Assembly: GCA_045639985.1 (NCBI GenBank)
Contig: JAZUEE010000073.1
Location: 1 to 44,269, forward strand
Source: Bacteroidales bacterium
GTDB lineage: Bacteria > Bacteroidota > Bacteroidia > Bacteroidales > WCHB1-69
Direction of reading: 5' to 3'
DNA length: 44,269 nucleotides
Shown: positions 1 through 44,269 of the stretch, in pieces
How positions within the stretch are numbered: position 1 is the first letter of the stretch
Layout of the letters: every line of letters begins with the position of its first letter
The notes under the pieces: generated by a model
The model's input: the letters and a program-made list of their open reading frames with translations, nothing else
The model's database searches: none
What the model was told of the DNA's origin: nothing
Position numbers and translations under genes: made by a program

Positions 1-141
1 GATGTGCAAATAATGGTGCGCCAATTGGCCTTGATCTACGGCCCGGACAAAGTGGCCAAAGAGATAGACCGAAAGGAACGCCGATTGATTCGCTGGATGG
101 ACAAGGAAAACAAACAATCAAAAGAATAGCGCAGTATGGTA
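1..141. repeat. Terminal direct repeat, exact copy of 44129..44269 (overlap of a circular contig)
   Basis: Direct comparison shows 1-141 identical to 44129-44269. The repeat falls inside the last CDS, so 1..129 duplicates that CDS 3' end including its TAG at 127-129. Confidence 0.95.
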
Positions 142-330
142 AATGCCTGTATACGCCGTGATGCCATGGGAACGCACAGGGTATTTTGCAAACGAGCCAA
201 GTTCAAGCATTGGCATGAATTGGGCAAGCATCACGAAACGGATGTTGCGTTTGAAAGGGCGTTGCGTTCTGGCTTGGTACGATGGGAAACGGCCATTGTT
301 GACCATTCCAAATTATTTTTGAAAGATTAA
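136..330 (+). CDS. hypothetical small basic His/Arg/Lys-rich protein (64 aa)
   Basis: ATG ORF starting 7 nt after the preceding stop and ending 1 nt before the promoter repeat at 331. It uses the genome-typical TTG Leu codons. No motif recognised. Confidence 0.4.
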   Translation: MVNACIRRDAMGTHRVFCKRAKFKHWHELGKHHETDVAFERALRSGLVRWETAIVDHSKLFLKD

Positions 331-340
331 GTAAAAAAGT

Positions 341-371
341 TTTGGTATTTAAATAACTATACTTATATTTG
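341..371 (+). promoter_or_regulatory. Bacteroidota-type promoter, early-promoter repeat copy 1 (TTTG 341-344, 19-nt spacer, TATATTTG 364-371)
   Basis: Matches TTTG-N19-TAnnTTTG. The ~100-nt block 331-427 recurs at 9581-9678, 34651-34752 and 37721-37818. Confidence 0.7.
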
Positions 372-395
372 CATTCGGAAATAATGACCAACGCA

Positions 396-411
396 CCGGG
401 GCGGTTCCCGG
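396..411 (+). promoter_or_regulatory. Leader hairpin CCGGG-GCGGTT-CCCGG, 16 nt upstream of the ATG at 428
   Basis: Perfect 5-bp stem with a 6-nt loop, followed by ATAAAACA. Same design at seven other leaders. Confidence 0.7.
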
Positions 412-427
412 ATAAAACATAAAGATT

Positions 428-703
428 ATGAACACAACATTTGTACAGGACATCGCAATAATCGCAAACCATTTGAATGGTAAAATTGAATTTTCAAACA
501 TCAAGTTTAACCAGAAATTGTTGGGCGAGGAATACCGCGAGAAAAATGTAAACAACATTGTATTTGTCAAGAAGGTGTATGGCGTATATTTTTATACAAC
601 ACGTGCTGCAATGGAATCAATGATAATGTTGAGTAAAAAGGAAATGCCGGTGTTGGTGGGTTGTGATAACTCCTTGAATCTTTACGAGATTACCAAGTGG
701 TAA
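428..703 (+). CDS. hypothetical protein (91 aa), first gene behind early promoter copy 1
   Basis: ATG ORF directly downstream of the promoter and leader hairpin. No motif recognised. Confidence 0.7.
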   Translation: MNTTFVQDIAIIANHLNGKIEFSNIKFNQKLLGEEYREKNVNNIVFVKKVYGVYFYTTRAAMESMIMLSKKEMPVLVGCDNSLNLYEITKW

Positions 704-709
704 TGAAAT

Positions 710-780
710 TGCCCTGTGGTGTAATGGTAACACACCAGATTTTGGTTCTGGTATTCACGGTTCGAGTCCGTGCGGGGCAA
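710..780 (+). tRNA. tRNA-Gln (anticodon TTG)
   Basis: Hand-folded cloverleaf. Acceptor TGCCCTG/CGGGGCA; D stem GTGT/ACAC with loop AATGGTA. Anticodon stem CCAGA/TCTGG with loop TT-TTG-GT; T stem CACGG/CCGTG with loop TTCGAGT. 71 nt, no encoded CCA. Confidence 0.88.
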
Positions 781-798
781 CAAAAACATAAAATATAA

Positions 799-1272
799 AT
801 GAATATAAAACATAGAAATACTGATGCGGAATTTATAGAAGCTGCGAAGCATTCAAGAAGCATTGCCGGAATGTGTCGTTATTTGGGGCGTTCTCCATTC
901 GGTGCCGGATATAAGATTGTACACAAGAAGATTAAAGAATTGAATATTGATGTTTCGCATTTTACAGGTAGGGGATGGAATGTTGGATTGGGATTCAAGC
1001 CAAACCCCAAAAAGGATATGAAAGAATGTTTGGTTGAAAATTCATCCTATACCTGTACCAACACATTACGATTGCGATTGTTGCGTGAAGGATACAAGGA
1101 ACATAAATGCGAAATCTGCGGAAATACTGAATGGAATGGAAAACCAATACCATTGCAATTGCACCATAAAAATGGAATACACAATGATAACAGATTGGAA
1201 AATTTGCAAATTTTATGTCCAAATTGTCACGCACAAACCGACACGTTTGCCGGAAAGAATATGAAAAAATAA
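799..1272 (+). CDS. HNH homing-type endonuclease (157 aa)
   Basis: C-terminal CEICG...LQLHHKNGIHNDNRLENLQILCPNCH is an HNH motif with paired Cys. The gene sits 18 nt after one tRNA and 5 nt before the next. Confidence 0.85.
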   Translation: MNIKHRNTDAEFIEAAKHSRSIAGMCRYLGRSPFGAGYKIVHKKIKELNIDVSHFTGRGWNVGLGFKPNPKKDMKECLVENSSYTCTNTLRLRLLREGYKEHKCEICGNTEWNGKPIPLQLHHKNGIHNDNRLENLQILCPNCHAQTDTFAGKNMKK

Positions 1273-1277
1273 TACAT

Positions 1278-1359
1278 GCCCACGTGATGGAATTGGTAGA
1301 CATACAAGTTTCAAAAACTTGCGCCGAAGGGCGTGCCGGTTCAACTCCGGCCGTGGGTA
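1278..1359 (+). tRNA. tRNA-Leu (anticodon CAA), long variable arm
   Basis: Hand-folded. Acceptor GCCCACG/CGTGGGT (G1-U72 wobble); D arm ATG-GAATTGGTAGA-CAT. Anticodon stem CAAGT/ACTTG with loop TT-CAA-AA; 13-nt variable arm. T stem GCCGG/CCGGC with loop TTCAACT. 82 nt. Confidence 0.85.
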
Positions 1360-1360
1360 C

Positions 1361-1451
1361 AAATGGCGGGTGTCATTCCTAACAAGTTAAACTTTAAAAC
1401 AATTTTTGTCTTTATAAGAAAACACCCATTTTACGCACTCACCCGCCATTT
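1361..1451. repeat. 12-bp perfect inverted repeat (AAATGGCGGGTG 1361-1372 / CACCCGCCATTT 1440-1451) enclosing 67 nt
   Basis: The arms are exact reverse complements and are followed by ATTTTG. The repeat starts 2 nt after tRNA-Leu. Confidence 0.8.
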
Positions 1452-1465
1452 ATTTTGAAAGCCGA

Positions 1466-1481
1466 CCGGGCGTATTCCCGG
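1466..1481 (+). promoter_or_regulatory. Leader hairpin CCGGG-CGTATT-CCCGG, 18 nt upstream of the ATG at 1500
   Basis: Same CCGGG-N6-CCCGG formula as 396-411. Confidence 0.65.
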
Positions 1482-1499
1482 AACTGAAAAACAAGCGAT

Positions 1500-1679
1500 A
1501 TGATTGTTGATGAGGGCGGCGCAATACGCCACCAGATGAGCCAAGAGAAATTAAGCAGATTATACAGGGATATGGCCAACTTTGTTGCCGACCTTACATA
1601 CGAAGAATACAAGGCCAACGAACAGGCCATAACAGGCATCAAGACCCTGTTGCACCAAAGGATAATACAAACCAAATAG
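1500..1679 (+). CDS. hypothetical protein (59 aa), below the ORF-track size cutoff
   Basis: Hand translation: MIVDEGGAIRHQMSQEKLSRLYRDMANFVADLTYEEYKANEQAITGIKTLLHQRIIQTK, stop TAG 1677-1679. It is preceded by a leader hairpin at the usual distance and fills the gap before 1691. Confidence 0.6.
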   Translation: MIVDEGGAIRHQMSQEKLSRLYRDMANFVADLTYEEYKANEQAITGIKTLLHQRIIQTK

Positions 1680-1690
1680 CGATACGAATT

Positions 1691-3097
1691 ATGTACATCA
1701 AGAAATTGCAATTGTCAAATTTCCAAGTTATCAAGGAATTTGATGCCGACTTTACCGGCAACGTGTATTTCATCACAGGCGATAACGAGTTGGGCAAATC
1801 AACCCTTCTCAAAGCCATTGGCGCATTGCTGACAGGCAACCGTGATGAGGTGTTGAGAAACGGAGAATCCAAAGGATTTGCCAAGATGGTAATTGGCGAT
1901 GATGGCGAGGAATACGATGTGTCTTTGTCGTTTACCGAAGCCAACCCACGCGGCACACTCTCCATCAAACAAAAGTCAACCGGGATGCAGTCCAACAACG
2001 TGTCCATGTTGCAAAAGATTTTCGGGTATCAAGACTTTGATGCCGTGGAGTTCTCGCGTTGGTCGGAAACCGCCGAGGGAAGGCGCAAGCAGATAGAGGT
2101 CGTAAAGGGGTTGTTGCCTGTTGAGGTGCGCGAACGCATTGCCGAGATTGACACCACCGTTGCCGACTTGAAAGCAGAACGCACAGGCGTTAACCGCGAT
2201 GTCAAGACCTATGTTGCCATGGCGAAGGAAGCCGCATCAAAGATTGATACCGTGGAACTTGACAAATACGCCGAGCCAATCAACGTTACCGAGCTGATGG
2301 AACAACAGGCCAATGCCATCAAGTTGGAAGAGAAGGCCAAACAGGTGCGTGCCGCCAAGGCGCAGCGCGAGGAACAAATAGCGGCCATCCCAGATCGTCT
2401 GCGTAATGTGGATGCCGAGTTTACCGCAAAAAAGGAAGAATTGCACAAGTTGGTTGAAGCCGCACGAATCGCGTATGAACAGGCAAGGGAAAACGAGAAA
2501 TTGGGCGTTGAAAGCTTGAACGCGCAACATATTGAAGCCATACAGGCAATTGAAGCCGAACGCAAGGATTATGAAGCACGCAAGGCCAATGCGGTTAAGT
2601 GGCTTGAAGATTACGAAGCCAACAAACCCGCCGATATTTCCGAGCAGCTTGCAAGTGCTGATTTTCACAACAAGATGCACGCGTTGGTTGCAGATTACCG
2701 CACCAAATCACTCAAGGCAGAAACCGCCAAGGCACAGGCCGAGAAAATGGATGAAAATATATCCAACCTCATGGCAGAACGTGCCGACCTCGTTAATAAC
2801 TCAAAGCTTCCAATCAAAGGCTTGTCGTTCAATGAAGATGGCTTGATGCTTAACGATGTTCCATTTGTGCCGGGCAAGGTTTCCGATTCGCAGATAATGG
2901 AGATTGCGGCCAAGTTGGTCATTGCAAGCAATCCAAAAGTCAATGTGTTCTGCATCGCACGCGGCGAATCTCTGGGTGCAAAGAGGTTGGAAAACATTGT
3001 GACCATTGCCAAGAAATACGGCTTCCAAGGCTTCATTGAACAGGTGCAGCGCGGGCAAACTGAAATGGCCGTTGAAGAATACACCGAAAAGGAATAA
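1691..3097 (+). CDS. SMC/SbcC/RecF-like AAA ATPase with central coiled coil (468 aa)
   Basis: N-terminal Walker A (FITGDNELGKSTLL), a long Ala/Glu/Lys-rich helical middle and a globular C-terminus. No partner Mre11/SbcD-type nuclease recognised nearby. Confidence 0.7.
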   Translation: MYIKKLQLSNFQVIKEFDADFTGNVYFITGDNELGKSTLLKAIGALLTGNRDEVLRNGESKGFAKMVIGDDGEEYDVSLSFTEANPRGTLSIKQKSTGMQSNNVSMLQKIFGYQDFDAVEFSRWSETAEGRRKQIEVVKGLLPVEVRERIAEIDTTVADLKAERTGVNRDVKTYVAMAKEAASKIDTVELDKYAEPINVTELMEQQANAIKLEEKAKQVRAAKAQREEQIAAIPDRLRNVDAEFTAKKEELHKLVEAARIAYEQARENEKLGVESLNAQHIEAIQAIEAERKDYEARKANAVKWLEDYEANKPADISEQLASADFHNKMHALVADYRTKSLKAETAKAQAEKMDENISNLMAERADLVNNSKLPIKGLSFNEDGLMLNDVPFVPGKVSDSQIMEIAAKLVIASNPKVNVFCIARGESLGAKRLENIVTIAKKYGFQGFIEQVQRGQTEMAVEEYTEKE

Positions 3098-3142
3098 CAC
3101 ATAACCGGGTGCGGCATTGTCCGCACCCATGTTTCAAACGAT

Positions 3143-3658
3143 ATGAAAAAGTTAATCCCACGTTTAAGGTCGGTCATTGAATACAATCGCATGGAAAAGT
3201 TAACCCCACAACAAAAAGCGGCCATTGAATACAACCGCCGTTTGGCAAACAGGGAGTTTAAAGAGCCAGAAGCATTATGCGGAAAAACGCGTTATGACTT
3301 GATGATAACGCCTGAATTTGAAACCATTTTGACGGCTTATATCAACGAACAGGTGGAAACACGAACAAAGGTATTGGAAACAATCGCCGAGTTGAAGAAA
3401 AAGGGTAAAATGGTTGCCGAGAATCGCCCAACGATTGACCGCGTTATGGAATTGGGCATAATGAATGATCCGGCAGATTTTGCCGTTGCATTCGTTGATG
3501 TTGAAAATAAGCAAAGTAAATATCCGGCCGACATTCGTTTGTATATCCATCAGTTGGGGATGAAGGCATTTAATGCAACGATTGAAAAGTTCATCTGTGA
3601 TGCCAACCCGGATATGGCCGAATTACGCAAGACTGCAATGTCATCATCTAAAAACTAA
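3143..3658 (+). CDS. hypothetical protein (171 aa)
   Basis: ATG ORF 12 nt after an 8-bp hairpin (GGGTGCGG/CCGCACCC). Contains a duplicated IEYNR peptide, seen as an 18-nt direct repeat at 3175 and 3223. Confidence 0.7.
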   Translation: MKKLIPRLRSVIEYNRMEKLTPQQKAAIEYNRRLANREFKEPEALCGKTRYDLMITPEFETILTAYINEQVETRTKVLETIAELKKKGKMVAENRPTIDRVMELGIMNDPADFAVAFVDVENKQSKYPADIRLYIHQLGMKAFNATIEKFICDANPDMAELRKTAMSSSKN

Positions 3659-3662
3659 TGAT

Positions 3663-3953
3663 ATGTGTTTCAAGAAAATTTTGGCGTTCTTTCGCAAGGC
3701 GAAACCGCAACCGCAACCAGAACAGGCACCGACCAAACGCAACCGAGTTCGTGCGATTGGTAAGTACAAACCCAAATCCGATTATGTCCGCTTGACAAAC
3801 GTTGCACAGGCGGCGGGCGTATCAACGCAAGTTGTGGCCGAAGCGGCAAAGGAAACGGGCGCAAATGTGTTCCATTTCATAGGAGAAAGCCACGCCATGG
3901 TAACAAAGGCCGATGCGGTTGAGCTGCACACCTACATTTGCAAGAACAAATGA
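3663..3953 (+). CDS. hypothetical protein (96 aa), basic N-terminus
   Basis: Start moved to the in-frame ATG at 3663, just after the upstream stop at 3656-3658; the track start 3573 overlaps the previous gene by 86 nt. Has an Arg/Lys-rich stretch TKRNRVRAIGKYKPK. Confidence 0.6.
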   Translation: MCFKKILAFFRKAKPQPQPEQAPTKRNRVRAIGKYKPKSDYVRLTNVAQAAGVSTQVVAEAAKETGANVFHFIGESHAMVTKADAVELHTYICKNK

Positions 3954-4381
3954 AACGCCGCGAAATATCAGCATCGGGCATTATCAACGCCAACGGTGCC
4001 TTGGCAATGTACATGGGCGAGGTAAACGCGTTCTTTGCAAGCAATAAAGGCCAAAGGGTTGTTGCTCGTTTCATTGTAGCACCCAAAGCATCTTCCGATG
4101 CGTTGAAAGGATATTATTACCATTACGTTGTACCAACCATCAAGTTTGGCATCTGGAACACGGGGGATAGAAAGACCGAGCAGCAAACAGAATTGTTCTT
4201 GCGTTCCATTTCTCCTGTCTGCCATGAAGAAACCGTGAACGAAGAAACAGGCGTTTACAATCACAGGTTGCGAGAGATACCAGAGCTTGACAATACCGAG
4301 TTGATTGACCACATTGAAACAATCCGGCAATTCGCCGCAGAAAACTTGAATGTGTTTGTTGATGACCCAAGAACATTATGA
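3950..4381 (+). CDS. hypothetical protein (143 aa)
   Basis: ATG at 3950 forms an ATGA overlap with the upstream stop. The track start at 3938 is a TTG codon. Confidence 0.7.
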   Translation: MKRREISASGIINANGALAMYMGEVNAFFASNKGQRVVARFIVAPKASSDALKGYYYHYVVPTIKFGIWNTGDRKTEQQTELFLRSISPVCHEETVNEETGVYNHRLREIPELDNTELIDHIETIRQFAAENLNVFVDDPRTL

Positions 4382-4560
4382 ACGAAATACAGAAGAAGCC
4401 AAGCCGCAAACCGGCAATCAAATATGGCGTGCATTACAAAGGTTATCATCTGGTAACTATTGACCGCCAAGAAGCCGAAAAGGTATTTGAAGAATTGCCC
4501 GGCGGCATATTAACCGAGAAATCGCCAAGTGGCGAAACAACCATCATAAAAGAGAAATAA
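4378..4560 (+). CDS. hypothetical protein (60 aa)
   Basis: ATGA overlap with the upstream stop. No motif recognised. Confidence 0.6.
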   Translation: MNEIQKKPSRKPAIKYGVHYKGYHLVTIDRQEAEKVFEELPGGILTEKSPSGETTIIKEK

Positions 4561-4578
4561 CATAAAGCGATACGAACC

Positions 4579-5337
4579 ATGATTGATTTTAGCGAAATTG
4601 TTTACTTTGACTGTGAAACAACAGGCTTGCCGCCAAAGGATGCCAAATGGGATGTTGACTTTGAGCAATTCCCACGCATTTGCCAATTGTCTTGGATTTA
4701 CAATGGCAAGGAAGAAAACCACATTATCAAGCCGGAAGGTTGGACAATCCCACAGGAAGCCACCGATGTACATGGCATAACAACTGAATATGCCTTGGAA
4801 TATGGCGAACCGATTGCCGATGTAATGGCGCAATTCCTGCTTGATTGCTCACAGGCGAAATTGATATGCGGCCACAACATTTACTTTGATGTGTCAACCA
4901 TTAAATCCGAGCTGATGCGTGCGCAAGCATACGGAGAAATAGCCGAGCAAGCTTTGTTCAAGGGCAAGCGCATTGACACCATGCGCCCATCAATGAAATT
5001 CGTTGATGCCAGATTTTCCAATGGCCGTTTGAAATTTCCAAAATTGGAAGAGTTGTATGCACGATGCTTTCCGGGCGAAAGCTTCCCGGCGCATGATGCG
5101 ATTGAGGATGTGCGTGCCGTTGTTCGTTGTCTGCCTGTATTGGTTGAAAAAGGCATCATTGAACTTGTGGTTAAGGAGTACCCGGAAGAAACGGCCAATA
5201 ACGCCCCAATTTCGCAAGATGTAACCAAAGTGGATAAAGTACCCACACAGGAAGAAAAACGCCCGCAGAACGAAAATCCGGCTAAAATAACGCCAAACGG
5301 TAGGTTGGCCGAAATGTTGGCCGATGAAAATTTTTAA
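4579..5337 (+). CDS. DnaQ-like (DEDDh) 3'-5' exonuclease (252 aa)
   Basis: ExoI VYFDCETTGL, ExoII GHNIYFDVSTI, ExoIII FPAHDAIEDVRAV (H-x4-D). Confidence 0.85.
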   Translation: MIDFSEIVYFDCETTGLPPKDAKWDVDFEQFPRICQLSWIYNGKEENHIIKPEGWTIPQEATDVHGITTEYALEYGEPIADVMAQFLLDCSQAKLICGHNIYFDVSTIKSELMRAQAYGEIAEQALFKGKRIDTMRPSMKFVDARFSNGRLKFPKLEELYARCFPGESFPAHDAIEDVRAVVRCLPVLVEKGIIELVVKEYPEETANNAPISQDVTKVDKVPTQEEKRPQNENPAKITPNGRLAEMLADENF

Positions 5338-5340
5338 AAT

Positions 5341-5541
5341 ATGGAACCGATTTTATTGAATTATCCGCCACAGGTCGCGGAACAAGCCGTTGATGGAATG
5401 ATGCAACAGGCCGAGCAAGACCCCAATTGTGATGAAAACAAAAAGGCGATCTTTAAGGATGTACAAACCTTGGTAAAGTTCGCCATCAGTCAATTATTAC
5501 CATTACCCGCACCTGGCGGCACCGGGGAACATAAAAACTAA
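5341..5541 (+). CDS. hypothetical protein (66 aa)
   Basis: ATG ORF 3 nt after the upstream stop. Confidence 0.6.
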   Translation: MEPILLNYPPQVAEQAVDGMMQQAEQDPNCDENKKAIFKDVQTLVKFAISQLLPLPAPGGTGEHKN

Positions 5542-5547
5542 TGCAAT

Positions 5548-6174
5548 ATGAGCAATGAGGTAAAACCAAGTGAAAAGGATTTCTCGTTGGAGAAAGTAAA
5601 GCTTATCAATGGCGGTGGTATCAGCGCACAATATGAGGTAACCGAGGTTATCAATGGCGCATCATACGTTAACCATTACACGGTGGATAACGGCATGGAT
5701 ATACACCCAGGCTTGCAAAACCTGTTCAATGACTTGCGCCCGATTGTTGCGCGTGTTCTTAACATCACATCTTTCCTTTCCTTTGTTGAGGACAAGGCCA
5801 ACAAGATTTCCGAGAAAGTACAGGAACAGGCACGCTGCTTTGCAAACGAGTTGTTGCAGAACATTGAGGTGCGTGGCGTTTCGTATTCCGGCAAGGATGA
5901 CAACGTGGGTGTTGTTATTACCGTAGTGTACACAACGGCAAACGGCCTTAAAACCGCCATCAACACACCGCGCCTTAAAATGGCCACAATCTCGTTCGGC
6001 TTTGAAGAAGAGTTGGAAGCAATCGTGGGAAGCATTGAACGCGAGGTGTATGAATACCTGTTCAATGGCAAGCAAGCGCAGTTGTCTTTGTTTGGTGCTG
6101 ATGGCAACGCCACCGAGGAAGCCAAGCAGATGGCCGAAGAAGAAGCCGTATTGATGGAAGCAGAAAACATGTAA
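5548..6174 (+). CDS. hypothetical protein (208 aa)
   Basis: ATG ORF in tight packing. No motif recognised. Confidence 0.7.
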   Translation: MSNEVKPSEKDFSLEKVKLINGGGISAQYEVTEVINGASYVNHYTVDNGMDIHPGLQNLFNDLRPIVARVLNITSFLSFVEDKANKISEKVQEQARCFANELLQNIEVRGVSYSGKDDNVGVVITVVYTTANGLKTAINTPRLKMATISFGFEEELEAIVGSIEREVYEYLFNGKQAQLSLFGADGNATEEAKQMAEEEAVLMEAENM

Positions 6175-6179
6175 TCCCC

Positions 6180-6626
6180 ATGGCACAACCGTACATCATA
6201 ACCGAACGTTTTGAATACGATTACATCGTTTCGCGTGGCTTTGAACCATTGATTGATACAAGGCATTTTCGCATGGATGTGCGGTTGCGCATTGAGCTGC
6301 AACGTGAGAAATTCGGGCATTGTGTTTTCGGTCGTGGCGAAGATATTGCCGCCGCCAATGCCCGTTTTTTCAAATGGGTCTGGGAACACAAAAGGCATTG
6401 TTGCGAAGAATGCATGAAACCTTTGTATCGTTTTTCTGCAACGAATTGTTCCCACATCTTGACACGTGGCGCACACCCGGAAATGGCACATGATCCAAGA
6501 AATATCAACATCCTGTGTTATGATTGCCACGCCAAATGGGAGAATGGCAAACGCGACCAAATGCGCATCTTTCCGGCCAATCAGTTAACAATCCAAGAAT
6601 TAAGAAACGACTATGGCAGATATTAA
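6180..6626 (+). CDS. hypothetical protein with HNH-like Cys/His motif (148 aa)
   Basis: CCEEC...SHILTRGAHPEMAHDPRNINILCYDCH resembles a CxxC...H...N...CxxCH nuclease finger. The assignment is tentative. Confidence 0.5.
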   Translation: MAQPYIITERFEYDYIVSRGFEPLIDTRHFRMDVRLRIELQREKFGHCVFGRGEDIAAANARFFKWVWEHKRHCCEECMKPLYRFSATNCSHILTRGAHPEMAHDPRNINILCYDCHAKWENGKRDQMRIFPANQLTIQELRNDYGRY

Positions 6627-6753
6627 ATACAAAGAATGCGGCGATTGCAGACATTTTGACAATGGGGATGATTGCGATGTTTGCCGCAAGCATAACCGCC
6701 CGGCAGAATGTTACGATTTCCCGTGCGATGACTTTGATGATGGCGAACAATGA
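6613..6753 (+). CDS. hypothetical Cys-rich acidic miniprotein (46 aa), below the track cutoff
   Basis: Hand translation: MADIKYKECGDCRHFDNGDDCDVCRKHNRPAECYDFPCDDFDDGEQ, with two CxxC pairs. Its stop overlaps the next ATG (ATGA at 6750). Confidence 0.5.
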   Translation: MADIKYKECGDCRHFDNGDDCDVCRKHNRPAECYDFPCDDFDDGEQ

Positions 6754-7094
6754 GAACGAAAGAACCGAAACCATACAAACAGGATTTTGCGGAAATATCC
6801 CGGCGATCCATCAAACGTGATTTCCAAAATGCAAGCTTTCGCAAACAGGAACACAGGCCCGAAGGACAGGCCGAGCCGGACAACATCAAGCGCGTTTTGT
6901 CAATCAGTGACAAAAGCCAATATGCCAAATACAAACGATTCTTTATTGGCAAGTTGGTTCGGGTGTTAAGACCTGCCGCATCTGGTGGATGGTATGTGGA
7001 GTTTGTCCGTGATGAAGATCGCAGATTTTTGAACGCAAACGCCGAATGGCATGACAAGCGCGAATACCTGTTGGATGGCGCAAAATTTGACTAA
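6750..7094 (+). CDS. hypothetical basic protein (114 aa)
   Basis: ATG ORF. No motif recognised. Confidence 0.65.
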   Translation: MRTKEPKPYKQDFAEISRRSIKRDFQNASFRKQEHRPEGQAEPDNIKRVLSISDKSQYAKYKRFFIGKLVRVLRPAASGGWYVEFVRDEDRRFLNANAEWHDKREYLLDGAKFD

Positions 7095-7108
7095 CAAAAC
7101 AAACGATT

Positions 7109-7534
7109 ATGAATAAATGCATTTTAAAAGGCAATGTTGGGCAAGACCCAAAGATTACCGATTTTGAGAATGGCGGCAAGGTCGCACAATTCACATTGGC
7201 CACAACTGAACGTGGATTCAAAACCCGGGATGGCCAAGATATTCCAGATGAAACATCATGGCACAACGTTGTTGTCCGCAAGTCTGGCTTGGCTAATCTT
7301 TGCGAACAATATGTGAAGAAGGGCACACCCCTGTTGATTGAGGGCAAAATAAAAACCCGTGAGTATCTTGACAACGAGGGCAAGAAAAGGTACATAACCG
7401 AAATCCATGTCAGTGAAATGGAGTTGTTGGGCGGTGGCAATAGACAATCAGGCGCACCGGTACCGACACCCGAAGCACCGTACAAGTCAGCAGAGGAAAG
7501 CGACCCAACGGCCAACTGGCCATCTGGAATGTAA
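7109..7534 (+). CDS. ssb: single-stranded DNA-binding protein (141 aa)
   Basis: Typical OB-fold SSB N-terminus (MNKCILKGNVGQDPKI...FTLATTE...TSWHNVVV...YVKKGTPLLIEGKIKTREY) with a Pro/Gly/Glu-rich flexible tail. Confidence 0.88.
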   Translation: MNKCILKGNVGQDPKITDFENGGKVAQFTLATTERGFKTRDGQDIPDETSWHNVVVRKSGLANLCEQYVKKGTPLLIEGKIKTREYLDNEGKKRYITEIHVSEMELLGGGNRQSGAPVPTPEAPYKSAEESDPTANWPSGM

Positions 7535-7545
7535 GTTGAACGAAT

Positions 7546-7561
7546 CCGGGGGCAACCCCGG
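7546..7561 (+). promoter_or_regulatory. Leader hairpin CCGGG-GGCAAC-CCCGG, 17 nt upstream of the ATG at 7579
   Basis: Same formula, followed by ATAAAACA. It lies in the short ssb-downstream spacer with no promoter match. Confidence 0.65.
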
Positions 7562-7578
7562 ATAAAACACATCAAGCA

Positions 7579-8091
7579 ATGCAGTTGAACACAAACGAAT
7601 ACAACCCGGAGTTGCACGACAAATACAGGGCGTTGACCGTTAAGCAACCATACGCGCAGCATCTTGTAACGGCGGCATACGTTGATGATGGCATTACCTA
7701 TGCCGAAAAGTCAATAGAGGTGCGAAGCCGTGCAACCTCATATCGTGGCGAATTGCTCATTTGCTCATCGGCCACGCCTGTAATGCCGGGGTTGCTATCT
7801 GGCGTTACCATGGGGTTCGTGGAGTTGTACGATGTAAAGCCGTTGGAACAATTCACGGAACAGGATTGGGCGAATACGTGCATACCTGTTGATGAACGCC
7901 CCAAAAAAGGCTTTGGATGGCTGATGCGCAACCCAAGGCGAGTTGTTGAAATGCCATGCAAAGGCCAATTGGGCATCTATTACTTTGTAACTCCAAAGGA
8001 TGACATTACCGAATACCCGACCATGTGCAAGGTTGACAAAGAAAGTTGGTTGCTGATTCAAAGAAAGATAAACAATGGGCATAACAAATAA
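7579..8091 (+). CDS. ASCH/PUA-like domain protein (170 aa), tentative
   Basis: N-terminal ALTVKQPYAQHLV...KSIEVRS resembles the ASCH beta-barrel start. Weak motif-level call. Confidence 0.45.
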   Translation: MQLNTNEYNPELHDKYRALTVKQPYAQHLVTAAYVDDGITYAEKSIEVRSRATSYRGELLICSSATPVMPGLLSGVTMGFVELYDVKPLEQFTEQDWANTCIPVDERPKKGFGWLMRNPRRVVEMPCKGQLGIYYFVTPKDDITEYPTMCKVDKESWLLIQRKINNGHNK

Positions 8092-8437
8092 ATACCGCAT
8101 CGTGGACAAGAGCCACCCGCGTTATGGCAAAAGGTTCAAGGGGATGCCAACCGCCGAGTTGGGCGTGATAGATGTTAAGACAAATGAATGTTTTGACATT
8201 TCCCAAGTGCAGATGATACCAGACCAACACGCCGGATATTTCGGTGCGTATTTCGGCCGACTTGGCTTGTTCCTGTTTGGCCGCGAATATATCAAGTATC
8301 ATTCGTTGCAGTTCGGTTTGGCCATAGATCATATCAAGCACGATGATATGTACTTGGATATTGAATTGAAAGTTGCCGTTGTCGGCATCGGAATAAGGTT
8401 TACGTGGCTATCAAAACGCAAATACTATGGGCAATAG
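8075..8437 (+). CDS. hypothetical protein (120 aa)
   Basis: ATG ORF overlapping its neighbours by 17 and 11 nt. Confidence 0.6.
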   Translation: MGITNKYRIVDKSHPRYGKRFKGMPTAELGVIDVKTNECFDISQVQMIPDQHAGYFGAYFGRLGLFLFGREYIKYHSLQFGLAIDHIKHDDMYLDIELKVAVVGIGIRFTWLSKRKYYGQ

Positions 8438-8996
8438 AATAACACCATTTGATTACGAAGCTTTGGTAATGCTTGAATCACTCACGGAACGCGGTGTTGT
8501 GCCAACTGAAATGGATGACAACTTTACATTCCACGTGTTTTATAACAAGCACAACGACCCAATGTATATAAGCGCAATAATTGATGCCATGCGTGGCCGA
8601 TATGGCGAACGGTTCATTGAGGTAAACGATTACCCGGATAGCAAAATGCTGAAATTCACGATTGCTTACGACAAACACGAATACCCAGAAGCAAACGGTT
8701 ATTTCCATGTGGATAAGGCACGCACCCAATGGGGCGATATATATTGCCGTCAGTTGGAAGAGGTAGCAGCCATACAAGTAAAGGAAGAGAATATGAGCAG
8801 ATTGCAAGACTTTGTTGGTGGCGGTCAGATGGTAGTTGACCGTTGGCCCGATGGAAGCAAAGCATGTTTCACGTTTCTTAACAACGGCGTGTTTGTGGAT
8901 GTACAGGATGGCGATTATATTGTACGTCATGACAAGTCAACAATCTTTGAGGTCTGGTCAAAATTAAGATTTGAAAAGGAATGGGAACGCAAATAA
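8427..8996 (+). CDS. hypothetical protein (189 aa)
   Basis: ATG ORF. No motif recognised. Confidence 0.7.
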   Translation: MGNRITPFDYEALVMLESLTERGVVPTEMDDNFTFHVFYNKHNDPMYISAIIDAMRGRYGERFIEVNDYPDSKMLKFTIAYDKHEYPEANGYFHVDKARTQWGDIYCRQLEEVAAIQVKEENMSRLQDFVGGGQMVVDRWPDGSKACFTFLNNGVFVDVQDGDYIVRHDKSTIFEVWSKLRFEKEWERK

Positions 8997-9325
8997 CACC
9001 AATCGCAATGGCTGAAACATATTGGGCGAACACTCATTTATCCATTGCCCGTTATTGTGGCGGTATAAAGTACAATAACCACGAATATGTGATTGTTAAC
9101 AAAGAAGGCAAGGATATTTTTGAATGCTCAAGGATTGCCGAAAAAGAAGGCCGAGAAAAGGCAATTGAACCCGGAGAACCGGCCGACCTCTGCCGAGTTG
9201 ACTTTGTGCCGATTTACCGCAAGTTGGGTCGTGAAAAGTTCCTGGCTTTCTGTAAGGCATTCCCAGATATGCAGACACCAAAAGAAGCAAGGCAAAATTT
9301 GAAACAATGGACATCAACCAATTAA
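8981..9325 (+). CDS. hypothetical protein (114 aa)
   Basis: ATG ORF. No motif recognised. Confidence 0.65.
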   Translation: MGTQITPIAMAETYWANTHLSIARYCGGIKYNNHEYVIVNKEGKDIFECSRIAEKEGREKAIEPGEPADLCRVDFVPIYRKLGREKFLAFCKAFPDMQTPKEARQNLKQWTSTN

Positions 9326-9498
9326 AATGCGGCACATGTGGCAATACTGAATTGGAAAGCCGTTTTGATGCCTTTGCATATTGCACGAAAAATGATATCT
9401 TTGTGTCCAGAGAACAGGGCGCATGCATATCGCATACCGCTTTGCAGAAGGAAAACAAAATAGGGTTTCGGCCCGAATATGTCAAGCAAGCAAAATAG
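9307..9498 (+). CDS. hypothetical protein (63 aa) with N-terminal CxxC
   Basis: ATG ORF, last gene before a strong terminator. Confidence 0.55.
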   Translation: MDINQLKCGTCGNTELESRFDAFAYCTKNDIFVSREQGACISHTALQKENKIGFRPEYVKQAK

Positions 9499-9504
9499 AG
9501 ATTT

Positions 9505-9547
9505 CCGGGGCGTTAAGCAAGCAGGCCGCCCCGGATTTGTCGTTTTT
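9505..9547 (+). terminator. Rho-independent terminator
   Basis: 8-bp stem CCGGGGCG (9505-9512) / CGCCCCGG (9527-9534), followed by ATTTGTCGTTTTT. Confidence 0.8.
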
Positions 9548-9588
9548 AGGTGGATAATGCAAAAAAGTGAATAATAAAAACAAAAAGT

Positions 9589-9619
9589 TTTGGTGTTTAA
9601 TAAAAGTTCACTATGTTTG
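9589..9619 (+). promoter_or_regulatory. Early-promoter repeat copy 2 (TTTG 9589-9592, 19-nt spacer, TATGTTTG 9612-9619)
   Basis: Aligns with copies 1, 3 and 4 across AAAAAGTTTTGGTRTTTAA and TTTGYATTCGGAAAT. Confidence 0.7.
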
Positions 9620-9644
9620 TATTCGGAAATGATAACCAAACGGA

Positions 9645-9660
9645 TGCGGCCGGTTCCGCA
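9645..9660 (+). promoter_or_regulatory. Leader hairpin variant TGCGG-CCGGTT-CCGCA, 18 nt upstream of the ATG at 9679
   Basis: Same position, 16-nt size and loop ending in TT as the other copies. The stem sequence differs but both arms change together, so pairing is kept. Confidence 0.6.
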
Positions 9661-9678
9661 ATTAACACAAACAAGATC

Positions 9679-9852
9679 ATGGCAACAAAAGATTTTAGAT
9701 TCAAAGTAACTTACTTGCACGAATACATGGCATTGGCATTTGTAAGGGTTGAGGATGATTTGATGATTTACGTTAACGAAAATGAAGATTTCGTAATGAT
9801 GTTTGCCAAAGGTTATTGCGCCGCCAAAGGAGAAGATTTCTTTGTAGAATAA
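9679..9852 (+). CDS. hypothetical acidic protein (57 aa)
   Basis: Start set at the ATG at 9679, because the track start 9613 lies inside the -7 promoter box. A GGGGCGG/CCGCCCC hairpin follows at 9858-9875. Confidence 0.55.
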   Translation: MATKDFRFKVTYLHEYMALAFVRVEDDLMIYVNENEDFVMMFAKGYCAAKGEDFFVE

Positions 9853-9857
9853 GAACA

Positions 9858-9875
9858 GGGGCGGTTACCCGCCCC
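9858..9875 (+). terminator. Hairpin GGGGCGG-TTAC-CCGCCCC (terminator-like, no U tract)
   Basis: 7-bp GC stem with the same stem sequence as the hairpin at 38069-38086, which closes the other single-gene early cassette. Confidence 0.5.
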
Positions 9876-9893
9876 ACCAAAATACAACAGGCA

Positions 9894-9909
9894 CCGGGGC
9901 CATTCCCGG
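9894..9909 (+). promoter_or_regulatory. Leader hairpin CCGGG-GCCATT-CCCGG, 21 nt upstream of the ATG at 9931
   Basis: Same formula, followed by AAACGATAAAACA. Confidence 0.65.
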
Positions 9910-9930
9910 AAACGATAAAACACAAACGAC

Positions 9931-10194
9931 ATGGAAATGACAATTACAAAAGCAATCAAGGTTGCAAAAATGTACACAAAGAGGGCATCCGAGATTAAGG
10001 ATTACAGGCTGAAAAAGGCCGATAAAGTCCGCAAGGCACAGGCCGTTGAATTGTCCAATGGTAAAGGTTACATTGTTGCGACCGCCGAGGAGCTGGGAAT
10101 GAAGAAAGACGGGCGCAAACATATATGGTGCTACTACAATGGTTGCCCGAATGTTTCCGGCAAGGTTAGCATTTCACTTGTAATGGTTCGTTAG
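9931..10194 (+). CDS. hypothetical protein (87 aa)
   Basis: ATG ORF behind a leader hairpin. Confidence 0.6.
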   Translation: MEMTITKAIKVAKMYTKRASEIKDYRLKKADKVRKAQAVELSNGKGYIVATAEELGMKKDGRKHIWCYYNGCPNVSGKVSISLVMVR

Positions 10195-10206
10195 AACGAA
10201 GGCGAT

Positions 10207-10464
10207 ATGGGATCATTTATAGCAAGACAACCAAACGGTTTATTGTGTAGGTTTAGCGAGGTTGTGGATACCGTTACCGACTACAACATGACCGAAGAAG
10301 AATACATTGAAATGTGCGCAGAAAAGGCAAGAGAGGAAGCGCGATGGATTATACAACACAGGTTAAGGCCGTATGATTGGGTAAAATCGCATTTCGCACC
10401 AATCAACATGACATTCCAAGAATTTGACACAATCTGTCAAGAAATGGAAAAACCGAACGAATAA
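10207..10464 (+). CDS. hypothetical protein (85 aa)
   Basis: ATG ORF followed by a terminator. Confidence 0.6.
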   Translation: MGSFIARQPNGLLCRFSEVVDTVTDYNMTEEEYIEMCAEKAREEARWIIQHRLRPYDWVKSHFAPINMTFQEFDTICQEMEKPNE

Positions 10465-10469
10465 CGAGA

Positions 10470-10493
10470 ACAGGCCAATGCGGCCTGTTTTTG
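10470..10493 (+). terminator. Rho-independent terminator
   Basis: Stem ACAGGCC/GGCCTGT with loop AATGC, followed by TTTTTG. Confidence 0.8.
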
Positions 10494-10520
10494 TCGTAAG
10501 AAATAAAATGCCTATATTTG
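10490..10520 (+). promoter_or_regulatory. Bacteroidota-type promoter (TTTG 10490-10493, 19-nt spacer, TATATTTG 10513-10520)
   Basis: Exact consensus match. The -33 element overlaps the terminator U tract. Confidence 0.65.
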
Positions 10521-10561
10521 TGCCACGCCCCTTGAAAAGTCAAAGGGAAAGGCATTAACAC

Positions 10562-10589
10562 CGGGGCAACAAGCGATACGCACGCCCCG
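10562..10589 (+). promoter_or_regulatory. Leader hairpin CGGGGC-N16-GCCCCG, 14 nt upstream of the ATG at 10604
   Basis: 6-bp stem followed by TAAAACA. A long-loop relative of the CCGGG-N6-CCCGG hairpins; the loop contains AAGCGATACG. Confidence 0.55.
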
Positions 10590-10603
10590 TAAAACAATTG
10601 GAT

Positions 10604-11821
10604 ATGTTACAAATTGAGTTACGGAAATTATCTTCTTTGAAACCGCACCCAGACAACCCGCGCAAATCAGTTCCGGGCGGCGTTGAAAAACTTGCGGAAT
10701 CAATCAAAGGCAATCCAAACTATTTCAATGCAAGGCCGATTGTGCTTTCCAATCGCACAGGCGAGTTTGTGATCATTGATGGCGAACGCAGAAGCGAAGC
10801 TGCATTGTATCTGGGCATGGAACAAGTGCCGACAATCCTCATGGAAGGATTGACATACGAAGATGAGTTGGAAATCCTTGTGAAAGGCAACACCCACACC
10901 GGCGTTTGGGATGAGGTAAAACTTGCCACCGATAAATGGAACGCGGCCAAACTCAAAGAATGGAACTGCGATGCCAAATGGAAAACCCCGGCCAAACCTG
11001 TTTCCGAAGATGATTTTGATGGCAACACGGAAAAGATAATCGTGCGCTGCAAGCCGGGCGATGTGTGGCAGCTTGGCAATCATCGTTTGATGTGCGGCGA
11101 TTCAGTCAAGTTGGAAGATGTGCAAAAGCTGATGGGGGGGGGTACAATAAAAGCTGACATGGTATTTACCGACCCGCCGTATGGCGTTTCTATTGGCGAT
11201 AAAAACAAAATGCTTAACTCCGTTCAGCGGTCGGGAAAGTGTGTTGAAAACATCGCAAATGACACCTTGACATCGGAAGAGTTATACCCTATTCTGGTAA
11301 ACGCCATGACCAATGCAAGGTTGAGTTGCAAGGATGATGCATCATATTTTGTTACTGCACCGCAAGGCGGCGAGTTGGGATTGATGATGATGATGATGAA
11401 GGATGCCGGATTGCCTGTACGCCACAATTTGATATGGCGCAAAAATAGTGCAACCTTCTCATTGGGCAGATTGGATTACGATTACCAACACGAACCGATA
11501 ATATACACGTGGACAAAATCGCACCACAATTACCGAGAAGGAAAGTATCGCACGACAATATGGGACTTTGACAAACCAAGGAAATGCGACTTACACCCGA
11601 CAATGAAACCCGTTGAATTGGTGGCCAATTGCTTGATGGATTGCACAAAAGAAAACGATGTTGTCCTTGATGTGTTCGGCGGCTCTGGTACAACAATGAT
11701 CGCCGCAGAGCAATTGAACCGAAAAGCATGTTTGATGGAGCTTGACCCACACTATTGCGATGTAATAATTGCACGATGGGAGAAATACACAGGCCAACAG
11801 GCTACAAGAATTGAAAATTAG
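10604..11821 (+). CDS. ParB-like nuclease domain fused to an N6/N4 DNA methyltransferase (405 aa)
   Basis: N-terminal ParB-type LKPHPDNPRK...IIDGERR. MTase motif IV is FTDPPYG and motif I is DVFGGSGTTMIAAEQL (beta-class order). The track start 10598 is TTG; the ATG is at 10604. Confidence 0.88.
   Translation: MLQIELRKLSSLKPHPDNPRKSVPGGVEKLAESIKGNPNYFNARPIVLSNRTGEFVIIDGERRSEAALYLGMEQVPTILMEGLTYEDELEILVKGNTHTGVWDEVKLATDKWNAAKLKEWNCDAKWKTPAKPVSEDDFDGNTEKIIVRCKPGDVWQLGNHRLMCGDSVKLEDVQKLMGGGTIKADMVFTDPPYGVSIGDKNKMLNSVQRSGKCVENIANDTLTSEELYPILVNAMTNARLSCKDDASYFVTAPQGGELGLMMMMMKDAGLPVRHNLIWRKNSATFSLGRLDYDYQHEPIIYTWTKSHHNYREGKYRTTIWDFDKPRKCDLHPTMKPVELVANCLMDCTKENDVVLDVFGGSGTTMIAAEQLNRKACLMELDPHYCDVIIARWEKYTGQQATRIEN
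11134..11142 (+). repeat. G9 homopolymer at the ParB/MTase domain junction
   Basis: Read directly as atg ggg ggg ggt. A change of one G in either direction meets a stop within 2-5 codons. Confidence 0.9.
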
Positions 11822-11825
11822 ACCC

Positions 11826-11900
11826 ATACAGGGCGCGTAAATGTTAAACAATAACAATGGTTGCAAGCAGGCAAAAAACGCACCGTGCGCCCTGTATTTT
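11826..11900 (+). terminator. Long-loop hairpin with U tract (ATACAGGGCGC 11826-11836 / GCGCCCTGTAT 11887-11897, then TTT)
   Basis: 11-bp perfect inverted repeat around a 50-nt loop, located between the methyltransferase and terS. Confidence 0.55.
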
Positions 11901-11915
11901 AACGAATAAGGCATT

Positions 11916-12419
11916 ATGGCAAACACAAAGTACAATGCGGAAATAGTAAAGGCGATTTGCGATGAATTGCGCAACGGCGAAAACATTGAACGTGTGTGTG
12001 TAAAGGTGGGGATAACCAAGACCACCTTTTTTGATTGGATCAAGCGCAAACCTAACTTTTCTAACGCCGTACAAAAGGCAAAGGATGAGTTCAGCAAAAC
12101 GATTGTGTCCAAGTTGGAAAAATCGTTGTGGGATGTTGCTATGGGATATTCTTACGAAGAAACAAAGACCGAGTACACAAGCGACAAGAACGGCAACCCA
12201 ATAATCAGCAAGCAGACAACCACCACGAAAAAGGTTGCGCCCAACGTGGCCGCATTGATATTTGCCTTAACGAACCGTGCGCCGGAAGAATGGAAGAATA
12301 GGCAGACAACCGAGGTAAACGCCAATGTCAAGGCCGAGAACGTGAACAAGCCAGATTTGTCGGCCATCCCGGATGAGTTGTTGGGACAGGTGTTGAACAA
12401 GATTAACGGCGGCGAGTAA
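11916..12419 (+). CDS. terS: terminase small subunit (167 aa)
   Basis: N-terminal HTH-type segment (YNAEIVKAICDELRNGENIERVCVKVGITKTTFFDWIKRKPNF) typical of small terminases. TAATG overlap with the large subunit gene. Confidence 0.7.
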   Translation: MANTKYNAEIVKAICDELRNGENIERVCVKVGITKTTFFDWIKRKPNFSNAVQKAKDEFSKTIVSKLEKSLWDVAMGYSYEETKTEYTSDKNGNPIISKQTTTTKKVAPNVAALIFALTNRAPEEWKNRQTTEVNANVKAENVNKPDLSAIPDELLGQVLNKINGGE

Positions 12420-13933
12420 TGGCAAATCTTTCTGCATTGGATTTCAAGATTGAAGGCGCACGCCGTAAATTGTTATGGTTCGCCCAATACATGAACCCAC
12501 GATTCAAGCCAACGCCGTTCCATACTGCGTATTACCGCGTGTTGGATATGTTCGCATCTGGGCAGATTCAAAACCTCATCATCCAGGCACCGCCGCAGCA
12601 TGGCAAATCGGAAGGATCAAGCCGTAATCTTCCGGCCAAGATGTTGGGAATGTTCCCGGACAAGAAAATAATCCTTTGTTCCTATGCTGCCACCATTGCC
12701 AAGGATTTCAACAGGGATGTGCAGAAGCTTATTGACACACCCGAATACAATGCCGTGTTCCCGGATACAACCTTGAATGGTTCAAACGTGGTAACGGTGG
12801 CCGCAAATAGTCTGCGAAATTCCGATGTGTTCCAGATCGTAGGCCACACGGGCGAATTTCGTGTTGTTGGCCGTGGTGGTGCGCTGACATCCAAAACGGC
12901 AGATGTCATGATATTTGATGACTTGTACAAGGATTCAAGCGAAGCAAACTCGCCGATTATCCGTGCCGGTGCATGGGATTGGTACACGAAGGTAGCACGA
13001 ACACGATTGCACAACGATTCGCAACAATTGATTGTGTTTACCCGTTGGCACCCGGAAGATATCATTGGCAAAATCATTGACAACGAACAAGTGATTGTTG
13101 TTGAGAAATGGGCAGATTTTGACAACATACCCAAGGGCGCATGGGTTCTGGTAAACTTTGAAGCAATCAAGACAAGCGACCCCACGGAAATTGACCCACG
13201 TGAAAAGGGTATTGCCCTGTGGAATGACCGCCATAGCATTGAACGATTGGAAGCGATGCGCAAGATTGACCCCGTAGGCTTTCAATGCTTGTACCAAGGT
13301 TCGCCCGGCGATGCGGCGGGCAGATTGTATCAGCCATTCAAGACGTGGGTTGATAAGGCCGATTGGGGAACATTGGTGCGCAAGGGTTGTTACATTGATG
13401 TGGCCGATGAAGGCAACGATTTCTTGGCTGGTGCGACATACGACATTTACAAGTCAACGGAACATGCGTGGAACGAACACAAGAAACGATTTGAGCCGAT
13501 TTTGTATGCGCTGATAACCGATGTCCAGTATACTGATGAGAACACCGATGTAACAACGATTACGGTGCCGCGCATGATAAACGAACAGGGTGCGGAAAAA
13601 GTATGGGTTGAGAGCAACAACGGCGGTTCGCAGTTTGAAAAGACAATCAAACGCAAGGTTCGTGCGATAACGGTGCCATTCTATCAGGGCGCAAACAAGG
13701 AAAGCCGAGTTGTTACCAATGCGCCATTTGTCAACCAATCAATCGTAATGCCGTTTGGATGGGAAACGAGATATCCAAAGTTCTACAAAGCAATTACCGA
13801 GTTTCTCCGTGCCTTTGGTGCAAACGAACACGATGATGCTGCCGATATGCTCACGGGCATCTACGAAAAGGAAATTGCAGACAACAACACAATGCCATAC
13901 GGCCACGCAAACAGGGGTGTGCGTGTTCATTAG
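12419..13933 (+). CDS. terL: terminase large subunit (504 aa)
   Basis: Walker A QAPPQHGKSEGSS, Walker B VMIFDDLYKD, C-terminal nuclease-type acidic motifs (HDDAADML). Confidence 0.88.
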   Translation: MANLSALDFKIEGARRKLLWFAQYMNPRFKPTPFHTAYYRVLDMFASGQIQNLIIQAPPQHGKSEGSSRNLPAKMLGMFPDKKIILCSYAATIAKDFNRDVQKLIDTPEYNAVFPDTTLNGSNVVTVAANSLRNSDVFQIVGHTGEFRVVGRGGALTSKTADVMIFDDLYKDSSEANSPIIRAGAWDWYTKVARTRLHNDSQQLIVFTRWHPEDIIGKIIDNEQVIVVEKWADFDNIPKGAWVLVNFEAIKTSDPTEIDPREKGIALWNDRHSIERLEAMRKIDPVGFQCLYQGSPGDAAGRLYQPFKTWVDKADWGTLVRKGCYIDVADEGNDFLAGATYDIYKSTEHAWNEHKKRFEPILYALITDVQYTDENTDVTTITVPRMINEQGAEKVWVESNNGGSQFEKTIKRKVRAITVPFYQGANKESRVVTNAPFVNQSIVMPFGWETRYPKFYKAITEFLRAFGANEHDDAADMLTGIYEKEIADNNTMPYGHANRGVRVH

Positions 13934-13937
13934 CAAG

Positions 13938-13970
13938 AACGGCCTATTTTCGGGCCGTTTCGTGCGTTTT
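13938..13970 (+). terminator. Rho-independent terminator
   Basis: Stem AACGGCC/GGCCGTT followed by a T-rich tail (TTCGTGCGTTTT). Confidence 0.7.
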
Positions 13971-13981
13971 ATGTGCGAGGT

Positions 13982-14041
13982 GGCACAATGTACCGCACGC
14001 GAGAAATAAACGCAAATACGCGCCATTTTAAGAAAAATAAC
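13982..14041 (+). promoter_or_regulatory. 60-nt conserved module copy A: palindromic box GGCACAATGTACC (13982-13994), 39 nt, then AAAATAAC
   Basis: Same 60-nt architecture at 23263, 34573 and 37642, with a shortened copy at 21074. TACATTTG (a -7-like box) follows at 14042-14049. Confidence 0.7.
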
Positions 14042-14113
14042 TACATTTGTAGTGAAAACGGCAAAGGGAAAGCCGGAACGAACTTTATTATTAACTTTCA
14101 AACGTTAAAAATC

Positions 14114-14782
14114 ATGTCTATTACTTGTCAATGTCCGGCCGCAACTGCAATCCCAGACCTTCCAAACGTTGCGTGCGCAGAATCATTCGGACAGATTCAA
14201 AAAATTGCGATTTGCCGCCTTCGTGGCGCAAATGGTGCGCTTAACTCTTTTGTGTCCGGCACACAGGGTGCGGGCGCAATTACAAAGCTTGCTTCATGGG
14301 AAACAAAGCTTGCTGCCGAGGATGGCTCAAAAATCATCGTGACCCCATTCATCAACGCACCAACTGATGGTGGCGGCGATGCTCGTTTGACAGGCGGCGG
14401 CAACGATGATCTGGGCGGTGTTCCCGATGTTCTGGGTTCAAATCCTGTTACATTCTCTGCCGTTCTGCGTGGCATCCCACAGAGTGTTGCAAAGGCTTTG
14501 AAGCAGCTTTCATGCGAGAGCAATGCCGGAAACCTTGGCGTGTTCCTCTTTGATGAGAACGGCAACATTGAGGCCATCAAGGATGAAACCACTGACACAA
14601 CCTTCTATCCAATCCCTGTACGCGCATTCTTTGTCGGCGATAAGGTTCACGGCAACTACGATGCGAAGGATAGCAACGCCATTTCATGGCAGTACATGTC
14701 CAACTATTCGGATAACCTTGCAATCGTTAAGCCGGAGTTCAACCCTCTTACCGCATTGGTAAACGGCGGTTCAGCTGCATAA
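14114..14782 (+). CDS. hypothetical, probably structural, protein (222 aa)
   Basis: Start set at the ATG at 14114 (MSITCQC...), because the track start 13973 runs through regulatory module A. It lies between terL and the portal. Gly/Asp-rich segment GGGDARLTGGGNDDLGG. Confidence 0.65.
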   Translation: MSITCQCPAATAIPDLPNVACAESFGQIQKIAICRLRGANGALNSFVSGTQGAGAITKLASWETKLAAEDGSKIIVTPFINAPTDGGGDARLTGGGNDDLGGVPDVLGSNPVTFSAVLRGIPQSVAKALKQLSCESNAGNLGVFLFDENGNIEAIKDETTDTTFYPIPVRAFFVGDKVHGNYDAKDSNAISWQYMSNYSDNLAIVKPEFNPLTALVNGGSAA

Positions 14783-14786
14783 CGTT

Positions 14787-15023
14787 ATGAGTGCAAAGAC
14801 CACAATGGTAACATTGATGGTTGGCGATGTTACCCAAGAGTTTGAATTTTCGCACGCCGAAAGGTTGTTAAGAATCACAAAGGCCGGGTGGCACATACCC
14901 GACAATTCAAAATACGAATTTGTAGACCATGCCATTAGAGTTAAACAGGATAAACAAGGTAATAACCGAGGGAAGAAATGCGCGGGCGTTGACAACGGCG
15001 AAACTGCATCAGCAAAGGATTAA
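14787..15023 (+). CDS. hypothetical protein (78 aa), overlaps the portal ORF by 95 nt
   Basis: ATG ORF 4 nt after the upstream stop. Its last 31 codons overlap 14929..16665 in another frame. Confidence 0.4.
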   Translation: MSAKTTMVTLMVGDVTQEFEFSHAERLLRITKAGWHIPDNSKYEFVDHAIRVKQDKQGNNRGKKCAGVDNGETASAKD

Positions 15024-16665
15024 GTTTCACGTTGAAAAGCGCATCAGCACATTGAACGCCCCTTGCGTTTGTGCCGAATCTACGCAATTCTTGAATTGGG
15101 TGGAAAACCTGTTGCCGCATGACAAGTTCGTTTTGTTCAAGACAATGTTCCGTTACCCTGTTAAGACCAACGAGGTAACGGGCGTTTGTTTTGACAAGTT
15201 GAGCCGCATTTTTGATGGCCGCAACCCTGTATCAAAGTTCCAATTTGTCAATACTGACTATTCGGCAGATTGGGAAGATTACAGGCTGAACAAGTTGCGT
15301 GAACCAAGCATTTGGCAAACAACGGGATGGGATTATTTCAAAACCGAGATTAACTCCATTCTCGTTGTTGATATGGCCGAGGAACAAAGAACACTATTCC
15401 CAGAACCGTATTTCTATTGGCTGACAATTGATCGCGTGATTGCCTTTGATGCCGACCCAATGACAGGTGTTATGCATTATGTCATTTTCCGCGACAAAGA
15501 CCGCATCATTGTGATTGATGATTTCAGTTATAGGGCATGGGAAGATAAGAACAACACAGGCCGCGTTGAGGGTATGCCATTGTATGAGCATCCGCACAGC
15601 TTGGAGTTCTGCCCGGCACGTTTCTTCTGGAATGAACCAATTGATATCCACGATCCCGATGTTAAGGTTTCGCCATTGACATCGCAATTGGAATCATTGG
15701 ATTGGTTCTTGTTCTTTCATATCAGCAAACGCCATTTGGACTTGCACGGCGCATATCCTATCTATTCCGGCTACGAACAAAGCTGCGATTTCTCCAATGC
15801 CGAGAACGGCGATTACTGCGATGGCGGCTTTTTGAAGGACAAACAAGGCCATTACAAAATGGATATGGCCGGAACATTGTTGCGCTGCCCAAAATGCGGA
15901 AACAAGCGCATTGTTGGCGCGGGTTCGTTTGTGGAAATCCCGGTACCAAATACCGATGAGAACCAACCCGACTTGCGCAACCCTGTCCAGATGCTGACCG
16001 TTGACCGCGATAGTTTGGATTACAATGTTGCCGAGTGCGAGAGATTGCGCACGGACATAATAACCAGTGTTGTTGGCCAAGATGAGGTTGTAACCGCCCG
16101 CGAAGCTTTGAACGAACAACAGGTAATGGCGAACTTTGAAAGCCAATCAACAATTCTCAACAGGATAAAGAAAGGCTTTGAAAGTGCGCAAATGTGGGTT
16201 GATGATACGATATGTCGTTTGCGTTATGGCAATTATTACGTATCCGCTTACATCAACTATGGCACGGATTTCTATCTGTCAACAACAACGCAGTTGCGCG
16301 AGAGTTACAAGGCATTGAAGGAAAACGGCGCAAGCGAAACAGAGTTGGATGCCATGCAACAAAAAATCATCCAAACCGAGTACCGCAACGACCCAACGGC
16401 ACAACAACGAATTGCCATATTGTCCGAACTTGAACCGTATGCGCATTTGACCCGTGAGGAATTGAGGGAAATGCAAAAAGATGGTTTGATTGATGCCACC
16501 GAATTACGCGTTAAGTTAAATTTTTCTAACTTTGTGCGCAGATTTGAACGCGAGAACACCAACATTGTTGAGTTCGGAAACGCGATACCGCTTGACAAAA
16601 AGATTGCAATTATTAAGGCCGAGTTTGTGAAATATGCCAACGAGCAAATGACACAATCGGTTTAA
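14929..16665 (+). CDS. portal protein (578 aa), positional call
   Basis: Size and position downstream of terL and upstream of the scaffold and capsid genes. A TAG at 14923-14925 blocks upstream extension. No motif checked. Confidence 0.6.
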   Translation: MPLELNRINKVITEGRNARALTTAKLHQQRIKFHVEKRISTLNAPCVCAESTQFLNWVENLLPHDKFVLFKTMFRYPVKTNEVTGVCFDKLSRIFDGRNPVSKFQFVNTDYSADWEDYRLNKLREPSIWQTTGWDYFKTEINSILVVDMAEEQRTLFPEPYFYWLTIDRVIAFDADPMTGVMHYVIFRDKDRIIVIDDFSYRAWEDKNNTGRVEGMPLYEHPHSLEFCPARFFWNEPIDIHDPDVKVSPLTSQLESLDWFLFFHISKRHLDLHGAYPIYSGYEQSCDFSNAENGDYCDGGFLKDKQGHYKMDMAGTLLRCPKCGNKRIVGAGSFVEIPVPNTDENQPDLRNPVQMLTVDRDSLDYNVAECERLRTDIITSVVGQDEVVTAREALNEQQVMANFESQSTILNRIKKGFESAQMWVDDTICRLRYGNYYVSAYINYGTDFYLSTTTQLRESYKALKENGASETELDAMQQKIIQTEYRNDPTAQQRIAILSELEPYAHLTREELREMQKDGLIDATELRVKLNFSNFVRRFERENTNIVEFGNAIPLDKKIAIIKAEFVKYANEQMTQSV

Positions 16666-16687
16666 CCTCTAAAAACAAACGTAATAT

Positions 16688-17149
16688 ATGAGAACGAAAG
16701 ATGGCCGTGATTTGCCGGTTGCCGAGATAACCGCCGCAAATTACATCGTACCACAAGGCGAGGAAATGTCGGTACATGCAAGAATTGAGGTAAGACAATT
16801 TGACCCAAAGACAGGTGCAAAGATTTCAACCCCGCGCATCCAAAAGTTTGGCATGAAGGAGTGGGCCGGTTCGGTTAACTCTTCTTTGCGTAAACAGGGT
16901 TATACAATTGAGATTCTGCATGACCCGTGGAAATTCGCACAGGAACACGCCGCCGAGCTGAAAGCCGCACAGGAAGCCAAAGCGAAGGCCGAGAAAGAAG
17001 CCGCAGATGCCAAGAAGGCCGCAGAATTTGCCGCCATCAAGGAACAGGCAAAGGCCGAGCTGCTTGCCGAGCTGAAAGCCGCCGGTGTTATCCCAAGCGA
17101 AACCCAACAGGCCGAGAAGAAAAGCACCGGCCGCACAACAAAAGAGTAA
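16688..17149 (+). CDS. hypothetical head-module protein (153 aa) with Ala/Lys/Glu-rich helical C-terminus
   Basis: ATG ORF with the low-complexity segment AAELKAAQEAKAKAEKEAADAKKAAEFAAIKEQAKAELLAELKAAG. Confidence 0.65.
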   Translation: MRTKDGRDLPVAEITAANYIVPQGEEMSVHARIEVRQFDPKTGAKISTPRIQKFGMKEWAGSVNSSLRKQGYTIEILHDPWKFAQEHAAELKAAQEAKAKAEKEAADAKKAAEFAAIKEQAKAELLAELKAAGVIPSETQQAEKKSTGRTTKE

Positions 17150-17171
17150 TTAACCACAAAAATTTACTACC

Positions 17172-17429
17172 ATGGCAAAACAAGCACAACAGGATGATCT
17201 GGTAATTGAGATTACAGGCTCAATTGCAAGCGTAGATGCGGCAACAAAAGCAAAGTTGGCGCAGACCGTAAAAGCAAACACCGCGCTTGATGTGGTGTTG
17301 AAATCATCAACCGAAGGAACAGGCCGCATCGTTGGCTTTACCAACGCATCTGGCACAATTACCGTTACATACGTGAAGGCATCAACAGGTGCATTGGCAA
17401 CATTGACCGTTGAAGAGCCAACCGCATAA
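17172..17429 (+). CDS. hypothetical head-module protein (85 aa)
   Basis: ATG ORF between the portal and the scaffold-like gene. Confidence 0.6.
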   Translation: MAKQAQQDDLVIEITGSIASVDAATKAKLAQTVKANTALDVVLKSSTEGTGRIVGFTNASGTITVTYVKASTGALATLTVEEPTA

Positions 17430-17479
17430 GCAATCCCGATACGGGGTAATACTAATCAAAAATTCAAAGGGAAAGAATT

Positions 17480-18427
17480 ATGGCACTAACAACCGAATTG
17501 ATACAGGCAAACGCGGCAACCGCCGGTTTGACAACCGAACAAATAAACGCCATTGTTACAATGTCGCAGAACGATGAAAACGCAGTAATTGCGCAGCGCG
17601 TGGGCGAGTTGTACGGCGGCCTGGATGCTGACATCTTGGCGGCATCCGGCATCGCAAAGAACGGCACAGAAAAAACCTACGATTACGCCAAAAGGGTAAT
17701 TGGCGAAATCAAGCAACAGGCTTCATCCGTGGATGGTCTTAACAACCAAATCGCGGCTTTGACCAAAGAGAAGGCCCGTTTGGAAAAGGTAATTGCCGAT
17801 GGCGGCGCAGATGCTGAAACCAAGAAGCAATTGGAACAGGCACGAAAAGACTTGTCGGCGGTTACAAAATCATTTACCGACCTTCAAACACAATTCACAA
17901 CCGAAAAGGCTGACCACGAAAAAGCCATTTTCAACATGCAGTTGGATGGCGAGTTGGAAAAATCGGTTGGAACATTCAAGTTTAAGGCCGGATTCCCAGA
18001 AGCCGTAACATCGGTTATTTTGGCGCAAGCCAAAGCAAAGGTAAAAGGAATGACCCCGGAATACGTGGATAACGGCAATGGCGGCAAAACCCTTGTTTTC
18101 AAGGATGCAACAGGCGCAATCATGCGCAATCCGGCAAACGCCCTTAATCCATTTACCGCTTCCGAACTGCTTGAAAAAGAGTTGTCCACAATGGGCGTTC
18201 TTGAAACAGGCAAAAAAGCAGAGGGTTCGGGTTCGGGTGGTAACGGCGGCAACGGCGGCAATGGTGGCGTTCTGGACTTGTCCGGCGCACGCACACAGGT
18301 TGAAGCCGATGAAGCCATAACAAAGGCATTGTTGGCACAAGGTCTTATCATCGGTTCGGATGCATTCCAAACCGCAAAAAACAAAGCATGGATTGACAAC
18401 AACGTGAAGGCGTTGCCAATGCAATAG
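17480..18427 (+). CDS. scaffolding-like protein (315 aa)
   Basis: Mostly helical coiled-coil sequence immediately upstream of the capsid gene. Contains a GSGSGGNGGNGGNGG linker. Confidence 0.55.
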   Translation: MALTTELIQANAATAGLTTEQINAIVTMSQNDENAVIAQRVGELYGGLDADILAASGIAKNGTEKTYDYAKRVIGEIKQQASSVDGLNNQIAALTKEKARLEKVIADGGADAETKKQLEQARKDLSAVTKSFTDLQTQFTTEKADHEKAIFNMQLDGELEKSVGTFKFKAGFPEAVTSVILAQAKAKVKGMTPEYVDNGNGGKTLVFKDATGAIMRNPANALNPFTASELLEKELSTMGVLETGKKAEGSGSGGNGGNGGNGGVLDLSGARTQVEADEAITKALLAQGLIIGSDAFQTAKNKAWIDNNVKALPMQ

Positions 18428-18492
18428 AAGAAACAAACGGGTAAAGGGTTAACCCGACAAACCAAATTACTAACTTTTAATTTTTCAGTATC

Positions 18493-19614
18493 ATGTCACT
18501 TATCGCAACAAGATTGCAGAATTGGCGAGTTGAGAATCCAAACTTGGACAAGAATATGACCCGCCCGTGTGAGTATGGTGCATTGGACTTTTTCATTGAT
18601 CAGACCAATGCGGCCAATTCAATCATTTCTCCCGCATTGCGTGACCGCGCATTTGCTTCTATGGGTAACACCGTTCAAATCCCTGTCATTGACTTTGATG
18701 GCGATGTTACCGTGTCAAATGTCCGTTCATGCGTGATTGAGGACAACGAGAACACCTCAAAGCTTTACACCGTAAACTGGATTACTCTTGCCGTTGGCTT
18801 TACAATGGTACCGTCATTGTACATGAACAACGAGATTTCGTACGAACACGATTTCAATCGCAAGATGGAGAAAGTTTGCCGTGCGCTTGCAAACGCAATG
18901 GATGTACAGGCCGTTGCTGCCCTTTCTGCCAACAAAACACAGGTATTCAAAGACCTGTTGTATTACACCCAATCATCAAACGCCGTACAAGTGCCATGGG
19001 TTGCACGTATGGAGTGGATGGGCGATATGGACGCCATTATGCGTGCTAACTGCTATCCGGGCATGCTGCATGTTATCGGCAACGCCGGTATTGACTCAAC
19101 AATTGCCAAGCTTGCGCAGCATGACATCTACAACGATGTTAACAAGCGCAACGAGTATGCGGGCAAAGTGTTCCACTACACAAACAACGTAGCCAACGAG
19201 CAAGGCAAGTTCGCAACCGCCTACATCGTTGAGGATGGCAACGTTGGTGTTCTTACCCGCGTAGATCGCGAAGCTCTCCGCCGTTCAAAGGCCAATTTCC
19301 ATGAGTGGGATGTGGTTCGCCTTCCATACATTGACCTTCCTGTCGGCTCTCACTATTACACATCGGTTGGCGATAACTCCCAGATTGCCGGTGCCGCAAG
19401 CGAGGACATGGTATGTACCGTTAAGGAGTATTTCGGATTCTCCGTAGATATCGCCTTTATCGTTGCATACAACTCTGCACCAAGCACCGTTGCCAACCCA
19501 ATCATCAAGGTTGAGGTTGCCGCATCAGGTTCGCTGAACCCATTTGCAACCCCTGTTGAGGTTGTAAACGGCGAGAGCAACCCGGTAAATACCAAAGAGG
19601 TTGCGGGCGAGTAA
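18493..19614 (+). CDS. major capsid protein (373 aa), positional call
   Basis: Size and position after the scaffold-like gene, followed by the strongest terminator in the genome. Confidence 0.65.
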   Translation: MSLIATRLQNWRVENPNLDKNMTRPCEYGALDFFIDQTNAANSIISPALRDRAFASMGNTVQIPVIDFDGDVTVSNVRSCVIEDNENTSKLYTVNWITLAVGFTMVPSLYMNNEISYEHDFNRKMEKVCRALANAMDVQAVAALSANKTQVFKDLLYYTQSSNAVQVPWVARMEWMGDMDAIMRANCYPGMLHVIGNAGIDSTIAKLAQHDIYNDVNKRNEYAGKVFHYTNNVANEQGKFATAYIVEDGNVGVLTRVDREALRRSKANFHEWDVVRLPYIDLPVGSHYYTSVGDNSQIAGAASEDMVCTVKEYFGFSVDIAFIVAYNSAPSTVANPIIKVEVAASGSLNPFATPVEVVNGESNPVNTKEVAGE

Positions 19615-19645
19615 ACCGAGGGTTTAACCATTGTTGAAATCGTTT

Positions 19646-19680
19646 GGGGTGGGGTATTGCCCCGCCCCTTTCTTATTTAA
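19646..19680 (+). terminator. Rho-independent terminator
   Basis: 9-bp stem GGGGTGGGG/CCCCGCCCC followed by TTTCTTATTT. Confidence 0.85.
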
Positions 19681-19713
19681 AATTTTTGCAAATCCTTCAA
19701 AAACTTGCAAGCA

Positions 19714-21024
19714 ATGTACAGGTTAAGAGAAATACAACAAAGGCTTTTGCCATTGGTGGGTTGGGAACAATCATTCAACCCGGAAACGGCCATCAATGAA
19801 ATGTTGACACGAAGCGAAAGCGGCCTAACATTCCAAGGTGCGCATCCGTTGTGTACATTGAACAATGTTCGTTCCATCATGCCGGATGATTATTATTTGC
19901 GTTACCCAGAATGGGTATATACAAAGACATACGCAGAGGGCGCAAAGGTAAGGCACGGCAATCGTATATGGGTCGCAACCGCAGAAAGCACCGACAAAGA
20001 ACCCATTGTGGATTCCAACTATTGGCAACCATTCAATATCGTATCCGATTACGTTGAAATGCTGATGCGCAACGGCATCAATACGGCCATTCAAAGGTTC
20101 GTACAAGAAAAGCAGCTGAGCCAAGAAACAAAGACATTGTTGGAACGCCGAACATTCTTTGATGGTGCGGCCAGATTGAAAGCCACCATTGACCCAACGG
20201 CCAAGTTGGTCGGCTTTGAGGTCGTGCCGGTGCGAGGTATGGGCGTAACTGCACGCATCAACCGCATCGGCTTGCAGATGGTAGGCGGCACAGGCACCGT
20301 GCGTTTGTACCTGTTCCATTCATCACAGGTTGCACCCGTGAAAACCCTTGATTTGGAGTTTACCAACACAAATGGCGGCTTCCAATGGTTCAACCTTGAT
20401 GCCGACCCAATATATCTGCCATACATGGGAAGCGGCAATGATTCCGGTGGCGCATGGTTCTTATGCTACAATCAAAACGACTTGCCAATGGGCATGGAAG
20501 CTTTGAACGTTTCCAAAGATTGGTCACGTGAGCCGTGCGGCACATGCAACATCGGTTCGGTTGAAACATGGCGAGAGATAACCAAGTATTTGCAAGTATC
20601 TCCGTTCTGCATTCATGCGCCGGAAGATTTTGCGGATTACCCGGAAATGTTTGACATCGCCGATGTGGCATATACCAACACACGCAATTACGGCATGAAC
20701 TGCGAAATATCCGTTGAATGCGATTTGACGGATTTCATCGTTGAACAACGCCACCTGTTCGCCCCTGTTATCCAGAAACAAGTTGCGGCAGACATATTGC
20801 GTACCATGGCGATGAACCCGGATGTGCGCGTAAACCGCAACCAATCCAACGCATCACGCATGGATATCTTGTATGAATTGGATGGTAATACCAATGCGGC
20901 AAGGCCGGGCGGCTTGGGTTACGACTTGAAGCAAGCTTACAAGGCGTTATCCATAGACACACGCGGAATTGACCGCATTTGTCTTACTTGCAACAACCAT
21001 GGTGTGAAATATCGCACGGTATAG
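19714..21024 (+). CDS. hypothetical structural-module protein (436 aa)
   Basis: ATG at 19714; the track start 19705 is a TTG codon. No motif recognised. Confidence 0.65.
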   Translation: MYRLREIQQRLLPLVGWEQSFNPETAINEMLTRSESGLTFQGAHPLCTLNNVRSIMPDDYYLRYPEWVYTKTYAEGAKVRHGNRIWVATAESTDKEPIVDSNYWQPFNIVSDYVEMLMRNGINTAIQRFVQEKQLSQETKTLLERRTFFDGAARLKATIDPTAKLVGFEVVPVRGMGVTARINRIGLQMVGGTGTVRLYLFHSSQVAPVKTLDLEFTNTNGGFQWFNLDADPIYLPYMGSGNDSGGAWFLCYNQNDLPMGMEALNVSKDWSREPCGTCNIGSVETWREITKYLQVSPFCIHAPEDFADYPEMFDIADVAYTNTRNYGMNCEISVECDLTDFIVEQRHLFAPVIQKQVAADILRTMAMNPDVRVNRNQSNASRMDILYELDGNTNAARPGGLGYDLKQAYKALSIDTRGIDRICLTCNNHGVKYRTV

Positions 21025-21073
21025 CGGTTATTTATTGCTAATTTTGGCCGTGGTGCGTTTTTCTTTGCGATAT

Positions 21074-21126
21074 GGTAAATTGTACCACCGAGAAAAGAAA
21101 CGCGCCCACGGGCCGATAAAAATGCA
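21074..21126 (+). promoter_or_regulatory. Conserved module copy D (box GGTAAATTGTACC 21074-21086, spacer 7 nt shorter)
   Basis: Box plus GAGAAAAGAAACGC...ACGGGCC...AAAAAT aligns with copy A. It ends 12 nt before the ATG at 21138. Confidence 0.6.
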
Positions 21127-21137
21127 AAATCGGTAAA

Positions 21138-21596
21138 ATGGGAATTTTGGAAGACTTATTGGCCCGTGTCAAGACATTCAACGAGGGATTGACCGGCGGC
21201 AAGTACATTGCCGACATAATCAACGACAATGATTGGGAAATCATAGAAATGAATACCGTTGATCAGTTGTATGACCGAGGTATTACGGCAACGGGCATTT
21301 CCATTGCTGATTATGAGCCATATTCGGAATACACAATTGAACTGAAGGAAATGAAAGGTCAACCCACCAACCGCGTTACGTTGCGTGATGAGGGCGATTT
21401 TCACAGGTCGTTTGAGGTGGATACCGACAACGAAAAGATGATGATTGTTGCAAGTGACCGCAAGACAATAAAGCTGATACAACGATATGGCGATGACATT
21501 ATGGGTTTGACCCAAGAAAACATTGAAAAGTTTGAAGAAGAAACATTGTTGCCGCAGATTATGAAGGTGGCAAAACAAACAATATTCACGTTATGA
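21138..21596 (+). CDS. hypothetical tail/neck-module protein (152 aa)
   Basis: ATG ORF behind module D. Confidence 0.65.
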   Translation: MGILEDLLARVKTFNEGLTGGKYIADIINDNDWEIIEMNTVDQLYDRGITATGISIADYEPYSEYTIELKEMKGQPTNRVTLRDEGDFHRSFEVDTDNEKMMIVASDRKTIKLIQRYGDDIMGLTQENIEKFEEETLLPQIMKVAKQTIFTL

Positions 21597-22201
21597 CAAG
21601 AACACCGATTATTCCCAACGCCGTGATGCTTGATGCGGCCATTGGGGAAATACAAAAAGGATTGGCCGACAATCTGCCGTGGTTAGATTTTGCATTTGGC
21701 CGTGCGCAAAAGTTGGTAAAGGAGTTGCCGAACAACAAAAAAATATACACGCCGAATGTGTATTGCGGCAACATGGAAGGAAAAGGCGCAAACGATTATG
21801 TTGAGGTTTCGCCTGATGCTTGCTTGGGCAATTATTGTTTCTTTTGGGTTGATGATCCAATCAATGTGGATTGGCAACCCAACGTTCAAATGGAACAAAA
21901 AGCACCATTTTCCATTATCTTCTGGTTTGACTTGCGCAAGATATTTGGCAATCGCCAGAACAGGAACACCGAGTATTTGAAAGCGCAGATATTGGATGTT
22001 CTCAATGGCCGTGCCGGTTGGCTCATGGGTAACGGTTCAACCTCAATCAACAAGGTATACGAACAGGCGCAAAGCATATATCGTGGTTTCTCGTTGGATG
22101 AGTGCGACAACCAATTTTTGATGCACCCCTTTGCGGGTTTCCGCTTTGAGGGTGTTATTACATACGAAACGCCGTGCGTGCTGCCGGACATAAACCGATA
22201 G
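21593..22201 (+). CDS. hypothetical tail-module protein (202 aa)
   Basis: ATGA overlap with the upstream gene. Confidence 0.65.
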   Translation: MTRTPIIPNAVMLDAAIGEIQKGLADNLPWLDFAFGRAQKLVKELPNNKKIYTPNVYCGNMEGKGANDYVEVSPDACLGNYCFFWVDDPINVDWQPNVQMEQKAPFSIIFWFDLRKIFGNRQNRNTEYLKAQILDVLNGRAGWLMGNGSTSINKVYEQAQSIYRGFSLDECDNQFLMHPFAGFRFEGVITYETPCVLPDINR

Positions 22202-22204
22202 GCC

Positions 22205-22480
22205 ATGGGAATCGTTGAATTTGCATGTTGGTGCATCGTGGTTGGCTTGTTGGCCGCGTGGATGCTCACATTGGCTGATAAATGGGGGTGGTGTGAATGG
22301 TTGCAAGTTCACGCCCCTTGTGATTTTTTGTACAAACTCTTTATGTGCAATTTTTGTTGTTCTTACTGGTTAGGGTGTATTATTTCGCTAACTTTGTTCG
22401 TGATAATCGGCCGATGGGAAATGCTGATTGTTCCAATGATTTCAACAATGATTACACGCAAGTATTATGAAAACCGTTAA
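22205..22480 (+). CDS. hypothetical Cys/Trp-rich membrane protein (91 aa)
   Basis: Two or three hydrophobic segments. The CNFCCSYW motif resembles the CxxCxxxW of DUF1360-type membrane proteins (from memory, unverified). Confidence 0.5.
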   Translation: MGIVEFACWCIVVGLLAAWMLTLADKWGWCEWLQVHAPCDFLYKLFMCNFCCSYWLGCIISLTLFVIIGRWEMLIVPMISTMITRKYYENR

Positions 22481-23252
22481 GATTGGAAAACACGATGTGG
22501 TGTTGTACGATTCAATAGAAGAATTGCCAATTGCCAGATTCCACAAATACCAAAAGTTCCTGTTGGTTGATTCCGGGATCGGGGCAACCATGGAAGATTT
22601 TGACAAGCACATTGAAAAGGCACGCCGATTCTGCATGCTGAATGACACGGCCAACGCACAAAAGGAGTTGGACAATTTGCGCCAATGTGTGTTCATGATC
22701 CAAAATGGCATATCTCCCAAACATTTGGCCTTTGCCTGTCTGGTATTTGCAATTGACAACACCCAATGCGTTGATATTTCGGATGATGGTTTGGCAAAGG
22801 TTGTTGCAACATTTGCAGATGCACCAAATCAAGAATTGACCGACCGCATGGATTCGGTCAAAAAAAAAATAGATGCTGAAATAACATTGTACTTTCCCAA
22901 TCTCAACGAGGATTCGGATGTTAAAGATTATTACGAAAAGGTGCGCAAGCGCACGTTGTTGGTCTTGCAAAACATCATGGCCGGGGAATCACGCCCGGAT
23001 GAAACAAGCGATGTTGACCGATTGACAACGGAGTTAATTTGCTACATGCACCCACAGGTATTTAACGGCTCTGCATCGGTGGAAATACAATTTGACCGCC
23101 AATTTGAAAACCTTTGCTTGACCTTGGCTGGGCAATTGAACGTAAATCCCAAGGATTATACGGTCTTGGAGTTTTACAATGCGTTTGAATACTTGAAAGA
23201 AAAGGCCAAATCCAACGCACGGGCGCAAAAGCAAGGCCGTACAGGCCGTTAA
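22467..23252 (+). CDS. hypothetical protein in tail-assembly-chaperone position (261 aa)
   Basis: Immediately upstream of the tape measure gene. Contains an internal A10 tract. Confidence 0.55.
   Translation: MKTVKIGKHDVVLYDSIEELPIARFHKYQKFLLVDSGIGATMEDFDKHIEKARRFCMLNDTANAQKELDNLRQCVFMIQNGISPKHLAFACLVFAIDNTQCVDISDDGLAKVVATFADAPNQELTDRMDSVKKKIDAEITLYFPNLNEDSDVKDYYEKVRKRTLLVLQNIMAGESRPDETSDVDRLTTELICYMHPQVFNGSASVEIQFDRQFENLCLTLAGQLNVNPKDYTVLEFYNAFEYLKEKAKSNARAQKQGRTGR
22860..22869 (+). repeat. A10 homopolymer inside 22467..23252
   Basis: Read directly as gtc aaa aaa aaa ata. A9 gives an immediate TAG; A11 reaches TGA within 6 codons. Confidence 0.9.
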
Positions 23253-23262
23253 ACATCGCAGA

Positions 23263-23322
23263 CGTACAATTTACCCTTTTTGAAATAAAACGCCGTTATA
23301 CGGCAAATTTTAAGAAAATAAC
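23263..23322 (+). promoter_or_regulatory. 60-nt conserved module copy E (box CGTACAATTTACC, inverse orientation of the copy D box), ending 3 nt before the tape measure ATG
   Basis: Same 39-nt spacing to AAAATAAC. GAAATAAAACGCC and GCCGTTATAC are shared with copies A and C. Confidence 0.7.
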
Positions 23323-23325
23323 ACC

Positions 23326-26300
23326 ATGGACAATCCAAACCCAATTTTTTACCGCGATTTGGTCACGCCGGACAATTCAATTACCACGTTGATTGGTCAA
23401 TTGGAAACCTTGATTGGCAAATATGGCGAAGCCAAACAAAAGATACAGGGCGATGCCGCGCAGTTGGCAAAAGCAATGGAAAATGTATCATCGGCCACCG
23501 AGGAACAACGCAAGGAAATACAATTGGTAACAACGCAATCGGACAAGTTGGCCGAAGAATACAAGAAGGTTGCCGAAGAGGAAAGGCGTGCCAACCTGTT
23601 GTTGCAAGCATCCAACAAGGCCAAGCGAGAGCAAACACAAATAGATAAATTGATCGTGCAGTTGACAAACGCCGAAGCCGGGTCATACAATCAATTGTCT
23701 GCGCAGTATCGTTTGAACAAGATACGATTGAACGAAATGAGTGATGCCGAAAGGCGCGGAACAGAAGCCGGAAGGCAATTGGAAACCGAAACGCGCAAAA
23801 TATATGAACGCATGAGTGAGTTGCAGAAGGCAACAGGCAAATATACGTTAGAGGTCGGCCATTACGAAAATGCCATGAGGGCATTGCCGGGGCCGTTGCG
23901 TTCATTTACACAGGGATTGAGCCAGATGGGCAACCAATTGGTTACAATCGGCAAAAGTGACATACCATTGGCCGCAAAAGCAATGCAAGGGTTTTCAACC
24001 GTTGCATTTGGTGCTTTGGGTATCGTAATGTCATTTGTGCGTTACTTTACAAGCGCAATGAAAACGATGCGCGAGTTTGAACAAGCCAACGCCGACTTGT
24101 CAACCATTCTGGGCGTGAACGTGAAAGATATGAAGGCGTTGACCGATTCGGCATTGTCTTTGGGTCGTTCAACCGAATACGCGGCATCACAGGTAACGCA
24201 GTTACAAACAGAGTTGGCAAAGCTTGGTTTTGGTCAAGGTTCAATCATCGCCATGCAGAAATACGTGTTGCAGTTCGCAACGGCCACAGGCGCAAATTTG
24301 GCCGAAGCGGCATCCGTTGCCGGTGCAACATTGCGTGCTTTCAACCTCACAAGCGCAGACACCGAAGATGTGTTGGCAACATTGGCCGTAGCAACAAACA
24401 ATTCGGCGTTGTCGTTTGACAAAATACGTGATTCAATCGGCACCGTGTTCCCTGTTGCAAATGCTTACGGCCTTTCCGTGAAAGATACCACGGCATTGTT
24501 GGGTGCATTGGCTAATGCCGGATTTGATGCATCAAGTGCGGCCACGGCAACACGCAATATCCTGTTGAACTTGGCAGATGCTAACGGCAAATTGGCAAAA
24601 CGTTTGGGCGGCACCGTAAGCACGTTTGATGACATAATGAATGCGCTTATAAAGTTGCGTAAAGAGGGTGTTTCGCTGAATGAAATGTTGGAGATCACCG
24701 ACAAACGTAGTGTTTCTGCTTTCTCCAACTTTGTATCGGGTGCGGAAAGCGCACGCGAATTGCGCCAAAGTCTGGAAGATGTATCCGGGGAACTTGACCG
24801 CATACAAAGCGAAAGGTTGAACACCGTGGAAGGTTCAACAAAGCTTTTGAACTCTGCGTGGGAAGGTCTTACGTTGGCCTTCCAAAAGTCAAACGGCGCA
24901 ATGAAAGAAACAATTGATTGGATGACCAAGTTGATTAACAAAACCCAACAATTGTTGTTCCCTACGGAAACATTCATATCGGAAGAAGCCGACAAGTTTA
25001 CGGCACAATTCCAAGACTTTTATGCGAAGAATGGCGGCGAAGCTGCCAAGGCATACATAAACACACTCACGAAACAATTTGAGGAATGGGATAAAAAGGC
25101 TGGACAGGAAGCCGGGCGCGAACCGATATTGAATCGTTGGTTGGGCATCGGCAAGAAACAGGAAGCGGCCAAGGCGGCTGCATCAGCTTTGCCCGCCATA
25201 CGGCAAGCGGCAAGTGTCGTTTTGATGCAGATTGAGAATGACACCAAAGAAGCCGCAGACCGTGCCGCACGCGCAGAGGAACAGGCCGCACAGGATGCCG
25301 CCAACAGGGCAAGCGAGTTGACAAAGGAACAAAAGAAGGAGTTGGAAAAGCAGATGCGCCAACGCATCGCAGACCGAAAAGCCGTTGTTGAATCCATAAA
25401 CCTGGAGATTGCCGTAACCGCCGCCGGAACGGATAAGATGTTGGCATTGCGCCAAGATAAGATTGAAGCGCAACGCCAATTGGAGTTGGAACAAAACCGC
25501 CAGAAGGTGGAAAGCGAAAGGCAAGATGAAGCGGCCATCAATGCCAAGTACGACAAGCAATTGTTGGATGATAAAACGGCGTATTACAACGAGCTTTCCA
25601 AGCTGCGTGAAAGTTCTTTGCAAGCCGAGTTAAACGGCATCAATCTTACTCTTGCCAACACCAAAAAGGGAACAAGCATGGAACTTGCGTTGCGCTTGGA
25701 TGCAATCGGCAAGCAACGTGAAATAGAGTTGGAAAAGAATAAGCAATTGAAAGTGGAGTTGCGCCAAGATGAAGCGGCCATCAATGCGAAATACGATGCC
25801 ATGGTGCGCGACACAACAATTGATTTCCATACCAATTCGGCAATGGAGTTGTTGAATATACAACAGGAGTTGGCGGCATCCGAATTTGACTTGCTGAACA
25901 AGAACGAACGCCAAAAGACCCAATTCCGTTTGCAACAGGAGAAAGAACGTTTGCAAAAGATCCTTGAACTGAACAGGATGAACGGAAAGGACTTGACCGC
26001 CGAACAGGTGGCCACAATCCAGAATCAAATTGCGGCCATTGACAAGGTAAGCAAAACAACCCCATTTAAGAACTTGTATGAGGTTTTGGGTATCGGCCTT
26101 AACGATGAGCAGCAAGAAGCCATGAACACCGTTATAAGCGAAACGATGAACAATGTTTCCGACCTCATCAACATGTGGGTGCAAGAAGCCGATGCAGCCA
26201 TACAGGCGGCAAATGCCAAGGTTGATTCAGCACAACGTGCGTTGGATGCCGAGATAGAAGCACGAAATAATGGTTATGCCAACAACGTTATTCAGGCGCA

Positions 26301-26955
26301 GAAGGAATTGGAACTTGAAAAGCAGAACCAACAAAAGGCCATTGAAGAAAAGAAGAAGGCGCAGAAGGTGCAAATGGCTTTGGATACCATAACACAGGCA
26401 TCAAGCCTTATCACGGCATCCGCAAATATCTGGTCAAGCCTTTCGGTCATTCCTTATGTCGGCCCGATATTGGCGGCAGCGGCATTGGCCACCATGTGGG
26501 GTTCGTTTGCCGGTGCCAAGATCAAGGCCGCGCAGATGGCAAGCAACGCCGAGCAATATGGCGAAGGTACGGTTGAATTGCTGCAAGGCGGTTCGCATGC
26601 ATCCGGCCACGATATTGACTTGGGAACAAAGGCAGATGGTACAAAACGCCGTGCCGAGGGTGGCGAATATTTTGCCGTTATCAACAAGCGCAATTCACGC
26701 AAATATGGTTCAATCATCCCGGATGTTATCAATGCTTTCAATGATGGCACATTTGCCGACAAATACCAGAAGGCAAACGCAGACATGGCCGGAATGGCCT
26801 TTGCCATGGTGGGTGCGCCCGGCACCGATGTAAGCACATTGGAACGTGGCGTGGATGCCATACGCAAACAAGGCGAACGAATGCGATATGTTGATGGAGA
26901 AGGCAACACCATTGTTGTTTACAAGAATGTAACACGTAAAATACTGAAAGGATAA
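23326..26955 (+). CDS. tail tape measure protein (1209 aa)
   Basis: Size, long helical repeats, and a central hydrophobic, Ala/Gly-rich segment typical of tape measure proteins (LGRSTEYAASQVTQLQTELAKLGF...ATGANLAEAASVAGATLRAFNL). Confidence 0.85.
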   Translation: MDNPNPIFYRDLVTPDNSITTLIGQLETLIGKYGEAKQKIQGDAAQLAKAMENVSSATEEQRKEIQLVTTQSDKLAEEYKKVAEEERRANLLLQASNKAKREQTQIDKLIVQLTNAEAGSYNQLSAQYRLNKIRLNEMSDAERRGTEAGRQLETETRKIYERMSELQKATGKYTLEVGHYENAMRALPGPLRSFTQGLSQMGNQLVTIGKSDIPLAAKAMQGFSTVAFGALGIVMSFVRYFTSAMKTMREFEQANADLSTILGVNVKDMKALTDSALSLGRSTEYAASQVTQLQTELAKLGFGQGSIIAMQKYVLQFATATGANLAEAASVAGATLRAFNLTSADTEDVLATLAVATNNSALSFDKIRDSIGTVFPVANAYGLSVKDTTALLGALANAGFDASSAATATRNILLNLADANGKLAKRLGGTVSTFDDIMNALIKLRKEGVSLNEMLEITDKRSVSAFSNFVSGAESARELRQSLEDVSGELDRIQSERLNTVEGSTKLLNSAWEGLTLAFQKSNGAMKETIDWMTKLINKTQQLLFPTETFISEEADKFTAQFQDFYAKNGGEAAKAYINTLTKQFEEWDKKAGQEAGREPILNRWLGIGKKQEAAKAAASALPAIRQAASVVLMQIENDTKEAADRAARAEEQAAQDAANRASELTKEQKKELEKQMRQRIADRKAVVESINLEIAVTAAGTDKMLALRQDKIEAQRQLELEQNRQKVESERQDEAAINAKYDKQLLDDKTAYYNELSKLRESSLQAELNGINLTLANTKKGTSMELALRLDAIGKQREIELEKNKQLKVELRQDEAAINAKYDAMVRDTTIDFHTNSAMELLNIQQELAASEFDLLNKNERQKTQFRLQQEKERLQKILELNRMNGKDLTAEQVATIQNQIAAIDKVSKTTPFKNLYEVLGIGLNDEQQEAMNTVISETMNNVSDLINMWVQEADAAIQAANAKVDSAQRALDAEIEARNNGYANNVIQAQKELELEKQNQQKAIEEKKKAQKVQMALDTITQASSLITASANIWSSLSVIPYVGPILAAAALATMWGSFAGAKIKAAQMASNAEQYGEGTVELLQGGSHASGHDIDLGTKADGTKRRAEGGEYFAVINKRNSRKYGSIIPDVINAFNDGTFADKYQKANADMAGMAFAMVGAPGTDVSTLERGVDAIRKQGERMRYVDGEGNTIVVYKNVTRKILKG
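25522..25787 (+). repeat. Internal tandem duplication in the tape measure gene (period 243 nt = 81 aa)
   Basis: The 23-nt exact repeat CAAGATGAAGCGGCCATCAATGC occurs at 25522-25544 and 25765-25787. At protein level, LALRQDKIEAQRQLELEQNRQKVESERQDEAAINAKYD matches LALRLDAIGKQREIELEKNKQLKVELRQDEAAINAKYD. Confidence 0.85.
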
Positions 26956-29153
26956 TGAACCCAACATATAAATTTGAACTGGCCACAACGAACAACGGCG
27001 TAACTAACAATTACGCCGTATATCCTTTGTATAAGGATGACTTGGCCATGGATTATGAAATACAACAAAATGAAAGGTTTTATCGTGCCAAGTTATCGGG
27101 TAAGCTGACATTTGTACGCGATGATTACAATTTTATCAATAATACCCAATTTGACACGCGTTTTGAACTGAAAGTTTACATAAGTTGGAATCGCGGCCAA
27201 TCATGGCAATTGTATTGGCGCGGCGAGTTCTGGAAAACGGATTGCACGATAAACACCGATGATTGCACCATTGTCGTTTCGCCAACACCTGTGGATAATT
27301 ACACAAACGTGTTGGCCGGAATGGATAAGGAATACGACCTTTTGAAATTGAAGCCGCGATTGGATTTCGTAACCATACGCAAGCGGTCTTTGGTACAAAT
27401 ATATGTGCCGGGCGAGGATGTTATTTCATGCTTCTTGTCTGGCATGTATTGGGAACAGGAATGCGAAGCCATAACCGATGAAGATGATTTGGAAAATGTG
27501 TACCATTTTACATTAACCAAAGAGGAACAGGGCATAAAGGTTTATGCGCGTATATTGTGCGATGTTGCCAAAATTTACAACCGAGATACATTCCCGATCC
27601 CAAGCGAGGATATTGTGGAAAACAACCGCAATTATCGCCGCGTTATTGGTTATGATTTCCCGGATGCCGTGTACTTATGGTCTGGTACAACATCCAATCC
27701 AACAGAATGGGGAATGAAGCAACCCGGCATATATTACACGATGCCTTCATATCCACCAATACTTGGATGGCCGAGTGTATTTTTCCCAATAGGGCGCACC
27801 CATTGGGGCGATAATTCAATTTGGTTTGCACCATCAATGTATGACCCGTTGATTGAAGAGTCAGCACGCAAGGCATACACGTTGCGCGATGCAATACCGT
27901 TGCAATCGGCCATTGCTTTGCTCCTGCATGAGATTGCCCCGGGCGTGAGCCATGCAGCAACGCCAGAGTATTCAAAGTTCCTGTATGACCAAATCAACCC
28001 TATTACCGGCCGAACAATGGAATTATTTATAACGCCAAAATCAAATATATTGGCGGGCAATTATTCGCAACCGGCGCAGAAAGCACCAATCACGTTGAAG
28101 ATGTTAACCGACATGTTGCGTGATTGCTTCCAAGCTTATTGGTATATTGACAATGGCAAGTTCAAGATTGAGCATGTAAAATGGTTCAAAAACGGTGGCC
28201 GTTATACAGGCAACCCGGCAATATCGCACGATCTGACCGCCGAGGTTGTAACGCGTAATGGCAAGCCGTGGGCATTCGCAACATCGGAATACTCATACGA
28301 CAAAGAAACAATGCCAGGACGTTATCAATTCGGGTGGATGGATGAGGTAACGGATGTTTTTTCGGGCAACCCCATTGAGGTAAAAAGCAACAATGTAAAC
28401 ATTGGCAATATTGAAGAAATAAACGTGGCCAACTTTACAAGCGATGTGGATTACATGTTGTTGAATCCGGGCGGTTGTTCAAAGGATGGTTTTGCCTTGT
28501 TGGCAGCACAAAAGAACATATCAAGCATCATGCCTGTTGATACAAGCTTTGTGACTTTGCCAACGATTACATACAGGAATATTGTTGCCGATGATGAATA
28601 TCGTGGCACGGAATGTTTAATGTCGGTTACGTTCCGAGGTAATGGCCGCGTGTCAATTGTTGTATGGCGTACTGCAAACGTGGATTATTACGTTGGCGAA
28701 TATGATATAAATGGCGAAACAACTTTGGAGATACCATTTCGCTTAACATGGCCAACGATCGGATTCTCTGCTTTATCGGGTAACGTACAAATGCGCTTGA
28801 ACAAAGTTGGCTTGGGCAATGAATTGCCTTTTGTGACATACACCGACCCCGTAACCAATGCAGATGTGACAATGCAAAACGGACTGTTGGCATTTGCCAT
28901 ATTGCAACCCGATTATTACAAATATGATCTTCCGGCATACAATGTGACGATGAATGGAGTGGCCACCACGGCATTGAGTATCCAACGCAAGAAAAAACAA
29001 TCTTTGCGTTTTCCTGTGCAGAACGACCCCAACCCAATAGAGTTGATAAAAACGTATCTGGGTAATGGCCAAATTGAAAAAATAAGTGTAAATTTGTCAA
29101 GCAGAAACGCAAATGCCACGTTGATGTTTGATACCTACAAAACGAACGAGTAA
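26955..29153 (+). CDS. large distal tail protein (732 aa), positional call
   Basis: TAATG overlap with the tape measure gene; this is the usual position of distal-tail or tail-tip proteins. Confidence 0.55.
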   Translation: MNPTYKFELATTNNGVTNNYAVYPLYKDDLAMDYEIQQNERFYRAKLSGKLTFVRDDYNFINNTQFDTRFELKVYISWNRGQSWQLYWRGEFWKTDCTINTDDCTIVVSPTPVDNYTNVLAGMDKEYDLLKLKPRLDFVTIRKRSLVQIYVPGEDVISCFLSGMYWEQECEAITDEDDLENVYHFTLTKEEQGIKVYARILCDVAKIYNRDTFPIPSEDIVENNRNYRRVIGYDFPDAVYLWSGTTSNPTEWGMKQPGIYYTMPSYPPILGWPSVFFPIGRTHWGDNSIWFAPSMYDPLIEESARKAYTLRDAIPLQSAIALLLHEIAPGVSHAATPEYSKFLYDQINPITGRTMELFITPKSNILAGNYSQPAQKAPITLKMLTDMLRDCFQAYWYIDNGKFKIEHVKWFKNGGRYTGNPAISHDLTAEVVTRNGKPWAFATSEYSYDKETMPGRYQFGWMDEVTDVFSGNPIEVKSNNVNIGNIEEINVANFTSDVDYMLLNPGGCSKDGFALLAAQKNISSIMPVDTSFVTLPTITYRNIVADDEYRGTECLMSVTFRGNGRVSIVVWRTANVDYYVGEYDINGETTLEIPFRLTWPTIGFSALSGNVQMRLNKVGLGNELPFVTYTDPVTNADVTMQNGLLAFAILQPDYYKYDLPAYNVTMNGVATTALSIQRKKKQSLRFPVQNDPNPIELIKTYLGNGQIEKISVNLSSRNANATLMFDTYKTNE

Positions 29154-30376
29154 TGATACCAAGCAACAATTTGAGTGTATTGCCATTTTACACATCCATA
29201 GAACAACAAAATGCCCGCAAATGGTGGTTGTATGGCAAAGTATATCCATTGTTTACTCCGGCGGGATTCCTGTTGCCATTTCAGTTGATGCGAGAAAGCC
29301 GCATTGAAGAAATACGCACAAGGTTGCAAGTAGAAGAAACGGATGGCGGATATTTGGCTAATGATGGCACTTGGCGTCAAGATGTAACATCGGGATTATT
29401 GGTGGCATCTTACGCAGATATTCCAACGGCCAATCTTTATCTGGAGAATATACCGGCGGCATATAGTGCGGGCGTTATGGCCGTGGCTTATGGAGAAACG
29501 ACATCGCAAGTTCTTGGAACATTCAACCCAATTCAATCTGGTACATATACGGGCGTATGGCAATTACCCATGGGTACAAAAATGGTGCGCGTACAGGTGC
29601 AGAATACAAGCGAAAGCGCATCGTTTGGCGCAGTTGACACATATTTTGTTCATGCCAAGCCTCTTGAATCGCTGATGTTTTACACCAAAGATGGGGTATT
29701 GATTGGCGATTATAGCGACCGCATTTCGGAAATGGGATTTGCAATAAAGCAATTCCAAGATTTTGGTTGTGATGTCATCGTGTTTGCCGGACAATTGCCA
29801 ATATTGACACAACTTGACAATGGCCAATATTACGTTGTTCTGGGCGATGGCATTCAAACATGGTATTCCGAGGTGTTCACGGTTGTAAATGACATGTCCG
29901 GGTATCTTAAATTGGAATGGTGGGATGTTGAGGATTTTGTGATGGATGCCGGAACGATAGTATATACCCAACCGATGTTCAAGAATGTCTTGTACCTGTG
30001 TTCGGATATTGCCAAGCCGGAATATGACTTTGACGAGGAAATAATTGAACGCGATGGTTACACATTCCCGGTTAAACAGGTATCCGAAAAACGTTACCGC
30101 TTTTCATTTCTCGCATCCGAATACCTGTTGGATGTTCTGCGCTTTGTGCGTATGGCAGATTATGCACGCATAACGAAGAATGGTCAAACATGGTACAACC
30201 TTGACACGTTTTTGATTTCCCCAGAATGGGAAGATAATGGCGATGTTGCAGTTGTGGATGCCGAGTTTACCACCGGCACCGTTGCCAAGAAAAACGGCCA
30301 TGGCCGCATAAAGCCAACAGGCGCGGGCGATTTCAATGATGACTTTAATAACGATTTCAACAATCAAAATAGTTAA
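29153..30376 (+). CDS. tail tip/baseplate-associated protein (407 aa), positional call
   Basis: TAATG overlap with the upstream tail gene. Confidence 0.5.
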   Translation: MIPSNNLSVLPFYTSIEQQNARKWWLYGKVYPLFTPAGFLLPFQLMRESRIEEIRTRLQVEETDGGYLANDGTWRQDVTSGLLVASYADIPTANLYLENIPAAYSAGVMAVAYGETTSQVLGTFNPIQSGTYTGVWQLPMGTKMVRVQVQNTSESASFGAVDTYFVHAKPLESLMFYTKDGVLIGDYSDRISEMGFAIKQFQDFGCDVIVFAGQLPILTQLDNGQYYVVLGDGIQTWYSEVFTVVNDMSGYLKLEWWDVEDFVMDAGTIVYTQPMFKNVLYLCSDIAKPEYDFDEEIIERDGYTFPVKQVSEKRYRFSFLASEYLLDVLRFVRMADYARITKNGQTWYNLDTFLISPEWEDNGDVAVVDAEFTTGTVAKKNGHGRIKPTGAGDFNDDFNNDFNNQNS

Positions 30377-30381
30377 TTATT

Positions 30382-32412
30382 ATGTCAAATTATAACGTTT
30401 TAAAAGCCGCAATTCAAGATGCTGTCAAAGAGAATGGCAACAATGAGATTACGGGTGCATTGCTACAACAAACATTGTTGGCAATGGTTAATTCGTTGGG
30501 CGATAACTACCAACTGCGAGGTGTTGCCGTACGAACAACCAATCCGGGCGTTCCCGACCAAAAAGTATTCTATTTTGCCACTGAGGTGGGAGATTATCCT
30601 AACTTCGTTTCTGGTGGTGGTACTGGTAGCCTTTCTGTTGCCGAGGGAGAGGTCGCAATCTTTAAGTTTAATGGCACTTCGTGGAGTAAGGAGGTAAGCG
30701 GATTTGCATCATCAAAGCAAAAAGCCGATGCGGTATATAGCAAAAACCTCTTTGATGCAAGCAAAGTTGAAGAAGGACATTTTATTTGGGCTTGGGGAGG
30801 CATAGGTGACAACGCAAGTTATGGCATTACTGATTATATCCCCGTTGGTAGTAATATCATCATCAATCAACCAATACTAGGAGGTATGGGGGCGAATGTG
30901 TATGATGCAAGCAAGGTAAAGTTGCGCACAATAACAACCCCAAACTACACCTATGAACAGGGAGATGCTTTTGTTCGGTATACTATTTTATTGAGCAATA
31001 TTCCTACTATCCAGATTGAGGTTGGCAACACTTCAACCGATTATGAGCCATTCACAGACAAAATGGATGTATATAACTTATCTAAAGAATATACTAAAAA
31101 TTCCATAGCCGAAGAAAATGCAAAATCATCCGTTATGCAGTATCTTAAAGTGGCTAACAAGACAGCCGGAAGATTTTGGAATGTTTCAGGTAGTGGCATA
31201 TCCTATATTGCAAACTCTAATTGTTCATACTATGCACCATTCAGATTGAAAGCAAATGTTGCTTATCAATTCATTGATGTGTATGGCTATTTTTGCCTAA
31301 TTAAAAAAGCAGACAATAGTGTTGAAAGGCTGACTACAAATCAAACGACACGATTCAGCGGTGTGTATACTCCAACCGAGGATGTTGATGTGTATGTGTC
31401 AATTATGTCGGAATATGCCGAGGTTTCGGCTATGGTAATTGATAACATTTATATTAAACCTGTTGCTTATGTTGAAGGTGCATTTTTATCGCCAAAAGAC
31501 CGTGCGACTCGCTTGGAAGGTATTACCAACGACTTGGCTACGGAGATTGGAGCAAAGATTGATATTGTTGTAAAGAAGGATGGCACAGGCGATTATACGA
31601 AGGTTATAGATGCGGTCAATTATGCTAATACTTTGGCAGACGGAAAAAACAATGTCAATGTCCATATTTACGATGGAGAGTATGACTTGTTCCAGGAACT
31701 TGGCGGTCAAACTTGGCTTAATAATAATCCTTCGCCTACACATTATATAGGTCTATTCCCAAAAGAGAAAGTTAATCTCATCGGTCACGGATTGGTTATC
31801 CTATATTTGCGACTACCATCAACAATTAACCAAGCACAAGGAACAAATATCTCTTGCTTGGTATTATCCAAAACAAGCAACAAAATAGAAAATATTATTT
31901 TTGTTGCCAAAAATACTCGTTATGTCTGCCACGATGAATCGGACGGCGCAAATGTTTATGTAAACAGAGAGGTTAGTAACTGCACCTTCATTATGGAGGA
32001 AAGAACGGCCGAGTATGCTTGGCAGTATTTGTCTGCTTATGGTGCTGGCACTTGTAGCGGTGGCGGACATTTCTCATTCAAGAACAACCGATTTATCACA
32101 AAGACATACGGCAATGGTATGAGTTACCATACAAATAATGGTGCAAAGCCGATGTATTTTGACATTGATGGTTGCGTTTCTGTTATTTCATCAGCAGAAG
32201 GTATTTCATTCGGTTGCCAGTCTTATGGAACAGGACACATAGGTAAAACATTTTTCTCTTTCAAGAATTGCACGGGCAACGGAAATGTTGTAAACCGATT
32301 AGAAACACAATCATCGCAAGATCATATTATTATGACCAATAATGGTTATAATAAAATATCAAATGAAGATGCTTTTGCTCTTGCTGATAGTATTTTGTCA
32401 ATTGTTAATTAA
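30382..32412 (+). CDS. tail fibre/spike receptor-binding protein with beta-helix-like C-terminal part (676 aa)
   Basis: N-terminus NVLKAAIQDAVKENGNNEITGALLQQTLLAMVNSLG is a recurrent tail-fibre anchor. KKDGTGDYTKVIDAVNYAN...VHIYDGEYDL resembles the start of pectate-lyase-fold depolymerases. It is the last structural gene before lysis. Confidence 0.65.
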   Translation: MSNYNVLKAAIQDAVKENGNNEITGALLQQTLLAMVNSLGDNYQLRGVAVRTTNPGVPDQKVFYFATEVGDYPNFVSGGGTGSLSVAEGEVAIFKFNGTSWSKEVSGFASSKQKADAVYSKNLFDASKVEEGHFIWAWGGIGDNASYGITDYIPVGSNIIINQPILGGMGANVYDASKVKLRTITTPNYTYEQGDAFVRYTILLSNIPTIQIEVGNTSTDYEPFTDKMDVYNLSKEYTKNSIAEENAKSSVMQYLKVANKTAGRFWNVSGSGISYIANSNCSYYAPFRLKANVAYQFIDVYGYFCLIKKADNSVERLTTNQTTRFSGVYTPTEDVDVYVSIMSEYAEVSAMVIDNIYIKPVAYVEGAFLSPKDRATRLEGITNDLATEIGAKIDIVVKKDGTGDYTKVIDAVNYANTLADGKNNVNVHIYDGEYDLFQELGGQTWLNNNPSPTHYIGLFPKEKVNLIGHGLVILYLRLPSTINQAQGTNISCLVLSKTSNKIENIIFVAKNTRYVCHDESDGANVYVNREVSNCTFIMEERTAEYAWQYLSAYGAGTCSGGGHFSFKNNRFITKTYGNGMSYHTNNGAKPMYFDIDGCVSVISSAEGISFGCQSYGTGHIGKTFFSFKNCTGNGNVVNRLETQSSQDHIIMTNNGYNKISNEDAFALADSILSIVN

Positions 32413-32450
32413 AACCATCCCTAAAGCGGCGAGTATAAAAAACAACAAAA

Positions 32451-32900
32451 ATGAATGAACGTAACGTATTAGCGGGGACAGCCGCAACCGTGTTGTCCCC
32501 ATTTGTGGATGGTTGGCAAAACCTATTGATTTGGGGCATTGTCGCGTTCGCACTCATAATTGGCGATTTGCGATTTGGTATTTGTGCCGCCCGGAAACGT
32601 GGCGAAAAAATACGCGGTTCGCGTGCCGTTCGCCGCACCGTTAACAAAATGGTGGATTACATTTGTTGGGTATCAATCGCCATTGTTTTGGGCGGTTCGT
32701 TCGGCCAAATCTTTGGTGTACCTCTATTGGCGGCAATCATCATGCTGATTGTCTGCACAATTGAGTTGTCTTCTATCTTTGACAATTATTTTGAGTACAA
32801 GGGCATCAAAAAGAAATTCAATGCGTGGAAATTCTTTGCAAAGATATTTCGCATTCCAGGAATTGAAGAGTCCATTGAAGATGCCGAAAAGGACAAATAA
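32451..32900 (+). CDS. holin (149 aa)
   Basis: Three or four hydrophobic segments, a charged C-terminus, and a TIELSSIFDNYFEYKG segment like the SI-EN motif of holin family 4. Immediately upstream of the endolysin. Confidence 0.65.
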   Translation: MNERNVLAGTAATVLSPFVDGWQNLLIWGIVAFALIIGDLRFGICAARKRGEKIRGSRAVRRTVNKMVDYICWVSIAIVLGGSFGQIFGVPLLAAIIMLIVCTIELSSIFDNYFEYKGIKKKFNAWKFFAKIFRIPGIEESIEDAEKDK

Positions 32901-32906
32901 CAATCG

Positions 32907-32924
32907 GGGCGGCATGTGCCGCCC
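32907..32924 (+). promoter_or_regulatory. Hairpin GGGCGGCA-TG-TGCCGCCC between holin and endolysin
   Basis: 8-bp perfect stem in the 42-nt spacer. No clear U tract. Confidence 0.5.
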
Positions 32925-32942
32925 TGTTAACATTTTCACATC

Positions 32943-33305
32943 ATGGTTAAATATTTCAAAAATGCAGAGTTCCAACGATGCGACCCGCCATGCACGATTG
33001 ATGACATGAAGCCGGAGTTGTTGGCAAGGCTTGATGAGCTGCGCGAAAGATGCGGCTTCCCATTGATCATCAATTGCGCATATCGTTCGCCCGTATGGGA
33101 TAAAAGCAAAGGCCGTTCTGGTAATAGCGCACACACGCGAGGATTGGCCGTTGACATCAAGTGCTTGGCATCATCCACACGATTCAAGATTGTAAGCAAC
33201 GCCATGCTTTTGGGTTTTACACGCATTGGCATCGGCAAAAGCTTCGTGCATCTGGATATAGACCCAACATTGCCGCAAGGCGTTATGTTTGATTACTACG
33301 AATAG
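32943..33305 (+). CDS. peptidase M15 family endolysin (120 aa)
   Basis: Zinc-ligand pattern SGNSAHTRGLAVDI ... SFVHLDI (H-x6-D ... H), typical of M15 D-Ala-D-Ala or L-Ala-D-Glu peptidases. Confidence 0.85.
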   Translation: MVKYFKNAEFQRCDPPCTIDDMKPELLARLDELRERCGFPLIINCAYRSPVWDKSKGRSGNSAHTRGLAVDIKCLASSTRFKIVSNAMLLGFTRIGIGKSFVHLDIDPTLPQGVMFDYYE

Positions 33306-33307
33306 TT

Positions 33308-33766
33308 ATGGGCGATTTTTCAAGAGATTTCAACAAGGACTTTCTAATAGAACAAGTTATGACAAAAGAACAAATCTTGGCTTTGATTTCCTCAAAGGTT
33401 GAGGGGCAAGGCAATCAAATTGATGCCGGAAGCACATTACCGGCTATTCTGCGCGGAATAATGGATTTGATACCAGAGGTTCCCGAACCCGTTGCCGCCT
33501 TGATGGTGCAATCGGAAGGCAATACGACCATTGGCGGCTATCAAGTTCCGTTATTGACCGTAGAACAGGTAACACAGGCGTACAACGCCGTTGTATCCGG
33601 CCGTGGTTGTATTATCGTTGACTACGATGAAACAATGCATGCGTATGTTAACCAAGCTGACCGCTTGAACGATGAATTGAGCATTGGCATCCTGTTCTAT
33701 TCGTACATGCTCTTGACATACACATTGTCCGGCGATGCGGTTGTAATAACTCATACCGAGTTATGA
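33308..33766 (+). CDS. hypothetical protein (152 aa)
   Basis: ATG ORF within the lysis cassette. Confidence 0.6.
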   Translation: MGDFSRDFNKDFLIEQVMTKEQILALISSKVEGQGNQIDAGSTLPAILRGIMDLIPEVPEPVAALMVQSEGNTTIGGYQVPLLTVEQVTQAYNAVVSGRGCIIVDYDETMHAYVNQADRLNDELSIGILFYSYMLLTYTLSGDAVVITHTEL

Positions 33767-34368
33767 AAAAATGGCTAATCATCGGGGCGGTCTTTGCCGC
33801 CCTGTTGGCGTTCTTGGGGTTTCAACAATATAGCATCCATCAGCTGAAACAGGAACGCAACCGATACAAGCGGAATACGGAAACCCTGTTGTTGGATGTT
33901 GAGTTGTATCGCACAAAAGATTCCTTGAATGCTGCCAAGGTCGGTTCGTTGGAATTGACCATACAGGAGTTCAAGAGATTCCGGGCAGAAGATGCGGCCA
34001 CCATAAAGACATTGAAGGCCAAGAACCGCGATTTGGCGGCGGTTACAAACACGCAGATGCAAACGATAATGGAATTGTCGGCCATGCCCAAAGATACCGT
34101 GATAATCCGCGATTCCGTGGCCGTTCCGGCGGTGGCCGTTCATTCTGGGGATGCGTGGTATGATTTCAACGGCTTGTTGGCAGATGGCTTGTTTACCGGG
34201 TCGTTGGCCGTGCGTGATTCCCTGATGTTGGTTGAAACGGTGCAGTACAAACGATTCCTTGGCTTCCTGTGGAAAACAAAGCAGATAAAGAACAGGGAGT
34301 TGGATTGTGTTTCAAAGAACCCGCACACAACAATAATGGGTTGCGAACATATTGTTATTGAAAAATAA
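33763..34368 (+). CDS. membrane-anchored coiled-coil protein (201 aa), possible spanin-like lysis accessory
   Basis: N-terminal transmembrane segment WLIIGAVFAALLAFLGF followed by a helical region. ATGA overlap with the upstream gene; last gene before tandem terminators. Confidence 0.45.
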   Translation: MKKWLIIGAVFAALLAFLGFQQYSIHQLKQERNRYKRNTETLLLDVELYRTKDSLNAAKVGSLELTIQEFKRFRAEDAATIKTLKAKNRDLAAVTNTQMQTIMELSAMPKDTVIIRDSVAVPAVAVHSGDAWYDFNGLLADGLFTGSLAVRDSLMLVETVQYKRFLGFLWKTKQIKNRELDCVSKNPHTTIMGCEHIVIEK

Positions 34369-34423
34369 TCGTATATTTGCGTTGCTCATCAATCATGAAT
34401 ATCTTTACGATAGTTAGAACTTA

Positions 34424-34453
34424 AAGGCGGCATTGAATAAATGCGGCCTTTTT
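34424..34453 (+). terminator. Rho-independent terminator (imperfect stem AAGGCGGCAT/ATGCGGCCTT, then TTTTT)
   Basis: 10-bp stem with one G-G mismatch, followed by a U tract. Confidence 0.65.
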
Positions 34454-34491
34454 GTGTCTTTGCAACCGAGTTTGATTACTACCATAATCCA

Positions 34492-34530
34492 ATCGGGGTT
34501 CATTGTGAAACGCGCCCCGATTTTCCGTTT
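34492..34530 (+). terminator. Second terminator (ATCGGGG 34492-34498 / CCCCGAT 34515-34521, then TTTTCCGTTTT)
   Basis: 7-bp stem, 16-nt loop and U-rich tail. Confidence 0.6.
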
Positions 34531-34572
34531 TGGCTAAAATTGGGCTATTTGGCGCACTTTTGCGTATGGGAT

Positions 34573-34632
34573 GGCACAATGTACCGCAGAAGGAATAAAA
34601 AGCGAAATACGGCCATTTTTCAAGAAAATAAC
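34573..34632 (+). promoter_or_regulatory. 60-nt conserved module copy B (box GGCACAATGTACC 34573-34585)
   Basis: Identical box and 39-nt spacing to AAAATAAC. Lies 76 nt upstream of the -33 element of early promoter copy 3. Confidence 0.7.
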
Positions 34633-34660
34633 ATTTTTGCGTATAATTAAACAAAAAAGT

Positions 34661-34691
34661 TTTGGTATTTAAGGGAATAGTGTTACCTTTG
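34661..34691 (+). promoter_or_regulatory. Early-promoter repeat copy 3 (TTTG 34661-34664, 19-nt spacer, TACCTTTG 34684-34691)
   Basis: Consensus match and alignment with copies 1, 2 and 4. Confidence 0.7.
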
Positions 34692-34720
34692 CATTCGGGT
34701 TGAGGGTTCAACCACACCGG

Positions 34721-34736
34721 CCGGGCGGGTTCCCGG
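34721..34736 (+). promoter_or_regulatory. Leader hairpin CCGGG-CGGGTT-CCCGG, 16 nt upstream of the ATG at 34753
   Basis: Same formula, followed by ATAAACA. Confidence 0.7.
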
Positions 34737-34752
34737 ATAAACACCAAAGGTT

Positions 34753-35001
34753 ATGGCAAAAGCAATTTATAACGGTCTTAATTACTCAACAAGGGAGATC
34801 AACCGCAATTTCAAAATCAAAGTCACAGGCATTGTTGAGGGTCGCAAAATCAATACATTGGTAGGCGTTGCCGGTCTTATCGCATACGTTGGCGATATAG
34901 AGTTGACAAACAGGCTGATTGGCCGTGCGTTTGATCCTATGAAGGACAAACAGGTTTGCAAGCTTCGCAGAGGTATTGCCATCCATTTCTATTATTACTA
35001 A
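34753..35001 (+). CDS. hypothetical protein (82 aa)
   Basis: First ORF behind early promoter copy 3. Confidence 0.65.
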   Translation: MAKAIYNGLNYSTREINRNFKIKVTGIVEGRKINTLVGVAGLIAYVGDIELTNRLIGRAFDPMKDKQVCKLRRGIAIHFYYY

Positions 35002-35024
35002 TAACTATCAAAGACAAACACGAT

Positions 35025-35297
35025 ATGGCAAAAGTTTACGAAAATGAAAAGGGGTTCAAGGTTATAGAGGTAACCGCCCGTGAAATGCTGAAAATTGGTT
35101 GTGGCGATATATGCGACAATTGCGGCGAACAACAATTGGATGGCGGCTATTATATTGCCGTTCTCAATCAATGGTTCTGCCCCACCTGTTTTGAAACGTG
35201 GTATGATTATGCCATCAATTACGCATCGCGTGGCAATGCAGATGCACGCGTTGAAAAACACAATTTTGAATTTTACAAAAACCTGTTAGGATTATGA
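35025..35297 (+). CDS. hypothetical zinc-finger-like protein (90 aa)
   Basis: Start at the ATG at 35025 (MAKVYENEKG); the track start 34956 overlaps the upstream gene. CGDICDNCG...CPTC gives two CxxC pairs. Confidence 0.6.
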   Translation: MAKVYENEKGFKVIEVTAREMLKIGCGDICDNCGEQQLDGGYYIAVLNQWFCPTCFETWYDYAINYASRGNADARVEKHNFEFYKNLLGL

Positions 35298-35434
35298 AAG
35301 CAATAGAGAACATCGCCGGGATACTCATTACGATTGGAGTGTTTGGCATCATGATTATCGGCCTTCTGGGTATCGTTCCATTGGCCATTGGTGTTTACAT
35401 GGCCGACATGGCCGCACAAAAGAAAAGGGCATAA
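35294..35434 (+). CDS. hypothetical hydrophobic miniprotein (46 aa), below the track cutoff
   Basis: Hand translation: MKAIENIAGILITIGVFGIMIIGLLGIVPLAIGVYMADMAAQKKRA. ATGA overlap upstream; the next ATG is 2 nt after its stop. Confidence 0.5.
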   Translation: MKAIENIAGILITIGVFGIMIIGLLGIVPLAIGVYMADMAAQKKRA

Positions 35435-35436
35435 TT

Positions 35437-35643
35437 ATGTATCACGAAATTGGTGGCGGCTTAACTGTGCCGGATGGCCAGAAGGTATATGCGCTTGAGC
35501 TTCAACGAGGGGAAGGATGCGAAGATTGCGCATTACATAAAACAGACCTCTGCATTTCGGTGCGCTGCATGAAGGAACAACGTTACGATAATAAGGACAT
35601 CATTTATAAAAAAATCAAGGAAAATGAAAGTACAGGAATGTAA
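35437..35643 (+). CDS. hypothetical protein (68 aa)
   Basis: ATG ORF with a CEDC...C...C pattern. Confidence 0.55.
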   Translation: MYHEIGGGLTVPDGQKVYALELQRGEGCEDCALHKTDLCISVRCMKEQRYDNKDIIYKKIKENESTGM

Positions 35644-35776
35644 AGCACGCGAGTGCTGCCATTTAAGGCGCGAATACAACATGAGTTGTCAGCAGTTCAA
35701 CGGGCCTTTCTATTGCAGTAAGGCTAACGAGCAAGTCAAGAACGTTAAACAATATCCATTGGACAAGGAGAAATAA
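35624..35776 (+). CDS. hypothetical Cys-rich miniprotein (50 aa), below the track cutoff
   Basis: Hand translation: MKVQECKARECCHLRREYNMSCQQFNGPFYCSKANEQVKNVKQYPLDKEK. It fills the 35644-35778 gap; the next ATG is 2 nt after its stop. Confidence 0.45.
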   Translation: MKVQECKARECCHLRREYNMSCQQFNGPFYCSKANEQVKNVKQYPLDKEK

Positions 35777-35778
35777 AA

Positions 35779-35988
35779 ATGGGAAAGAAACTTTTAATAG
35801 TGATAAGCCTTTTAGTTGTTTCTTGCGATTACCAAGAGAGAATAGAGGAATCTGGAGATGGCCGTGTTATTTTCTACTGCGACCCAGAAACAAAAGTTGA
35901 ATATGTGGTATATGGGTTTGGTTGCGATGGCAAGGGTATAACACCTCGCCTTAAAGCAGATGGCTCACTTTATATCAGGGAAGAATAA
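35779..35988 (+). CDS. small predicted lipoprotein (69 aa)
   Basis: Signal peptide MGKKLLIVISLLVVS followed by Cys (lipobox-like LVVSC). Confidence 0.55.
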   Translation: MGKKLLIVISLLVVSCDYQERIEESGDGRVIFYCDPETKVEYVVYGFGCDGKGITPRLKADGSLYIREE

Positions 35989-35990
35989 TT

Positions 35991-36284
35991 ATGGCAAAGG
36001 CTGAAAAGAAAACAAGAGAACAGGTGTACAACGAAATGTTGGCAAATGGTGGTGTAACCCTGTCAAGCTGCACCGTTCTGGCCTTCTCATTTGACAAGCC
36101 GGGATTGGTTGATATGTTCCATTACCGAGCGATGAAGATGCGCCATTATTACATCTTTGATGGCAATGTTGAAACCCAATGCGCCATTGTGGTAATGCCC
36201 AAGAACGCCACCATGGAAAAGGCCATGACAAAAGCGGCCACGGGATTGGGCGGCGTACAATACACACCAAACTTGAAAGCATAG
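35991..36284 (+). CDS. hypothetical protein (97 aa)
   Basis: ATG ORF 2 nt after the upstream stop. Confidence 0.6.
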   Translation: MAKAEKKTREQVYNEMLANGGVTLSSCTVLAFSFDKPGLVDMFHYRAMKMRHYYIFDGNVETQCAIVVMPKNATMEKAMTKAATGLGGVQYTPNLKA

Positions 36285-36288
36285 AATC

Positions 36289-36591
36289 ATGTATATATCA
36301 AAAGTTGTAAAAGGCGAGAAAGCCGCCGTTGAGTTGCTGAACAGGATGCGTGCGTTACCAGATGAACGATTGCATTGGTGCGAATCGTTTGCGCATGCCG
36401 GGAATGGTTCAACAGGGGAAATAACCGTTGAACGCATATACGAAAAAGCACCGACCGATACGCATTACTGCGAATACATCATAATGTACATGCGTGTTGA
36501 CAATCCGAAACCCGGCCAAAGGCATCACGGCATGATATCCCAATTGAGGGAATGGGCGTATGAAGATATACGCAATGGTAGAATCAAATAG
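36289..36591 (+). CDS. hypothetical protein (100 aa)
   Basis: ATG ORF. No motif recognised. Confidence 0.6.
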   Translation: MYISKVVKGEKAAVELLNRMRALPDERLHWCESFAHAGNGSTGEITVERIYEKAPTDTHYCEYIIMYMRVDNPKPGQRHHGMISQLREWAYEDIRNGRIK

Positions 36592-36598
36592 CAAGAAC

Positions 36599-36784
36599 AT
36601 GAAAATATACGACATTCAAAAAGCAATTGAACAGGCGTTGAACAAATACGGTTCCGATGTGGATGTGTTCGTTGAGGGTGCGGATGGCCTGTTGCATGAT
36701 TTCCGCATTGAAGAAACACCCGAAACCTTTGATGGCTTTGATACGGTCTTTCCGGCCGGGTACAAACTGATAATGACCGATTAA
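36599..36784 (+). CDS. hypothetical protein (61 aa)
   Basis: Start set at the ATG at 36599 (MKIYDIQ), which avoids overlap with 36289..36591. Confidence 0.5.
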   Translation: MKIYDIQKAIEQALNKYGSDVDVFVEGADGLLHDFRIEETPETFDGFDTVFPAGYKLIMTD

Positions 36785-36786
36785 CC

Positions 36787-37377
36787 ATGGAAAGCGATAC
36801 AAACCCAATTATTGAGGAATTACAGATGGTTGCCATGCTGCCAATGGCTGATCATCAAAAAAGATATTTCAACCAGATGTTGGCCGATGCCAAGCCGGTG
36901 CAATGTACTCCGTTGGCCGAGTTGTTTTCTAAAGAGGAATTGGCCGAAATTCGTAGAGTGATACGGCCACGAAAGCACCAATGTTACAACAACGCATTGA
37001 AATGTGCCGAAAGTCTGCCGGACAAGATAAAATACGTTGAAGGGTTCGGATGGAATGGCTTGTGCAAGGTTGAACACGCATTCAACAGGATTGGCAATGT
37101 GTATGTGGATATTACTTGGGATATGGTCTTGGGTCACGATGTGACAAAGGAAGCTTATGTGTCGTTAATAGAGGATGATGCCGAAAACGTATTGCGCAAC
37201 GTGGCCGAATACGATAACATCACGGGCGATTATTACAGGCGCAAATACATTGAAAGCCTTGGCGGCATCCATGAGGTCGGCAAGATGCTTGATGATCAGG
37301 CGGAAAAGGCGTTAAACAAAAAGGATGGCACCGTTTCCGATGCCATCCACGCAATACTGAAAAGCGATACGAGGTAA
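36787..37377 (+). CDS. hypothetical protein (196 aa)
   Basis: ATG ORF. Its first 13 nt, ATGGAAAGCGATA, are identical to the start of 38522..39859. Confidence 0.65.
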   Translation: MESDTNPIIEELQMVAMLPMADHQKRYFNQMLADAKPVQCTPLAELFSKEELAEIRRVIRPRKHQCYNNALKCAESLPDKIKYVEGFGWNGLCKVEHAFNRIGNVYVDITWDMVLGHDVTKEAYVSLIEDDAENVLRNVAEYDNITGDYYRRKYIESLGGIHEVGKMLDDQAEKALNKKDGTVSDAIHAILKSDTR

Positions 37378-37436
37378 TGCGATGAACAAAGATAGTAATT
37401 TTTTATATCTTTGCGATGGATTCCATAAGCTTTTCG

Positions 37437-37474
37437 CCCCAGATGTTCGGCCATAGCATCTGGGGTTTATTTTT
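37437..37474 (+). terminator. Rho-independent terminator
   Basis: 9-bp stem CCCCAGATG (37437-37445) / CATCTGGGG (37457-37465), followed by TTTATTTTT. Confidence 0.8.
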
Positions 37475-37477
37475 GGG

Positions 37478-37529
37478 GGTTCACGGAAATTTGCAACCGG
37501 TTCACAGGGGGTTCACGCAACCGGTTCAC
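37478..37529. repeat. Iteron array: four GGTTCAC repeats at 37478, 37499, 37510 and 37523
   Basis: GGGGGTTCACG and CAACCGGTTCAC alternate twice. Spacings are 21, 11 and 13 nt. AACCGGTT is an 8-bp palindrome. Confidence 0.8.
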
Positions 37530-37570
37530 GCATGGATTGTCGTATTTTTTTGTTATGGGGTTATCGTTTT

Positions 37571-37582
37571 CGTAACGTTACG
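37571..37582. repeat. 12-bp perfect palindrome CGTAACGTTACG
   Basis: Self-complementary sequence read directly, within the intergenic region. Confidence 0.8.
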
Positions 37583-37641
37583 AATATGGTATGGCCATGG
37601 TGGCCGCAAACAAGGCCGTACAGGGCATTTGATGTTCCGGC

Positions 37642-37701
37642 GGCACAATGTACCATGCGCCCATACAAATGCCGTTATACACAAAATTCCCCAAAAATAA
37701 C
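37642..37701 (+). promoter_or_regulatory. 60-nt conserved module copy C (box GGCACAATGTACC 37642-37654)
   Basis: Identical box and 39-nt spacing to AAAATAAC. Lies 76 nt upstream of the -33 element of early promoter copy 4, the same geometry as copy B. Confidence 0.7.
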
Positions 37702-37729
37702 TGATTGTATAAAAATTAGTGCAATTTAT

Positions 37730-37760
37730 TTTGGTGTTTAAATAAAGTTTTGTATTTTCG
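37730..37760 (+). promoter_or_regulatory. Early-promoter repeat copy 4 (TTTG 37730-37733, 19-nt spacer, TATTTTCG 37753-37760)
   Basis: Aligns base for base with copy 1. The -7 box has one mismatch to TAnnTTTG. Confidence 0.6.
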
Positions 37761-37784
37761 TGGTCGGAAATAGTAACCAACGCG

Positions 37785-37800
37785 CCGGGGCGGTTCCCGG
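37785..37800 (+). promoter_or_regulatory. Leader hairpin CCGGG-GCGGTT-CCCGG, 18 nt upstream of the ATG at 37819
   Basis: Identical to the hairpin at 396-411. Confidence 0.7.
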
Positions 37801-37818
37801 ACTAAAAAACACAAGATT

Positions 37819-38064
37819 ATGGCAAACAACGTAACAAAAACATTCAACGGCAAGAAATACACCTATTCAATCAACGGCAGAGCATACAGACAATCAACAC
37901 GTGATTTCAAATATGCTTGTGTTGCCATATCAAGAGTTGCAAAAGGTGCAGCAAGTGAAGGTAATGAGTTCATTATATCGTTGGGCAATCATTATCAAAG
38001 CACATATAATTCCATGGCTCGTTTCTATGACCATTGCGACCTTCGTATTGAAGAAATTAAATAA
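37819..38064 (+). CDS. hypothetical protein (81 aa)
   Basis: Single ORF between early promoter copy 4 and the hairpin at 38069-38086. Confidence 0.65.
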   Translation: MANNVTKTFNGKKYTYSINGRAYRQSTRDFKYACVAISRVAKGAASEGNEFIISLGNHYQSTYNSMARFYDHCDLRIEEIK

Positions 38065-38068
38065 ATCC

Positions 38069-38086
38069 GGGGCGGGCAACCGCCCC
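38069..38086 (+). terminator. Hairpin GGGGCGG-GCAA-CCGCCCC (terminator-like, no U tract)
   Basis: Same stem sequence as 9858-9875. Confidence 0.5.
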
Positions 38087-38102
38087 ATAAATCCAATAAA
38101 AT

Positions 38103-38333
38103 ATGTTTAGAATAGAAGAAGCGATTGCCCGCGCAAAGACACAGGGCAACAAGGTAATGAAAAGGGATATTGCTGCCCGCCTGTGGCCGGATAGCACCCC
38201 GGCCGCACAACAGGTCAATATGACCAAGTTGTGTACGGGCAAGACATCTGGCGTGAAACCCGAGTGGGTTGCCATTGTCTGCGAAATGACAAATTGTACT
38301 GCGGATTATCTTTTCGGTTTGAGCAATGAGTGA
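38103..38333 (+). CDS. XRE-family helix-turn-helix transcriptional regulator (76 aa)
   Basis: KRDIAARLWPDSTPAAQQVNMTKLCTG...ADYLFGLSNE is the typical Cro/CI-type HTH with the YLFGL C-terminus. Confidence 0.8.
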   Translation: MFRIEEAIARAKTQGNKVMKRDIAARLWPDSTPAAQQVNMTKLCTGKTSGVKPEWVAIVCEMTNCTADYLFGLSNE

Positions 38334-38520
38334 TGCAGATAACAGGAAATGGGAGATTGCCGGTTGCGTTGTTGGGATGGTAGTATTTGCCAATCTTGCA
38401 ATATTCGCATTTATCGGCGGTATCTCTGGGAACAAAGGATTGTTTTTCTTATCCTTGATTTGCGCAATTATGTTCGTAGGGGCATTCTTTGATTTGAAAC
38501 GACTAATAAACAAACAATAA
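38326..38520 (+). CDS. small membrane protein (64 aa, two hydrophobic segments)
   Basis: ATG overlapping the XRE gene end by 8 nt. Hydrophobic segments IAGCVVGMVVFANLAIFAFIGGI and LFFLSLICAIMFVGAFF. Confidence 0.55.
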   Translation: MSDADNRKWEIAGCVVGMVVFANLAIFAFIGGISGNKGLFFLSLICAIMFVGAFFDLKRLINKQ

Positions 38521-38521
38521 A

Positions 38522-39859
38522 ATGGAAAGCGATATGAAACCACAGGTTGCCGAGATTGTACCCGGCATGACCGTTGAAGAAATGGCGGCATTGTATTATG
38601 ATGCCCAGGCTTTGCGAGAAGCACCATACAAAGTGTATCAGTTGAATAGTGATGGCCATCGCTATTATTACCGATTTGATGCCAATGGCGAACCGCATTT
38701 TTACCCAAGTGTAACCACCCTGTTGAAGCAGACAATGCCAACATCGCCGTTCTTGATTGAATGGATGATAAAGAACGGTGCCGAAGGTTCGGTTGAGAAG
38801 CGAGATTTGGCGGCGGCTTACGGCACATTCATGCACGCGCAGTTTGAAAGGCTGATTATCAACAGGTCTTACAATTTTGATGATGTGCCGGGCATCCTGT
38901 TGCAGTACATGGAACAAAACAACTTGCCGGATAAGTTCTATGGCGATTCGTTGACAAAGATACGCAAGGATGTATGCGCGTTTGCGCAGTTCGTACAGGA
39001 TTACAATGTCAAGCCATTGGCCGTTGAGGTTGCATTGGTGCATCCAGATTACCGCTATGCCGGAATGATAGATTTGCCATGCGTAATGACCGATCCAAAG
39101 ACCGGCGAACAATTTTCCGCGATCGTGGATTTCAAGAGTGGCCGCAAAGGCTTCTATGAGGAACACGAAATACAATTGCATCTTTACAAAATGATGTGGA
39201 ATGCAAACAATCTGGGCATGCCAATTAGCCGTGTTTTCAGCTTTTCTCCGAAGGATTGGCGAGGTGTCAAGCCAACGTACAATTTGAAAGATCAGACCGA
39301 TTCGCCCAATGCGGCCAAAATTCCGTCATTGTTGCAGTTGGCAGCGATTGAGGATGGCAAGATAGACAACACATTTACGGTCATTGCCGGTTCCCTGTCG
39401 TTGGATGCCTACAACCCCAAAGCTTGCATAACCTCATTGTCATTGGCCGAACTTATCAAGACCAAGGGCAAGAAGGAAGAAACGCCGGATGTCGGCTTTG
39501 TTCCAGAACAAGGCGAAAGTGAGCCAAAGAAGGGTGTTTCCGTGCCAGAACATGGGGAAAGTGAACGAATTGCCGCCGAATACGACATTTGCGAACATCA
39601 TTGCAAGACGCGTAATTGCGATTACAACTTTGGTTCTCACGGCACGAAATGCGAAGCGGCCAAAGCGGCATCGGAAGGCAAGGACAATTTGGATTGGCTG
39701 AAAACCGATGATGAAAGGGCAGAAGCCGCCGCCAAGGCCGAAAACAAGGCGCGTACAGGCCGAAAGACAACGAAGGTGGACAATGTGCCACCAAAGAAGG
39801 AAAACGCCGTTAAAACGGATTTTTCGCAAAAATTACTGAACACCGAAATTGAATTGTAA
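38522..39859 (+). CDS. PD-(D/E)xK (RecB/Cas4-like) exonuclease with Lys/Glu-rich C-terminal extension (445 aa)
   Basis: Motifs YAGMIDL, IVDFKSG (D-x-K) and EIQLHLY (QxxxY) in the canonical order. Confidence 0.75.
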   Translation: MESDMKPQVAEIVPGMTVEEMAALYYDAQALREAPYKVYQLNSDGHRYYYRFDANGEPHFYPSVTTLLKQTMPTSPFLIEWMIKNGAEGSVEKRDLAAAYGTFMHAQFERLIINRSYNFDDVPGILLQYMEQNNLPDKFYGDSLTKIRKDVCAFAQFVQDYNVKPLAVEVALVHPDYRYAGMIDLPCVMTDPKTGEQFSAIVDFKSGRKGFYEEHEIQLHLYKMMWNANNLGMPISRVFSFSPKDWRGVKPTYNLKDQTDSPNAAKIPSLLQLAAIEDGKIDNTFTVIAGSLSLDAYNPKACITSLSLAELIKTKGKKEETPDVGFVPEQGESEPKKGVSVPEHGESERIAAEYDICEHHCKTRNCDYNFGSHGTKCEAAKAASEGKDNLDWLKTDDERAEAAAKAENKARTGRKTTKVDNVPPKKENAVKTDFSQKLLNTEIEL

Positions 39860-39860
39860 T

Positions 39861-40589
39861 ATGGGCGGCAGAATAGTATGCCCGGACAAGGGCGAAGCCA
39901 AGTTATTGTTGAAGGTTTCAAGCCATCTGCAAATTGGCATGAAGGTAAAAGGCCAGAACGGCAAGGAATACCCGACATCGGTTGATTATTTCATCCCATC
40001 AGGCAAATACGCCGAGGTTTTCACAAGGGCGTATGGCGAAAAGCCTAACACGGTGCAGATCATGTTTGTGGATGATGACCCGGAATTGTCTTGCAACGAG
40101 AGGTTGGAGTATTGGAGTTCAAAGGGCGAGTTGGTGGCGCGTGGCGATGGCCAAACGTTTGAAATCTGGGATGGCAACAAATATGCGCCATACACGGTTG
40201 ACAAATACCCGGATATCATGGCACAGGTTGCGGAACGATGCCCCAAGCCAAAGCGCAACGAGAACGACAACGGATGGGATATTGTGCTGACTTTGCGGTT
40301 TCTCATACCATTGGCAAACGAGGTGTTGTGTTTGTGGGATTTCAAGACCAAGGGCGCAGCATCATCAGTCAACAACATTCGTGACACATACGATGCGGTT
40401 CAAAAGATACGCGGCACGGTTCGCGGTTCGGTTTTTGACTTATCGGTGCAGTTCGCCAAATCAGTCAAGCCGGGCGTGAAATCTCGTTATCCTGTTGTGT
40501 CGTTGACTTGTAATGATTCACAGGTTGCCCGCATACAGGATCATTTGAACAAAACGAGAAATTCAACATTATTGTTGGCTGACAAATAA
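39861..40589 (+). CDS. hypothetical protein (242 aa); possible recombination partner of the upstream exonuclease
   Basis: ATG at 39861; the track start 39849 is TTG. Carries an IMFVDDDPE...GELVARGDGQTF motif. The functional guess rests on position only. Confidence 0.55.
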   Translation: MGGRIVCPDKGEAKLLLKVSSHLQIGMKVKGQNGKEYPTSVDYFIPSGKYAEVFTRAYGEKPNTVQIMFVDDDPELSCNERLEYWSSKGELVARGDGQTFEIWDGNKYAPYTVDKYPDIMAQVAERCPKPKRNENDNGWDIVLTLRFLIPLANEVLCLWDFKTKGAASSVNNIRDTYDAVQKIRGTVRGSVFDLSVQFAKSVKPGVKSRYPVVSLTCNDSQVARIQDHLNKTRNSTLLLADK

Positions 40590-40604
40590 AATTGCCTATC
40601 TTTG
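40572..40604 (+). promoter_or_regulatory. Putative promoter (TATCTTTG -7 box at 40597-40604, weak ATTG -33)
   Basis: -7 box TAnnTTTG followed by CATTGAAATAA, similar to the +1 region of the early promoter repeats. Confidence 0.5.
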
Positions 40605-40670
40605 CATTGAAATAAACATTGACCACTACCAATGTAAGGAAAAATAACAGGTATTGAACCCTGTAATATT

Positions 40671-40714
40671 CCCGGTATTTTGGTGTGTAGTGGCCCAAGA
40701 TACCGGGATTTTTT
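40671..40714 (+). terminator. Intrinsic terminator/attenuator in the leader of the initiator gene
   Basis: 8-bp stem CCCGGTAT (40671-40678) / ATACCGGG (40700-40707), followed by ATTTTTT, ending 4 nt before the ATG at 40718. Confidence 0.65.
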
Positions 40715-40717
40715 GAT

Positions 40718-41509
40718 ATGGAAGCAAAAACATTTAAGATTGATAACTACATTAATGTTCCGGGATTTGCGGTTGTAGAACATAAATTATCCGGCAATGA
40801 GTTGTTGTGTTATTCGCTGATTTATGGGTTTACGCAAGATGAAGAAACGGAATTTCGTGGTTCATTGACATACGTTGCATCGGCATTGAATATTACAAAA
40901 CAAAATGCCAAAAAGGTTATTGACCGATTATTGGAACGTGGGTTGTTAACCAAAAAAGAAATGTATTTTTCCGGCGTGAAATTTTGCCATTATGTTGCAA
41001 ATCGCAATAGCAATGGCGTTGCTGAAATAGCAACGGGGTGTTGCCGAAACAATAACGGGGGCGTTGCTGAAATAGCAACGGGGGGTATGGCTAAAACAAT
41101 AACGAATAATACTATAAGACATAACTCTAATGATAATATAAAAGATAATATCGCCGATGGCGGTTTATTTCCAACCGCCCCTGTAACATGCGAAAGGAAA
41201 CAACCAGACACCCACGAACCAAGATGCCATTTTGCCGAAAGCAAGTTCAATGCGTTTGCCGACTTTGCCGCGCAGTTTACCGCCCCGGACTTTGCCAACG
41301 TTGACATTGAGTATTACTACAAAGCCGTGGCCGATTGGTCGGCACAGGATGATAAGAACAAGAAAAACGATTGGATTGCAACGGCACGCAACTTTATGCG
41401 CCGTGATGCGGAACAAAAGAAGCTGCACACCTTGGCACAGGTACAACAGGAAACAACAAGCCATCTGGATGATGCAGATTTGAGATACTTGCAGATGTGT
41501 AACGATTAA
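40718..41509 (+). CDS. replication initiator/organiser-like protein with N-terminal winged HTH (263 aa)
   Basis: LSGNELLCYSLIYGF...GSLTYVASALNITKQNAKKVIDRLLERGLL is typical of phage replisome-organiser N-termini. The gene contains an iteron array. Confidence 0.55.
   Translation: MEAKTFKIDNYINVPGFAVVEHKLSGNELLCYSLIYGFTQDEETEFRGSLTYVASALNITKQNAKKVIDRLLERGLLTKKEMYFSGVKFCHYVANRNSNGVAEIATGCCRNNNGGVAEIATGGMAKTITNNTIRHNSNDNIKDNIADGGLFPTAPVTCERKQPDTHEPRCHFAESKFNAFADFAAQFTAPDFANVDIEYYYKAVADWSAQDDKNKKNDWIATARNFMRRDAEQKKLHTLAQVQQETTSHLDDADLRYLQMCND
40994..41083. repeat. Putative origin iterons inside the initiator gene (four GTTGC-N5-GCAAC-type units, about 23-nt period)
   Basis: GTTGC occurs at 40994, 41018, 41040 and 41063. 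The exact 24-nt repeat GGCGTTGCTGAAATAGCAACGGGG lies at 41015-41038 and 41060-41083, each with the inverted repeat GTTGCT/AGCAAC. Confidence 0.65.
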
Positions 41510-41514
41510 GTCTT

Positions 41515-42447
41515 ATGAACGAAATTGCAACATACGAAACAATCCCGGCATCAGTAATGGTGCATACGCCCCCGAAAGGGGCAACGGCCTTGGATTTGCG
41601 CCGCGCCGTGGCAAGGGAAAAGGATTTGATACAATCGTTGCCCATGGTGGAAAGGTCGGTATTCCTTGCGGCATCTGCCAAGGTTGCACAGGAATACGAC
41701 AACGCAGAATTGTCCGCAGAGTTGGGCGAAACAATACCGAGAATCGCACGCGATGTCGGCATACGAACAACAAGCGGCAAGGATTGGGAAAACAACATGG
41801 TTCGCATCGTGCAGATCATGCGCAAGTATTACCCCATGTTCTCCGTGCGTGATGTCCAAATGGCCTTTGAATTGTCGGTTACGGGAGAGTTGAACGACTA
41901 TCTGCCAAAAGACCGATACGGCAACCCGGACAAAGAACATTACCAGATGTTCAACGCCGATTACTTTTGCAAGATAATGAACGCATATCGTGACTTTCGC
42001 AAGGGCGTGTTGAACAAGGTTGCCGACATGGTACCGGCACCCGAACAGGGAATGAGTGATGCCGACAAGTTGTATTACACGAACATCGGAAAGCGCAACA
42101 CAATCAATGCTTTCATCTTCTACAAGTACCACGGATACATGCCGAAGATTTCGCCCATCATGGAAGCCGTTATTTACGAAGAATTGGCAAAGGTGGGATT
42201 GGCAGAGCCGATTGCGGTAACGGTACAGGAACAACGATTGATATTACGCCGCACCCTGTTTGACTTGGGGCAAAGGCATCTAATTGGGGATAAGAACCGC
42301 GTGGCAGCGCAAGGCATCAACGCCCCAGAGATACAACACCCGGCGTTCATGCTGGCGCGATACCGGGCATTGAAAACGGCCTTTGCCGAAATGGTGGCCG
42401 ATGATGTGCAGATTATGGATTATATAAAATACGAAAAGCGAAAATGA
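41515..42447 (+). CDS. hypothetical protein (310 aa), replication-module position
   Basis: ATG ORF 5 nt after the initiator gene. No Walker motif seen. Confidence 0.65.
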   Translation: MNEIATYETIPASVMVHTPPKGATALDLRRAVAREKDLIQSLPMVERSVFLAASAKVAQEYDNAELSAELGETIPRIARDVGIRTTSGKDWENNMVRIVQIMRKYYPMFSVRDVQMAFELSVTGELNDYLPKDRYGNPDKEHYQMFNADYFCKIMNAYRDFRKGVLNKVADMVPAPEQGMSDADKLYYTNIGKRNTINAFIFYKYHGYMPKISPIMEAVIYEELAKVGLAEPIAVTVQEQRLILRRTLFDLGQRHLIGDKNRVAAQGINAPEIQHPAFMLARYRALKTAFAEMVADDVQIMDYIKYEKRK

Positions 42448-42650
42448 AAACAAAGCTTATAAAAGTAACGCAAACCTCTAACAAGATAATCTATATAAAC
42501 CCCTTTTGGATTGATTTTGTAGTAAGAAAAAGCGAGATAGACAAGATTGGCGTTCGTTGTGAATGGACAGAAATATATAACCGCGATGAAGAACTACCCT
42601 ACAATGTAGTAGAAACGCCGGAAGAGATTATGGCATTGCTTGCAGAATAA
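42444..42650 (+). CDS. hypothetical protein (68 aa)
   Basis: ATGA overlap upstream. Confidence 0.6.
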   Translation: MKTKLIKVTQTSNKIIYINPFWIDFVVRKSEIDKIGVRCEWTEIYNRDEELPYNVVETPEEIMALLAE

Positions 42651-42838
42651 TGGATTGGAAGAAATACCCACGTTGCCATTTCAACAAAGCCTGTGGGCGC
42701 AGAATAAAGGCCAAACGCGCATTTGAAACGGAACAACAAGCGGTTGCATACATGAACTTTCGCAATCTGCAAGCACAGGGATACAACGTATATAAATGCA
42801 GTTATTGCAATAAATGGCACATTGGCCACAAATTATAA
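42650..42838 (+). CDS. hypothetical zinc-ribbon-like protein (62 aa)
   Basis: CHFNKAC ... CSYCNKWH Cys/His pattern. TAATG overlap upstream. Confidence 0.55.
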   Translation: MDWKKYPRCHFNKACGRRIKAKRAFETEQQAVAYMNFRNLQAQGYNVYKCSYCNKWHIGHKL

Positions 42839-42843
42839 TTACA

Positions 42844-43413
42844 ATGGAAAAAACAAGTATTAAAATCAATTGCGTAATCGGGATTGACCCCGGCGCGAAC
42901 GGCGGCATTGCCGTGTATATTCCGGGCGAGAAGGTAAAAACCATGAAGATGCCCAAAGAGATTGTTGCGCTGAAAGACCTTCTTTCTTACTACAAGGACA
43001 ATTACAAGCCAATCGTGTTTCTTGAAAAGTTGTCCGTGCGCCCTGATGATGTTGCGGTTGGTACGAATGACAAGGCCAACATGGGCAAGCTTTACCGCAT
43101 CCAAAAGATGATTGCCAATTATGAGCATTTGAAAGTGCTTATTGAAACAACGGGCATCGTGTATGTAATGGTGCATCCGGCATCATGGCAAACAAAGCTC
43201 CGCTTGCGCATACAGGGGTTGAAAGAAGAAAAGGCAGACCGCAAGCGCAGATATCAAAAGTTTGCTGCCGCCCAATACCCAGATGCCAAGGTTACGTTGT
43301 GGAATGCTGATGCGTTGTTGATAATGCATTTTGGCCGTTGGGCATTGGTTAACGATACGAATTGGGTGCGCGAGAATATCCCGGCACGTGTACGCGATGG
43401 ATTGTTTGAGTAA
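42844..43413 (+). CDS. RuvC-like Holliday junction resolvase (189 aa)
   Basis: VIGIDPGANGGIAV (catalytic Asp), VFLEKL (Glu) and NADALLIMHFG (C-terminal Asp), in RuvC order. Start set at the ATG at 42844, after the upstream stop. Confidence 0.7.
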   Translation: MEKTSIKINCVIGIDPGANGGIAVYIPGEKVKTMKMPKEIVALKDLLSYYKDNYKPIVFLEKLSVRPDDVAVGTNDKANMGKLYRIQKMIANYEHLKVLIETTGIVYVMVHPASWQTKLRLRIQGLKEEKADRKRRYQKFAAAQYPDAKVTLWNADALLIMHFGRWALVNDTNWVRENIPARVRDGLFE

Positions 43414-43700
43414 TGGAAAAGGTGTTCAAGGGTTGCCGATGCCCGCAAGGCAAAGCGGATGTTGATTCGGCGCAATGCCGTTCATGCGGCCATTATGTCC
43501 GCGACCTGGGAACATTCATTGTGTGTTCGTGTCCGGCACAGGAAAAGGCCAACGAAAAGGAACAAAGTATTGCATCCGTAACTCCAAAAAAGGCCACCAA
43601 GAAACCTGCAAGCACGAAACAAAAGGCCAAAGGAAAGGCCAAGCAGACAAAGACCGCAAACAAGGCCAAAAAGCGCGGAAGGCCGCGTAAGGCAAAATAA
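43413..43700 (+). CDS. Cys-rich protein with Lys-rich tail and AT-hook (95 aa)
   Basis: N-terminal CRC...CRSC...CSC. C-terminal KKATKKPASTKQKAKGKAKQTKTANKAKKRGRPRKAK contains the RGRP AT-hook core. Confidence 0.6.
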   Translation: MEKVFKGCRCPQGKADVDSAQCRSCGHYVRDLGTFIVCSCPAQEKANEKEQSIASVTPKKATKKPASTKQKAKGKAKQTKTANKAKKRGRPRKAK

Positions 43701-43749
43701 GGCCCGTACAGGGCGTTTTGTAAGTTAAACGATAAAATATACCACCACG

Positions 43750-43962
43750 ATGGGAACATTACCTCAAATAGAAAATTCGGCACAAATAACGCCGGAAGCC
43801 TTCAAGCAATACGTGCAGTATGTCGCAGATATGAGATTGAACCAGAACCGATGGTTCAACACGCACAATTACGATGCGCTGCGCATAAGCAAGGAAATGG
43901 AAAAGAACATTGACTGCTTCAATCAGCGAATATTGGATATTAACCCCACATTGTTTGGATAA
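43750..43962 (+). CDS. hypothetical protein (70 aa)
   Basis: ATG ORF. No motif recognised. Confidence 0.6.
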   Translation: MGTLPQIENSAQITPEAFKQYVQYVADMRLNQNRWFNTHNYDALRISKEMEKNIDCFNQRILDINPTLFG

Positions 43963-43963
43963 T

Positions 43964-44257
43964 ATGCAACAATTGAAACCAATGACCGTTCCGATAATGG
44001 CCGTGCGTCATTACGGCGCGGAACACCAGAAGAAGAAAGCCATTGAAGAAATGGGCGAGTTGATAACTGCCTTGTCGCGTGAACAGGATGGCCGAGCCAC
44101 CCCGGAAGAGGTAATAACCGAGATTGCCGATGTGCAAATAATGGTGCGCCAATTGGCCTTGATCTACGGCCCGGACAAAGTGGCCAAAGAGATAGACCGA
44201 AAGGAACGCCGATTGATTCGCTGGATGGACAAGGAAAACAAACAATCAAAAGAATAG
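43964..44257 (+). CDS. MazG-like nucleotide pyrophosphohydrolase (97 aa)
   Basis: AIEEMGELITAL (ExxE) and VITEIADVQIMV (ExxD) match the all-alpha NTP-PPase metal-binding pattern. Start at the ATG at 43964, 1 nt after the upstream stop. Confidence 0.6.
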   Translation: MQQLKPMTVPIMAVRHYGAEHQKKKAIEEMGELITALSREQDGRATPEEVITEIADVQIMVRQLALIYGPDKVAKEIDRKERRLIRWMDKENKQSKE

Positions 44258-44269
44258 CGCAGTATGGTA
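44129..44269. repeat. Terminal direct repeat, exact copy of 1..141
   Basis: Direct comparison of both ends. Confidence 0.95.

Follow-up and report, generated by a model that had tools for sequence, protein, structure and literature searches.

Lambdoid phages reportedly carry morons, which Juhala, Hendrix, and colleagues are said to have defined in 2000 as units consisting of a promoter, a gene, and a terminator. The consensus of the primary sigma factor of the Bacteroidota, as reportedly established by Bayley and colleagues in 2000, is TTTG at -33 and TAnnTTTG at -7. In T4-type myoviruses, promoter-early stem-loop (PeSL) cassettes have been described (Arbiol et al. 2010, PMC2839356; Comeau et al. 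2014, PMC4122927), namely, repeated units with a host-sigma promoter and a stem-loop that precede small orphan genes in variable regions. A further related system is the P_BfP1E6 promoter series, which, as cited in PMC10746243 and bioRxiv 10.1101/2025.03.18.644028, derives from phage B124-14 (Whitaker et al. 2017); a promoter from this phage is strong and constitutive in uninfected Bacteroides (PMC10746243; bioRxiv 10.1101/2025.03.18.644028). Finally, the leaders of Bacteroides capsule operons contain a pause hairpin and an ops site (Saba et al. 2024, PMC11685472).

We analyzed a DNA stretch of 44,269 nt (contig JAZUEE010000073.1, here called the window), which was binned with a 2.36-Mb Bacteroidales MAG. 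Its ends (1 to 141 and 44129 to 44269) are 141 identical bases, indicating a complete circular or terminally redundant genome of 44,128 bp. All plausible genes are on the plus strand, and PHROGs matches comprised the small and large terminase subunits, portal, major capsid protein, a fused ParB-like/DNA methyltransferase, an SbcC-like ATPase, a DNA polymerase exonuclease subunit, an exonuclease, a replication initiator, and a Holliday-junction resolvase. The gene at 34753 to 35001 has relatives in Parabacteroides phage PDS1, Bacteroides phages C1_85S2P and BKO1-3, Alistipes phage AS73P1, Elizabethkingia phage TCUEAP2, and Croceibacter phage P2559S; judged by these relatives, the phage is a siphovirus of the Bacteroidota B40-8/PDS1 group. 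A near-identity search of the phage collection found no close relative of the window, and the nearest complete relative (G001) shares ~70 to 77% nucleotide identity with it. An HNH endonuclease gene (799 to 1272, 36.7% G+C) lies between tRNA-Gln (710 to 781) and tRNA-Leu (1278 to 1360); since it is missing in G001, where both tRNA stretches are kept, it resembles a homing-type insertion. A phage-encoded sigma factor was considered and rejected: the PDS1 gene annotated as "sigma factor" lies just 5' of the terminase large subunit, which is the position of the small terminase subunit in the window, and a direct protein match between these two was not found.

A preliminary description of the window had claimed four copies of a promoter-plus-leader cassette, each heading a different small gene. 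All four blocks were retrieved, at 331 to 427, 9581 to 9678, 34651 to 34752, and 37721 to 37818, with a mean column identity of 76%. The cassette is a unit of ~100 nt composed of an A-rich upstream stretch, a promoter motif, and a leader of ~50 nt with a hairpin before the ATG. The coordinates of the cassettes and associated features are provided in Table 1.

Table 1. Cassettes, hairpins, cargo genes, and terminator in the window
Feature	Position	Strand	Description
Cassette 1	320..427	+	A-rich upstream; -33 TTTG 341-344; -7 TATATTTG 364-371
Cassette 1 hairpin, CCGGG-GCGGTT-CCCGG	396-411	+	A-rich leader, then ATG 428
Cargo 1	428..703	+	91 aa, 35.9% G+C
Decayed fifth cassette copy	1397..1499	+	nhmmer E 5e-8; -7 box lost
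Fifth-copy hairpin, CCGGG-CGTATT-CCCGG	1466-1481	+	18 nt 5' of ATG 1500
Promoterless pre-start hairpin	7546..7561	+	17 nt 5' of ATG 7579
Canonical terminator	9505..9547	+	CCGGGGCG...CGCCCCGG, then TTTGTCGTTTTT; closes replication block just 5' of cassette 2
Cassette 2	9567..9678	+	-33 9589-9592; -7 TATGTTTG 9612-9619
Cassette 2 hairpin, TGCGG-CCGGTT-CCGCA	9645-9660	+	Compensatory stem
Cargo 2	9679..9852	+	57 aa, 35.1% G+C
Hairpin GGGGCGG-TTAC-CCGCCCC	9858..9875	+	Very stable; T-run absent on + strand
Promoterless leader hairpin, CCGGG-GCCATT-CCCGG	9894..9909	+	21 nt 5' of ATG 9931
Cassette 3	34640..34752	+	-33 34661-34664; -7 TACCTTTG 34684-34691
Cassette 3 extra hairpin	34698-34713	+	
Cassette 3 hairpin, CCGGG-CGGGTT-CCCGG	34721-34736	+	
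Cargo 3	34753..35001	+	82 aa, phrog_32997
Cassette 4	37712..37818	+	-33 37730-37733; -7 TATTTTCG 37753-37760 (one mismatch); hairpin 37785-37800
Cargo 4	37819..38064	+	81 aa, 37.0% G+C
Hairpin GGGGCGG-GCAA-CCGCCCC	38069..38086	+	16 nt 5' of ATG 38103; T-run absent on + strand

The -33 TTTG and the 19-nt spacer are present in all four copies. In full cassette copies TTTG is extended to TTTTGGTRTTTAA, the extended -33 element being TTTTGGTAnTTAA, and GTTTTGGTRTTTAA is exact at 339, 9587, and 34659 with one mismatch at 37728. The -7 box TAnnTTTG is exact in 331, 9581, and 34651 and has one mismatch in 37721; accordingly, TTTG-N19-TAnnTTTG matched without mismatch at 341, 9589, and 34661 and with one mismatch (TATTTTCG) at 37730. 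The leader boxes proposed as common to all, TTCGGAAAT and AACCAAC, are shared by three copies, and copy 34651 has a different leader (TTCGGGTTGAGGGTTCAACCAC, with the extra hairpin). By itself the minimal -33/-7 pattern is not enriched (15 matches versus 9.8 expected in the window); a profile of the four copies retrieved each of them from the window with E values of 1e-30 to 2e-33. Judged by these motifs, the promoter part of the cassette fits the -33/-7 form of the Bacteroidota primary sigma factor. The leader lacks a Shine-Dalgarno sequence and has an A-rich stretch after the hairpin, and its stability as a whole is unremarkable (z-scores near 0). An exact search for the TCGGAAAT...ACCAAC leader returned only two matches, both in unrelated coding sequence, and this leader variant is therefore taken to be private to the window phage.

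Two further types of repeated elements were seen. (i) A second repeat family, GGCCGTACAGG...ACAATGTACC...AAACGCCGTTATAC...AAAATAAC, is located at 23229 to 23322, 37608 to 37701, and 39743 to 39836, and also at ~34560 to 34640 and 289 to 330. It stands directly 5' of cassettes 34651 and 37721, in part 5' of cassette 331, and also precedes the tape-measure gene. Two small ORFs (34441 to 34650 and 37416 to 37700) overlap it and may not be real genes. (ii) A second promoter-like class, at 10490 to 10520 and 40574 to 40604, has AAATAAAAT(T)GCCTAT(A/C)TTTG in common; one copy precedes the ParB/methyltransferase gene and the other the replication-initiator gene, with longer leaders that differ from each other. 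At ~40670 to 40714, a long hairpin followed by TTTTTT ends ~3 nt 5' of the replication-initiator ATG (40718) and is a possible attenuator.

The cassette hairpin consists of a 5-bp G+C stem and a 6-nt loop and is located 16 to 18 nt 5' of the ATG. Matches to its 17-nt core (CCGGGGCGGTTCCCGGA, up to 3 mismatches) numbered 4 in the window, against 0.11 expected. Copy 9581 has a stem, TGCGG/CCGCA, that differs from that of the other copies while pairing is kept. All-G+C 5-bp hairpins in the window lie upstream of a plus-strand ORF start in 9 of 16 cases, at distances of 16 to 21 nt (eight hairpins) or 30 nt (one hairpin); on the minus strand, just two precede a frame of ORF length, and no genes are called there. 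As the hairpin also precedes promoterless genes (Table 1), it is considered a separable module. Its distance to the ATG across relatives is mostly 16 to 22 nt, with one cassette family at 7 nt. We then aligned 52 distinct hairpin regions, of which 50 came from sequence-only matches and two from pattern matches in the window. In this alignment 96.9% of the cells are paired, and both-side changes are found in 4 of the 5 pairs (CG to GC or UA; GC to CG or AU). The covariation score was reached by none of 500 shuffles, and the signal collapsed when the 3' partner column was slid by one to three places. The covariation shows that the leader hairpin is a selected structure. A pseudoknot between the loop and downstream sequence was unsupported in a crude pairing test (4.28 contiguous pairs versus 4.08 with shuffled downstream sequence).

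The hairpin is also conserved in sequence. Most stems are CCGGG/CCCGG and most loops end in TT, more conservation than pairing needs, and diverged relatives with differing flanks have one identical 22-nt hairpin block (ACGCACCGGGGCGGTTCCCGGA) in common. This conservation hints at sequence-specific recognition by some factor, a hint that a role as insulator or stabilizer leaves unexplained. CCGGG-N6-CCCGG followed by ATG was found within the 2.36-Mb bin on the phage contig only, and its frequency in 40 related host genomes was at background level. A search of the window against Rfam 15, at the gathering threshold and at E values up to 5, matched two tRNAs and gave no match for the cassette or hairpin. 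Doubtful as we consider it, the hairpin might be a dedicated, family-specific cis RNA signal, read by a factor, for Shine-Dalgarno-independent initiation or for pausing and coupling of RNA polymerase.

To determine the distribution of the cassette, the set of relatives was enlarged by 80 IMG/VR loci encoding the conserved first gene and by loci with the exact hairpin core. The four-copy profile of the window found weaker copies in PDS1, C1_85S2P, AS73P1, BKO1-3, and TCUEAP2, and three rounds of sequence-only nhmmer yielded 246 matches (133 unique) in 94 related loci, usually 2 to 5 per locus and on the gene strand in 228 of the 246 cases. The resulting family consensus is AAAATAAAAGATAAAAG-TTTTGGTAATTAAAA-N-TAnATTTG-leader-GACCGGGCGTTTTCCCGG. 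By these matches, the cassette is common to a whole group of Bacteroidota siphoviruses, namely, PDS1, C1_85S2P, AS73P1, BKO1-3, TCUEAP2, and many uncultured relatives. Phages B124-14, B40-8, PD691P6, and P2559S have -33/-7 promoters with similar cores and lack the hairpin. A distant blastn search with the window cassette retrieved the promoter core only, in a few Bacteroides phages, and the published PDS1 papers do not mention promoters or leaders of this phage. Two observations concern individual relatives. (i) In PDS1 (4430 to 5050), the annotated start of gp11 is upstream of a full cassette (-33 at 4546), and the real start is probably the ATG ~80 nt past the -33 element (~4627); the -7 boxes of the PDS1 cassettes come after positions 1866, 4546, and 10372. 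(ii) IMGVR_UViG_3300031998_000151 has a full cassette with an identical hairpin core plus an extra ORF at 880 to 1000 of the locus, inserted among the structural genes, with the large terminase gene on one side and the next head gene on the other.

The four ORFs behind the cassettes (starting at 428, 9679, 34753, and 37819) are mutually unrelated, with a best pairwise blastp E value of 0.29, and the comparative genomics that had been suggested revealed that, at syntenic sites, the same cassette is followed by different first genes. Both results bear out the earlier proposal that the conserved part is the regulatory cassette and not its cargo. (i) At the 331 site, the window and G001 are homologous across the cassette as far as ATG+6, lose homology over the cargo, and align again from tRNA-Gln onward; the first gene encodes 91 aa in the window, 99 aa in G001, and 66 aa in PDS1. 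(ii) At the 9581 site, G001 has a hairpin homologous to the terminator at 9505 to 9547, which directly abuts the ParB/methyltransferase gene, and the whole 9581 unit is missing; the cassette and three small genes may thus have been inserted in the window or deleted in G001. (iii) The 37721 unit, including its cassette, is missing in G001, and PDS1 has a cassette at this site with a different first gene of 143 aa. (iv) In related contigs, two further cassette positions head two other conserved small genes. (v) One contig (L013) contains two cassette copies ~1.8 kb apart that are identical over the extent of the shorter leader, and cassette copies within a genome are in part more similar than positional orthologs. 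Within the PDS1-like clade each cassette keeps its cargo, so swapping is occasional. Judged by gene order and homology, this comparison with relatives shows a cassette that acts both as a recombination joint and as a portable unit of expression.

The cargo genes differ in their distribution. Homologs of cargo 1 (48 to 49%) are present in PDS1 (gp6), AS73P1, and BKO1-3, where they are the second gene of another operon, the first early operon; in BKO1-3 the homolog has a hairpin-only leader. No homolog of cargo 2 was found among 5.8 billion proteins. In 78 related contigs, the cassette at the 34651 position is followed by cargo 3 as its conserved first gene. For cargo 4, 27 homologs were retrieved, which stand behind other promoters in the contexts of unrelated phages or mobile elements; these contexts include an HK97-type phage with structural genes on the opposite strand and a locus with a weak integrase-family match. 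In two loci (L113 and L114), the homolog follows its own -33/-7 promoter without a CCGGG hairpin, and in the unrelated HK97-type phage (L110, a Logan SRR27406850 contig), it is the second gene of a four-gene opposite-strand island. A G+C hairpin (GGGCCGGGAAACCGGCCC) in L110 (2950 to 3000) precedes the ATG of this homolog by 20 nt, so G+C pre-start hairpins may be widespread in Bacteroidota phages beyond the PDS1 family. The three window-specific cargo genes of the four are AT-rich (35 to 37% G+C versus 45.4% for the genome); because of this composition, and of the homologs of one of them in unrelated phages, they look acquired. The only PHROGs and Pfam matches of the cargo proteins were to families without an assigned function. 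For the 81-aa cargo and the 82-aa first gene, AlphaFold models (pLDDT 79 to 80) had no fold match in the PDB, with best E values of 0.39 and 0.47.

How does the cassette compare with the systems described? (i) It resembles PeSLs as a repeated unit of ~70 to 100 nt with AT-rich sequence, a promoter of the host-sigma consensus, a stem-loop of G+C pairs, and a region for ribosome binding and the start codon, in its position before small orphan genes in variable regions, and in the breakpoints of indels or replacements that lie at cassettes in comparisons of the window with G001 and PDS1. It differs in its promoter, which is of the Bacteroidota -33/-7 type, and in the absence of a Shine-Dalgarno sequence. 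PeSL stem-loops are found in the promoter or beside it and serve as terminators; the covarying stem-loop of the window is inside the predicted leader transcript, at a fixed 16 to 21 nt from the ATG, 3' of the inferred start and without a T-run. There are 4 to 5 copies per genome here versus ~50, and the siphoviruses are unrelated to T4, which makes the cassette an analogue and not a homologue. (ii) With morons it shares small accessory genes that have their own promoter motif and stand between genes adjacent in relatives (the 9581 unit versus G001), a deviant base composition (35 to 37% versus 45.4% G+C), and the occurrence of the same gene, the 81-aa cargo, in unrelated phages. A canonical terminator closing the units is absent here, as the 9858 and 38069 hairpins have no plus-strand T-run; and the promoter-leader is repeated and family-wide, whereas it is unique to each moron. 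(iii) B124-14 belongs to a related phage group with portal, capsid, and replication proteins in common, and its -33/-7 promoters are likewise repeated, preceded by A-rich elements, and similar in their cores (TTTGATATTTAAA...TAACTTTG); the promoters of B124-14 and B40-8 differ by the lack of the CCGGG leader hairpin. (iv) The capsule leaders likewise have a promoter-proximal hairpin at a short, fairly fixed distance from the first start codon, in the same host phylum, but no NusG-paralog gene was found among twenty Pfam-scanned ORFs of the window phage, and the phage hairpin also precedes internal genes. The window cassette is best read, by analogy, as a Bacteroidota counterpart of PeSL or moron cassettes.

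Taken together, these data suggest that the four blocks are probably a portable host-sigma promoter combined with a structured leader without a Shine-Dalgarno sequence, which serves as a recombination joint for small genes. The host primary sigma factor would recognize the -33/-7 elements, and unmodified host RNA polymerase would start ~5 to 8 nt downstream, which places the predicted starts at ~376 (376 to 379), 9624, 34696, and 37765. The transcript would open with a leader of ~50 nt devoid of a Shine-Dalgarno sequence. The hairpin would act on the mRNA, either by preventing competing structures in the A-rich initiation region or by stabilizing the message. In the comparison with relatives, small AT-rich orphan genes are seen to enter or replace one another directly behind the cassette, as at PeSLs and morons. 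The activity of the B124-14 promoter in uninfected Bacteroides shows that a phage promoter of this type can work with the polymerase of the host alone; by analogy, use of the cassettes by host polymerase, and hence early expression, may reasonably be expected.

The preliminary description had gone further and interpreted the four cassettes as a co-regulated immediate-early regulon that could serve host-takeover genes, including two monocistronic units. In this reading the two units would be insulated, each with a promoter, a gene, and a terminator. Host-consensus promoters could indeed fire before any phage protein exists, and early takeover or anti-defense genes are often small and of unknown function, like the cargo genes. 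The two GGGGCGG-N4-CCGCCCC hairpins reported behind 9679..9852 and 37819..38064 are present and very stable (z-scores of -3.2 and -3.5). However, the notion that they close monocistronic units did not hold, as neither has a T-run on the plus strand and a terminator scan flagged both on the minus strand only; T-run hairpins elsewhere in the window, apart from the one 5' of cassette 2, were found after the terminase gene and after the capsid gene. The 38069 hairpin is 16 nt 5' of the ATG of the conserved 38103 gene and is therefore positioned as leader hairpins are. This gene is a homolog of PDS1 gp12, annotated as a helix-turn-helix regulator in the PDS1 record; a Pfam scan of the window protein found neither a helix-turn-helix nor any other match. 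Furthermore, cassette 9581 heads the methyltransferase/terminase side, a block that is not obviously early, and two cassettes are followed by long operons for replication and recombination instead of single genes. Since the cargo proteins have no family or fold match, "takeover" is without support, and we consider such a regulon unlikely.

It is still less probable that the leader hairpin is an elongation signal of the lambda nut, HK022 put, or ops-pause type, causing pausing and subsequent resistance to downstream hairpins. Such a role would agree with a phage-specific, sequence-conserved hairpin just 3' of each promoter, with a genome that forms one long co-directional transcription unit rich in G+C hairpins, and with the documented pause hairpins in Bacteroides leaders, 9 to 42 nt 5' of the first start codon (PMC11685472). 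However, nut and put sites are known only from promoter-proximal leaders of early operons, with a cognate factor or the two-hairpin fold of put; the phage element is a single 5-bp hairpin, and it also precedes internal promoterless genes at a fixed distance from the ATG. No conserved boxA-like partner common to all copies was found, nor was a NusG/KOW-like or N-like protein in a Pfam scan of twenty ORFs (ten cargo or neighboring genes and ten mostly early ones), most of the remaining phage proteins having been scanned against PHROGs only or not at all. Very improbable is a double-stranded DNA operator for a phage repressor, with the 38103 protein as candidate and joint shut-off of the cassettes: the 16-bp inverted repeat CCGGG-N6-CCCGG at about +20 to +35 is strongly conserved and phage specific, and the gp12 homolog is right behind one cassette, but stem variants (TGCGG/CCGCA, CGGGG/CCCCG, CCCGG/CCGGG, and CCGGA/TCCGG) alter the half-sites with pairing kept, the asymmetric loop has a constant orientation relative to the gene, promoterless copies keep a fixed distance to the start codon, and the regulator homolog also occurs in B124-14, PD691P6, and P2559S, where the promoter-plus-hairpin scan and the profile found no cassette. 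Pausing or antitermination and a DNA operator are thus weaker explanations than insulation of the initiation region or stabilization of the message.

The cassette shows an expression layout without Shine-Dalgarno sequences in a common group of gut Bacteroidales phages. Its covarying leader hairpin is a compact test object for translation start in a phylum that does not use Shine-Dalgarno pairing; if it were indeed read by a factor, it would represent a new class of translational or elongation control element, not a passive insulator. By analogy with the B124-14 promoters in use, which they would complement, the cassettes may provide ready-made strong expression parts for the engineering of Bacteroides and Parabacteroides. 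For the phages themselves, the cassettes mark sites where small genes are newly taken up; for host-interaction or anti-defense functions, these genes are likely candidates.

What the first reader, a model, noticed from the sequence alone, without database searches (positions are those of the whole stretch)
396..411. CCGGG-N6-CCCGG hairpin at a fixed 14-21 nt upstream of eight start codons
The exact pattern CCGGG-N6-CCCGG occurs at 396, 1466, 7546, 9894, 34721 and 37785. All are on the + strand and intergenic. Each is followed by an A-rich AUAAAACA-like stretch, with the ATG 16-21 nt after the stem.

At 9645 the equivalent position carries TGCGG-CCGGTT-CCGCA: the stem sequence differs but both arms change together so pairing is kept. 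At 10562 a longer-loop relative, CGGGGC-N16-GCCCCG-TAAAACA, precedes the methyltransferase ATG by 14 nt.

A 10-nt specified pattern would be expected far less than once by chance in 44 kb. The hairpins have no U tract, so they are not terminators. Three follow early promoters at about +25, as lambda nut boxB does, but one (7546) has no promoter nearby. The constant distance to the ATG instead argues for a translation, mRNA-stability or processing role in a host that lacks Shine-Dalgarno pairing.

Whichever role holds, this is a phage-wide RNA signal without an obvious described counterpart.
Basis: partly seen in the sequence, partly recalled or inferred. Interest (0 to 1): 0.72.

Follow-up and report, generated by a model that had tools for sequence, protein, structure and literature searches.

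The report
Compact RNA pseudoknot/hairpin before phage start codons
A group of phages of Bacteroidota, a bacterial phylum that does not use Shine-Dalgarno ribosome-binding sites, places a very stable, roughly 8-base-pair RNA helix 15-21 nt upstream of many early-gene start codons; in most copies in this window it is a previously undescribed 20-nt pseudoknot, and its function has not been tested.

Summary
CCGGG-N6-CCCGG occurs six times (0.04 expected), always intergenic and 16-21 nt before an ATG. The variants at 9645 and 10562 are as described.

The element is bigger than reported. In five window copies (396, 9645, 9894, 34721, 37785), the three bases at -4..-2 pair with the first three loop bases. 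These pairs covary (CGC:GCG, CGG:CCG, GGC:GCC, CCG:CGG; relatives add ACG:CGT, AGC:GCT). This gives a 20-nt H-type pseudoknot (3+5 bp). Other slots hold 7-9-bp hairpins, mostly with GNRA or UUCG tetraloops, or a tRNA.

The motif recurs in all five nearest isolates (Bacteroides, Parabacteroides, Alistipes and Elizabethkingia phages) and in at least 110 IMG/VR loci. It is kept at orthologous leaders with compensatory changes. It is absent from more distant relatives (B40-8, BF695P3, P2559S, MT835637), and the one host-genome scan gave only chance hits and misbinned phage contigs. It matches no Rfam family.

Its 3' edge abuts the A-rich Bacteroidetes initiation signal (-15..-11, -6, -3). It is not a terminator, a recoding signal or a DNA palindrome.

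Best reading: a cis-acting structural module bounding Shine-Dalgarno-less initiation regions of non-coupled early genes. The structure is well supported. The function is inferred, and processing/stability or protein-operator roles remain open.

The parts
392..411 (+). Pseudoknot copy 1. S1 is 392-394 (CGC) paired with 401-403 (GCG); L1 is A395; S2 is 396-400 (CCGGG) paired with 407-411 (CCCGG); L3 is 404-406 (GTT). A 16-nt A-rich spacer leads to ATG 428.
   Evidence: The equivalent copy is conserved in relative L178 at 5346-5365.
341..371 (+). Bacteroidota sigma-ABfr-type promoter (TTTG-N19-TAtaTTTG) driving the leader that contains copy 1.
   Evidence: Consensus as quoted in PMC7366714.
710..781 (+). 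tRNA-Gln occupying the same slot: 6 nt after stop 703 and 17 nt before ATG 799.
1462..1481 (+). CCGGG-CGTATT-CCCGG hairpin with an imperfect S1 (CCG against CGT, 2 of 3 pairs). An 18-nt spacer leads to ATG 1500.
3107..3128 (+). 8-bp hairpin GGGTGCGG-CATTGT-CCGCACCC, 9 nt after a stop and 14 nt before ATG 3143. Relative L178 keeps the stem with a different loop.
7544..7563 (+). 8-bp hairpin ATCCGGGG-GCAA-CCCCGGAT (GNRA tetraloop), lying after the SSB gene and 15 nt before ATG 7579 (ASCH-like gene).
   Evidence: Relative L178 has the same stem with another loop.
9641..9660 (+). Pseudoknot copy with both helices changed. S1 is CGG paired with CCG; S2 is TGCGG paired with CCGCA; L3 is GTT. An 18-nt spacer leads to ATG 9679. 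It is preceded by promoter 9589-9619.
9858..9875 (+). 7-bp hairpin GGGGCGG-TTAC-CCGCCCC, 5 nt after stop 9852 and directly upstream of the next pseudoknot.
9890..9909 (+). Pseudoknot copy. S1 is GGC paired with GCC; S2 is CCGGG paired with CCCGG; L3 is ATT. A 21-nt spacer leads to ATG 9931.
10562..10589 (+). 6-bp stem with a 16-nt loop (CGGGGC...GCCCCG), 14 nt before ATG 10604 (ParB-methyltransferase gene). It follows promoter 10490-10520.
32905..32926 (+). 9-bp hairpin with a 4-nt loop (ATGT), 16 nt before ATG 32943 (M15 peptidase gene).
34661..34691 (+). Early promoter (TTTG-N19-TAccTTTG).
34698..34713 (+). Extra 5'-proximal leader hairpin GGTTGA-GGGT-TCAACC.
34717..34736 (+). Pseudoknot copy. 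S1 is CCG paired with CGG; L1 is G; S2 is CCGGG paired with CCCGG; L3 is GTT. A 16-nt spacer leads to ATG 34753. Orthologous leaders in five relatives carry other S1/S2 combinations.
37781..37800 (+). Pseudoknot copy. S1 is CGC paired with GCG; L1 is G; S2 is CCGGG paired with CCCGG. An 18-nt spacer leads to ATG 37819. A promoter-like site lies at 37730-37760 with an imperfect -7 box.
38069..38086 (+). 7-bp hairpin GGGGCGG-GCAA-CCGCCCC (GNRA tetraloop), 4 nt after a stop and 16 nt before ATG 38103.

Best explanation
**What it is (well supported).** A family of cis-acting RNA structures on the mRNA strand. Each builds a compact, G+C-rich helix of about 8 bp.
- One form is a 20-nt H-type pseudoknot: S1 of 3 bp (5' flank with loop bases 1-3), L1 of 1 nt, S2 of 5 bp (usually CCGGG:CCCGG), no L2, and L3 = NUU.
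- The other form is a 7-9-bp hairpin, most often capped by a GNRA or UUCG tetraloop.

**Where it sits.** Its 3' edge lies 15-21 nt before the ATG of genes that are not translationally coupled to the preceding gene. On the 5' side it follows one of three things:
- an early sigma-ABfr promoter, about 12-17 nt after the inferred transcription start;
- the stop codon of the preceding gene, 4-11 nt away;
- a tRNA.

**How it most likely works (inferred).** It marks the 5' boundary of the Shine-Dalgarno-less, A-rich translation initiation region. The stable helix would give each early cistron a defined single-stranded ribosome-landing window of about 17-20 nt, close to the modal 23-nt 5' UTR of Bacteroides mRNAs. 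As a by-product it would block 3'-to-5' exonucleolytic decay (PNPase) from passing between cistrons. Each early gene would then be an autonomous, portable expression cassette, and the conserved sequence would double as a recombination junction between phages.
For: **Occurrence and position**
- Six exact copies against 0.04 expected.
- In 124 non-redundant contexts from 116 phage sequences, the helix-to-ATG distance is 15-21 nt in 107 of 119. The stop-to-helix distance is 4-11 nt, or else the -7 box lies 19 or 24-25 nt upstream.

**Pseudoknot**
- 27 of 42 unique hexaloop contexts have a perfect 3-nt complement at spacer 1. Other registers give 0-1.
- At least six covarying pair types occur.
- In the pair count, S1 is 83% paired and all three pairs show double changes. 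The covariation score is 0.201 against 0.055 for shuffles (0 of 500 reach it), and slid registers collapse.
- S2 variants CGGGG/CCCCG, CCGGA/TCCGG and TGCGG/CCGCA were found without fixing the arms.

**RNA level, gene strand**
- 31 of the 40 tetraloops in after-stop hairpins are GNRA or UUCG.
- Every covariance-model hit with E <= 0.01 is on the gene strand.

**Equal stability of the two forms**
- The nested 5-bp hairpins fold at only -6.6 to -9.7 kcal/mol, against -16.5 to -19.2 for the tetraloop class.
- S1 adds three G-C pairs, so both forms reach about 8 bp.

**Conservation**
- The motif is present in all five nearest isolates and in more than 110 IMG/VR loci.
- Orthologous leaders keep the structure with changed S1 and S2.

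**Link to initiation**
- Downstream of the helix, A frequency is 0.57-0.90 at -15..-11, 0.58-0.64 at -6/-5 and 0.61 at -3.
- That is the reported Bacteroidetes signature (PMC7366714).
- In the window, about 15 of 24 intergenic gaps of 30 nt or more have a helix ending 14-23 nt before the ATG. Genes without one mostly overlap or abut the upstream gene.

**Other**
- A tRNA ends 14-19 nt before an ATG in three phages.
- Mosaic junctions concentrate at the helix.
Against: - No expression data exist, so the functional step is inference.
- An in-silico test gave little support for a thermodynamic insulator role. Predicted accessibility of the initiation region was 0.643 native, 0.605 with the hairpin deleted and 0.644 with one arm disrupted.
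- The element is absent from B40-8, BF695P3, MT835637 and P2559S, and two of these (B40-8, BF695P3) infect Bacteroides. Host ribosomes therefore do not need it.
- The tight spacing could come from genome compaction plus simple clearance of the initiation region.
- The strong preference for CCGGG/CCCCGG with a G-rich 5' arm goes beyond what stability needs. The closing pairs are G-C, not the C-G that favours GNRA and UUCG loops. This could mean recognition by a protein.
- S1 is only 3 bp, and no pseudoknot energy model or chemical probing was available.
- Many counted contexts are related by descent.
Confidence: 0.45

Rival explanations
1. Processing and stability punctuation. The helices would segment polycistronic early transcripts, as tRNAs and T7 RNase III sites do. 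A host endonuclease (RNase Y or RNase G) would cut next to the helix. The helix would then protect the upstream cistron from PNPase, or cap the new 5' end of the downstream one. The fixed distance to the ATG would be secondary.
For: - A tRNA, which is itself excised, sits in the same slot.
- The helix lies 4-11 nt after stop codons.
- The tetraloops are of the extra-stable GNRA and UUCG families.
- Bacteroidetes are reported to have RNase Y, RNase G and PNPase, but not RNase J or RNase E (bioRxiv 10.1101/2021.04.08.439066).
- Precedents, from memory: T4 intercistronic C(UUCG)G hairpins, T7 RNase III sites, and the B. subtilis cggR-gapA 5' stem-loop.
Against: - Promoter-proximal copies have no upstream cistron to protect.
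- They start about 12-17 nt from the inferred transcription start, too far for a classical 5'-terminal stabiliser.
- In four loci a tRNA is followed by a pseudoknot, so the two are not simply interchangeable.
- 8 bp is too short for RNase III.
- No end-mapping data exist.
Confidence: 0.3
2. Operator for a trans-acting protein. This could be a clade-specific phage RNA-binding protein acting as a translational repressor or activator (like RegA, gp32 or a coat protein), or an N-like antiterminator. It would recognise the conserved CCGGG helix with its A/UU loops on all early leaders and so control the whole early gene set.
For: - Sequence is conserved well beyond what structure needs: S2, L1 = A and L3 = NUU, across dozens of non-homologous sites and across hosts of two orders.
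- The motif is restricted to one clade and was not found in host genomes.
- Three genes share that phyletic pattern: 6750-7094, 8075-8437 and 8427-8996. The first is a basic 114-aa protein.
- The elements are confined to the early/replication half of the genome.
Against: - Tetraloop hairpins with other stems (GGGGCGG, GGGTGCGG) and a tRNA fill the same slot.
- Stems differ at orthologous sites.
- The candidate protein has no Pfam or PHROG hit, and its best PDB fold match has E = 0.79, vaguely SH3-like.
- Any clade-specific gene would show the same phyletic pattern.
- As a nut site it fails on loop type, copy number and position.
- Sequence uniformity can also come from recombination at the element.
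Confidence: 0.17
3. DNA-level element: a palindromic binding or cleavage site (regulator, restriction/modification, recombination hotspot or cruciform). The apparent RNA features would be incidental.
For: - The arms form a perfect DNA palindrome, and each arm contains CCSGG.
- Mosaic junctions cluster at the element: 17 of 69 upstream clusters join more than one downstream cluster, against 2 at a +150-nt control point.
- Rare hybrid copies (ACG flank with a CGG loop) look like crossovers inside the arm.
Against: - Features are strand-asymmetric: GNRA/UUCG loops occur but not their complements, and the flank-loop complementarity lies on the 5' side only.
- Compensatory changes keep pairing while altering sequence.
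- The position is fixed relative to start codons.
- CCGG, CCCGG and CCGGG are not avoided elsewhere in the genome.
Confidence: 0.05

Closest known systems
T4 gene 32 autoregulatory mRNA pseudoknot (PMC3014915)
   Same: - A small H-type pseudoknot with coaxially stacked stems in a phage mRNA leader.
- It is followed by an unstructured A/U-rich stretch that runs into the ribosome-binding site.
- L1 is a single nucleotide (this last detail is from memory of the T2 NMR structure).
   Different: - The T4 element is a single copy, 67 nt upstream of one gene.
- It nucleates cooperative gp32 binding for autoregulation.
- Here there are 5-8 pseudoknot copies per genome, 15-21 nt from many unrelated genes.
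- The stems are 3+5 bp, no binder is known, and the host lacks Shine-Dalgarno pairing.
T4 intercistronic C(UUCG)G and other tetraloop hairpins (Tuerk et al. 1988, recalled from memory, not read here)
   Same: Unusually stable tetraloop hairpins recur between cistrons of phage early mRNAs, without a U tract.
   Different: - The elements here keep a fixed distance to start codons.
- The closing pairs are G-C rather than C-G.
- The stem sequence is conserved.
- A pseudoknot version exists.
- The same element also occurs in promoter-proximal leaders.
PeSL (promoter-early stem-loop) cassettes of T4-like phages (PMC4122927; PMC2839356)
   Same: Short conserved intergenic promoter-plus-stem-loop motifs, repeated through the early/plastic regions, that serve as points of genetic exchange between unrelated genes. 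Here too mosaic junctions concentrate at the element.
   Different: - PeSLs are described as composite terminator/promoter units.
- Here the structure lies downstream of the promoter inside the leader, is not a terminator, and also occurs without any promoter.
Lambda nut site (boxA plus boxB hairpin bound by N)
   Same: A 5-bp G+C-rich hairpin without a U tract in early transcripts, downstream of early promoters.
   Different: - boxB has a 5-nt GNRA-like loop. Here the loops are hexaloops that pair with the flank, or true tetraloops.
- No boxA was seen. This was not searched for formally.
- There are 8-12 copies per genome, each abutting a start codon, and many have no promoter.
tRNA punctuation of polycistronic transcripts and T7 RNase III processing sites
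   Same: Structured RNAs sit between cistrons. In this clade a tRNA can occupy the same slot, ending 14-19 nt before the next ATG.
   Different: - No processing has been shown.
- An 8-bp helix is not an RNase III substrate.
- It is shorter than the 12-bp acceptor/T minihelix that RNase P and RNase Z use (that requirement is from memory).

Membership tests
Intrinsic (Rho-independent) terminator | G+C-rich hairpin immediately followed by a U tract on the transcribed strand | tested here: not met
   - The tails are A-rich: T is 0.07-0.31 at -15..-11.
- None of the copies is flagged on the + strand.
- True T-tract terminators exist elsewhere in the window, for example 13937-13960 and 19646-19668.
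Lambda-type nut site | boxB: 5-bp stem with a 5-nt GNRA-like loop | tested here: not met
   The loops are 6 nt with bases 1-3 paired to the flank, or they are 4-nt GNRA/UUCG loops on 6-9-bp stems.
Lambda-type nut site | boxA (CGCUCUUA-like) upstream of boxB, with one or two sites per genome lying promoter-proximal and upstream of terminators | tested here: inconclusive
   - Copy number and position do not fit: 8-12 sites per genome, each 15-21 nt before an ATG, and many follow stop codons.
- boxA itself was not searched for with a pattern or model.
- By inspection of the leaders, none was seen upstream of the helices.
- AGAGCG occurs downstream of the hairpin in relatives, but it is the reverse complement of CGCUCU.
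Lambda-type nut site | Cognate arginine-rich N protein that binds boxB | not testable with these tools
   Small basic proteins exist (136-330, 6750-7094), but they have no recognisable family or fold.
H-type RNA pseudoknot | Loop bases of a hairpin pair with a flanking single strand, supported by covariation, with sterically feasible loops | tested here: met
   - S1 of 3 bp sits at a fixed register, and all three pairs covary.
- L1 = 1 nt across a 5-bp stem and L3 = 3 nt across a 3-bp stem are feasible by analogy with known small pseudoknots. That step is inference.
- No chemical probing is available.
T4 gene 32-type translational operator | The pseudoknot nucleates cooperative binding of the phage ssDNA-binding protein over an A/U-rich leader, giving autoregulation of that gene | not testable with these tools
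   - The architecture is similar: a pseudoknot followed by an A-rich leader.
- The elements precede many unrelated genes. The phage SSB gene (7109-7534) lies upstream of one copy, not downstream.
PeSL mobile regulatory cassette | Composite terminator/early-promoter motif repeated in plastic regions | tested here: not met
   The structure is downstream of the promoter, lacks a U tract, and often has no promoter.
PeSL mobile regulatory cassette | Acts as a junction of modular exchange between unrelated genes | tested here: met
   - 17 of 69 upstream and 16 of 76 downstream clusters have multiple partners at the element, against 2 and 1 at a +150-nt control point.
- Caveat: any intergenic boundary might behave similarly.
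5'-terminal stem-loop mRNA stabiliser (ompA/ermC type) | Structure within a few nucleotides of the mRNA 5' end | tested here: inconclusive
   - The -7 box ends 19 or 24-25 nt before S2.
- With the box centred at -7 (PMC7366714), S1 would start at about +12 to +17.
- The transcription starts are inferred, not mapped.
Programmed readthrough or frameshift stimulator | Pseudoknot 5-9 nt after the recoding site, with the downstream frame open and in phase | tested here: not met
   - (ATG minus stop) mod 3 gives 17/20/20.
- 48 of 57 stops are TAA.
- A second in-frame stop often follows at once.
- Promoter-linked copies have no upstream ORF.
Any Rfam family (release 15) | Score at or near a family's gathering threshold | tested here: not met
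   - Only two tRNAs pass in the whole window.
- Permissive scans of 330-440 and 9560-9940 give only chance-level hits.
Host REP/BIME-like extragenic palindromes | High copy number in the host chromosome | tested here: not met
   - The 20-nt pattern was scanned in 185,579 species genomes.
- It gave 48 hits: chance matches in high-GC taxa, plus 40-46-kb phage contigs misbinned into MAGs.
- None lay on a contig attributable to a Bacteroidota chromosome; the single Bacteroidaceae-labelled hit is a 46-kb phage-sized MAG contig.
- Only this exact pattern (exact CCGGG/CCCGG arms with the two commonest flank/loop types and their hybrids) was scanned.

The most novel reading that the evidence does not exclude
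The 20-nt pseudoknot or 8-bp helix is an active, virus-specific expression signal for a Shine-Dalgarno-less host, not a passive boundary. Two versions fit the evidence.
- It could dock on the 30S platform or on a clade-specific phage protein (for example gp 6750-7094) to recruit ribosomes to early cistrons, acting as a bacterial IRES-like element.
- It could act as a surrogate tRNA-like punctuation mark. A host or phage nuclease would cut there and release monocistronic mRNAs with a leader of about 17-20 nt, close to the modal 23-nt 5' UTR of host mRNAs.
Probability: 0.17. Interest if true: 0.85.

Novelty: new variant of a known kind. Interest (0 to 1): 0.66.

Why it matters
How ribosomes choose start sites in Bacteroidota, which dominate the human gut and do not use Shine-Dalgarno pairing, is only partly understood.
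- **A testable handle.** A phage clade infecting Bacteroides, Parabacteroides, Alistipes and Elizabethkingia has standardised on a tiny structured module placed right at the 5' edge of the initiation region. That makes the open question directly testable with reporters, toeprints and end mapping.
- **Structural interest.** If confirmed, the 20-nt pseudoknot would be among the smallest natural ones.
- **Practical uses.** It could serve as a compact insulator or expression part for Bacteroides synthetic biology. It also works as a sequence marker: more than 110 IMG/VR loci and several misbinned MAG contigs were recognised with it. Finally, it helps locate true start codons and cassette boundaries in these phages.

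Tried and rejected
1. **Terminator.** There is no U tract, and the copies are not flagged.
2. **Readthrough or frameshift stimulator.** There is no phase preference and the stops are mostly TAA.
3. **Restriction-site or DNA-palindrome explanation.** CCGG, CCSGG and related sites are not depleted, and the features are strand-asymmetric.
4. **Host-borne repeat.** The genome scan gave only chance hits and misbinned phage contigs.
5. **Known RNA family.** Rfam scans were negative at gathering and at permissive thresholds.
6. **Thermodynamic insulator.** Predicted accessibility of the initiation region barely depends on the hairpin. The idea is weakened, not excluded.
7. **Finding a binder.**
   - Pfam and PHROG searches of about 45 early proteins gave no RNA-binding family.
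   - The clade-specific 114-aa protein was modelled at pLDDT 77. Its best PDB fold match had E = 0.79.
   - The ASCH-like gene 7579-8091 is also present in motif-less phages.
8. **Near-identical phages.** There is no megablast hit in GenBank phages. The window's own record could not be named.
9. **Literature.** Searches on hairpins in these phages returned nothing relevant.
10. **Mirror pseudoknot.** Pairing of loop bases 4-6 with the 3' tail (AAC with GTT) is seen in one sequence class, but A-rich tails and U-rich loops explain it by composition.
Full report
**1. The observation**

The pattern CCGGG-N6-CCCGG occurs at 396, 1466, 7546, 9894, 34721 and 37785. Dinucleotide-preserving shuffles give a mean of 0.04 matches, and none of 100 reaches six. 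All six sites are intergenic. Their 3' ends lie 16, 18, 17, 21, 16 and 18 nt before an ATG that opens an ORF.

The variant at 9645 (TGCGG-CCGGTT-CCGCA) is 18 nt before ATG 9679. The long-loop hairpin 10562-10589 is 14 nt before ATG 10604.

One correction is needed. The specified positions of the pattern are self-complementary, so the pattern itself cannot say which strand it is on. Strand specificity has to be shown by other features, and it is (section 3).

**2. Context**

- The window looks like a near-complete siphovirus genome with all genes on the + strand. It has two tRNAs and no other Rfam match.
- Its promoters are of the Bacteroidota type, TTTG-N19-TAnnTTTG. They lie at 341, 9589, 10490 and 34661, with an imperfect one at 37730. 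The consensus is as quoted in PMC7366714.
- There is no near-identical GenBank phage.
- By portal protein (61-64% identity) the nearest isolates are Bacteroides phages BKO1-3 and C1_85S2P, Parabacteroides phages PDS1 and PD491P1 (the latter was not fetched), Alistipes phage AS73P1 and Elizabethkingia phage TCUEAP2.
- B40-8-like phages are at about 48% identity and Croceibacter phages at about 44%.

**3. What the element really is**

*Conservation across phages.* The exact motif recurs 4-5 times in each of the five fetched isolates (BKO1-3, C1_85S2P, PDS1, AS73P1, TCUEAP2). It is always on the gene strand, always intergenic and always shortly before an ATG. About 110 of these are AT-rich phage contexts followed by an ATG.

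*A pseudoknot, not a plain hairpin.* Reading the flanks showed that the three bases at -4..-2 are complementary to the first three loop bases, and that the two sets change together.

| Site | Flank | Loop bases 1-3 |
|---|---|---|
| Window 396 and 37785 | CGC | GCG |
| Window 9645 | CGG | CCG |
| Window 9894 | GGC | GCC |
| Window 34721 | CCG | CGG |
| Relatives | ACG | CGT |
| Relatives | CCG | CGG |
| Relatives | AGC | GCT |

- Of 42 unique hexaloop contexts, 27 have the perfect complement at a 1-nt spacer and 6 more at 2-3 nt. Every other register gives 0-1.
- On a 73-sequence alignment this helix (S1) is 83% paired. All three pairs show double changes. The covariation score is 0.201 against 0.055 for shuffles (0 of 500 reach it), and slid registers collapse.
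- A scan that did not fix the arms found 21 pseudoknot types on the gene strand. They include compensatory S2 variants: CGGGG/CCCCG, CCGGA/TCCGG and TGCGG/CCGCA.
- The element is therefore a 20-nt H-type pseudoknot: S1 of 3 bp, L1 of 1 nt (usually A), S2 of 5 bp, no L2, and L3 = NUU.
- Site 1466 is an imperfect member (2 of 3 S1 pairs).

*A second class in the same slot.* Other sites carry a plain 7-9-bp hairpin: 7544-7563 (GCAA loop), 38069-38086 (GCAA loop), 3107-3128 and 32905-32926.
- Across the data set, 31 of the 40 tetraloops in after-stop hairpins are GNRA or UUCG.
- Their reverse complements are essentially absent. This, together with the one-sided S1, places the function on the RNA of the gene strand.
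- Nested folding gives only -6.6 to -9.7 kcal/mol for the 5-bp hexaloop hairpins, against -16.5 to -19.2 for the tetraloop class.
- The three extra G-C pairs of S1 would bring both classes to about 8 stacked pairs. That fits one shared requirement: a compact, very stable helix. This step is inference.

**4. Position rules**

- In 124 non-redundant contexts the helix ends 15-21 nt before the ATG in 107 of 119 cases, peaking at 17-19 nt.
- Upstream there is either a stop codon 4-11 nt away (64 cases) or a -7 promoter box 19 or 24-25 nt away.
- Promoter-linked copies are almost all pseudoknots. Tetraloop hairpins are almost confined to after-stop contexts.
- The region between helix and ATG has A at 0.57-0.90 for -15..-11 (peak at -13), 0.58-0.64 at -6/-5 and 0.61 at -3.
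- That is the adenine signature reported for Bacteroidetes initiation regions. The modal Bacteroides 5' UTR is 23 nt (PMC7366714).
- The helix therefore abuts the 5' edge of the host-type initiation region.
- In the window about 15 of 24 intergenic gaps of 30 nt or more carry a helix ending 14-23 nt before the ATG. Genes without one mostly overlap or abut the preceding gene.
- tRNA-Gln (710-781) sits in the same slot, 6 nt after a stop and 17 nt before ATG 799. AS73P1 (19 nt) and L143 (14 nt) are similar. In four other loci, however, a tRNA is followed by a pseudoknot and then the ATG.
- The elements lie in the early/replication half of the genomes. The structural module (about 12-32 kb here) has T-tract terminators or no structure instead.

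**5. Evolutionary evidence**

- Orthologous leaders keep the structure while changing it.
  - Orthologues of gene 34753 carry CCG:CGG with CCGGG (window), ACG:CGT with CCGGG (BKO1-3, PDS1, C1_85S2P), ACG:CGT with CGGGG (AS73P1), or swapped arms CCCGG...CCGGG (TCUEAP2).
  - Orthologues of gene 428 show four different combinations.
- A closer relative, L178 (found through a protein homologue), keeps three of the elements:
  - the pseudoknot at the 396 equivalent;
  - the post-SSB hairpin, with a different loop;
  - a GGGGCGG hairpin before the ATPase gene.
- The motif is absent from B40-8, BF695P3, MT835637 and P2559S. A covariance model gives hits with E <= 0.01 only in motif-bearing genomes, all on the gene strand.
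- A 20-nt version of the motif (exact CCGGG/CCCGG arms, the two commonest flank/loop types) scanned in one genome per bacterial and archaeal species gave 48 hits. These were chance hits in high-GC taxa plus 40-46-kb phage contigs misbinned into MAGs. None lay on a contig attributable to a Bacteroidota chromosome.
- The element is a mosaic junction. At the helix, 17 of 69 upstream clusters join more than one downstream cluster and 16 of 76 the converse. At a control point 150 nt away the numbers are 2 and 1.
- Rare hybrid copies (ACG flank with a CGG loop) look like crossovers inside S2.

**6. Mechanism**

*Shown.* This is an RNA-level, gene-strand, clade-conserved structure in two interchangeable architectures, at a fixed position relative to the initiation region. 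It is not a terminator. It is not a recoding signal: the phase counts are 17/20/20 and 48 of 57 stops are TAA. It is not primarily a DNA palindrome.

*Inferred (confidence about 0.45).* The helix delimits the Shine-Dalgarno-less initiation region of genes that must be initiated de novo. Secondarily it acts as a decay barrier between cistrons. Early genes thereby become portable cassettes.

*Evidence against.*
- A thermodynamic insulation test was nearly null. Accessibility was 0.643 native, 0.605 with the hairpin deleted and 0.644 with an arm disrupted.
- Sister clades, two of which infect Bacteroides, lack the element.
- Compaction could explain the tight spacing.

*Rivals.*
- **Processing/stability punctuation (about 0.30).** It is supported by the tRNA slot and by the reported host RNase set of RNase Y, RNase G and PNPase without RNase J or E (bioRxiv 10.1101/2021.04.08.439066). 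It is weakened by the promoter-proximal copies. Their S1 starts about 12-17 nt from the inferred transcription start.
- **Operator for a phage protein, including an N-like antiterminator (about 0.17).**
  - For: the sequence is conserved beyond structural need, and three genes are clade-specific, one of them the basic protein 6750-7094.
  - Against: that protein's model matched nothing informative, and unrelated stems and a tRNA fill the same slot.
- **DNA-level site (about 0.05).**

**7. Comparison with known systems**

The nearest analogues are these:
- the T4 gene 32 leader pseudoknot, which is followed by an A/U-rich unstructured leader (PMC3014915);
- T4 intercistronic tetraloop hairpins (recalled from memory);
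- PeSL promoter/stem-loop cassettes that mediate modular exchange (PMC4122927);
- lambda boxB;
- tRNA or RNase III punctuation of polycistronic transcripts.

The element fails the tested defining features of terminators, PeSLs, recoding stimulators and every Rfam family. It also fails the boxB loop, copy-number and position criteria of nut sites. It meets the definition of an H-type pseudoknot by covariation.

**8. Verdict**

It is best filed as a new variant of a known kind: structured leader or intercistronic elements of phage mRNAs. What is new is the following combination:
- a multi-copy, clade-wide 20-nt pseudoknot or tetraloop helix;
- locked to the 5' edge of Shine-Dalgarno-less initiation regions.

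Interest is moderately high. The structure is solid, and it makes an open question about Bacteroidota translation directly testable. The function itself is still unproven.

Noticed in passing
window, whole sequence: CCWGG occurs only 11 times and GATC 46 times in 44 kb, while CCGG (197), GGCC (235) and GCGC (193) are common. This suggests selective avoidance of Dcm/Dam-type restriction targets.
   Followed up: no
window 1494, 1678, 4566, 42437; relatives, e.g. the PDS1 and BKO1-3 genomes at positions 1941 and 31546 in gene-strand orientation (BKO1-3 = L001 reverse-complemented): The pentamer AGCGA is strongly strand-biased: 38 against 10 in the window, and 55-66 against 2-9 in relatives. That is more than base skew predicts. 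It often sits 0-12 nt before ATGs as (AG)AGCGAWA, downstream of the helix. It may be a second initiation-region motif or an orientation-dependent signal.
   Followed up: partly
window 710-1360: An HNH endonuclease gene (799-1272) is bracketed by tRNA-Gln (710-781) and tRNA-Leu (1278-1360), forming a tRNA-HNH-tRNA cassette. L143 shares about 71% nucleotide identity across it.
   Followed up: no
window 8981-11821: Six ORFs have no counterpart in any of the nine compared phages. They include a ParB-like/N6-DNA-methyltransferase fusion (10604-11821). This insertion carries its own promoter/pseudoknot units (9589-9660, 9890-9909, 10490-10589).
   Followed up: partly
L178 13481-15976: In a closer relative the large-terminase gene is 831 aa with a weak LAGLIDADG hit, against 504 aa in the window. 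This suggests an intein or homing-endonuclease insertion.
   Followed up: no
window 34698-34713; AS73P1 (L003) 28971-28985: Some promoter-linked leaders carry an additional 5'-proximal hairpin just upstream of the pseudoknot (GGTTGA-GGGT-TCAACC; GGGGGA-CAA-TCCCCC). Other leaders have a weak GG...CC or GGG...CCC pairing at the same place.
   Followed up: no
TCUEAP2 (L005) 23384-23433 and 31370-31418: Tandem arrangement: CCGGGG-GAAA-CCCCGG is followed 18 nt later by a hairpin with swapped arms, CCCGG-CGCATT-CCGGG, and then the ATG. This occurs twice in that genome.
   Followed up: no
window 6750-7094, 8075-8437, 8427-8996: Three genes of unknown function are present in all five motif-bearing isolates and absent from the four motif-less relatives. 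The first is a basic 114-aa protein with a disordered N-terminus and a small beta-rich C-terminal domain. Its AF2 model has pLDDT 77 and no significant PDB fold match.
   Followed up: partly
L127, L130, L135, L136, L143, L148, L149, L165, L171 (genome contigs): Contigs of 40-46 kb that carry the motif are filed in MAGs named Propionibacterium, Clostridia, Faecousia, Enterousia and Acutalibacteraceae. They appear to be phage genomes of this clade binned into unrelated bacterial MAGs.
   Followed up: partly
window 11826-11900 and 21044-21115: Two long imperfect hairpins (about 70 nt) lie in late-region intergenic gaps, before the small-terminase gene and before gene 21138. Each ends about 20-23 nt before the ATG. 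The first is followed by a short T run.
   Followed up: no

Follow-up and report, generated by a model that had tools for sequence, protein, structure and literature searches.

The ParB-methyltransferase gene and its G tract

The window (the whole stretch of DNA analysed, 44,269 bp) is an entire contig of a metagenome-assembled genome (MAG), and its termini carry an exact direct repeat of 141 bp. The repeat indicates that the phage genome is complete, with a length of about 44.1 kb. On the + strand, an ORF at 10598..11821 was identified from the ORF list, Pfam, and PHROG as a fusion of a ParB-like domain and a beta-class DNA methyltransferase. The mechanical call starts this ORF at TTG 10598 (407 aa), and it ends with a TAG stop at 11819-11821; ATG 10604 is the likelier start (405 aa). 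Residues are numbered from TTG 10598 unless stated otherwise. The fusion protein scored 105.7 bits against Pfam PF01555 (cut-off 26.7) and 25.3 bits against ParB_N, slightly below the cut-off of 26.3, and it matched PHROG 498, 'DNA methyltransferase', with E=2.7e-103. There are more than 8000 full-length homologues, and the best identity is 68%. The gene is directly upstream of the genes for the terminase small subunit (11916..12419, + strand; PHROG 309, E=4.6e-27) and the terminase large subunit (12419..13933, + strand; PHROG 38, E=2.7e-80).

No tyrosine integrase was found on the phage contig, and a search for the ParB-methyltransferase protein in 151 genomes of the MAG's host family found no copy. 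The DNA of the phage itself is therefore the most likely target of methylation. For the same two reasons, and with the contig being a complete phage genome, a phasevarion in the strict sense, in which the enzyme would regulate host genes, is unlikely. At the DNA level the gene had no match among 50,697 phage records, and exact-protein look-ups of TerL and TerS, aimed at finding this phage elsewhere, returned no record. Scans of IMG/VR in which a variable gap was allowed gave 0 matches with the flanks of the window's tract and 0 matches with the flanks from a related phage, P0085. For a phage of the Bacteroidota type, scanning the surroundings of the gene for sigma-70 promoters and terminators gave no useful information.

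We built an AlphaFold model of the fusion protein on 25 homologues (mean pLDDT 80). Its secondary structure and pLDDT place a ParB/Spo0J-like N-terminal domain at residues 7-121 (10616..10960, + strand). This domain matches PHROG ParB families (E down to 1.8e-23), and residues 10-98 match Spo0J in the PDB (1vz0, E=1.5e-5). Residues 122-155 (10961..11062, + strand) have no secondary structure in the model and vary in length in the alignment, and they were assigned as an interdomain linker. The catalytic domain of the methyltransferase occupies residues 156-407 (11063..11818, + strand), as judged by the model, the alignment with the stand-alone methylase Bpm, PDB matches, and sequence motifs. 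It matches CcrM, DpnA, M.PvuII, and M.MboIIA. Its motifs are in the beta-class order, with motif IV (DPPY, 11171-11182, residues 192-195) ahead of motif I (FGGSGTT, 11675-11695, residues 360-366), and this goes together with the PF01555 match. The DPPY motif, which we take to point to N6-adenine methylation, suggests that the predicted enzyme is of the N6-adenine type.

A run of nine G is found at 11134..11142 (+ strand) in the context ...CTG ATG GGG GGG GGT ACA..., where ATG GGG GGG GGT encodes Met179 and Gly180-182. As assembled, the gene is in frame (ON). Loss of one G (G8) leads to a TAA stop at 11148..11150 (+ strand; ATG GGG GGG GTA CAA TAA), and gain of one G (G10) leads to a TGA stop at 11155..11157 (+ strand; ...GGG TAC AAT AAA AGC TGA). 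The position of the tract and both stops are read in the sequence just as the sequence-only reading had described them. That reading also had the ParB-like part ending at about 180 aa after either change, which agrees with the computed products of ~183 aa (G8) and ~187 aa (G10), counted from TTG 10598. The tract thus has the form of a contingency locus, that is, a homopolymer of about 7-8 nt or more within a coding sequence in which a change of one base causes an early stop.

This tract is the sole G or C run of at least 7 in the 44,269 bp, for which ~0.11 G9 runs are expected with independent bases. G runs of at least 6 are depleted in the phage genome (2 observed, 7.4 expected for independent bases). 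GGG is the rarest Gly codon of the phage, making up 7.5% of 705 Gly codons in the long + strand frames. Only one of the 55 Gly-Gly pairs in long frames is encoded by GGG-GGG, and that pair is the G9 tract.

The tract had been described as lying exactly at the joint between the ParB domain and the methyltransferase domain. The AlphaFold model, Bpm, CcrM, and a stand-alone ParB all disagree with this and place it about 25-60 residues inside the methyltransferase fold. In the model, the fold opens with strands at 156-159 and 162-166 and a helix at 172-178, and strand 186-191, which runs on to motif IV, is preceded by a loop formed by Gly180-182. Bpm aligns to window residues 154-393, and in CcrM about 31 residues precede the DPPY strand. 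A sibling of a related phage encodes a stand-alone ParB of 142 aa at the same locus, before an identical TerS. Over the first 126 residues of its fused relative this protein has 92% identity, and the natural stand-alone ParB ends at the equivalent of window residue about 126-133. Siblings with ParB alone came to light in a look-up with the TerS of phage P0085. According to the model, the true joint between ParB and the methyltransferase is the linker at residues 122-155. The tract looked like the domain joint because the Pfam PF01555 match begins only at residue 187.

Poly-G tracts and frameshifts among homologues

We fetched 240 loci by protein similarity from IMG/VR, GTDB genomes, and JGI/ENA metagenomes, and these loci were not selected for the tract. 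The ParB-methyltransferase family is large and nearly always fused, and it is present in 917 phage records. Among 220 non-identical homologues, 29 have G7-G11 at the same codons as the window, and in the others the run is 5 or shorter. Tract length at this site in the protein-similarity loci is bimodal, with lengths of 4 or fewer (5 or fewer among the 220) or of at least 7. We also scanned IMG/VR for a run of G8 or more located 10-30 nt before a stretch coding for FTDPPYG. This pattern scan found 63 further contigs, 31 of them in frame, 28 shifted, and 4 with the frame not assigned; the 31:28 ratio is biased against in-frame G7 alleles, since the pattern needs at least G8, and proportions were taken from the 17:12 protein-similarity set described below. 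The tract-bearing homologues of both sets formed 71 clusters at ≥90% nucleotide identity, and therefore they are not copies of one phage.

The codons at the tract site are unusual for these genes. GGG-GGG encodes 31 of 51 Gly-Gly pairs at the tract site, compared with 3 of 252 at control pairs (Fisher p = 2e-25), the controls being two conserved Gly-Gly pairs (PQGGE and FGGSG) of the same genes. The background frequency of GGG is 18% of the other Gly codons in the homologue genes. Runs of at least 8 G are present in 46 of 234 homologue genes. Their density within the gene is 16.3 per 100 kb, whereas the flanks on the same contigs have 0.89 (G) and 0.54 (C) such runs per 100 kb, so that the gene is enriched about 18-fold. 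Run counts, the codon test, and the flank enrichment all place the tract beyond what composition and codon usage account for.

Among the closest known systems are the ParB-like/N6_N4 methyltransferase fusions of PHROG 498. They share its architecture, the order of DPPY before FGGSGTT, and the site upstream of terS and terL, but about 80% of the family members are fused without any homopolymer, unlike the window gene. The sequence-only reading had named fused orthologues lacking a homopolymer as evidence against a switch. Such orthologues clearly exist, at ~80%, and yet the reading stands, as a large and recurrent minority carries the tract. Given these stably fused members, the putative switch is not essential to the family.

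Tracts were also found at other positions in the gene, often in homologues that lack one at the window's site. In the nearest relatives of the window (L169, L170, and L173) the tract is at 'NYRGGE', and in L172 and L032 it is at 'PQGGG'. It is in the linker instead in L184-L186, L192, L199, L201, L211, and L087, three of which are frameshifted, and it is before motif I in L219 and L241, both of which are frameshifted. In all, the gene has tracts at no fewer than four positions, and every one is downstream of the ParB core. In a tree of the C-terminal halves, the distribution of the tract at the window's site needs at least 15 gains or losses, at least 10 of which are forced by supported branches.

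In the protein-similarity set, 17 tract-bearing genes are in frame and 12 are shifted exactly at the tract, and all 187 tract-less genes are in frame, with 0 shifted. The shifts at the tract occur in both directions, +1 and -1. About a third to a half of the tract-bearing relatives are frameshifted at the tract. A frameshift-aware tblastn census over 236 loci found 17 frameshift junctions, and 15 of the 17 are on G7-G10 runs. None of these 17 junctions is on an A or T run, though 16 genes have an A run of at least 8. Most comparison sequences are short-read metagenome assemblies, some with low coverage, and homopolymer miscalls are possible in them; the A-run control rules out a general homopolymer sequencing error. 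Moreover, the same out-of-frame allele was recovered from separate datasets.

In the out-of-frame alleles, the downstream half has kept its full length. Three pairs with both members out of frame (L303/L305, L287/L305, and L275/L301) gave dN/dS values of 0.07-0.10 for this half, with dS at 0.14-0.30, which rules out pseudogene decay. On this sequence evidence, the OFF alleles appear to remain functional genes, and they would be reversible. L270 has G9 and is shifted, and L295 has G8 and is in frame; the two share 95.8% identity, and dN/dS between them is about 0.05-0.07 in both halves. The on and off states are scattered across the 71 lineages.

Length changes have been recorded in the bpm gene of Bordetella phages. 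This gene encodes a 251-aa PF01555 enzyme, and apart from its G8 the BPP-1 genome has no G or C run of at least 7. The tract is G8 in BPP-1 (in frame), G9 in BIP-1, and G10 in BMP-1 (both out of frame), with 861 nt that are otherwise identical. An independent isolate, vB_BbrP_003, has G8. These records are direct evidence that a tract of this kind in the PF01555 enzyme family changes on laboratory timescales. A 2025 preprint on phage contingency loci mentions the poly-G in the methylase gene of Bordetella phage BPP-1 (Liu et al. 2004) and states that it received no further study (bioRxiv 10.1101/2025.10.21.683753). Like the window gene, bpm encodes a phage beta-class PF01555 methyltransferase with a poly-G coding for Gly-Gly in a loop, and in each genome the tract is the only G or C run of at least 7. 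Unlike the window gene, bpm has no ParB domain, its tract is before motif I (MPGGVV) and not before motif IV, and its phage is a temperate podovirus of a proteobacterium, Bordetella.

A probable slipped-strand switch and other explanations

The proposal that the tract is a slipped-strand on/off site was supported by the homologues, which keep G7-G11 at the same codons beyond codon usage, are often shifted there in both directions, and have downstream halves under purifying selection. We consider it likely (probability about 0.7) that the G9, situated inside the methyltransferase domain, is a contingency switch of a phage ParB-methyltransferase gene and is seen here in its ON state; in this phage itself, slippage is what we infer. 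During phage replication, DNA polymerase slippage would add or remove a G at high frequency. With G9, the full ParB-methyltransferase would be made. With G8 or G10, translation would stop 2-5 codons past the tract, and the product of ~185 aa would contain the whole ParB-like domain and no catalytic core. A phage population would then always be a mixture of methylating and non-methylating genomes. Such a mixture might hedge between hosts whose restriction enzymes cleave DNA lacking methylation and those hosts or conditions that make methylation, or the enzyme itself, a disadvantage. We infer the activity of the enzyme, its target, and this selective benefit, which would be bet-hedging against restriction and methyl-dependent defences.

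The main alternative, which we regard as unlikely, is recoding at the level of expression. The DNA tract would be fairly stable, and RNA polymerase slippage or ribosomal frameshifting would give a fixed mix of a short ParB and a long ParB-methyltransferase from either genotype. Parallels are the tail-chaperone proteins G/GT and dnaX. Recoding is favoured only by the lineage of L287, L303, and L305, whose pattern fits it at least as well as DNA switching. These diverged contigs (95-97.6% identical) share the same out-of-frame G8, which is found in all three contigs carrying those flanks, and no in-frame sibling of the lineage was found in IMG/VR, while the downstream dN/dS is 0.07-0.10. The stand-alone ParB at the same locus in sibling phages also makes it plausible that the short product is functional. 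However, a directional programmed shift does not predict out-of-frame alleles of both +1 and -1 types together with an in-frame majority. G runs are generally poor substrates both for -1 ribosomal frameshifting and for transcriptional slippage as known in bacteria, where it takes place on A or T runs. Moreover, tract length differs between close relatives (L270 and L295) and between the near-isogenic Bordetella phages, and this argues for change in the DNA.

It is quite unlikely that the tract has no function. It would then be a tolerated Gly loop in which GGG arose by chance or mutational bias, and the shifted homologues would be assembly or sequencing errors or decaying pseudogenes. The glycines themselves need no special cause, as the proteins of the family share a conserved Leu-Met-Gly-Gly motif, and a single G9 in 44 kb, with ~0.1 expected for independent bases, could be accidental. 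The comparison data, being mostly short-read metagenome assemblies and in some cases of low coverage, leave room for miscalls. Chance does not predict the excess of GGG-GGG at the site over the control pairs, the bimodal tract lengths in loci not selected for the tract, the 18-fold enrichment in the gene over its flanks, or the tracts at other positions. Error and decay are opposed by the lack of shifts at the A runs of at least 8 in the same genes, by the intact out-of-frame halves under purifying selection, and by the recovery of the same out-of-frame allele from different datasets. In addition, the Bordetella phage genomes that show G8, G9, and G10 are of the Sanger era. From the codon test, the flank enrichment, the A-run control, and dN/dS, we regard chance and assembly error as excluded for the family.

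The sequence-only reading also suggested that the tract could toggle between a fused and a split or inactive enzyme, with a possible restart at a downstream ATG. After a frameshift, such a restart would have to give a stand-alone, active methyltransferase. This ATG exists in frame at 11159..11161 (+ strand; Met188 from TTG 10598 and Met186 from ATG 10604), although the distance from it to the D of DPPY is 4 codons and not 5. It is 17 nt past the tract and behind an A-rich stretch, TACAATAAAAGCTGAC, and an A-rich stretch ahead of the start codon is favoured for initiation in Bacteroidota. The PF01555 envelope also begins at residue 187. Nevertheless, such a restart is most improbable. The product would lack the strands within 156-166 and the helix 172-178, including H162, C166, G167, and D168, which are upstream of the tract and invariant in the homologue alignment, and the stand-alone relatives Bpm and CcrM keep this N-terminal element. 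The Met at 11159 is in the beta strand 186-191 and near-invariant in homologues, and the aligned residue of CcrM is Leu. Since it is equally conserved as a strand residue in homologues without the tract, nothing ties it to re-initiation. Tracts elsewhere, in mid-domain or before motif I, could not act in this way.

The slipped-strand reading may extend to the family as a whole. It is possible, though we hold this only tentatively, that poly-G switches arose time and again in the ParB-methyltransferase genes of tailed phages from the gut, the rumen, and other habitats, at no fewer than four positions and in ~20% of the sampled genes, and that they may toggle between ParB alone and ParB-methyltransferase, both of them functional. 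The 'off' allele would perhaps be the standing state in some lineages, where it would be decoded by slippage. A toggle between two products is possible because the ParB-like domain precedes every tract and because ParB occurs on its own in sibling phages. If switches have indeed evolved in this repeated way, ParB-methyltransferases would be among the commonest phage contingency loci.

Comparison with known phase-variable loci

ON/OFF phase variation by a simple-sequence repeat in a methyltransferase ORF, through slipped-strand mispairing, is described in two sources (PMC13076061; PMC12003011). The former describes phase variation chiefly in Type III mod genes, gives few Type II examples, and lists no phase-variable phage enzyme (PMC13076061). 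The bacterial phase-variable methyltransferases (Type III mod of Haemophilus, Neisseria, Moraxella, and Helicobacter, and M.Hpy300X of H. pylori with its G tract) resemble the window gene in having a repeat in the ORF and a reversible ON/OFF state. Those genes are chromosomal, the majority belong to Type III or Type I, many are paired with a restriction subunit, and their effect is on gene expression in the host. In contrast, the window gene is an orphan, Type II-like gene on a phage without a detected tyrosine integrase, and its expected target is the phage's own DNA. Another difference is that its OFF product would retain a complete ParB-like domain.

In phages, hypermutable homopolymers are reported to create mixed populations and to serve in bet-hedging, including loci in T2 and T4 (bioRxiv 10.1101/2025.10.21.683753). 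The same text cites the poly-G receptor-binding genes of Fletchervirus (Sorensen et al. 2021, Cell Rep 35:109214). The Fletchervirus and T2/T4 loci serve host recognition and other functions, and not DNA modification. The survey in this preprint covers coliphages and runs of at least 6, and not metagenomic ParB-methyltransferases (bioRxiv 10.1101/2025.10.21.683753). Our literature search for the poly-G pattern in ParB-methyltransferases found no paper describing it. Thus, this type of switch is already known, but its breadth and convergence in the ParB-methyltransferase family appear to be undescribed.

Phage methyltransferases, which abound in gut phages, are a main route of escape from restriction. 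Should many of these enzymes be switchable at high frequency, a phage stock or a natural population would be epigenetically mixed by design. This would bear on the measurement of host range and on methylome-based linking of phages and hosts in metagenomes. It would also bear on gene calling, as split 'ParB' and 'methylase' ORFs may be a single phase-variable gene, and on models of the arms races between phages and defence systems. With tracts at convergent positions, an OFF share of 30-45% among the alleles, and out-of-frame halves that stay under selection, the family would offer an easily cloned system for bet-hedging in phage anti-restriction.

The window gene contains a second simple repeat, the trinucleotide repeat (ATG)5 at 11384..11398 (+ strand), which codes for MMMMM and was identified from the sequence and the homologue alignment. 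The number of Met at this repeat ranges from 4 to 7 among homologues, and the reading frame is always kept.

Poly-G tracts at other positions in the gene

In homologues of the ParB-methyltransferase gene that lack a tract at the position corresponding to window 11134-11142, tracts of eight or nine G were found elsewhere in the gene. Among these homologue loci, eight (L184-L186, L192, L199, L201, L211, and L087) have the tract in the linker between the ParB and methyltransferase domains, and three (L169, L170, and L173) have it at the protein motif NYRGGE. The tract is at the PQGGG motif in L172 and L032, and before motif I (FGGSGTT) in L219 and L241. All of these alternative positions are downstream of the ParB core, and five of these homologues carry a frameshift at their own alternative tract.

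Out-of-frame, stand-alone and possibly split genes

Three IMG/VR loci that are 95-97.6% identical (L287, L303, and L305) all share one common G8 allele that is out of frame, and IMG/VR yielded no sibling of them with the gene in frame. Despite the out-of-frame G8, the downstream half of the gene is under strong purifying selection in these loci. This pattern may reflect either frequent switching or slippage decoding. In three Streptococcus Javan prophages (MK448960, MK448762, and MK448954), the family match spans two CDSs annotated as DNA modification methylase, and this annotation suggests that the genes are split in prophages of cultured strains.

In sibling phages (L250:1161-2968 and L251:999-1427), a stand-alone ParB gene of 142 aa replaces the fusion. 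The stand-alone ParB is 92% identical to the N-terminus of the fusion, and TerS is identical between the fusion phage and these ParB-only siblings. An IS605-type OrfB/TnpB gene is directly upstream of the stand-alone ParB in L250.

Genome ends, other repeats and the upstream region

An exact direct terminal repeat of 141 bp was found at window 1-141 and 44129-44269, and thus the contig is a complete phage genome that was circularly assembled and binned into a bacterial MAG. The longest homopolymer of the window is A10 (22860-22869). The methyltransferase gene also contains an (ATG)5 repeat (window 11384-11398), which encodes five consecutive methionines and in another register reads as (TGA)6 (window 11382-11399). 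The number of methionines at this site ranges from four to seven among homologues, so this trinucleotide repeat varies in copy number while staying in frame.

The methyltransferase gene may be a separate transcription unit. Upstream of its start is a hairpin with a 9-bp stem followed by T5 (window 10469-10489), and past these is a TATATTTG box (window 10513-10520) similar to the Bacteroidota -7 promoter element.

Follow-up and report, generated by a model that had tools for sequence, protein, structure and literature searches.

A composite intergenic cassette of ~105 bp, centred on a dyad-symmetric box, recurs at gene junctions in a B40-8/PDS1-like lineage of Bacteroidales phages

Why should the same 13-bp palindromic box stand ahead of structural genes and of early promoters alike, in a phage genome whose genes all point the same way? 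The question arose from an initial annotation of a 44,269-nt stretch of DNA (hereafter the window), which described a 60-nt module headed by the box and took it for a late promoter or activator site that might also act as an operator over early promoters. The window is a whole phage genome: its ends overlap by 141 nt, an assembly sign of circularity, and its credible genes all lie on the + strand. The terminase genes terS (11916-12419, +) and terL (12419-13933, +, with its stop at 13933) are followed by a gene for a 222-aa virion protein homologous to MP2 of phage B40-8 (14114-14782, +), then by those for the portal, a scaffold-like protein, the capsid and tail proteins, and then by the tape-measure gene, TMP (23326-26955, +, ATG at 23326); a PD-(D/E)XK nuclease is encoded at 38522-39859 (+). 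Portal proteins of Bacteroides phages B40-8 and B124-14, Parabacteroides phage PDS1 and Alistipes phage AS73P1 share 48-64% identity with that of the window, and we place the phage in the B40-8/PDS1/AS73P1 group of siphoviruses, known as virulent phages.

The repeated pattern itself is well supported. The box, GGCACAATGTACC, recurs exactly on the + strand at 13982, 34573 and 37642, as annotated, and the variants reported at 21074 and 23263 are found at 2-3 mismatches; the consensus GGYACAWTGTRCC has 3 matches in the window versus 0.01 expected. The reported spacing of 39 nt between the box and AAAATAAC also holds up: at <=3 mismatches the combined pattern has 5 matches versus 0.00 expected from 100 dinucleotide-preserving shuffles, on the + strand at 13982, 23263, 34573 and 37642 and on the minus strand at 21027-21086. 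This last match corrects the earlier description of the 21074 copy as 7 nt shorter than the others, since it is a complete minus-strand copy with the exact 39-nt spacing, and relatives carry its orthologues on the minus strand as well. By itself, AAAATAAC is not rare (8 matches in the window versus 4.4 expected), and module ends account for 4 of its 6 + strand matches. The shared spacer blocks GAAATAAA(A)CGC, ATACGG and GCCGTTATAC are present as described, the tape-measure ATG at 23326 does lie 3 nt past its module, and the two early copies are indeed equidistant from a -33 TTTG, with 75 nt from box end to TTTG in both. The three identical 13-mers sit in modules that are otherwise ~55% identical, and box identity is 0.67 within a genome, 0.61 between orthologues and 0.57 for other pairs, with no such trend in the module flanks. 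Judged from these comparisons, the identity of the 13-mer within divergent modules and the higher within-genome identity of the box point to sequence-specific recognition, and the box may carry a weak signal of concerted evolution. The exact window box plus spacer had no match in IMG/VR; 71 viral matches with the 39-nt gap come nearly all from one abundant species and are therefore not independent evidence.

Aligning the copies and searching the window for repeats defined a larger unit. The 60-nt core is real, but the full module is ~105 nt long and starts at a GC hairpin and T-tracts upstream. From its 5' end it consists of that hairpin (hp1, often GGCCGTACAGGCC or GCCCGTTTTCGGGC), the T-tracts, a central AT-rich pseudo-palindromic box, phased A-tracts that include AAACGCC and AAATACG, often a small hairpin (hp2) and, 38-39 nt past the box, a 3' end of the form TTTT-N3/4-AAAAATAAC; the T-tracts and A-tracts are spaced ~10-11 nt apart. 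The self-complementary consensus GGYACAWTGTRCC proposed for the box fits this lineage, whereas at the family level the box is better described as an AT-rich pseudo-palindrome, GATAAATTATACC / GGTATAATTTACC. An nhmmer profile made from related phages only, with no window sequence in it, marks 7 module sites in the 44 kb at E < 0.01. All five annotated copies are among them, and the count of five grows by a site at 43691-43790 and a partial one at 39801-39838. The only other match at this threshold is a weaker opposite-strand echo of the 23263 copy; further echoes of this kind, of 21074 (E 0.012) and, with a second profile, of 13982, arise because of the module's dyad symmetry. The conserved columns (TTTT, AAAAATAAC and the core of the box) imply, on the strength of the alignment, sequence-level constraints and purifying selection.

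The first copy of the module (13942-14041, +; profile match 13943-14045, E 6.4e-8) lies just beyond terL. Its hp1, a GC hairpin with a T-run directly after the terL stop (13937-13960, +), comes up in a terminator scan with 9 pairs and the tail CGTGCGTTTT; the box follows at 13982-13994, AAATACG at ~14015-14021 and AAAATAAC at 14034-14041. Fused to the end of this copy is a -7 element of the form TAnnTTTG, TACATTTG (14042-14049, +), and between that element and the ATG of the MP2-like gene at 14114 is a leader stem-loop, CGGC-AAAGGGAAA-GCCG (14059-14075, +). The head-tail copy (21022-21125, minus; profile match 21118-21026, E 2e-5), with its box at 21074-21086 and its 60-nt core at 21027-21086, is a long near-perfect palindrome centred on the box, with fold z-scores of -2.7 and -4.6. 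In the pre-TMP copy (23223-23322, +; profile match 23233-23323, E 2.6e-15; box 23263-23275), hp2 is GCCGTTATACGGC at ~23292-23304, and the stop codon of the gene at 22467-23252 falls within the module's 5' hairpin. The copy at the late-to-early boundary (34532-34633, +; profile match 34533-34635, E 1.8e-12; box 34573-34585) has a canonical early promoter downstream, with its -33 TTTG at 34661-34664 and its -7 element, TACCTTTG, at 34684-34691. Downstream of the second early-region copy (37602-37701, +; profile match 37608-37704, E 9.6e-5; box 37642-37654) lies another early promoter, whose -33 TTTG (37730-37733) is at the same distance. A partial copy (43690-43790, +; profile match 43691-43790, E 6.5e-5) has a hairpin, GGCCCGTACAGGGC, a T-run and the box GATAAAATATACC (43731-43743) within the spacer 43701-43749, and its 3' part overlaps the start of the gene at 43750-43962. 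The remaining site is a look-alike in the coding tail of the nuclease gene (39737-39838, +), with a box-like TGGACAATGTGCC at 39777-39789; it reaches E 1.2e-6 when the window paralogues are in the profile and without them gives the partial match only (39801-39838, E 3.4e-4). Since the C-terminal tail of the nuclease is conserved at the protein level in PDS1 and AS73P1, we regard the look-alike as coding sequence that resembles the window's own modules, and it perhaps arose by sequence exchange. The view of the element as phage-specific, intergenic and non-random is supported.

To place the module among relatives, we fetched 47 IMG/VR loci with TerL, nuclease and virion-protein queries; over these, the profile marks 62 non-overlapping modules, 48 of them unique. 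Related phages do carry the module near structural genes. Three structural-region positions recur, each with a fixed orientation: after terL (+), at the head-tail junction (minus) and ahead of TMP (+), and the proteins flanking conserved modules are 46-88% identical between phages. Of 31 loci anchored on the gene that precedes the tape measure, 28 have the pre-TMP copy, which ends 2-20 nt short of the ATG; one variant of this copy is found on ~60 IMG/VR contigs. Five of the 31 anchored loci have the head-tail copy, with the PHROG 8189 gene on one side and the first tail gene on the other; every relative that carries it has it on the minus strand. The post-terL copy is present in 6 of 30 loci, and its orthologues are in loci L001, L002, L004, L005, L015, L016, L018 and L044. 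Among isolates, PDS1 has a pre-TMP copy and one at the late-to-early boundary (1711-1808), the latter placed after two terminators and 59 nt ahead of a canonical early promoter; AS73P1 has the same two (boundary copy at 10870-10947), and the profile found no module in B40-8. Module-bearing spacers are ~75-115 nt long, whereas the PDS1 head-tail spacer is 34 nt and the B40-8 pre-TMP spacer 11 nt, so no module is held there. PDS1 and AS73P1 lack the module at some shared junctions, and because these two phages and B40-8 manage the same junctions without it, the module, though conserved, is dispensable at each of them. Other copies are specific to a lineage: those at 2544 and 5630 in L002, at 4700 in L004, and at 37602 and 43690 in the window.

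Could the module simply be a promoter? The Bacteroidota sigma-A promoter reportedly combines TTTG at -33 with TAnnTTTG at -7 (Bayley et al. 2000). The latter motif occurs 26 times on the + strand of the window, 12 of them within 4.7 kb of spacers, and full promoters that include the -33 element are found at 364, 9612, 10513, 34684 and 40597. The -7 element at 14042 has no TTTG 19-21 nt upstream; in post-terL copies the -33 position is occupied by AAATACG (AAATACGCG in the orthologues). In these orthologues AAAATAAC always directly abuts TAnATTTG, an arrangement kept in nine related phages, and ahead of the MP2-like gene a leader hairpin, CGGC-AAAGGGnnA-GCCG, is conserved in nine relatives, with compensatory changes in L002 (TGGC..GCCA) and PDS1 (GGGC..GCCC). 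Given that the -7 fusion and the leader hairpin are both kept in nine phages, an activator-dependent structural-gene promoter with the post-terL copy as its upstream half is plausible. The -7 box of the MP2 promoter also occurs without the module, in PDS1, AS73P1 and B40-8, the first two with the leader hairpin as well.

Elsewhere the association with promoters takes other forms. No -7 element comes right after the modules at 23263, 34573 and 37642, and pre-TMP copies, that of the window included, mostly have none downstream; in pre-TMP copies of the L021/L028 type, a perfect TAnnTTTG (TACGTTTG or TACATTTG) is formed by the 3' edge of the box. Four early promoters of the window form a repeated cassette with a leader hairpin, and the module stands upstream of only two, at an identical distance; in the window, PDS1 and AS73P1, the stem-loops of early copies have a canonical promoter 28-59 nt downstream. 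A sigma-A promoter would share the orientation of its genes, and the head-tail copy is on the minus strand where all genes are on the +. When 185,579 genomes were scanned for TTTT-N3/4-AAAAATAAC-TAnnTTTG, at least 120 loci matched, and the matches listed were mostly from Bacteroidota, at ordinary genes such as those for tRNAs. In an unbiased sample from those loci, AAC directly precedes the -7 element in 1.9% of 53 canonical promoters and in 0.6% of 1016 -7 motifs. This rarity, together with the presence of a module at just 1 of the 120 loci listed, indicates that the module's 3' end is compatible with host promoters and is not a generic promoter feature. We accordingly discarded a generic host promoter architecture, for which at least 120 chromosomal loci is about the chance level among millions of AT-rich promoters. 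Two further promoter types were also rejected. The reverse complement of AAAAATAAC gives 5/6 of a -7 motif in 69% of copies, as a minus-strand promoter might, but the diagnostic G is usually absent and there are no minus-strand genes; and TGGCAC-N5 is reminiscent of the -24 element of a sigma-54 promoter, but its GC is one base off register and the variant boxes lose the GG.

A promoter role explains one copy well, that after terL, with its adjoining -7 element, and to this extent the original proposal of a late promoter or activator site is supported; it fails on the inverted head-tail copy and on the pre-TMP copies, most of which have no -7 element. As for a protein that might act at the box, the ORFs scanned (about half of ~70) included no sigma factor, activator, verified HTH or repressor-like HTH protein. 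One candidate, the position annotated as a "sigma factor" in PDS1, was dropped, being occupied in the window by a small terminase of the Sf6 type. For the ORF at 38103-38333, previously read as an XRE regulator, searches of Pfam, PHROGs, NCBIfam and PDB sequences gave no match.

Folding predictions divide the module into classes. The eight head-tail orthologues have in common a hairpin of 16 pairs with the box at its centre; both sides have changed in 14 of these pairs. Pairing covers 76.6% of cells, a level that 0 of 500 shuffles attain (56.8% in shuffles), with a covariation score of 0.558 versus 0.256 (slid controls <=0.25), and single-sequence z-scores go down to -6.8. Coding-strand RNA is slightly more stable than antisense in 6 of the 8 copies. 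Among near-identical genomes of one abundant species, hp2 (GGGCAAATTGCCC) occurs in two doubly compensated variants, GAGC..GCTC and GGGT..ACCC. The head-tail covariation and the hp2 variants together argue that part of the signal is selected as nucleic-acid structure, whether dyad symmetry or hairpins, and not as a duplex binding site. RNAalifold finds 0 consensus pairs on 37 diverse modules and likewise for the post-terL and pre-TMP classes, pre-TMP copies of the L021 type fold no better than shuffles (z ~ +1), and Rfam has no match at any copy; the hairpin reading is supported for the head-tail class and hp2 only. A terminator-like GC hairpin with a T-run is seen in hp1 of the first copy and at 1718-1745 of PDS1, and is weak or absent in the 23223 and 34532 copies and in L021-type pre-TMP copies. 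An attenuator of the terminator/antiterminator kind was rejected, as the alternative pairing partner comes only after the terminator, the reverse of the order needed, and so was a tRNA-like or other known RNA, with Rfam blank at the modules and ARAGORN finding only a tRNA-Gln and a tRNA-Leu, both away from them. What all copies share is a predicted bend: in the Bolshoy-Trifonov wedge model, 7 of 7 have a curvature peak of 25-39 degrees per 30 bp, against a genome mean of 10 degrees (15% of random 105-nt windows attain 25 degrees; Mann-Whitney p 4e-8), and all copies are accordingly predicted to be intrinsically curved DNA.

The reversed orientation of one copy and the promoter-less state of others argue for a boundary-marking regulatory cassette instead of a simple late promoter. 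Our preferred reading, to which we give a probability of only about 0.4, is that the box is the core of a ~105-bp composite junction cassette that marks the boundaries of transcription or expression units in one B40-8/PDS1-like lineage. The 5' hairpin and T-run would end or attenuate the incoming transcript, and the curved AT-rich core with its dyad box could serve as a platform for a dimeric DNA-binding protein of phage or host. After terL, the cassette would supply the upstream half, of an activator or UP-like kind, to a -33-less promoter that serves the abundant MP2-like virion protein; canonical early promoters at the late-to-early boundary might be insulated or modulated by it; and at the head-tail and pre-TMP junctions it may act as an attenuator or hairpin that tunes downstream expression and does not start transcription. 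A bolder form of this reading, which we consider rather unlikely, has a dedicated architectural protein bind the dyad box at every operon junction and switch the phage programme in the manner of phi29 p4. Such a protein would activate the -33-less structural promoter, insulate or repress the early promoters and tune read-through in the late operon.

Three other explanations compete with the junction cassette. It is doubtful that every structural copy is a late promoter or activator site whose cognate protein also represses the adjacent early promoters (cf. phi29 p4), even though nine phages have a -33-less -7 element joined to the post-terL copy, the expected start site is ~66 nt downstream of its box centre, two early promoters are preceded by copies at an identical distance, and the L021/L028-type box ends in a perfect TAnnTTTG. 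The head-tail copy opposes all genes in every phage that carries it, the pre-TMP copies of the window and of most other phages stop 2-20 nt short of the ATG and lack a -7 element, PDS1, AS73P1 and B40-8 have a module-free MP2 promoter, and the ORFs scanned offered no activator candidate. An element acting as RNA or ssDNA, with hairpins in late transcripts that process, stabilise or attenuate them and so set cistron ratios, like intercistronic REP-type stabilisers, would account for the covarying 16-pair head-tail hairpin with its z-scores to -6.8, the slightly greater stability of the coding-strand RNA in 6 of 8 copies and the double compensatory variants of hp2. Against it stand the absence of a consensus fold family-wide or in the post-terL and pre-TMP classes, the blank Rfam search and the z of ~ +1 for L021-type copies; stems also leave unexplained why an exact 13-mer and AAAATAAC should be kept at a fixed distance, and because one copy is inverted, a single sense-strand RNA motif cannot fit all copies. 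We judge this explanation, too, to be unlikely.

It is also improbable that the module serves mobility or recombination and has little regulatory role of its own, as a palindromic repeat giving homology for module shuffling in the way of PeSLs or MITEs. Presence or absence at the same junctions (the B40-8 and PDS1 spacers), lineage-specific extra copies, the repetition of module plus early promoter as a unit and the look-alike within a coding tail, which suggests sequence exchange, would all fit, and the PeSLs, composite terminator/promoter repeats, are implicated in shuffling (PMC4122927, PMC2839356). Orthologous copies, however, keep their position and orientation across phages with only ~50% protein identity, and the TTTT, AAAAATAAC and box-core columns are strongly conserved. 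Outside the box, copies within a genome are no more alike than orthologues, which argues against recent spread. There is an internal dyad, GGCGTTtAAA..TTTaAACGCC, and many copies have AAAATAA at both ends, but neither lies at consistent termini, and we found no clear terminal inverted repeats with a target-site duplication and no pair of empty and filled sites with a duplication. A replication origin, parS or pac site was rejected as well, the copies being dispersed and unlike such sites in sequence.

Several known systems offer partial parallels to the junction cassette. The dimeric regulator p4 of phi29 binds inverted repeats in curved DNA, where it activates the late A3 promoter and represses the early A2b and A2c promoters. 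The module likewise has a dyad site in predicted curved A/T-tract DNA upstream of a putative late structural promoter without its upstream consensus element, and copies upstream of early promoters; it differs in that no p4-like protein or regulator was found in the ORFs scanned, its copies are dispersed and do not form one divergent control region, and the genes occupy one strand. The likeness to Bacteroidota sigma-A promoters is confined to the perfect -7 at the end of the post-terL copy and the full consensus of the early promoters, whereas the module lacks a -33 TTTG, a -7 is missing from most copies, and AAAATAAC before a -7 is rare at ordinary promoters. The stoperators of mycobacteriophage L5 are asymmetric and serve a lysogenic repressor, whereas the module's box is dyad-symmetric and embedded in a larger unit, and the ORFs scanned held no repressor-like HTH. 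Stoperators are 13-bp repressor sites in intergenic spacers that block elongation (mentioned in PMC3203893), and the module resembles them in having 13-bp sites scattered in short operon spacers, mostly in one orientation.

The promoter-early stem-loops (PeSLs) of T4-like myoviruses, described as composite terminator/promoter cassettes (Arbiol et al. 2010, PMC2839356; Comeau et al. 2014, PMC4122927), come close in layout. Both are short composite intergenic repeats between gene blocks, PeSLs joining a stem-loop of terminator character to promoter elements as some copies of the module do. Both are kept within a lineage of phages, diverge in sequence from one lineage to another and differ in presence among relatives. 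With respect to the pairing of stem-loop and promoter, our post-terL copy has a -7 element, the early copies a canonical promoter at 28-59 nt, the head-tail copy none and the pre-TMP copies mostly none. PeSLs carry a complete early promoter and sit in hyperplastic early-gene regions, whereas here only the post-terL copy adjoins a -7 element, the structural operon has the most conserved copies and one copy is inverted; the central dyad box and fixed 39-nt spacer have no counterpart in the passages of PMC4122927 consulted. The SAS/ESAS repeats of Cluster K mycobacteriophages, of 13 bp with 11-19 intergenic copies and no known function (Pope et al. 2011, PMC3203893), share with the module a conserved 13-bp intergenic repeat, partly combined with imperfect inverted repeats, conservation by gene position across related phages and absence from the host genome. 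SAS directly precede start codons, nearly always in the same orientation, and a role in translation initiation has been suggested for them (PMC3203893). In our case only the pre-TMP copies adjoin the ATG, 2-20 nt before it, the others being at least 72 nt from a start codon or inverted; the sequence is unrelated, and the module is ~105 nt long with A/T-tract phasing. Our literature search found no description of such a motif for B40-8/B124-14-type phages. The evidence falls short of establishing a new mechanism.

To our knowledge, almost nothing has been reported on how the B40-8/B124-14/PDS1 group times its gene expression, and the control of transcription in Bacteroidota phages is essentially uncharted. 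The group takes in standard Bacteroides faecal-indicator phages and some of the commonest siphoviruses of the human gut virome, and its abundance in the gut makes the cassette worth following up. Should the cassette prove to be a recombination scar or a hairpin stabiliser, it would be of local interest only. As it stands, the ~105-bp cassette provides concrete sites for mapping transcript ends and pulling down binding proteins, a sequence signature by which the phage lineage and its module boundaries can be recognised, and possible parts for regulated or insulated expression in Bacteroides and Alistipes. If the reading with a dedicated architectural protein were true, B40-8/PDS1-like siphoviruses of gut Bacteroidales would have a temporal switch like that of phi29 p4.

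The first and last 141 nt of the window (1-141 and 44129-44269) form an exact direct repeat, most likely an assembler overlap of a circular or circularly permuted genome, and we therefore take the window to be a complete phage genome. It encodes two tRNAs, a tRNA-Gln(ttg) at 710-781, which is also present in AS73P1, and a tRNA-Leu(caa) at 1278-1360. The ORF at 3143-3658 begins with a tandem duplication of 48 nt (3143-3238; 77% identity between the copies), and both copies start with an ATG.

Four early promoters of the canonical Bacteroidota type were found, at 340-420, 9585-9665, 34655-34745 and 37725-37805. Each reads TTTG-N19-TAnnTTTG, with a conserved leader hairpin of the CCGGGGCGGTTCCCGG type downstream and an ATG ~65 nt later; promoter and leader together are thus repeated as a cassette. 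Another full canonical promoter, at ~10485-10520, lies upstream of a gene (10604-11821) whose product is a fusion of a ParB N-terminal domain with an N6/N4 DNA methyltransferase; this promoter probably serves terS and terL as well as the fusion gene. Perfect -7 elements lacking a -33 element occur directly after the preceding genes at two further sites, TATATTTG at 34372 and TATCTTTG at 37406, with terminator-like hairpins downstream of both (e.g. 37436-37466). Neither 34372-34530 nor 37395-37600 contains a convincing ORF, and the two segments, which lie upstream of the two early-region modules, could give rise to short non-coding transcripts.

The strongest terminator-like hairpin that our terminator scan detected in the structural region, GGGGTGGGG..CCCCGCCCC followed by a T-run (19646-19668), lies directly 3′ of the capsid gene (18493-19614). 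A different stem-loop occupies the 5′ UTR of the gene for a virion protein resembling MP2 of B40-8, at 14059-14075 in the window, ~25108-25125 in PDS1 and ~34333-34349 in AS73P1: its loop, AAAGGGnnA, is conserved, the changes in its stem are compensatory, and it is retained even in phages without the module. This leader element may be a separate cis-regulatory RNA.

Compensatory change is also seen within the module itself. In two IMG/VR contigs (L054 and L088), the palindrome GGGCAAATTGCCC of hp2, the small hairpin in the module’s 3′ half, is replaced in the copy preceding the tape-measure gene by GAGCAAATTGCTC and GGGTAAATTACCC, both of which are double changes that preserve pairing; the modules compared are near-identical outside hp2 and represent one abundant gut phage species. 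Among the matches listed for the chromosomal pattern (at least 120), a single one, at 2114-2215 of contig L151, contains a full module; a -7 box is present there too, as is a leader hairpin. L151 belongs to a MAG labelled Eubacteriales, and is probably a contig of a phage from the same module-carrying family as the window, binned into a non-host MAG.

Finally, a look-alike of the module is found in coding sequence, at 39737-39838 in the tail of a PD-(D/E)XK nuclease gene. It aligns in register with the window modules at 23229 and 37608 (~70% identity over 94 nt), yet PDS1 and AS73P1 share the peptide that it encodes as a conserved feature. Together, these observations suggest either an exchange of sequence between the intergenic cassette and the end of the gene, or the descent of one from the other.

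What the first reader, a model, noticed from the sequence alone, without database searches (positions are those of the whole stretch)
37378..37818. 440-bp non-coding hub: terminator, four GGTTCAC iterons, 12-bp palindrome, palindromic box, early promoter
The following elements are packed between 36787..37377 and 37819..38064:
- A 9-bp-stem terminator at 37437-37474.
- The array GGGGGTTCACG-N8-CAACCGGTTCACA-GGGGGTTCACG-CAACCGGTTCACG at 37478-37529. The repeat starts are 21, 11 and 13 nt apart, roughly one or two helical turns, and the array contains AACCGGTT palindromes.
- The perfect palindrome CGTAACGTTACG at 37571-37582.
- Module copy C.
- Early promoter copy 4.

The track ORF 37416..37700 runs through all of these and is very unlikely to be coding. 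Helically phased direct repeats immediately upstream of the XRE regulator region look like a multi-site operator, a second origin, or a packaging or partition site. The GGTTCAC repeat is unrelated to the GTTGC iterons in the initiator gene, so the two arrays probably bind different proteins.
Basis: partly seen in the sequence, partly recalled or inferred. Interest (0 to 1): 0.65.

Follow-up and report, generated by a model that had tools for sequence, protein, structure and literature searches.

The report
Phage repeat array shared with mobile element
A non-coding stretch of a gut Bacteroidales-type phage holds four evenly spaced copies of GGTTCAC that look like a protein landing pad, and nearly the same array sits in front of the DNA-replication genes of an unrelated chromosomal mobile element, which suggests the phage and the element are linked through one DNA-binding protein.

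Summary
Window 37378-37818 is non-coding. It contains a terminator, four same-strand GGTTCAC copies spaced 21, 11 and 13 nt, a 16-nt perfect palindrome, and the phage's standard promoter and leader module. GGTTCAC is the only 7-mer in the window with at least 4 copies in 60 nt (0 of 100 shuffles).

About ten related phage loci lack the array, including one whose XRE protein is 72% identical. The array lies in a roughly 300-nt lineage-specific insert. It is therefore unlikely to be the XRE operator, and it is unrelated to the origin iterons inside the initiator gene.

A 40-nt core (37 of 40 identical) with the same four-site layout occurs in gut-metagenome contigs. These carry an integrative element with an integrase, an HTH fused to an AEP primase, a DUF3987 helicase and restriction-modification cargo. 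There the array lies just upstream of the primase operon and is inherited with it. Related elements carry a different four-repeat array and a different HTH at the same place.

Best reading (about 0.4): an iteron or operator-type pad for an excisionase-type HTH, coupling the phage to the element's replication module. Which partner benefits is unresolved. Rivals are an operator for a phage-encoded protein, a recombination relic, and a packaging site. I class it as a new variant of a known kind.

The parts
37436..37474 (+). Intrinsic terminator: stem 37437-37445 / 37457-37465 plus a T run. It closes the small-gene operon that ends with 36787..37377.
   Evidence: (I13). It lies 59 nt after the stop codon. 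It is absent from the syntenic relative L038.
37475..37529 (+). Four-site direct-repeat array. GGTTCAC cores are at 37478, 37499, 37510 and 37523. It is built as two units of GGGGGTTCACG...CAACCGGTTCAC, and each unit contains an AACCGGTT palindrome (37495-37502, 37519-37526).
   Evidence: (D1, D4). Positions 37491-37530 are 92.5% identical (37/40) to the array in L041, L043 and L046, and 35/38 identical to L044.
37539..37558 (+). T-rich run GTCGTATTTTTTTGTTATGG directly after the array. It could be an easily melted stretch or a weak -7-like box (TTTTTTTG, 5/6).
   Evidence: Element loci also have a T run after their arrays.
37569..37584 (.). Perfect 16-nt palindrome TTCGTAACGTTACGAA, a candidate site for a dimeric regulator. 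Its function is unknown.
   Evidence: The same 16-mer in five unrelated viral contigs is at chance level and sits in unrelated contexts.
37467..37478 (.). Left arm of a 12-nt perfect inverted repeat (TTATTTTTGGGG). It overlaps the terminator T run and reads TAttTTTG on the + strand.
   Evidence: (I5). It closes the predicted fold of 37467-37700 (z = -2.4 and -2.7, with boundaries chosen after seeing the repeat).
37689..37700 (.). Right arm of the 12-nt inverted repeat (CCCCAAAAATAA). It reads TAttTTTG on the - strand.
   Evidence: (I5).
37585..37688 (.). Spacer of about 49% G+C, against 30-38% in the promoter stretch that follows. It has local hairpins (for example GGCATTTG 37624-31 / CAAATGCC 37666-73). 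No homologue was found and no function is assigned.
   Evidence: (I22).
37730..37760 (+). Bacteroidetes-type promoter of the next early operon: -33 TTTG at 37730-33, 19-nt spacer, -7 TATTTTCG at 37753-60.
   Evidence: It is the same architecture as the perfect 10/10 sites at 364, 9396, 9612, 10513 and 34684.
37764..37818 (+). Conserved 5' leader module with hairpin CCGGGGCGGTTCCCGG (37785-37800), running up to the ATG at 37819.
   Evidence: It is conserved in L038 and L017. It gives a sub-threshold skipping-rope hit (18.1 bits).

Best explanation
The hub is a composite boundary between two early-type operons: terminator, four-site array, T run, palindrome, spacer, then the standard promoter and leader.

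The unusual part is the 55-bp array. I read it as a landing pad on which a sequence-specific winged-helix/HTH protein binds head to tail, one monomer per GGTTCAC site and roughly one site per helical turn.

The array is homologous to one that precedes the replication operon of a Bacteroidales integrative element. That operon encodes an excisionase-type HTH fused to a BT4734-like AEP primase, followed by a PriCT_2 + DUF3987 helicase. In the element, the array and the HTH most likely form the origin-recognition and self-control unit of that module, in the manner of iterons.

The phage acquired the array inside a roughly 300-nt lineage-specific insert. In a cell that supplies the cognate protein, most simply a resident element, the phage chromosome would be bound at this site. 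The site could then act as an element-dependent second origin, or as a sink that titrates the element's initiator or repressor.

Shown: the array is real, non-random and non-coding. It is absent from related phages, homologous to the element's array, and inherited with the element's primase module.

Inferred: the identity of the binding protein, that binding occurs in the phage, and which partner benefits.
For: Non-randomness:
- GGTTCAC is the only 7-mer with at least 4 copies in 60 nt; 0 of 100 shuffles match this.
- 4 of 6 GGTTCAC copies and 2 of 2 AACCGGTT copies in the window are here.

Not coding:
- The ORF through the region has 0 homologues among 1.84 billion representatives.

Lineage-specific:
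- No array is present in L017-L025 or L038.
- L038 keeps the flanking gene end and the promoter/leader, but has only about 50 nt where the window has about 310.

Homology to the element:
- An exact-pattern scan found L041, L043, L044 and L046.
- BLAST gives 37/40 identity, E = 3e-10 against all fetched loci.
- The match extends 12/15 beyond the bases fixed by the search pattern.
- Both arrays have four same-strand sites. The element's spacings are 10, 11 and 13; the phage's are 21, 11 and 13.

Element anatomy:
- Tyrosine integrase, excisionase-type HTH, HTH + BT4734-like AEP primase, PriCT_2 + DUF3987 helicase, and variable restriction-modification or defence cargo.
- BT4734 is an AEP primase family, and DUF3987 proteins are predicted helicases of mobile elements (PMC5862659).

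Linkage:
- Between L041 and L044 the upstream gene is diverged, but the array, leader and primase are 96-100% identical.

Co-variation:
- Elements whose primase and helicase are about 65% identical carry a different array at the same position: 4 x TCTATTC spaced 10, 11 and 10, plus an inverted copy.
- They also carry an unrelated HTH (DUF3853).

Other candidate binders:
- The XRE is conserved in array-less relatives.
- The array does not resemble the initiator's iterons.
Against: - The shared sequence is only about 40 nt and is seen in one phage.
- No phage protein resembles any protein of the element, apart from a methyltransferase fragment. The phage therefore encodes no recognisable cognate binder.
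- Co-occurrence of the phage and the element in one host was not shown.
- The co-variation argument rests on only two element types.
- The HTH-binds-array step is untested. The helicase's C-terminal HTH (IPTAERYIR) is a second candidate, although it is conserved across both array types.
- No strong promoter overlaps the array in either the phage or the element, so operator and origin roles cannot be separated.
- A site that lets a defence-carrying element bind the phage should be selected against unless the phage gains from it.
Confidence: 0.4

Rival explanations
1. The array is the operator for a phage-encoded early protein, which uses it to control read-through or a weak promoter just downstream. 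The integrative element copies the site in front of its replication operon so that it can sense infection by this phage. This would resemble P2 Cox boxes on P2 and on the satellite P4.
For: - The array sits between a terminator and promoters, 15 nt before a -7-like box.
- All four cores are perfect, which suggests selection acting in the phage.
- In the element the array precedes the operon that would need to be switched on.
- The P2 Cox / P4 P_LL cox-box precedent is from my own knowledge and was not checked here.
Against: - The array is absent from all related phages, so the binder would also have to be lineage-specific.
- The only nearby lineage-specific gene, the 81-aa ORF 37819..38064, occurs in many phage contexts without any such array.
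- In the element family the array co-varies with the element's own HTH.
Confidence: 0.2
2. The array is a recombination relic. A past exchange with an element of this family, or with a phage carrying its replication module, left the array and flanking DNA in a tolerant intergenic spot, and it has no present function in the phage.
For: - The array lies in an insert at a junction that varies between relatives.
- The phage has no cognate protein.
- The phage already has a standard origin inside its initiator gene.
Against: - Only the array is similar; the flanks show no trace of homology. This fits selective retention better than a recent scar.
- All four GGTTCAC cores and both 13-nt GCAACCGGTTCAC copies are intact.
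- The phage array has its own arrangement (R1 displaced by 11 nt) but still keeps four sites.
Confidence: 0.2
3. The array is a packaging (pac or cos-binding) or partition site, which the element shares so that it can be packaged as a satellite by this phage's terminase.
For: - Phased direct repeats are typical of TerS-binding sites, and helper and satellite phages often share packaging signals (general knowledge).
- The fetched parts of the element contain no packaging genes.
Against: - TerS/TerL are at 11916-13933, 18-25 kb from the array.
- The array lies between two early-type operons.
- In the element it is tied to the primase module and changes together with the HTH.
- The ParB_N domain in the phage is fused to a methylase, so it is not part of a partition system.
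Confidence: 0.07
4. The region 37467-37700 is a structured non-coding RNA, or a small inverted-repeat mobile insert, bounded by the 12-nt perfect inverted repeat. On this reading the GGTTCAC copies are part of its structure.
For: - There is a 12-nt perfect inverted repeat.
- Predicted folds on both strands are somewhat more stable than shuffles (z = -2.4 and -2.7).
Against: - There is no Rfam match.
- No second copy exists in the window or in any fetched locus.
- There is no target-site duplication.
- The boundaries were chosen from the repeat itself, which inflates the z-scores.
- The left arm is simply the terminator's T run.
- The element shares only the array, not the rest.
Confidence: 0.05
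5. The array is a multi-site operator of the adjacent XRE-type regulator (38103..38333).
For: The array is about 570 nt upstream of the XRE gene in the same transcription unit region.
Against: - XRE homologues that are 72% identical, with a near-identical helix-turn-helix stretch, occur in L038, and related ones occur in L017 and L023. None of these loci has the array.
- XRE proteins usually bind palindromes, not four direct repeats.
Confidence: 0.03

Closest known systems
Origin 'type 1' iterons of satellite phage P4 (TGTTCACC), bound by the winged-helix domain of the alpha primase-helicase
   Same: - Short direct repeats spaced 10-11 nt, as annotated in NC_001609 at ori and crr.
- They belong to an integrative element built from an integrase plus a primase-helicase.
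- The GTTCAC core is literally shared.
- The primase-helicase carries its own DNA-binding domain (PMC2777425).
   Different: - The primase here is an AEP (BT4734-like), not DnaG-type, and the helicase is a DUF3987 protein.
- The shared 6-mer may be coincidence. Related elements use TCTATTC instead.
- In P4 the iterons are not present on the helper phage. Here a phage carries them.
Cox boxes of phage P2 and its satellite P4 (arrays of direct repeats bound by the helper's Cox protein); from my own knowledge, not checked here
   Same: The same array of phased direct repeats occurs on a phage, in its early control region, and on an integrative element, in front of an operon that must be activated. 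One winged-helix protein reads both.
   Different: - No Cox/Xis-like protein was found in this phage.
- In the element family the array varies together with the element's own HTH, which points to an element-encoded binder.
Iteron-type origins of plasmids and phage-inducible islands (direct iterons plus inverted copies at the rep promoter)
   Same: - Four phased direct repeats lie next to the replication genes.
- The L047-type relatives add an inverted copy, as in rep operators.
- A T-rich run follows the array.
   Different: - In the phage the array is not next to any replication gene of that type.
- The phage's own initiator has separate iterons inside its gene.
Lambda-type origin inside the initiator gene (O-like)
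   Same: The window has such an origin: four iterons of about 23 nt at 41013-41104, inside an O-like initiator.
   Different: The GGTTCAC array is a different sequence. It is intergenic and 3.5 kb away.

Membership tests
Intrinsic (Rho-independent) terminator | G+C-rich stem-loop followed directly by a T run | tested here: met
   9 perfect pairs (12 with G-T), 6 G-C pairs, then TTTATTTTT.
Intrinsic (Rho-independent) terminator | Located at the 3' end of a transcription unit, on the coding strand | tested here: met
   It lies 59 nt after the stop of 36787..37377, and all genes are on the + strand.
Upstream array of BT4734-primase/DUF3987-helicase integrative elements | Sequence homology of the array | tested here: met
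   37/40 identical to L041, L043 and L046; 35/38 identical to L044.
Upstream array of BT4734-primase/DUF3987-helicase integrative elements | Four same-strand sites about one helical turn apart | tested here: met
   Phage spacings are 21, 11 and 13. The element's are 10, 11 and 13. The L047 type's are 10, 11 and 10.
Upstream array of BT4734-primase/DUF3987-helicase integrative elements | Lies directly 5' of the HTH-primase-helicase operon and is inherited with it | tested here: not met
   In the phage the next genes are an 81-aa ORF, the XRE, an exonuclease and others. No BT4734 or DUF3987 gene is present.
Iteron-type replication origin | At least 3 direct repeats in helical phase | tested here: met
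Iteron-type replication origin | Adjacent A+T-rich unwinding element | tested here: inconclusive
   Only a 20-nt T-rich run at 37539-37558. G+C measured in 100-nt windows stays at 45-49%.
Iteron-type replication origin | Cognate initiator encoded by the same replicon | tested here: not met
   The phage has no homologue of the element's HTH, primase or helicase. The phage's own initiator has different iterons.
Iteron-type replication origin | Replication starts there | not testable with these tools
   This needs marker-frequency analysis or 2D gels.
XRE/CI-type operator | Sites conserved together with the regulator in relatives | tested here: not met
   The XRE is 72% identical in L038, which has no array.
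XRE/CI-type operator | Palindromic sites overlapping the regulated promoter | tested here: not met
   The array consists of direct repeats about 200 nt upstream of the -33 box. The 16-nt palindrome lies about 145 nt upstream.
pac/cos packaging site | Next to or inside the small terminase gene | tested here: not met
   TerS is at 11916..12419.
pac/cos packaging site | Genome termini or packaging-series start maps there | not testable with these tools
   This needs virion-DNA read starts.
Cox/Xis-type direct-repeat operator | A Cox/Xis-type winged-helix protein encoded by the phage | tested here: inconclusive
   Pfam, PHROGs and NCBIfam on about 30 phage proteins, and phmmer against the element's HTH, found none. 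Not every small ORF was scanned.
skipping-rope RNA (RF02924), for the leader module 37753-37809 | Score at or above the Rfam gathering threshold | tested here: not met
   18.1 bits against a threshold of 36.7. The copy at 364-420 gives no hit.
Miniature inverted-repeat element | Terminal inverted repeats plus target-site duplication plus multiple copies | tested here: not met
   The 12-nt inverted repeat is present, but there is no duplication at the flanks and no other copy.

The most novel reading that the evidence does not exclude
The integrative element is a P4-like satellite or defence island of gut Bacteroidales, built from an integrase, an HTH-AEP primase, a DUF3987 helicase and swappable restriction-modification or defence cargo. 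It is functionally coupled to this phage through the shared four-site array.

There are two possible directions. The replicating phage could titrate or recruit the element's HTH-primase, which would switch on or hijack the element's replication module. Alternatively, the phage could use the resident element's primase-helicase as a host-dependent second origin.

If true, this would be the first sequence-level evidence of phage-satellite cross-talk in Bacteroidales.
Probability: 0.25. Interest if true: 0.85.

Novelty: new variant of a known kind. Interest (0 to 1): 0.6.

Why it matters
Phage satellites and phage-responsive islands are well described in Proteobacteria and Firmicutes. They are essentially undescribed in Bacteroidales, the dominant gut order. 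One full-text search for phage satellite + Bacteroides + primase + integrase found no paper.

A short, testable DNA element links a phage to a common integrative primase-helicase element that carries defence cargo. The element's primase protein clusters have 127 and 610 member sequences.

This gives a concrete experimental handle: one 55-bp site, one candidate HTH protein, and clear deletion and binding experiments. If the link is real, it shows how such elements sense or exploit phages in the gut. If it is not, the array is a clean example of a mobile iteron module left in a phage intergenic hot spot.

Tried and rejected
- Close relatives of the phage: none found. The flanking proteins have no exact record. 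Nothing turned up in IMG/VR for the 196-aa or 81-aa proteins. There was no megablast hit in GenBank phages, and only the XRE matched weakly.
- Contexts of the 81-aa gene's homologues (L026-L034): unrelated phages with ordinary promoters and no arrays.
- Relation of the array to the initiator-gene iterons: the local alignment score is at chance level.
- Rfam: nothing at gathering threshold. At relaxed E-value there are only weak hits.
- A loose pattern scan in IMG/VR gave chance coding hits plus unrelated phages whose own iterons happen to contain GGTTCAC (L004/L009, L006, L002/L010/L016). This is analogy, not homology.
- Palindrome scan in IMG/VR: the five loci are all in unrelated contexts, which is a chance-level result.
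- Plasmid database: no match to the array or to the element module.
- The element's 221-aa protein has no relative in IMG/VR.
- The 196-aa phage protein family compared with the element's 407-aa protein: no relation. Neither flanking phage family has a match among solved structures.
- Arm-type or Xis sites of the element's integrase: rejected, because the array lies 3.6 kb from the element's end next to mnmE.
- Promoter scans: only sub-consensus boxes lie next to the arrays in both the phage and the element, so they do not decide between an operator and an origin.
- Homology beyond the 40-nt core between the phage insert and the element leaders: none.
Full report
**1. What is in the sequence**

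Window 37378-37818 lies between the stop codon of a 196-aa gene (36787..37377) and the ATG of an 81-aa gene (37819). Every plausible gene in the window is on the + strand. The region contains the following, in order.

- A small hairpin at 37387-37413.
- An intrinsic terminator. The arms are 37437-45 and 37457-65, followed by a T run to 37474.
- The array GGGGGTTCACG-GAAATTTG-CAACCGGTTCAC-A-GGGGGTTCACG-CAACCGGTTCAC-G at 37475-37529.
- A T-rich run at 37539-37558.
- A perfect 16-nt palindrome, TTCGTAACGTTACGAA, at 37569-37584.
- About 100 nt of G+C-richer spacer with local hairpins.
- A Bacteroidetes-type promoter: TTTG at 37730-33, a 19-nt spacer, then TATTTTCG at 37753-60.
- A conserved leader with the hairpin CCGGGGCGGTTCCCGG at 37785-37800.

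The GGTTCAC cores start at 37478, 37499, 37510 and 37523, giving spacings of 21, 11 and 13.

Four of the six GGTTCAC copies in the window lie here, and so do both AACCGGTT copies. GGTTCAC is the only 7-mer anywhere in the 44 kb with at least four copies inside 60 nt. None of 100 dinucleotide-preserving shuffles produced such a cluster.

The ORF that runs through the region (37416..37700) has no homologue among 1.84 billion representative proteins.

**2. Genome context**

The window looks like a complete genome of about 44 kb from a Bacteroidales-type tailed phage.

- Its only GenBank phage matches are weak ones, to an Alistipes phage and a Bacteroides phage, both in the XRE gene.
- TerS, TerL, portal and capsid lie at 11.9-19.6 kb.
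- The replication genes run from 38.5 kb onwards. They include a PD-(D/E)XK exonuclease, a Gp3-like protein, and an O-like initiator with four internal iterons of about 23 nt at 41013-41104. They continue across the window ends.
- Perfect promoters of the form TTTG-19-TAnnTTTG occur on the + strand at 364, 9396, 9612, 10513 and 34684. The one at 37753 scores 9/10.
- The promoters at 364, 34684 and 37753 are followed by the same leader module, and a weaker leader-hairpin copy lies near 9856-9909.

The hub therefore separates two operons driven by the same early-type module. It is 18-25 kb from the terminase genes.

**3. Related phages lack the array**

Relatives were found through the exonuclease (L017-L025, 42-72% identity) and through the 196-aa protein (L038, a syntenic 43.5-kb contig).

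- None has a GGTTCAC cluster or any other repeat array at the equivalent junction.
- L038 keeps the 3' end of the upstream gene nearly base for base, and it keeps the promoter and leader. It has only about 50 nt where the window has about 310, at roughly 37404-37715.
- The terminator, array, palindrome and spacer are therefore a lineage-specific insert.
- The XRE-type protein next door is 72% identical in L038 and is also present in L017 and L023. This argues against the XRE as the array's binder.
- The array also shows no significant similarity to the initiator's iterons.

**4. The array has a homologue in an integrative element**

I ran an exact-pattern scan for GGGGTTCACG-N0-10-CAACCGGTTCAC over metagenome contigs and over one genome per species.

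- It returned four gut contigs: L041, L043, L044 and L046. It also returned two high-G+C coding hits that look like chance.
- The four contigs carry GGTT-GCAACCGGTTGCA-A-GGGGGTTCAC-GCAACCGGTTCAC-GG.
- BLAST gives 37/40 identity to window 37491-37530, with E about 3e-10 against everything fetched.
- The similarity extends 12 of 15 positions beyond the bases fixed by the pattern.
- The layout is the same: four same-strand sites, GGTTGCA twice then GGTTCAC twice, spaced 10, 11 and 13.
- Nothing outside the array is alignable.

**5. What the element is**

In L044 the gene order is as follows.

- The 3' end of host mnmE.
- An excisionase-type HTH_17 protein.
- A tyrosine integrase with an arm-binding domain.
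- A 407-aa protein of unknown function.
- The array.
- A leader of about 145 nt.
- A 221-aa protein whose N-terminus is an excisionase/MAD1-type HTH and whose remainder is a BT4734-like AEP primase domain.
- A PriCT_2 + DUF3987 protein.
- Cargo: a C5 methylase with a TdeIII endonuclease, and a ParB_N-ATPase pair.

L043 has the same core with different cargo, namely AccI restriction-modification and an IS66 piece. BT4734-like proteins are an AEP primase family, and DUF3987 domains are predicted helicases of mobile elements (PMC5862659). The element is therefore an integrative, self-replicating island with swappable defence cargo. The fetched parts contain no capsid, packaging or relaxase gene.

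**6. The array belongs to the primase module**

- Between L041 and L044 the upstream 407-aa gene is strongly diverged. From about 30 nt before its stop codon onward, the array, leader and primase are 96-100% identical.
- Elements whose helicase is 65% identical (primase about 66%) carry a different array at the same place (L047-L058). It has four TCTATTC sites spaced 10, 11 and 10, plus an inverted copy that forms a terminator-like hairpin.
- Those elements also have a different, unrelated HTH gene (DUF3853) at the head of the operon.
- The helicase's C-terminal HTH (IPTAERYIR) is the same in both types.

The array sequence therefore varies together with the leading HTH. The simplest inference is that this HTH reads the array. 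It rests on two types only and is not proven. Excisionase-type winged-helix proteins typically bind head to tail on phased direct repeats. That point is general knowledge and was not tested here.

**7. Mechanism and rivals**

Main model (confidence 0.4). The array is an iteron or operator-type pad for the element's HTH(-primase). In the element it marks or controls the replication module. In the phage it couples the phage chromosome to that protein when the protein is present. The result would be an element-dependent second origin or a titration site.

Points against the main model:
- The shared stretch is only 40 nt, in one phage.
- The phage has no cognate protein.
- No shared host has been shown.
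- Neither array overlaps a strong promoter.

Rivals:
- A phage-encoded binder, with the element eavesdropping, as with P2 Cox boxes on P4. Confidence 0.2. It is weakened because the array is lineage-specific and no candidate gene arrived with it.
- A recombination relic. Confidence 0.2. It is weakened by four intact cores and by retention of only the array.
- A packaging or partition site. Confidence 0.07. The array is far from TerS and tied to the primase module.
- An RNA or a small mobile insert bounded by the 12-nt inverted repeat 37467-78 / 37689-700. Confidence 0.05. The folding z-scores of -2.4 and -2.7 use boundaries chosen after seeing the repeat, and there are no other copies.
- The XRE operator. 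Confidence 0.03.

**8. Comparison with known systems**

- The closest working analogue is the origin of satellite phage P4. The GenBank record annotates 'ori type 1 repeats', TGTTCACC, spaced 10-11 nt in ori and crr. [quoted passage not shown]
- The GTTCAC core is shared, but related elements use another motif, so I treat this as analogy and not homology.
- The P2 Cox / P4 cox-box system is the closest precedent for one repeat array occurring on both a phage and an integrative element. This is from my own knowledge.
- The phage array fails the membership test for the element's module, because no primase operon follows it. It also fails the test for a classical iteron origin, because the phage has no cognate initiator.

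**9. Other parts of the hub**

- The 16-nt palindrome is a plausible site for a dimeric regulator, but nothing links it to a protein. Its matches in IMG/VR are in unrelated contexts, and I judged them likely chance hits.
- The 12-nt inverted repeat is unexplained. Each arm reads TAttTTTG, the Bacteroidetes -7 consensus, on its own strand. Scores of 9/10 occur about once per 1.2 kb.
- The promoter and leader module is a family-wide feature.
- One copy of that module gives a sub-threshold hit to the skipping-rope RNA (18.1 bits against 36.7).

**10. Verdict**

The new finding is the homologous array on an integrative primase-helicase island. I class it as a new variant of a known kind (iteron or operator arrays, and phage-satellite shared sites) and score its interest at 0.6. 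The reading that this is real phage-island cross-talk in Bacteroidales has a probability of about 0.25 and would merit about 0.85.

Noticed in passing
window 364-427, ~9856-9909, 34684-34736, 37753-37818; L038 4810-4864 and 2938-2965; L017 2993-3016 and ~4160-4230: A promoter (TTTG-19-TAnnTTTG) plus a conserved 5' leader with hairpin CCGGGGCGGTTCCCGG recurs in front of several operons and is conserved in related phages. The copy at 37753-37809 gives a sub-threshold hit to skipping-rope RNA (18.1 bits against 36.7).
   Followed up: partly
window 37467-37478 and 37689-37700: A perfect 12-nt inverted repeat (TTATTTTTGGGG / CCCCAAAAATAA) brackets the array, the palindrome and the spacer. Each arm reads as a Bacteroidetes -7 box on its own strand. 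It remains unexplained.
   Followed up: partly
window 41013-41104: Four iterons of about 23 nt (GGGGCGTTGCTGAAATAGCAACG, each an inverted repeat) lie inside the O-like initiator gene 40718..41509. This is probably the phage's own origin.
   Followed up: partly
window 36787-37377: The 196-aa protein family has invariant Cys66, His97 and Asp108 and no Pfam or PDB match. It may be an uncharacterised Cys-His-Asp enzyme that is widespread in Bacteroidales phages and elements.
   Followed up: partly
window 37819-38064: The 81-aa gene has homologues of 55-75% identity in many unrelated phage contexts. In several of these it sits behind a Bacteroidetes-type promoter of its own. It behaves like a mobile small gene.
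   Followed up: partly
window 43589-43663, 41231-41264, 36880-36941: Other short same-strand 7-mer triplets occur within 60 nt: AAGGCCA, TTTGCCG and TTGGCCG. All three lie within coding regions.
   Followed up: no
L047 2383-2450; L058 815-885: Relatives of the integrative element carry a different four-site array (TCTATTC spaced 10, 11 and 10) plus an inverted copy that forms a terminator-like hairpin. It lies upstream of a DUF3853 HTH and primase operon.
   Followed up: partly
L044 6713-13033; L043 2441-6239: The integrative element carries variable defence cargo: C5 methylase with TdeIII, a ParB_N-ATPase with a 302-aa partner, or AccI restriction-modification with an HTH_3 protein and an IS66 fragment. 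It looks like a defence island with a hot spot downstream of the helicase.
   Followed up: partly
L004 ~3100-3240; L009 ~9330-9470; L006 ~5100-5260: Unrelated viral contigs have their own iterons with a GGTTCAC core (GGTTCACTAGGGGAAC x4; AACCGGTTCACTGAC x4), inside or next to initiator-like genes.
   Followed up: no
window 710-781 and 1278-1360: Two tRNA genes, Gln(TTG) and Leu(CAA), lie among the early genes.
   Followed up: no
window 10598-11821: A ParB_N domain is fused to an N6/N4 DNA methylase. This is the only phage protein with any similarity to an element protein (33% over 63 aa, to a methylase).
   Followed up: no

Follow-up and report, generated by a model that had tools for sequence, protein, structure and literature searches.

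The element at about positions 40994–41151 of the window, i.e. the whole 44,269-nt stretch of Bacteroidales DNA that was analysed, is probably the origin of replication of a gut phage, located inside the linker-coding part of the phage's own initiator gene. The initial annotation had read a repeat array in this gene as an origin in the style of gene O of phage lambda, and the comparative sequence analysis presented here argues for that reading on the basis of the dyad symmetry of the repeats, an adjoining AT-rich stretch, selection acting on the DNA itself, conservation throughout a protein family and the nature of the neighbouring genes. The array had also been called the best candidate origin in the genome, and indeed no rival repeat cluster or candidate origin stood out elsewhere in it when the sequence was examined by TRF and by a motif scan. 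Cumulative GC skew is monotonic and all genes lie on one strand, and the skew is thus uninformative on the position of the origin.

The repeat array and the gene that contains it

The features of the region are the following:

40718–41509, + strand: initiator-like gene, 263 aa, with an N-terminal winged helix, a disordered linker and a helical C-domain (ORF, PHROG, AF2)
40718–40999, + strand: winged-helix DNA-binding domain predicted by AF2, aa 1–94, predicted recognition helix at about aa 61–73
40994–41010, + strand: unit a, GTTGCAAATCGCAATAG, degenerate, frame 0; 24 nt to unit b
41018–41034, + strand: unit b, GTTGCTGAAATAGCAAC (GTTGCT-GAAAT-AGCAAC), perfect dyad, frame 0; 22 nt to unit c
41040–41056, + strand: unit c, GTTGCCGAAACAATAAC, frame +1, peptide CCRNNN; 23 nt to unit d
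41063–41079, + strand: unit d, GTTGCTGAAATAGCAAC, same as unit b, frame 0; 24 nt to unit e
41087–41103, + strand: unit e, ATGGCTAAAACAATAAC, frame 0, peptide MAKTIT; last unit
41003–41144, + strand: suppressed synonymous change, aa 96–142, spanning units and AT-rich stretch (codon alignment)
41104–41151, + strand: AT-rich stretch (83% AT) directly 3' of unit e, candidate DNA-unwinding element
41210–41509, + strand: helical C-terminal domain, aa 165–263 (AF2, pLDDT 85–90)
41515–42447, + strand: next gene, 310 aa, phrog_34953, all-alpha model; in relatives, this slot is taken by a helicase or helicase loader

The array thus consists of five 17-nt units running from 40994 to 41103/41104, which are about two helical turns apart, are separated by G-runs and are each of a dyad-symmetric type with an A-rich centre. 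Four units with a period of 22–24 nt had been proposed, starting at 40994, 41018, 41040 and 41063 and ending at 41083; re-reading the sequence placed all four starts as given, while a fifth unit at 41087–41103 extends the array to 41104, and the period holds with this unit included (24, 22, 23 and 24 nt). The exact 24-mer GGCGTTGCTGAAATAGCAACGGGG is present at both places where it had been reported (41015–41038 and 41060–41083), and each copy carries the 6-bp inverted repeat GTTGCT/AGCAAC, by which units b and d form perfect 6+5+6 dyads around the centre GAAAT. The general formula GTTGC-N5-GCAAC, on the other hand, describes the degenerate unit a (GTTGC-N5-GCAAT) but not units b and d, in which 5-bp arms would leave seven central nucleotides. 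A weak first unit like unit a was likewise seen in relatives.

With regard to the rest of the window, the array is the top-scoring tandem repeat of the 44 kb. TRF reported it with a period of 45, 2.0 copies and a score of 145, reflecting a 45-nt duplication of a 22+23-nt unit pair, whereas all other rows scored at most 47 and most about 30–40. Among exact direct repeats the 24-mer is exceeded only by the 141 nt over which the contig ends overlap in the assembly; internally it is the longest, the maximum in shuffled sequences (n = 20) being 14–16 nt. A second cluster of the unit motif was not found elsewhere in the window, where the scan gave chance-level matches with three mismatches only.

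Directly downstream of unit e, the stretch 41104–41151 contains AGATAAT, a recurrent motif that may serve specifically in unwinding or in the binding of a host factor. The wider tail (41084–41155) comprises 49% A and 25% T on the + strand, which places it at the 99.2nd percentile of 72-nt windows.

The AF2 model of the encoded protein has helices at aa 26–38, 50–57 and 61–73 followed by a hairpin at aa 77–94, giving a winged helix over aa 17–94, and its linker at aa 102–163 is disordered (pLDDT <50). The element encodes aa 93–145, i.e. the part between the predicted DNA-binding domain and the C-domain, so that the earlier placement of the array in a linker between the two agrees with the disordered stretch of the model. 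In a Foldseek search the N-domain matched MarR-family dimers (best E 2e-4), many of which have been solved on palindromic DNA; such structural neighbours fit with dyad-symmetric units. The C-terminal domain is presumed, by analogy, to be a protein-protein interaction domain.

Sequence profiles connect the protein to phage replication initiators. It matches phrog_6969 at 1.2e-21 and, weakly, phrog_270 (8e-6) and phrog_678 (2e-5), the latter two labelled replication initiation. In Pfam, neither Phage_rep_O nor DnaD_N was matched at E < 0.1 and the MarR matches were sub-threshold, and a PDB sequence search with the family profile likewise gave sub-significant SarX/MarR matches only. The relatives match the 'replication initiation O-like' phrog_678 down to 3e-26 over their full length, as well as PHROGs labelled 'replication initiation protein' and 'DnaD-like helicase loader' and the Pfam families HTH_36 (3e-9, above the cut-off) and DnaD_N (2.8e-6); the initiator profiles compared, of HTH_36 / DnaD_N type, were phrog_6969, phrog_270 and phrog_186. 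The family amounts to 475 protein clusters when searched with a single sequence and to 1101 with a profile (E <= 0.001), nearly all of them unnamed. A protein-database search with alignment A1 returned the same close clade again, without new diversity among the matches listed. Annotated sequence records of relatives label the protein hypothetical, and one source names a homologue 'predicted transcriptional regulator'.

The array in related loci and its constraint as DNA

Distant homologues (26–42% identity) were found by tblastn in Bacteroides, Parabacteroides, Alistipes and Flavobacterium phages. In three sequenced Bacteroides/Parabacteroides phages (31–42% identity), an array with a period of 22–25 bp begins about 290 nt into the gene; in BKO1-3 and PD491P1 the units read GGTTGG-AAAAT-CCAACC, with a C-run next, and in BF344P1 they read GGTGTGGCGAAAATCACC. 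A profile scan of IMG/VR yielded 80 loci, and in 72 of these TRF detected an array of 21–25 bp period and about 2–6 copies that starts roughly 275–300 nt into the gene. The remaining eight, together with Flavobacterium phage FCOV-F56, hold 2–4 units as judged by inspection or unit scan. Unit statistics were drawn from 79 arrays (75 distinct sequences) among 84 loci: the spacings range from 20 to 25 nt and peak at 22, 24 and 25 nt, 4–5 units are present in most arrays, and the units occupy more than one reading frame in 78 of the 79. The AT-rich tail recurs as well, being present in all 12 clade representatives; the 50 nt past the array average 72% AT as compared to 58% for the gene, and are AT-richer than the gene in 76 of the 79 arrays.

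A tblastn search against 72,556 plasmids gave only two matches, both to the N-domain only. One of these, a Lachnospira eligens plasmid, encodes a 37%-identical N-domain in the same arrangement, with three GAGTAAAAA..TTTTAC units and then an AT-rich tail. As for the window sequence itself, 13 public sequencing runs are listed for it (Logan contigs), and in 10 of these no more than 38% of the sampled 31-nt words are present.

The unit sequence differs greatly between loci. At least nine unit types occur, all of them built of dyad arms that flank an A-rich centre, and every type is matched by a different predicted recognition helix, a co-variation that is confounded by phylogeny. The helix TKQNAKKIIDRL of the window clade accompanies GTTGCT...AGCAAC units, and that of a locus forming a close pair to this clade (L024), TKANAKAILDRL, accompanies TTATTG-AAA-CAATAA units. 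These sequences fit with cognate pairs of protein and site, with the same confounding by phylogeny. Being kept in essentially all homologous loci examined, the arrangement is a trait of the family, with a unit sequence that varies along with the recognition helix.

A repeat within a coding sequence may exist for the sake of the peptide, and a low-complexity peptide repeat born by slippage in a flexible linker, devoid of any function as DNA, had to be weighed. The encoded linker is disordered, the copy number varies from 2 to 6 among relatives, and the peptide GVAEIATG is duplicated (aa 100–107 and 115–122) exactly as the initial annotation had stated, all of which would suit such a repeat. However, units c and e are identical at 13 of 17 positions and are nevertheless read in different frames (+1 and 0), giving the different peptides listed above, which indicates that the repeat is preserved as DNA and not as peptide. 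The same holds for the 78 related arrays with units in different frames, and dyad symmetry and spacing are kept across clades whose unit sequences are unrelated.

Codon usage bears on this point even more directly. Seven relatives with 60–68% amino acid identity hold the array and the following AT-rich stretch nearly base for base. Synonymous-codon identity, measured in a codon alignment as the frequency of the same codon among sequence pairs sharing the amino acid, was 0.86 within aa 93–142 and 0.62 outside when pooled over these relatives. Along the gene it reached 0.83–0.97 over aa 96–142 versus 0.4–0.7 in the N-domain, despite the fact that the N-domain is 95–100% identical as protein; the array region combines the highest synonymous conservation of the gene with a lower amino acid identity. 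None of 10000 random column sets matched the synonymous constraint observed for aa 93–142, the best synonymous block of this size in the gene is the element (non-overlapping blocks all gave 0.67 or less), and every class of codon degeneracy agreed (4-fold, 0.87 versus 0.53; 2-fold, 0.86 versus 0.71). An independent clade with GGTTGG-type units (39 unique genes) gave 0.91–1.00 over array and tail versus about 0.73–0.85 in the N-domain. An overlapping gene was considered and rejected: it fails to explain the constraint, because none of the other reading frames stays open throughout the relatives. The codon alignments thus indicate that the region is selected as DNA on top of its coding function, and synonymous constraint and frame differences between units together largely refute the peptide explanation, which we regard as very improbable.

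The constraint could in principle reside in the mRNA instead, the repeats forming hairpins that act in translation pausing, mRNA stability or attenuation rather than serving as DNA sites. Each unit could form a 6-bp stem, and the predicted RNA fold of 40985–41110 is somewhat more stable than that of shuffled sequences (z = -2.57; 2 of 200 at least as stable). The predicted MFE fold, however, pairs different units with each other and shows no conserved hairpin per unit, and units c and e are conserved in spite of weak arm complementarity. Moreover, RNA structure offers no rationale for a phasing of 22–25 nt or for the AT-rich stretch, and some units are inverted in orientation in three related loci (L084–L086), which is natural for a dyad DNA site. 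With stability only modestly above that of shuffles and pairing across units, RNA structure was rejected as the main explanation; we consider it quite unlikely, though slightly less so than the peptide repeat.

The replication module and the proposed function

The gene downstream of the initiator-like gene encodes a protein for which a confident all-alpha model was obtained (pLDDT 89). In a Foldseek search against the PDB this model had no meaningful fold match (best E 0.1) and no recognisable helicase-loader fold, and hhalign against λ P gave a probability of 0.28%, i.e. no similarity. Its homologue adjoins the initiator gene across the B. fragilis phage clade; the Flavobacterium phage encodes a non-homologous protein downstream. 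We compared the occupant of this slot in relatives that have the same N-domain and array but a different C-domain. It is a DnaB-like helicase in three loci (L070, L084 and L085), a DnaC-like loader in L090, a 'helicase loader' in L088 and a RecA-fold helicase-like protein in FCOV-F56; in the L. eligens homologue, an AAA+ ATPase comes next and then a DnaB-like helicase. The all-alpha protein of the window may be a helicase loader of a new class and capture the DnaB helicase of Bacteroidales.

PHROG scans of 25 ORFs of the window, covering the genes of the replication region and other long + strand non-structural ORFs, identified an SSB, a DnaQ-like exonuclease, recombination nucleases and a Holliday-junction resolvase. 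None of these ORFs was recognised as a helicase, primase or polymerase gene, and such genes are likewise absent from the annotated relative BKO1-3. Since these enzymes are missing from the scanned ORFs, the phage must presumably recruit those of its host, as lambda does.

By analogy with lambda O and oriλ, initiation could proceed as follows. Dimers of the winged-helix N-domain would bind the five dyad-symmetric 17-bp units, and the resulting nucleoprotein complex would distort the DNA and open the adjoining AT-rich stretch at 41104–41151. The helical C-domain would then recruit the replicative helicase of the host, probably by way of the 41515–42447 product.

The same winged-helix protein might, however, use the array as a cis site for autoregulation or another non-origin role, such as an operator or roadblock, with initiation taking place elsewhere. 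As a rule, MarR-like wHTH dimers act as transcriptional regulators on palindromic sites, the name given to one homologue points the same way, and constraint at the DNA level reveals a cis element but not its kind. What an operator leaves unexplained is the presence of four to five phased copies next to a conserved and synonymously constrained AT-rich stretch, the conserved adjacency of helicase or loader genes, and the family links to phage replication initiators; besides, no second repeat cluster or origin candidate stood out in the genome by TRF or motif scan. We therefore regard such a role as unlikely, although it is the most plausible of the alternatives considered.

Sites for packaging (pac) or partition (centromere-like) can also be short repeat arrays, and a ParB-domain protein is encoded at 10598–11821. 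This ParB domain is fused to a DNA methyltransferase, however, and the array lies in the replication/recombination module, about 15 kb from the terminase genes (11916–13933) on the circular map. In relatives, too, the array always accompanies the wHTH initiator-like gene and not terminase, and a packaging or partition site is accordingly judged about as improbable as a peptide repeat.

Comparison with known replication systems and implications

An origin of replication within the initiator gene is best known from lambda. The lambdoid origin sits in the middle of gene O and is made up of iterons, each an inverted repeat, and an AT-rich tract (PMC7466680). In the annotated oriλ, four 18-bp units (TCCCTC-AAAAC-GAGGGA) with spacings of 20, 24 and 23 nt begin 348 nt into the 900-nt gene O and are followed by an A-rich AT stretch and then gene P. 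The window element resembles oriλ in occupying the middle of the initiator gene, where the linker between DNA-binding N-domain and C-domain is encoded; in having 4–5 units of 17–18 bp with 6-bp arms round an A-rich centre of 5–6 nt; in a start-to-start spacing of 20–24 bp; and in the AT-rich stretch that immediately adjoins the units on their 3' side, the coding strand being the A-rich one. In both phages the next gene begins within a few bases of the initiator stop codon, and the window phage, as far as the 25 scanned ORFs go, resembles lambda in lacking a replicative helicase or polymerase of its own. In Stx phages, two extra iterons lengthen O by 13 residues (PMC7466680), and the number of units changes protein length in the window family too.

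In other respects the two systems differ. The unit separators are G-runs in the window and C-runs in its sister clade, unlike in lambda, the hosts are Bacteroidota and not enterobacteria, and the 41515–42447 product is unrelated to P and has no known fold. At the level of the initiator, the window family has no direct match to lambda O (hhalign of alignment A1, probability 0.06), and the window protein lacks a match to Pfam Phage_rep_O (PF04492; phrog_277) at the cut-off given above. The link to O is formed only by shared matches to phrog_678, at 2e-5 for the window protein, down to 3e-26 for its relatives and 1.7e-35 for lambda O. Because hhalign was negative and Phage_rep_O was not matched, homology of the window initiator to O is possible but unproven, and the functional analogy with lambda is drawn from anatomy and from family links that are weak and transitive.

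A second comparison concerns initiators of the DnaD-like/replisome-organiser type from Firmicute phages. In SPP1, oriL lies inside gene 38 (G38P), which is followed by the genes for the loader G39P and the helicase G40P. The window resembles this type in combining a winged-helix protein, a candidate origin within its own gene and, in relatives, loader or helicase genes next to it, and relatives of the window protein match both DnaD_N and the 'DnaD-like helicase loader' PHROG. In contrast, the window protein itself has no DnaD_N match, the motif scan found no second origin copy in the window, and the unit architecture, with its dyads and A-rich centre, is closer to that of lambda.

Iteron plasmids were compared as well (pSC101, R6K, RK2, F and P1, with Rep_3-type initiators). 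These have phased repeats of about 22 bp to which a winged-helix initiator binds, and an adjoining AT-rich unwinding element (PMC4980987). The window is alike in having phased repeats of about 22 bp beside an AT-rich element and a predicted winged-helix initiator; a Rep_3 match in the window protein was not found in Pfam. The iterons of these plasmids are found outside the rep gene and, as direct repeats, are recognised by monomers that each have two WH domains. The units of the window are dyads instead, which suggests binding by a dimer, and the array lies within the coding sequence.

The arrangement as such is classical, being that of lambda, and what is new is its occurrence in an unannotated protein family of Bacteroidota phages. 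This element was not described in the literature searched on iterons and origins of Bacteroides, Flavobacterium and rumen phages. The origin put forward in one rumen-phage paper, a terminal 15-nt overlap, is unrelated to the window element. A more far-reaching reading would take the module as drawn from a very large unannotated family that crosses phyla, comprising the 1101 clusters (E <= 0.001) from Bacteroidota phages to Lachnospiraceae elements, in which the linker is mainly a carrier of the origin, and would add to this the proposals on the loader and on AGATAAT. Taken jointly, these claims are tentative, and we consider it rather doubtful that all of them hold together.

The findings provide a candidate annotation, as replication initiator plus origin, for a family hitherto recorded as 'hypothetical' or 'transcriptional regulator'. 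Its members are abundant among Bacteroidota phages of gut and rumen; phages isolated on Bacteroides, Parabacteroides and Alistipes belong to it, as do, more distantly, those on Flavobacterium columnare. The unit types, at least nine in number and each with a distinct recognition helix, constitute a natural set for the study of DNA recognition by winged-helix proteins and of origin incompatibility, and the uncharacterised but well-folded 41515–42447 product is a candidate new helicase loader. Finally, genetic tools for Bacteroidales are limited, and the roughly 160-bp element, combined with one or two genes, offers a candidate for a minimal replicon in this order.

Contig ends and overall layout

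Positions 1-141 of the window are identical to 44129-44269, and this 141-nt identity at the contig ends is an assembly overlap; the window therefore represents a whole phage genome of 44,128 bp, either circular or circularly permuted. The + strand carries every long ORF; the replication module runs on over the contig-end junction. Just upstream of the genes for the small and large terminase subunits (11916-13933) lies the following gene:

10598-11821, +, ParB-like N-terminal domain fused to a DNA methyltransferase; matches phrog_498 (3e-103) and ParB-like PHROGs

Motifs in and beside the AT-rich tail

The AT-rich tail, the candidate unwinding element directly 3' of the repeat units inside the initiator gene, was compared among twelve clade representatives. 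The heptamer AGATAAT is common to the tails of nine of them, despite differing unit sequences, and AGATAATA is common to eight of the twelve, the unit sequences again differing. The stretches concerned are:

Window, 41130-41151
Homologous loci L001, L003, L024, L026, L070, L084, L090 and L094

When the tails were shuffled, the best 7-mer was common to 5.2 tails on average and to 9 at most, as against nine of twelve for AGATAAT, so that the enrichment over shuffles is borderline. Moreover, AGATAAT is in every case read as the codons GAT AAT, and a possible cause of its sharing therefore lies at the level of the peptide.

Just 3' of the tail, inside the disordered linker of the initiator, there is a short 'LFP' motif, found in 71 of the 84 homologous loci, which possibly serves as a short linear interaction motif:

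41153-41173, ADGGLFP (aa 146-152), short 'LFP' motif

A GC-rich mini-hairpin flagged by the terminator scan (ATCGCCGATGGCGGT, 41150-41164) overlaps this region. With regard to the units themselves, they are all direct in the other loci, whereas in the L084-L086 clade, some 250-340 nt from the start of the gene, two units point in opposite directions (ATGCATGAAAC ... GTTTCATGCAT).

Sequences flanking the initiator gene

Three features border the initiator gene:

39849-40589, +, Gp3-like protein gene (Pfam PF18897 'recombination directionality factor-like', 1e-31)
40665-40683 and 40695-40713, inverted repeat, arms 84% complementary
41515-42447, +, conserved 310-aa all-alpha protein (phrog_34953), directly 3' of the initiator gene

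The Gp3-like gene is placed between a PD-(D/E)XK exonuclease gene and the initiator gene, an order kept in the Bacteroides phage BKO1-3 and the Parabacteroides phage PD491P1. The phage encoding it is apparently integrase-less. The inverted repeat is followed by TTTTTT, and together (40665-40717) they lie directly 5' of the initiator ATG, where they could act as a terminator or attenuator governing transcription into the probable origin. Relatives show little conservation of this intergenic region (50% column identity).

The AF2 model of the 41515-42447 product is confident (pLDDT 89); no fold match to it was found in the PDB, and comparison of the product with lambda P revealed no similarity. 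In relatives, the same slot holds a gene for a DnaB-like helicase or a DnaC-like loader, and the protein is therefore a candidate new helicase loader.
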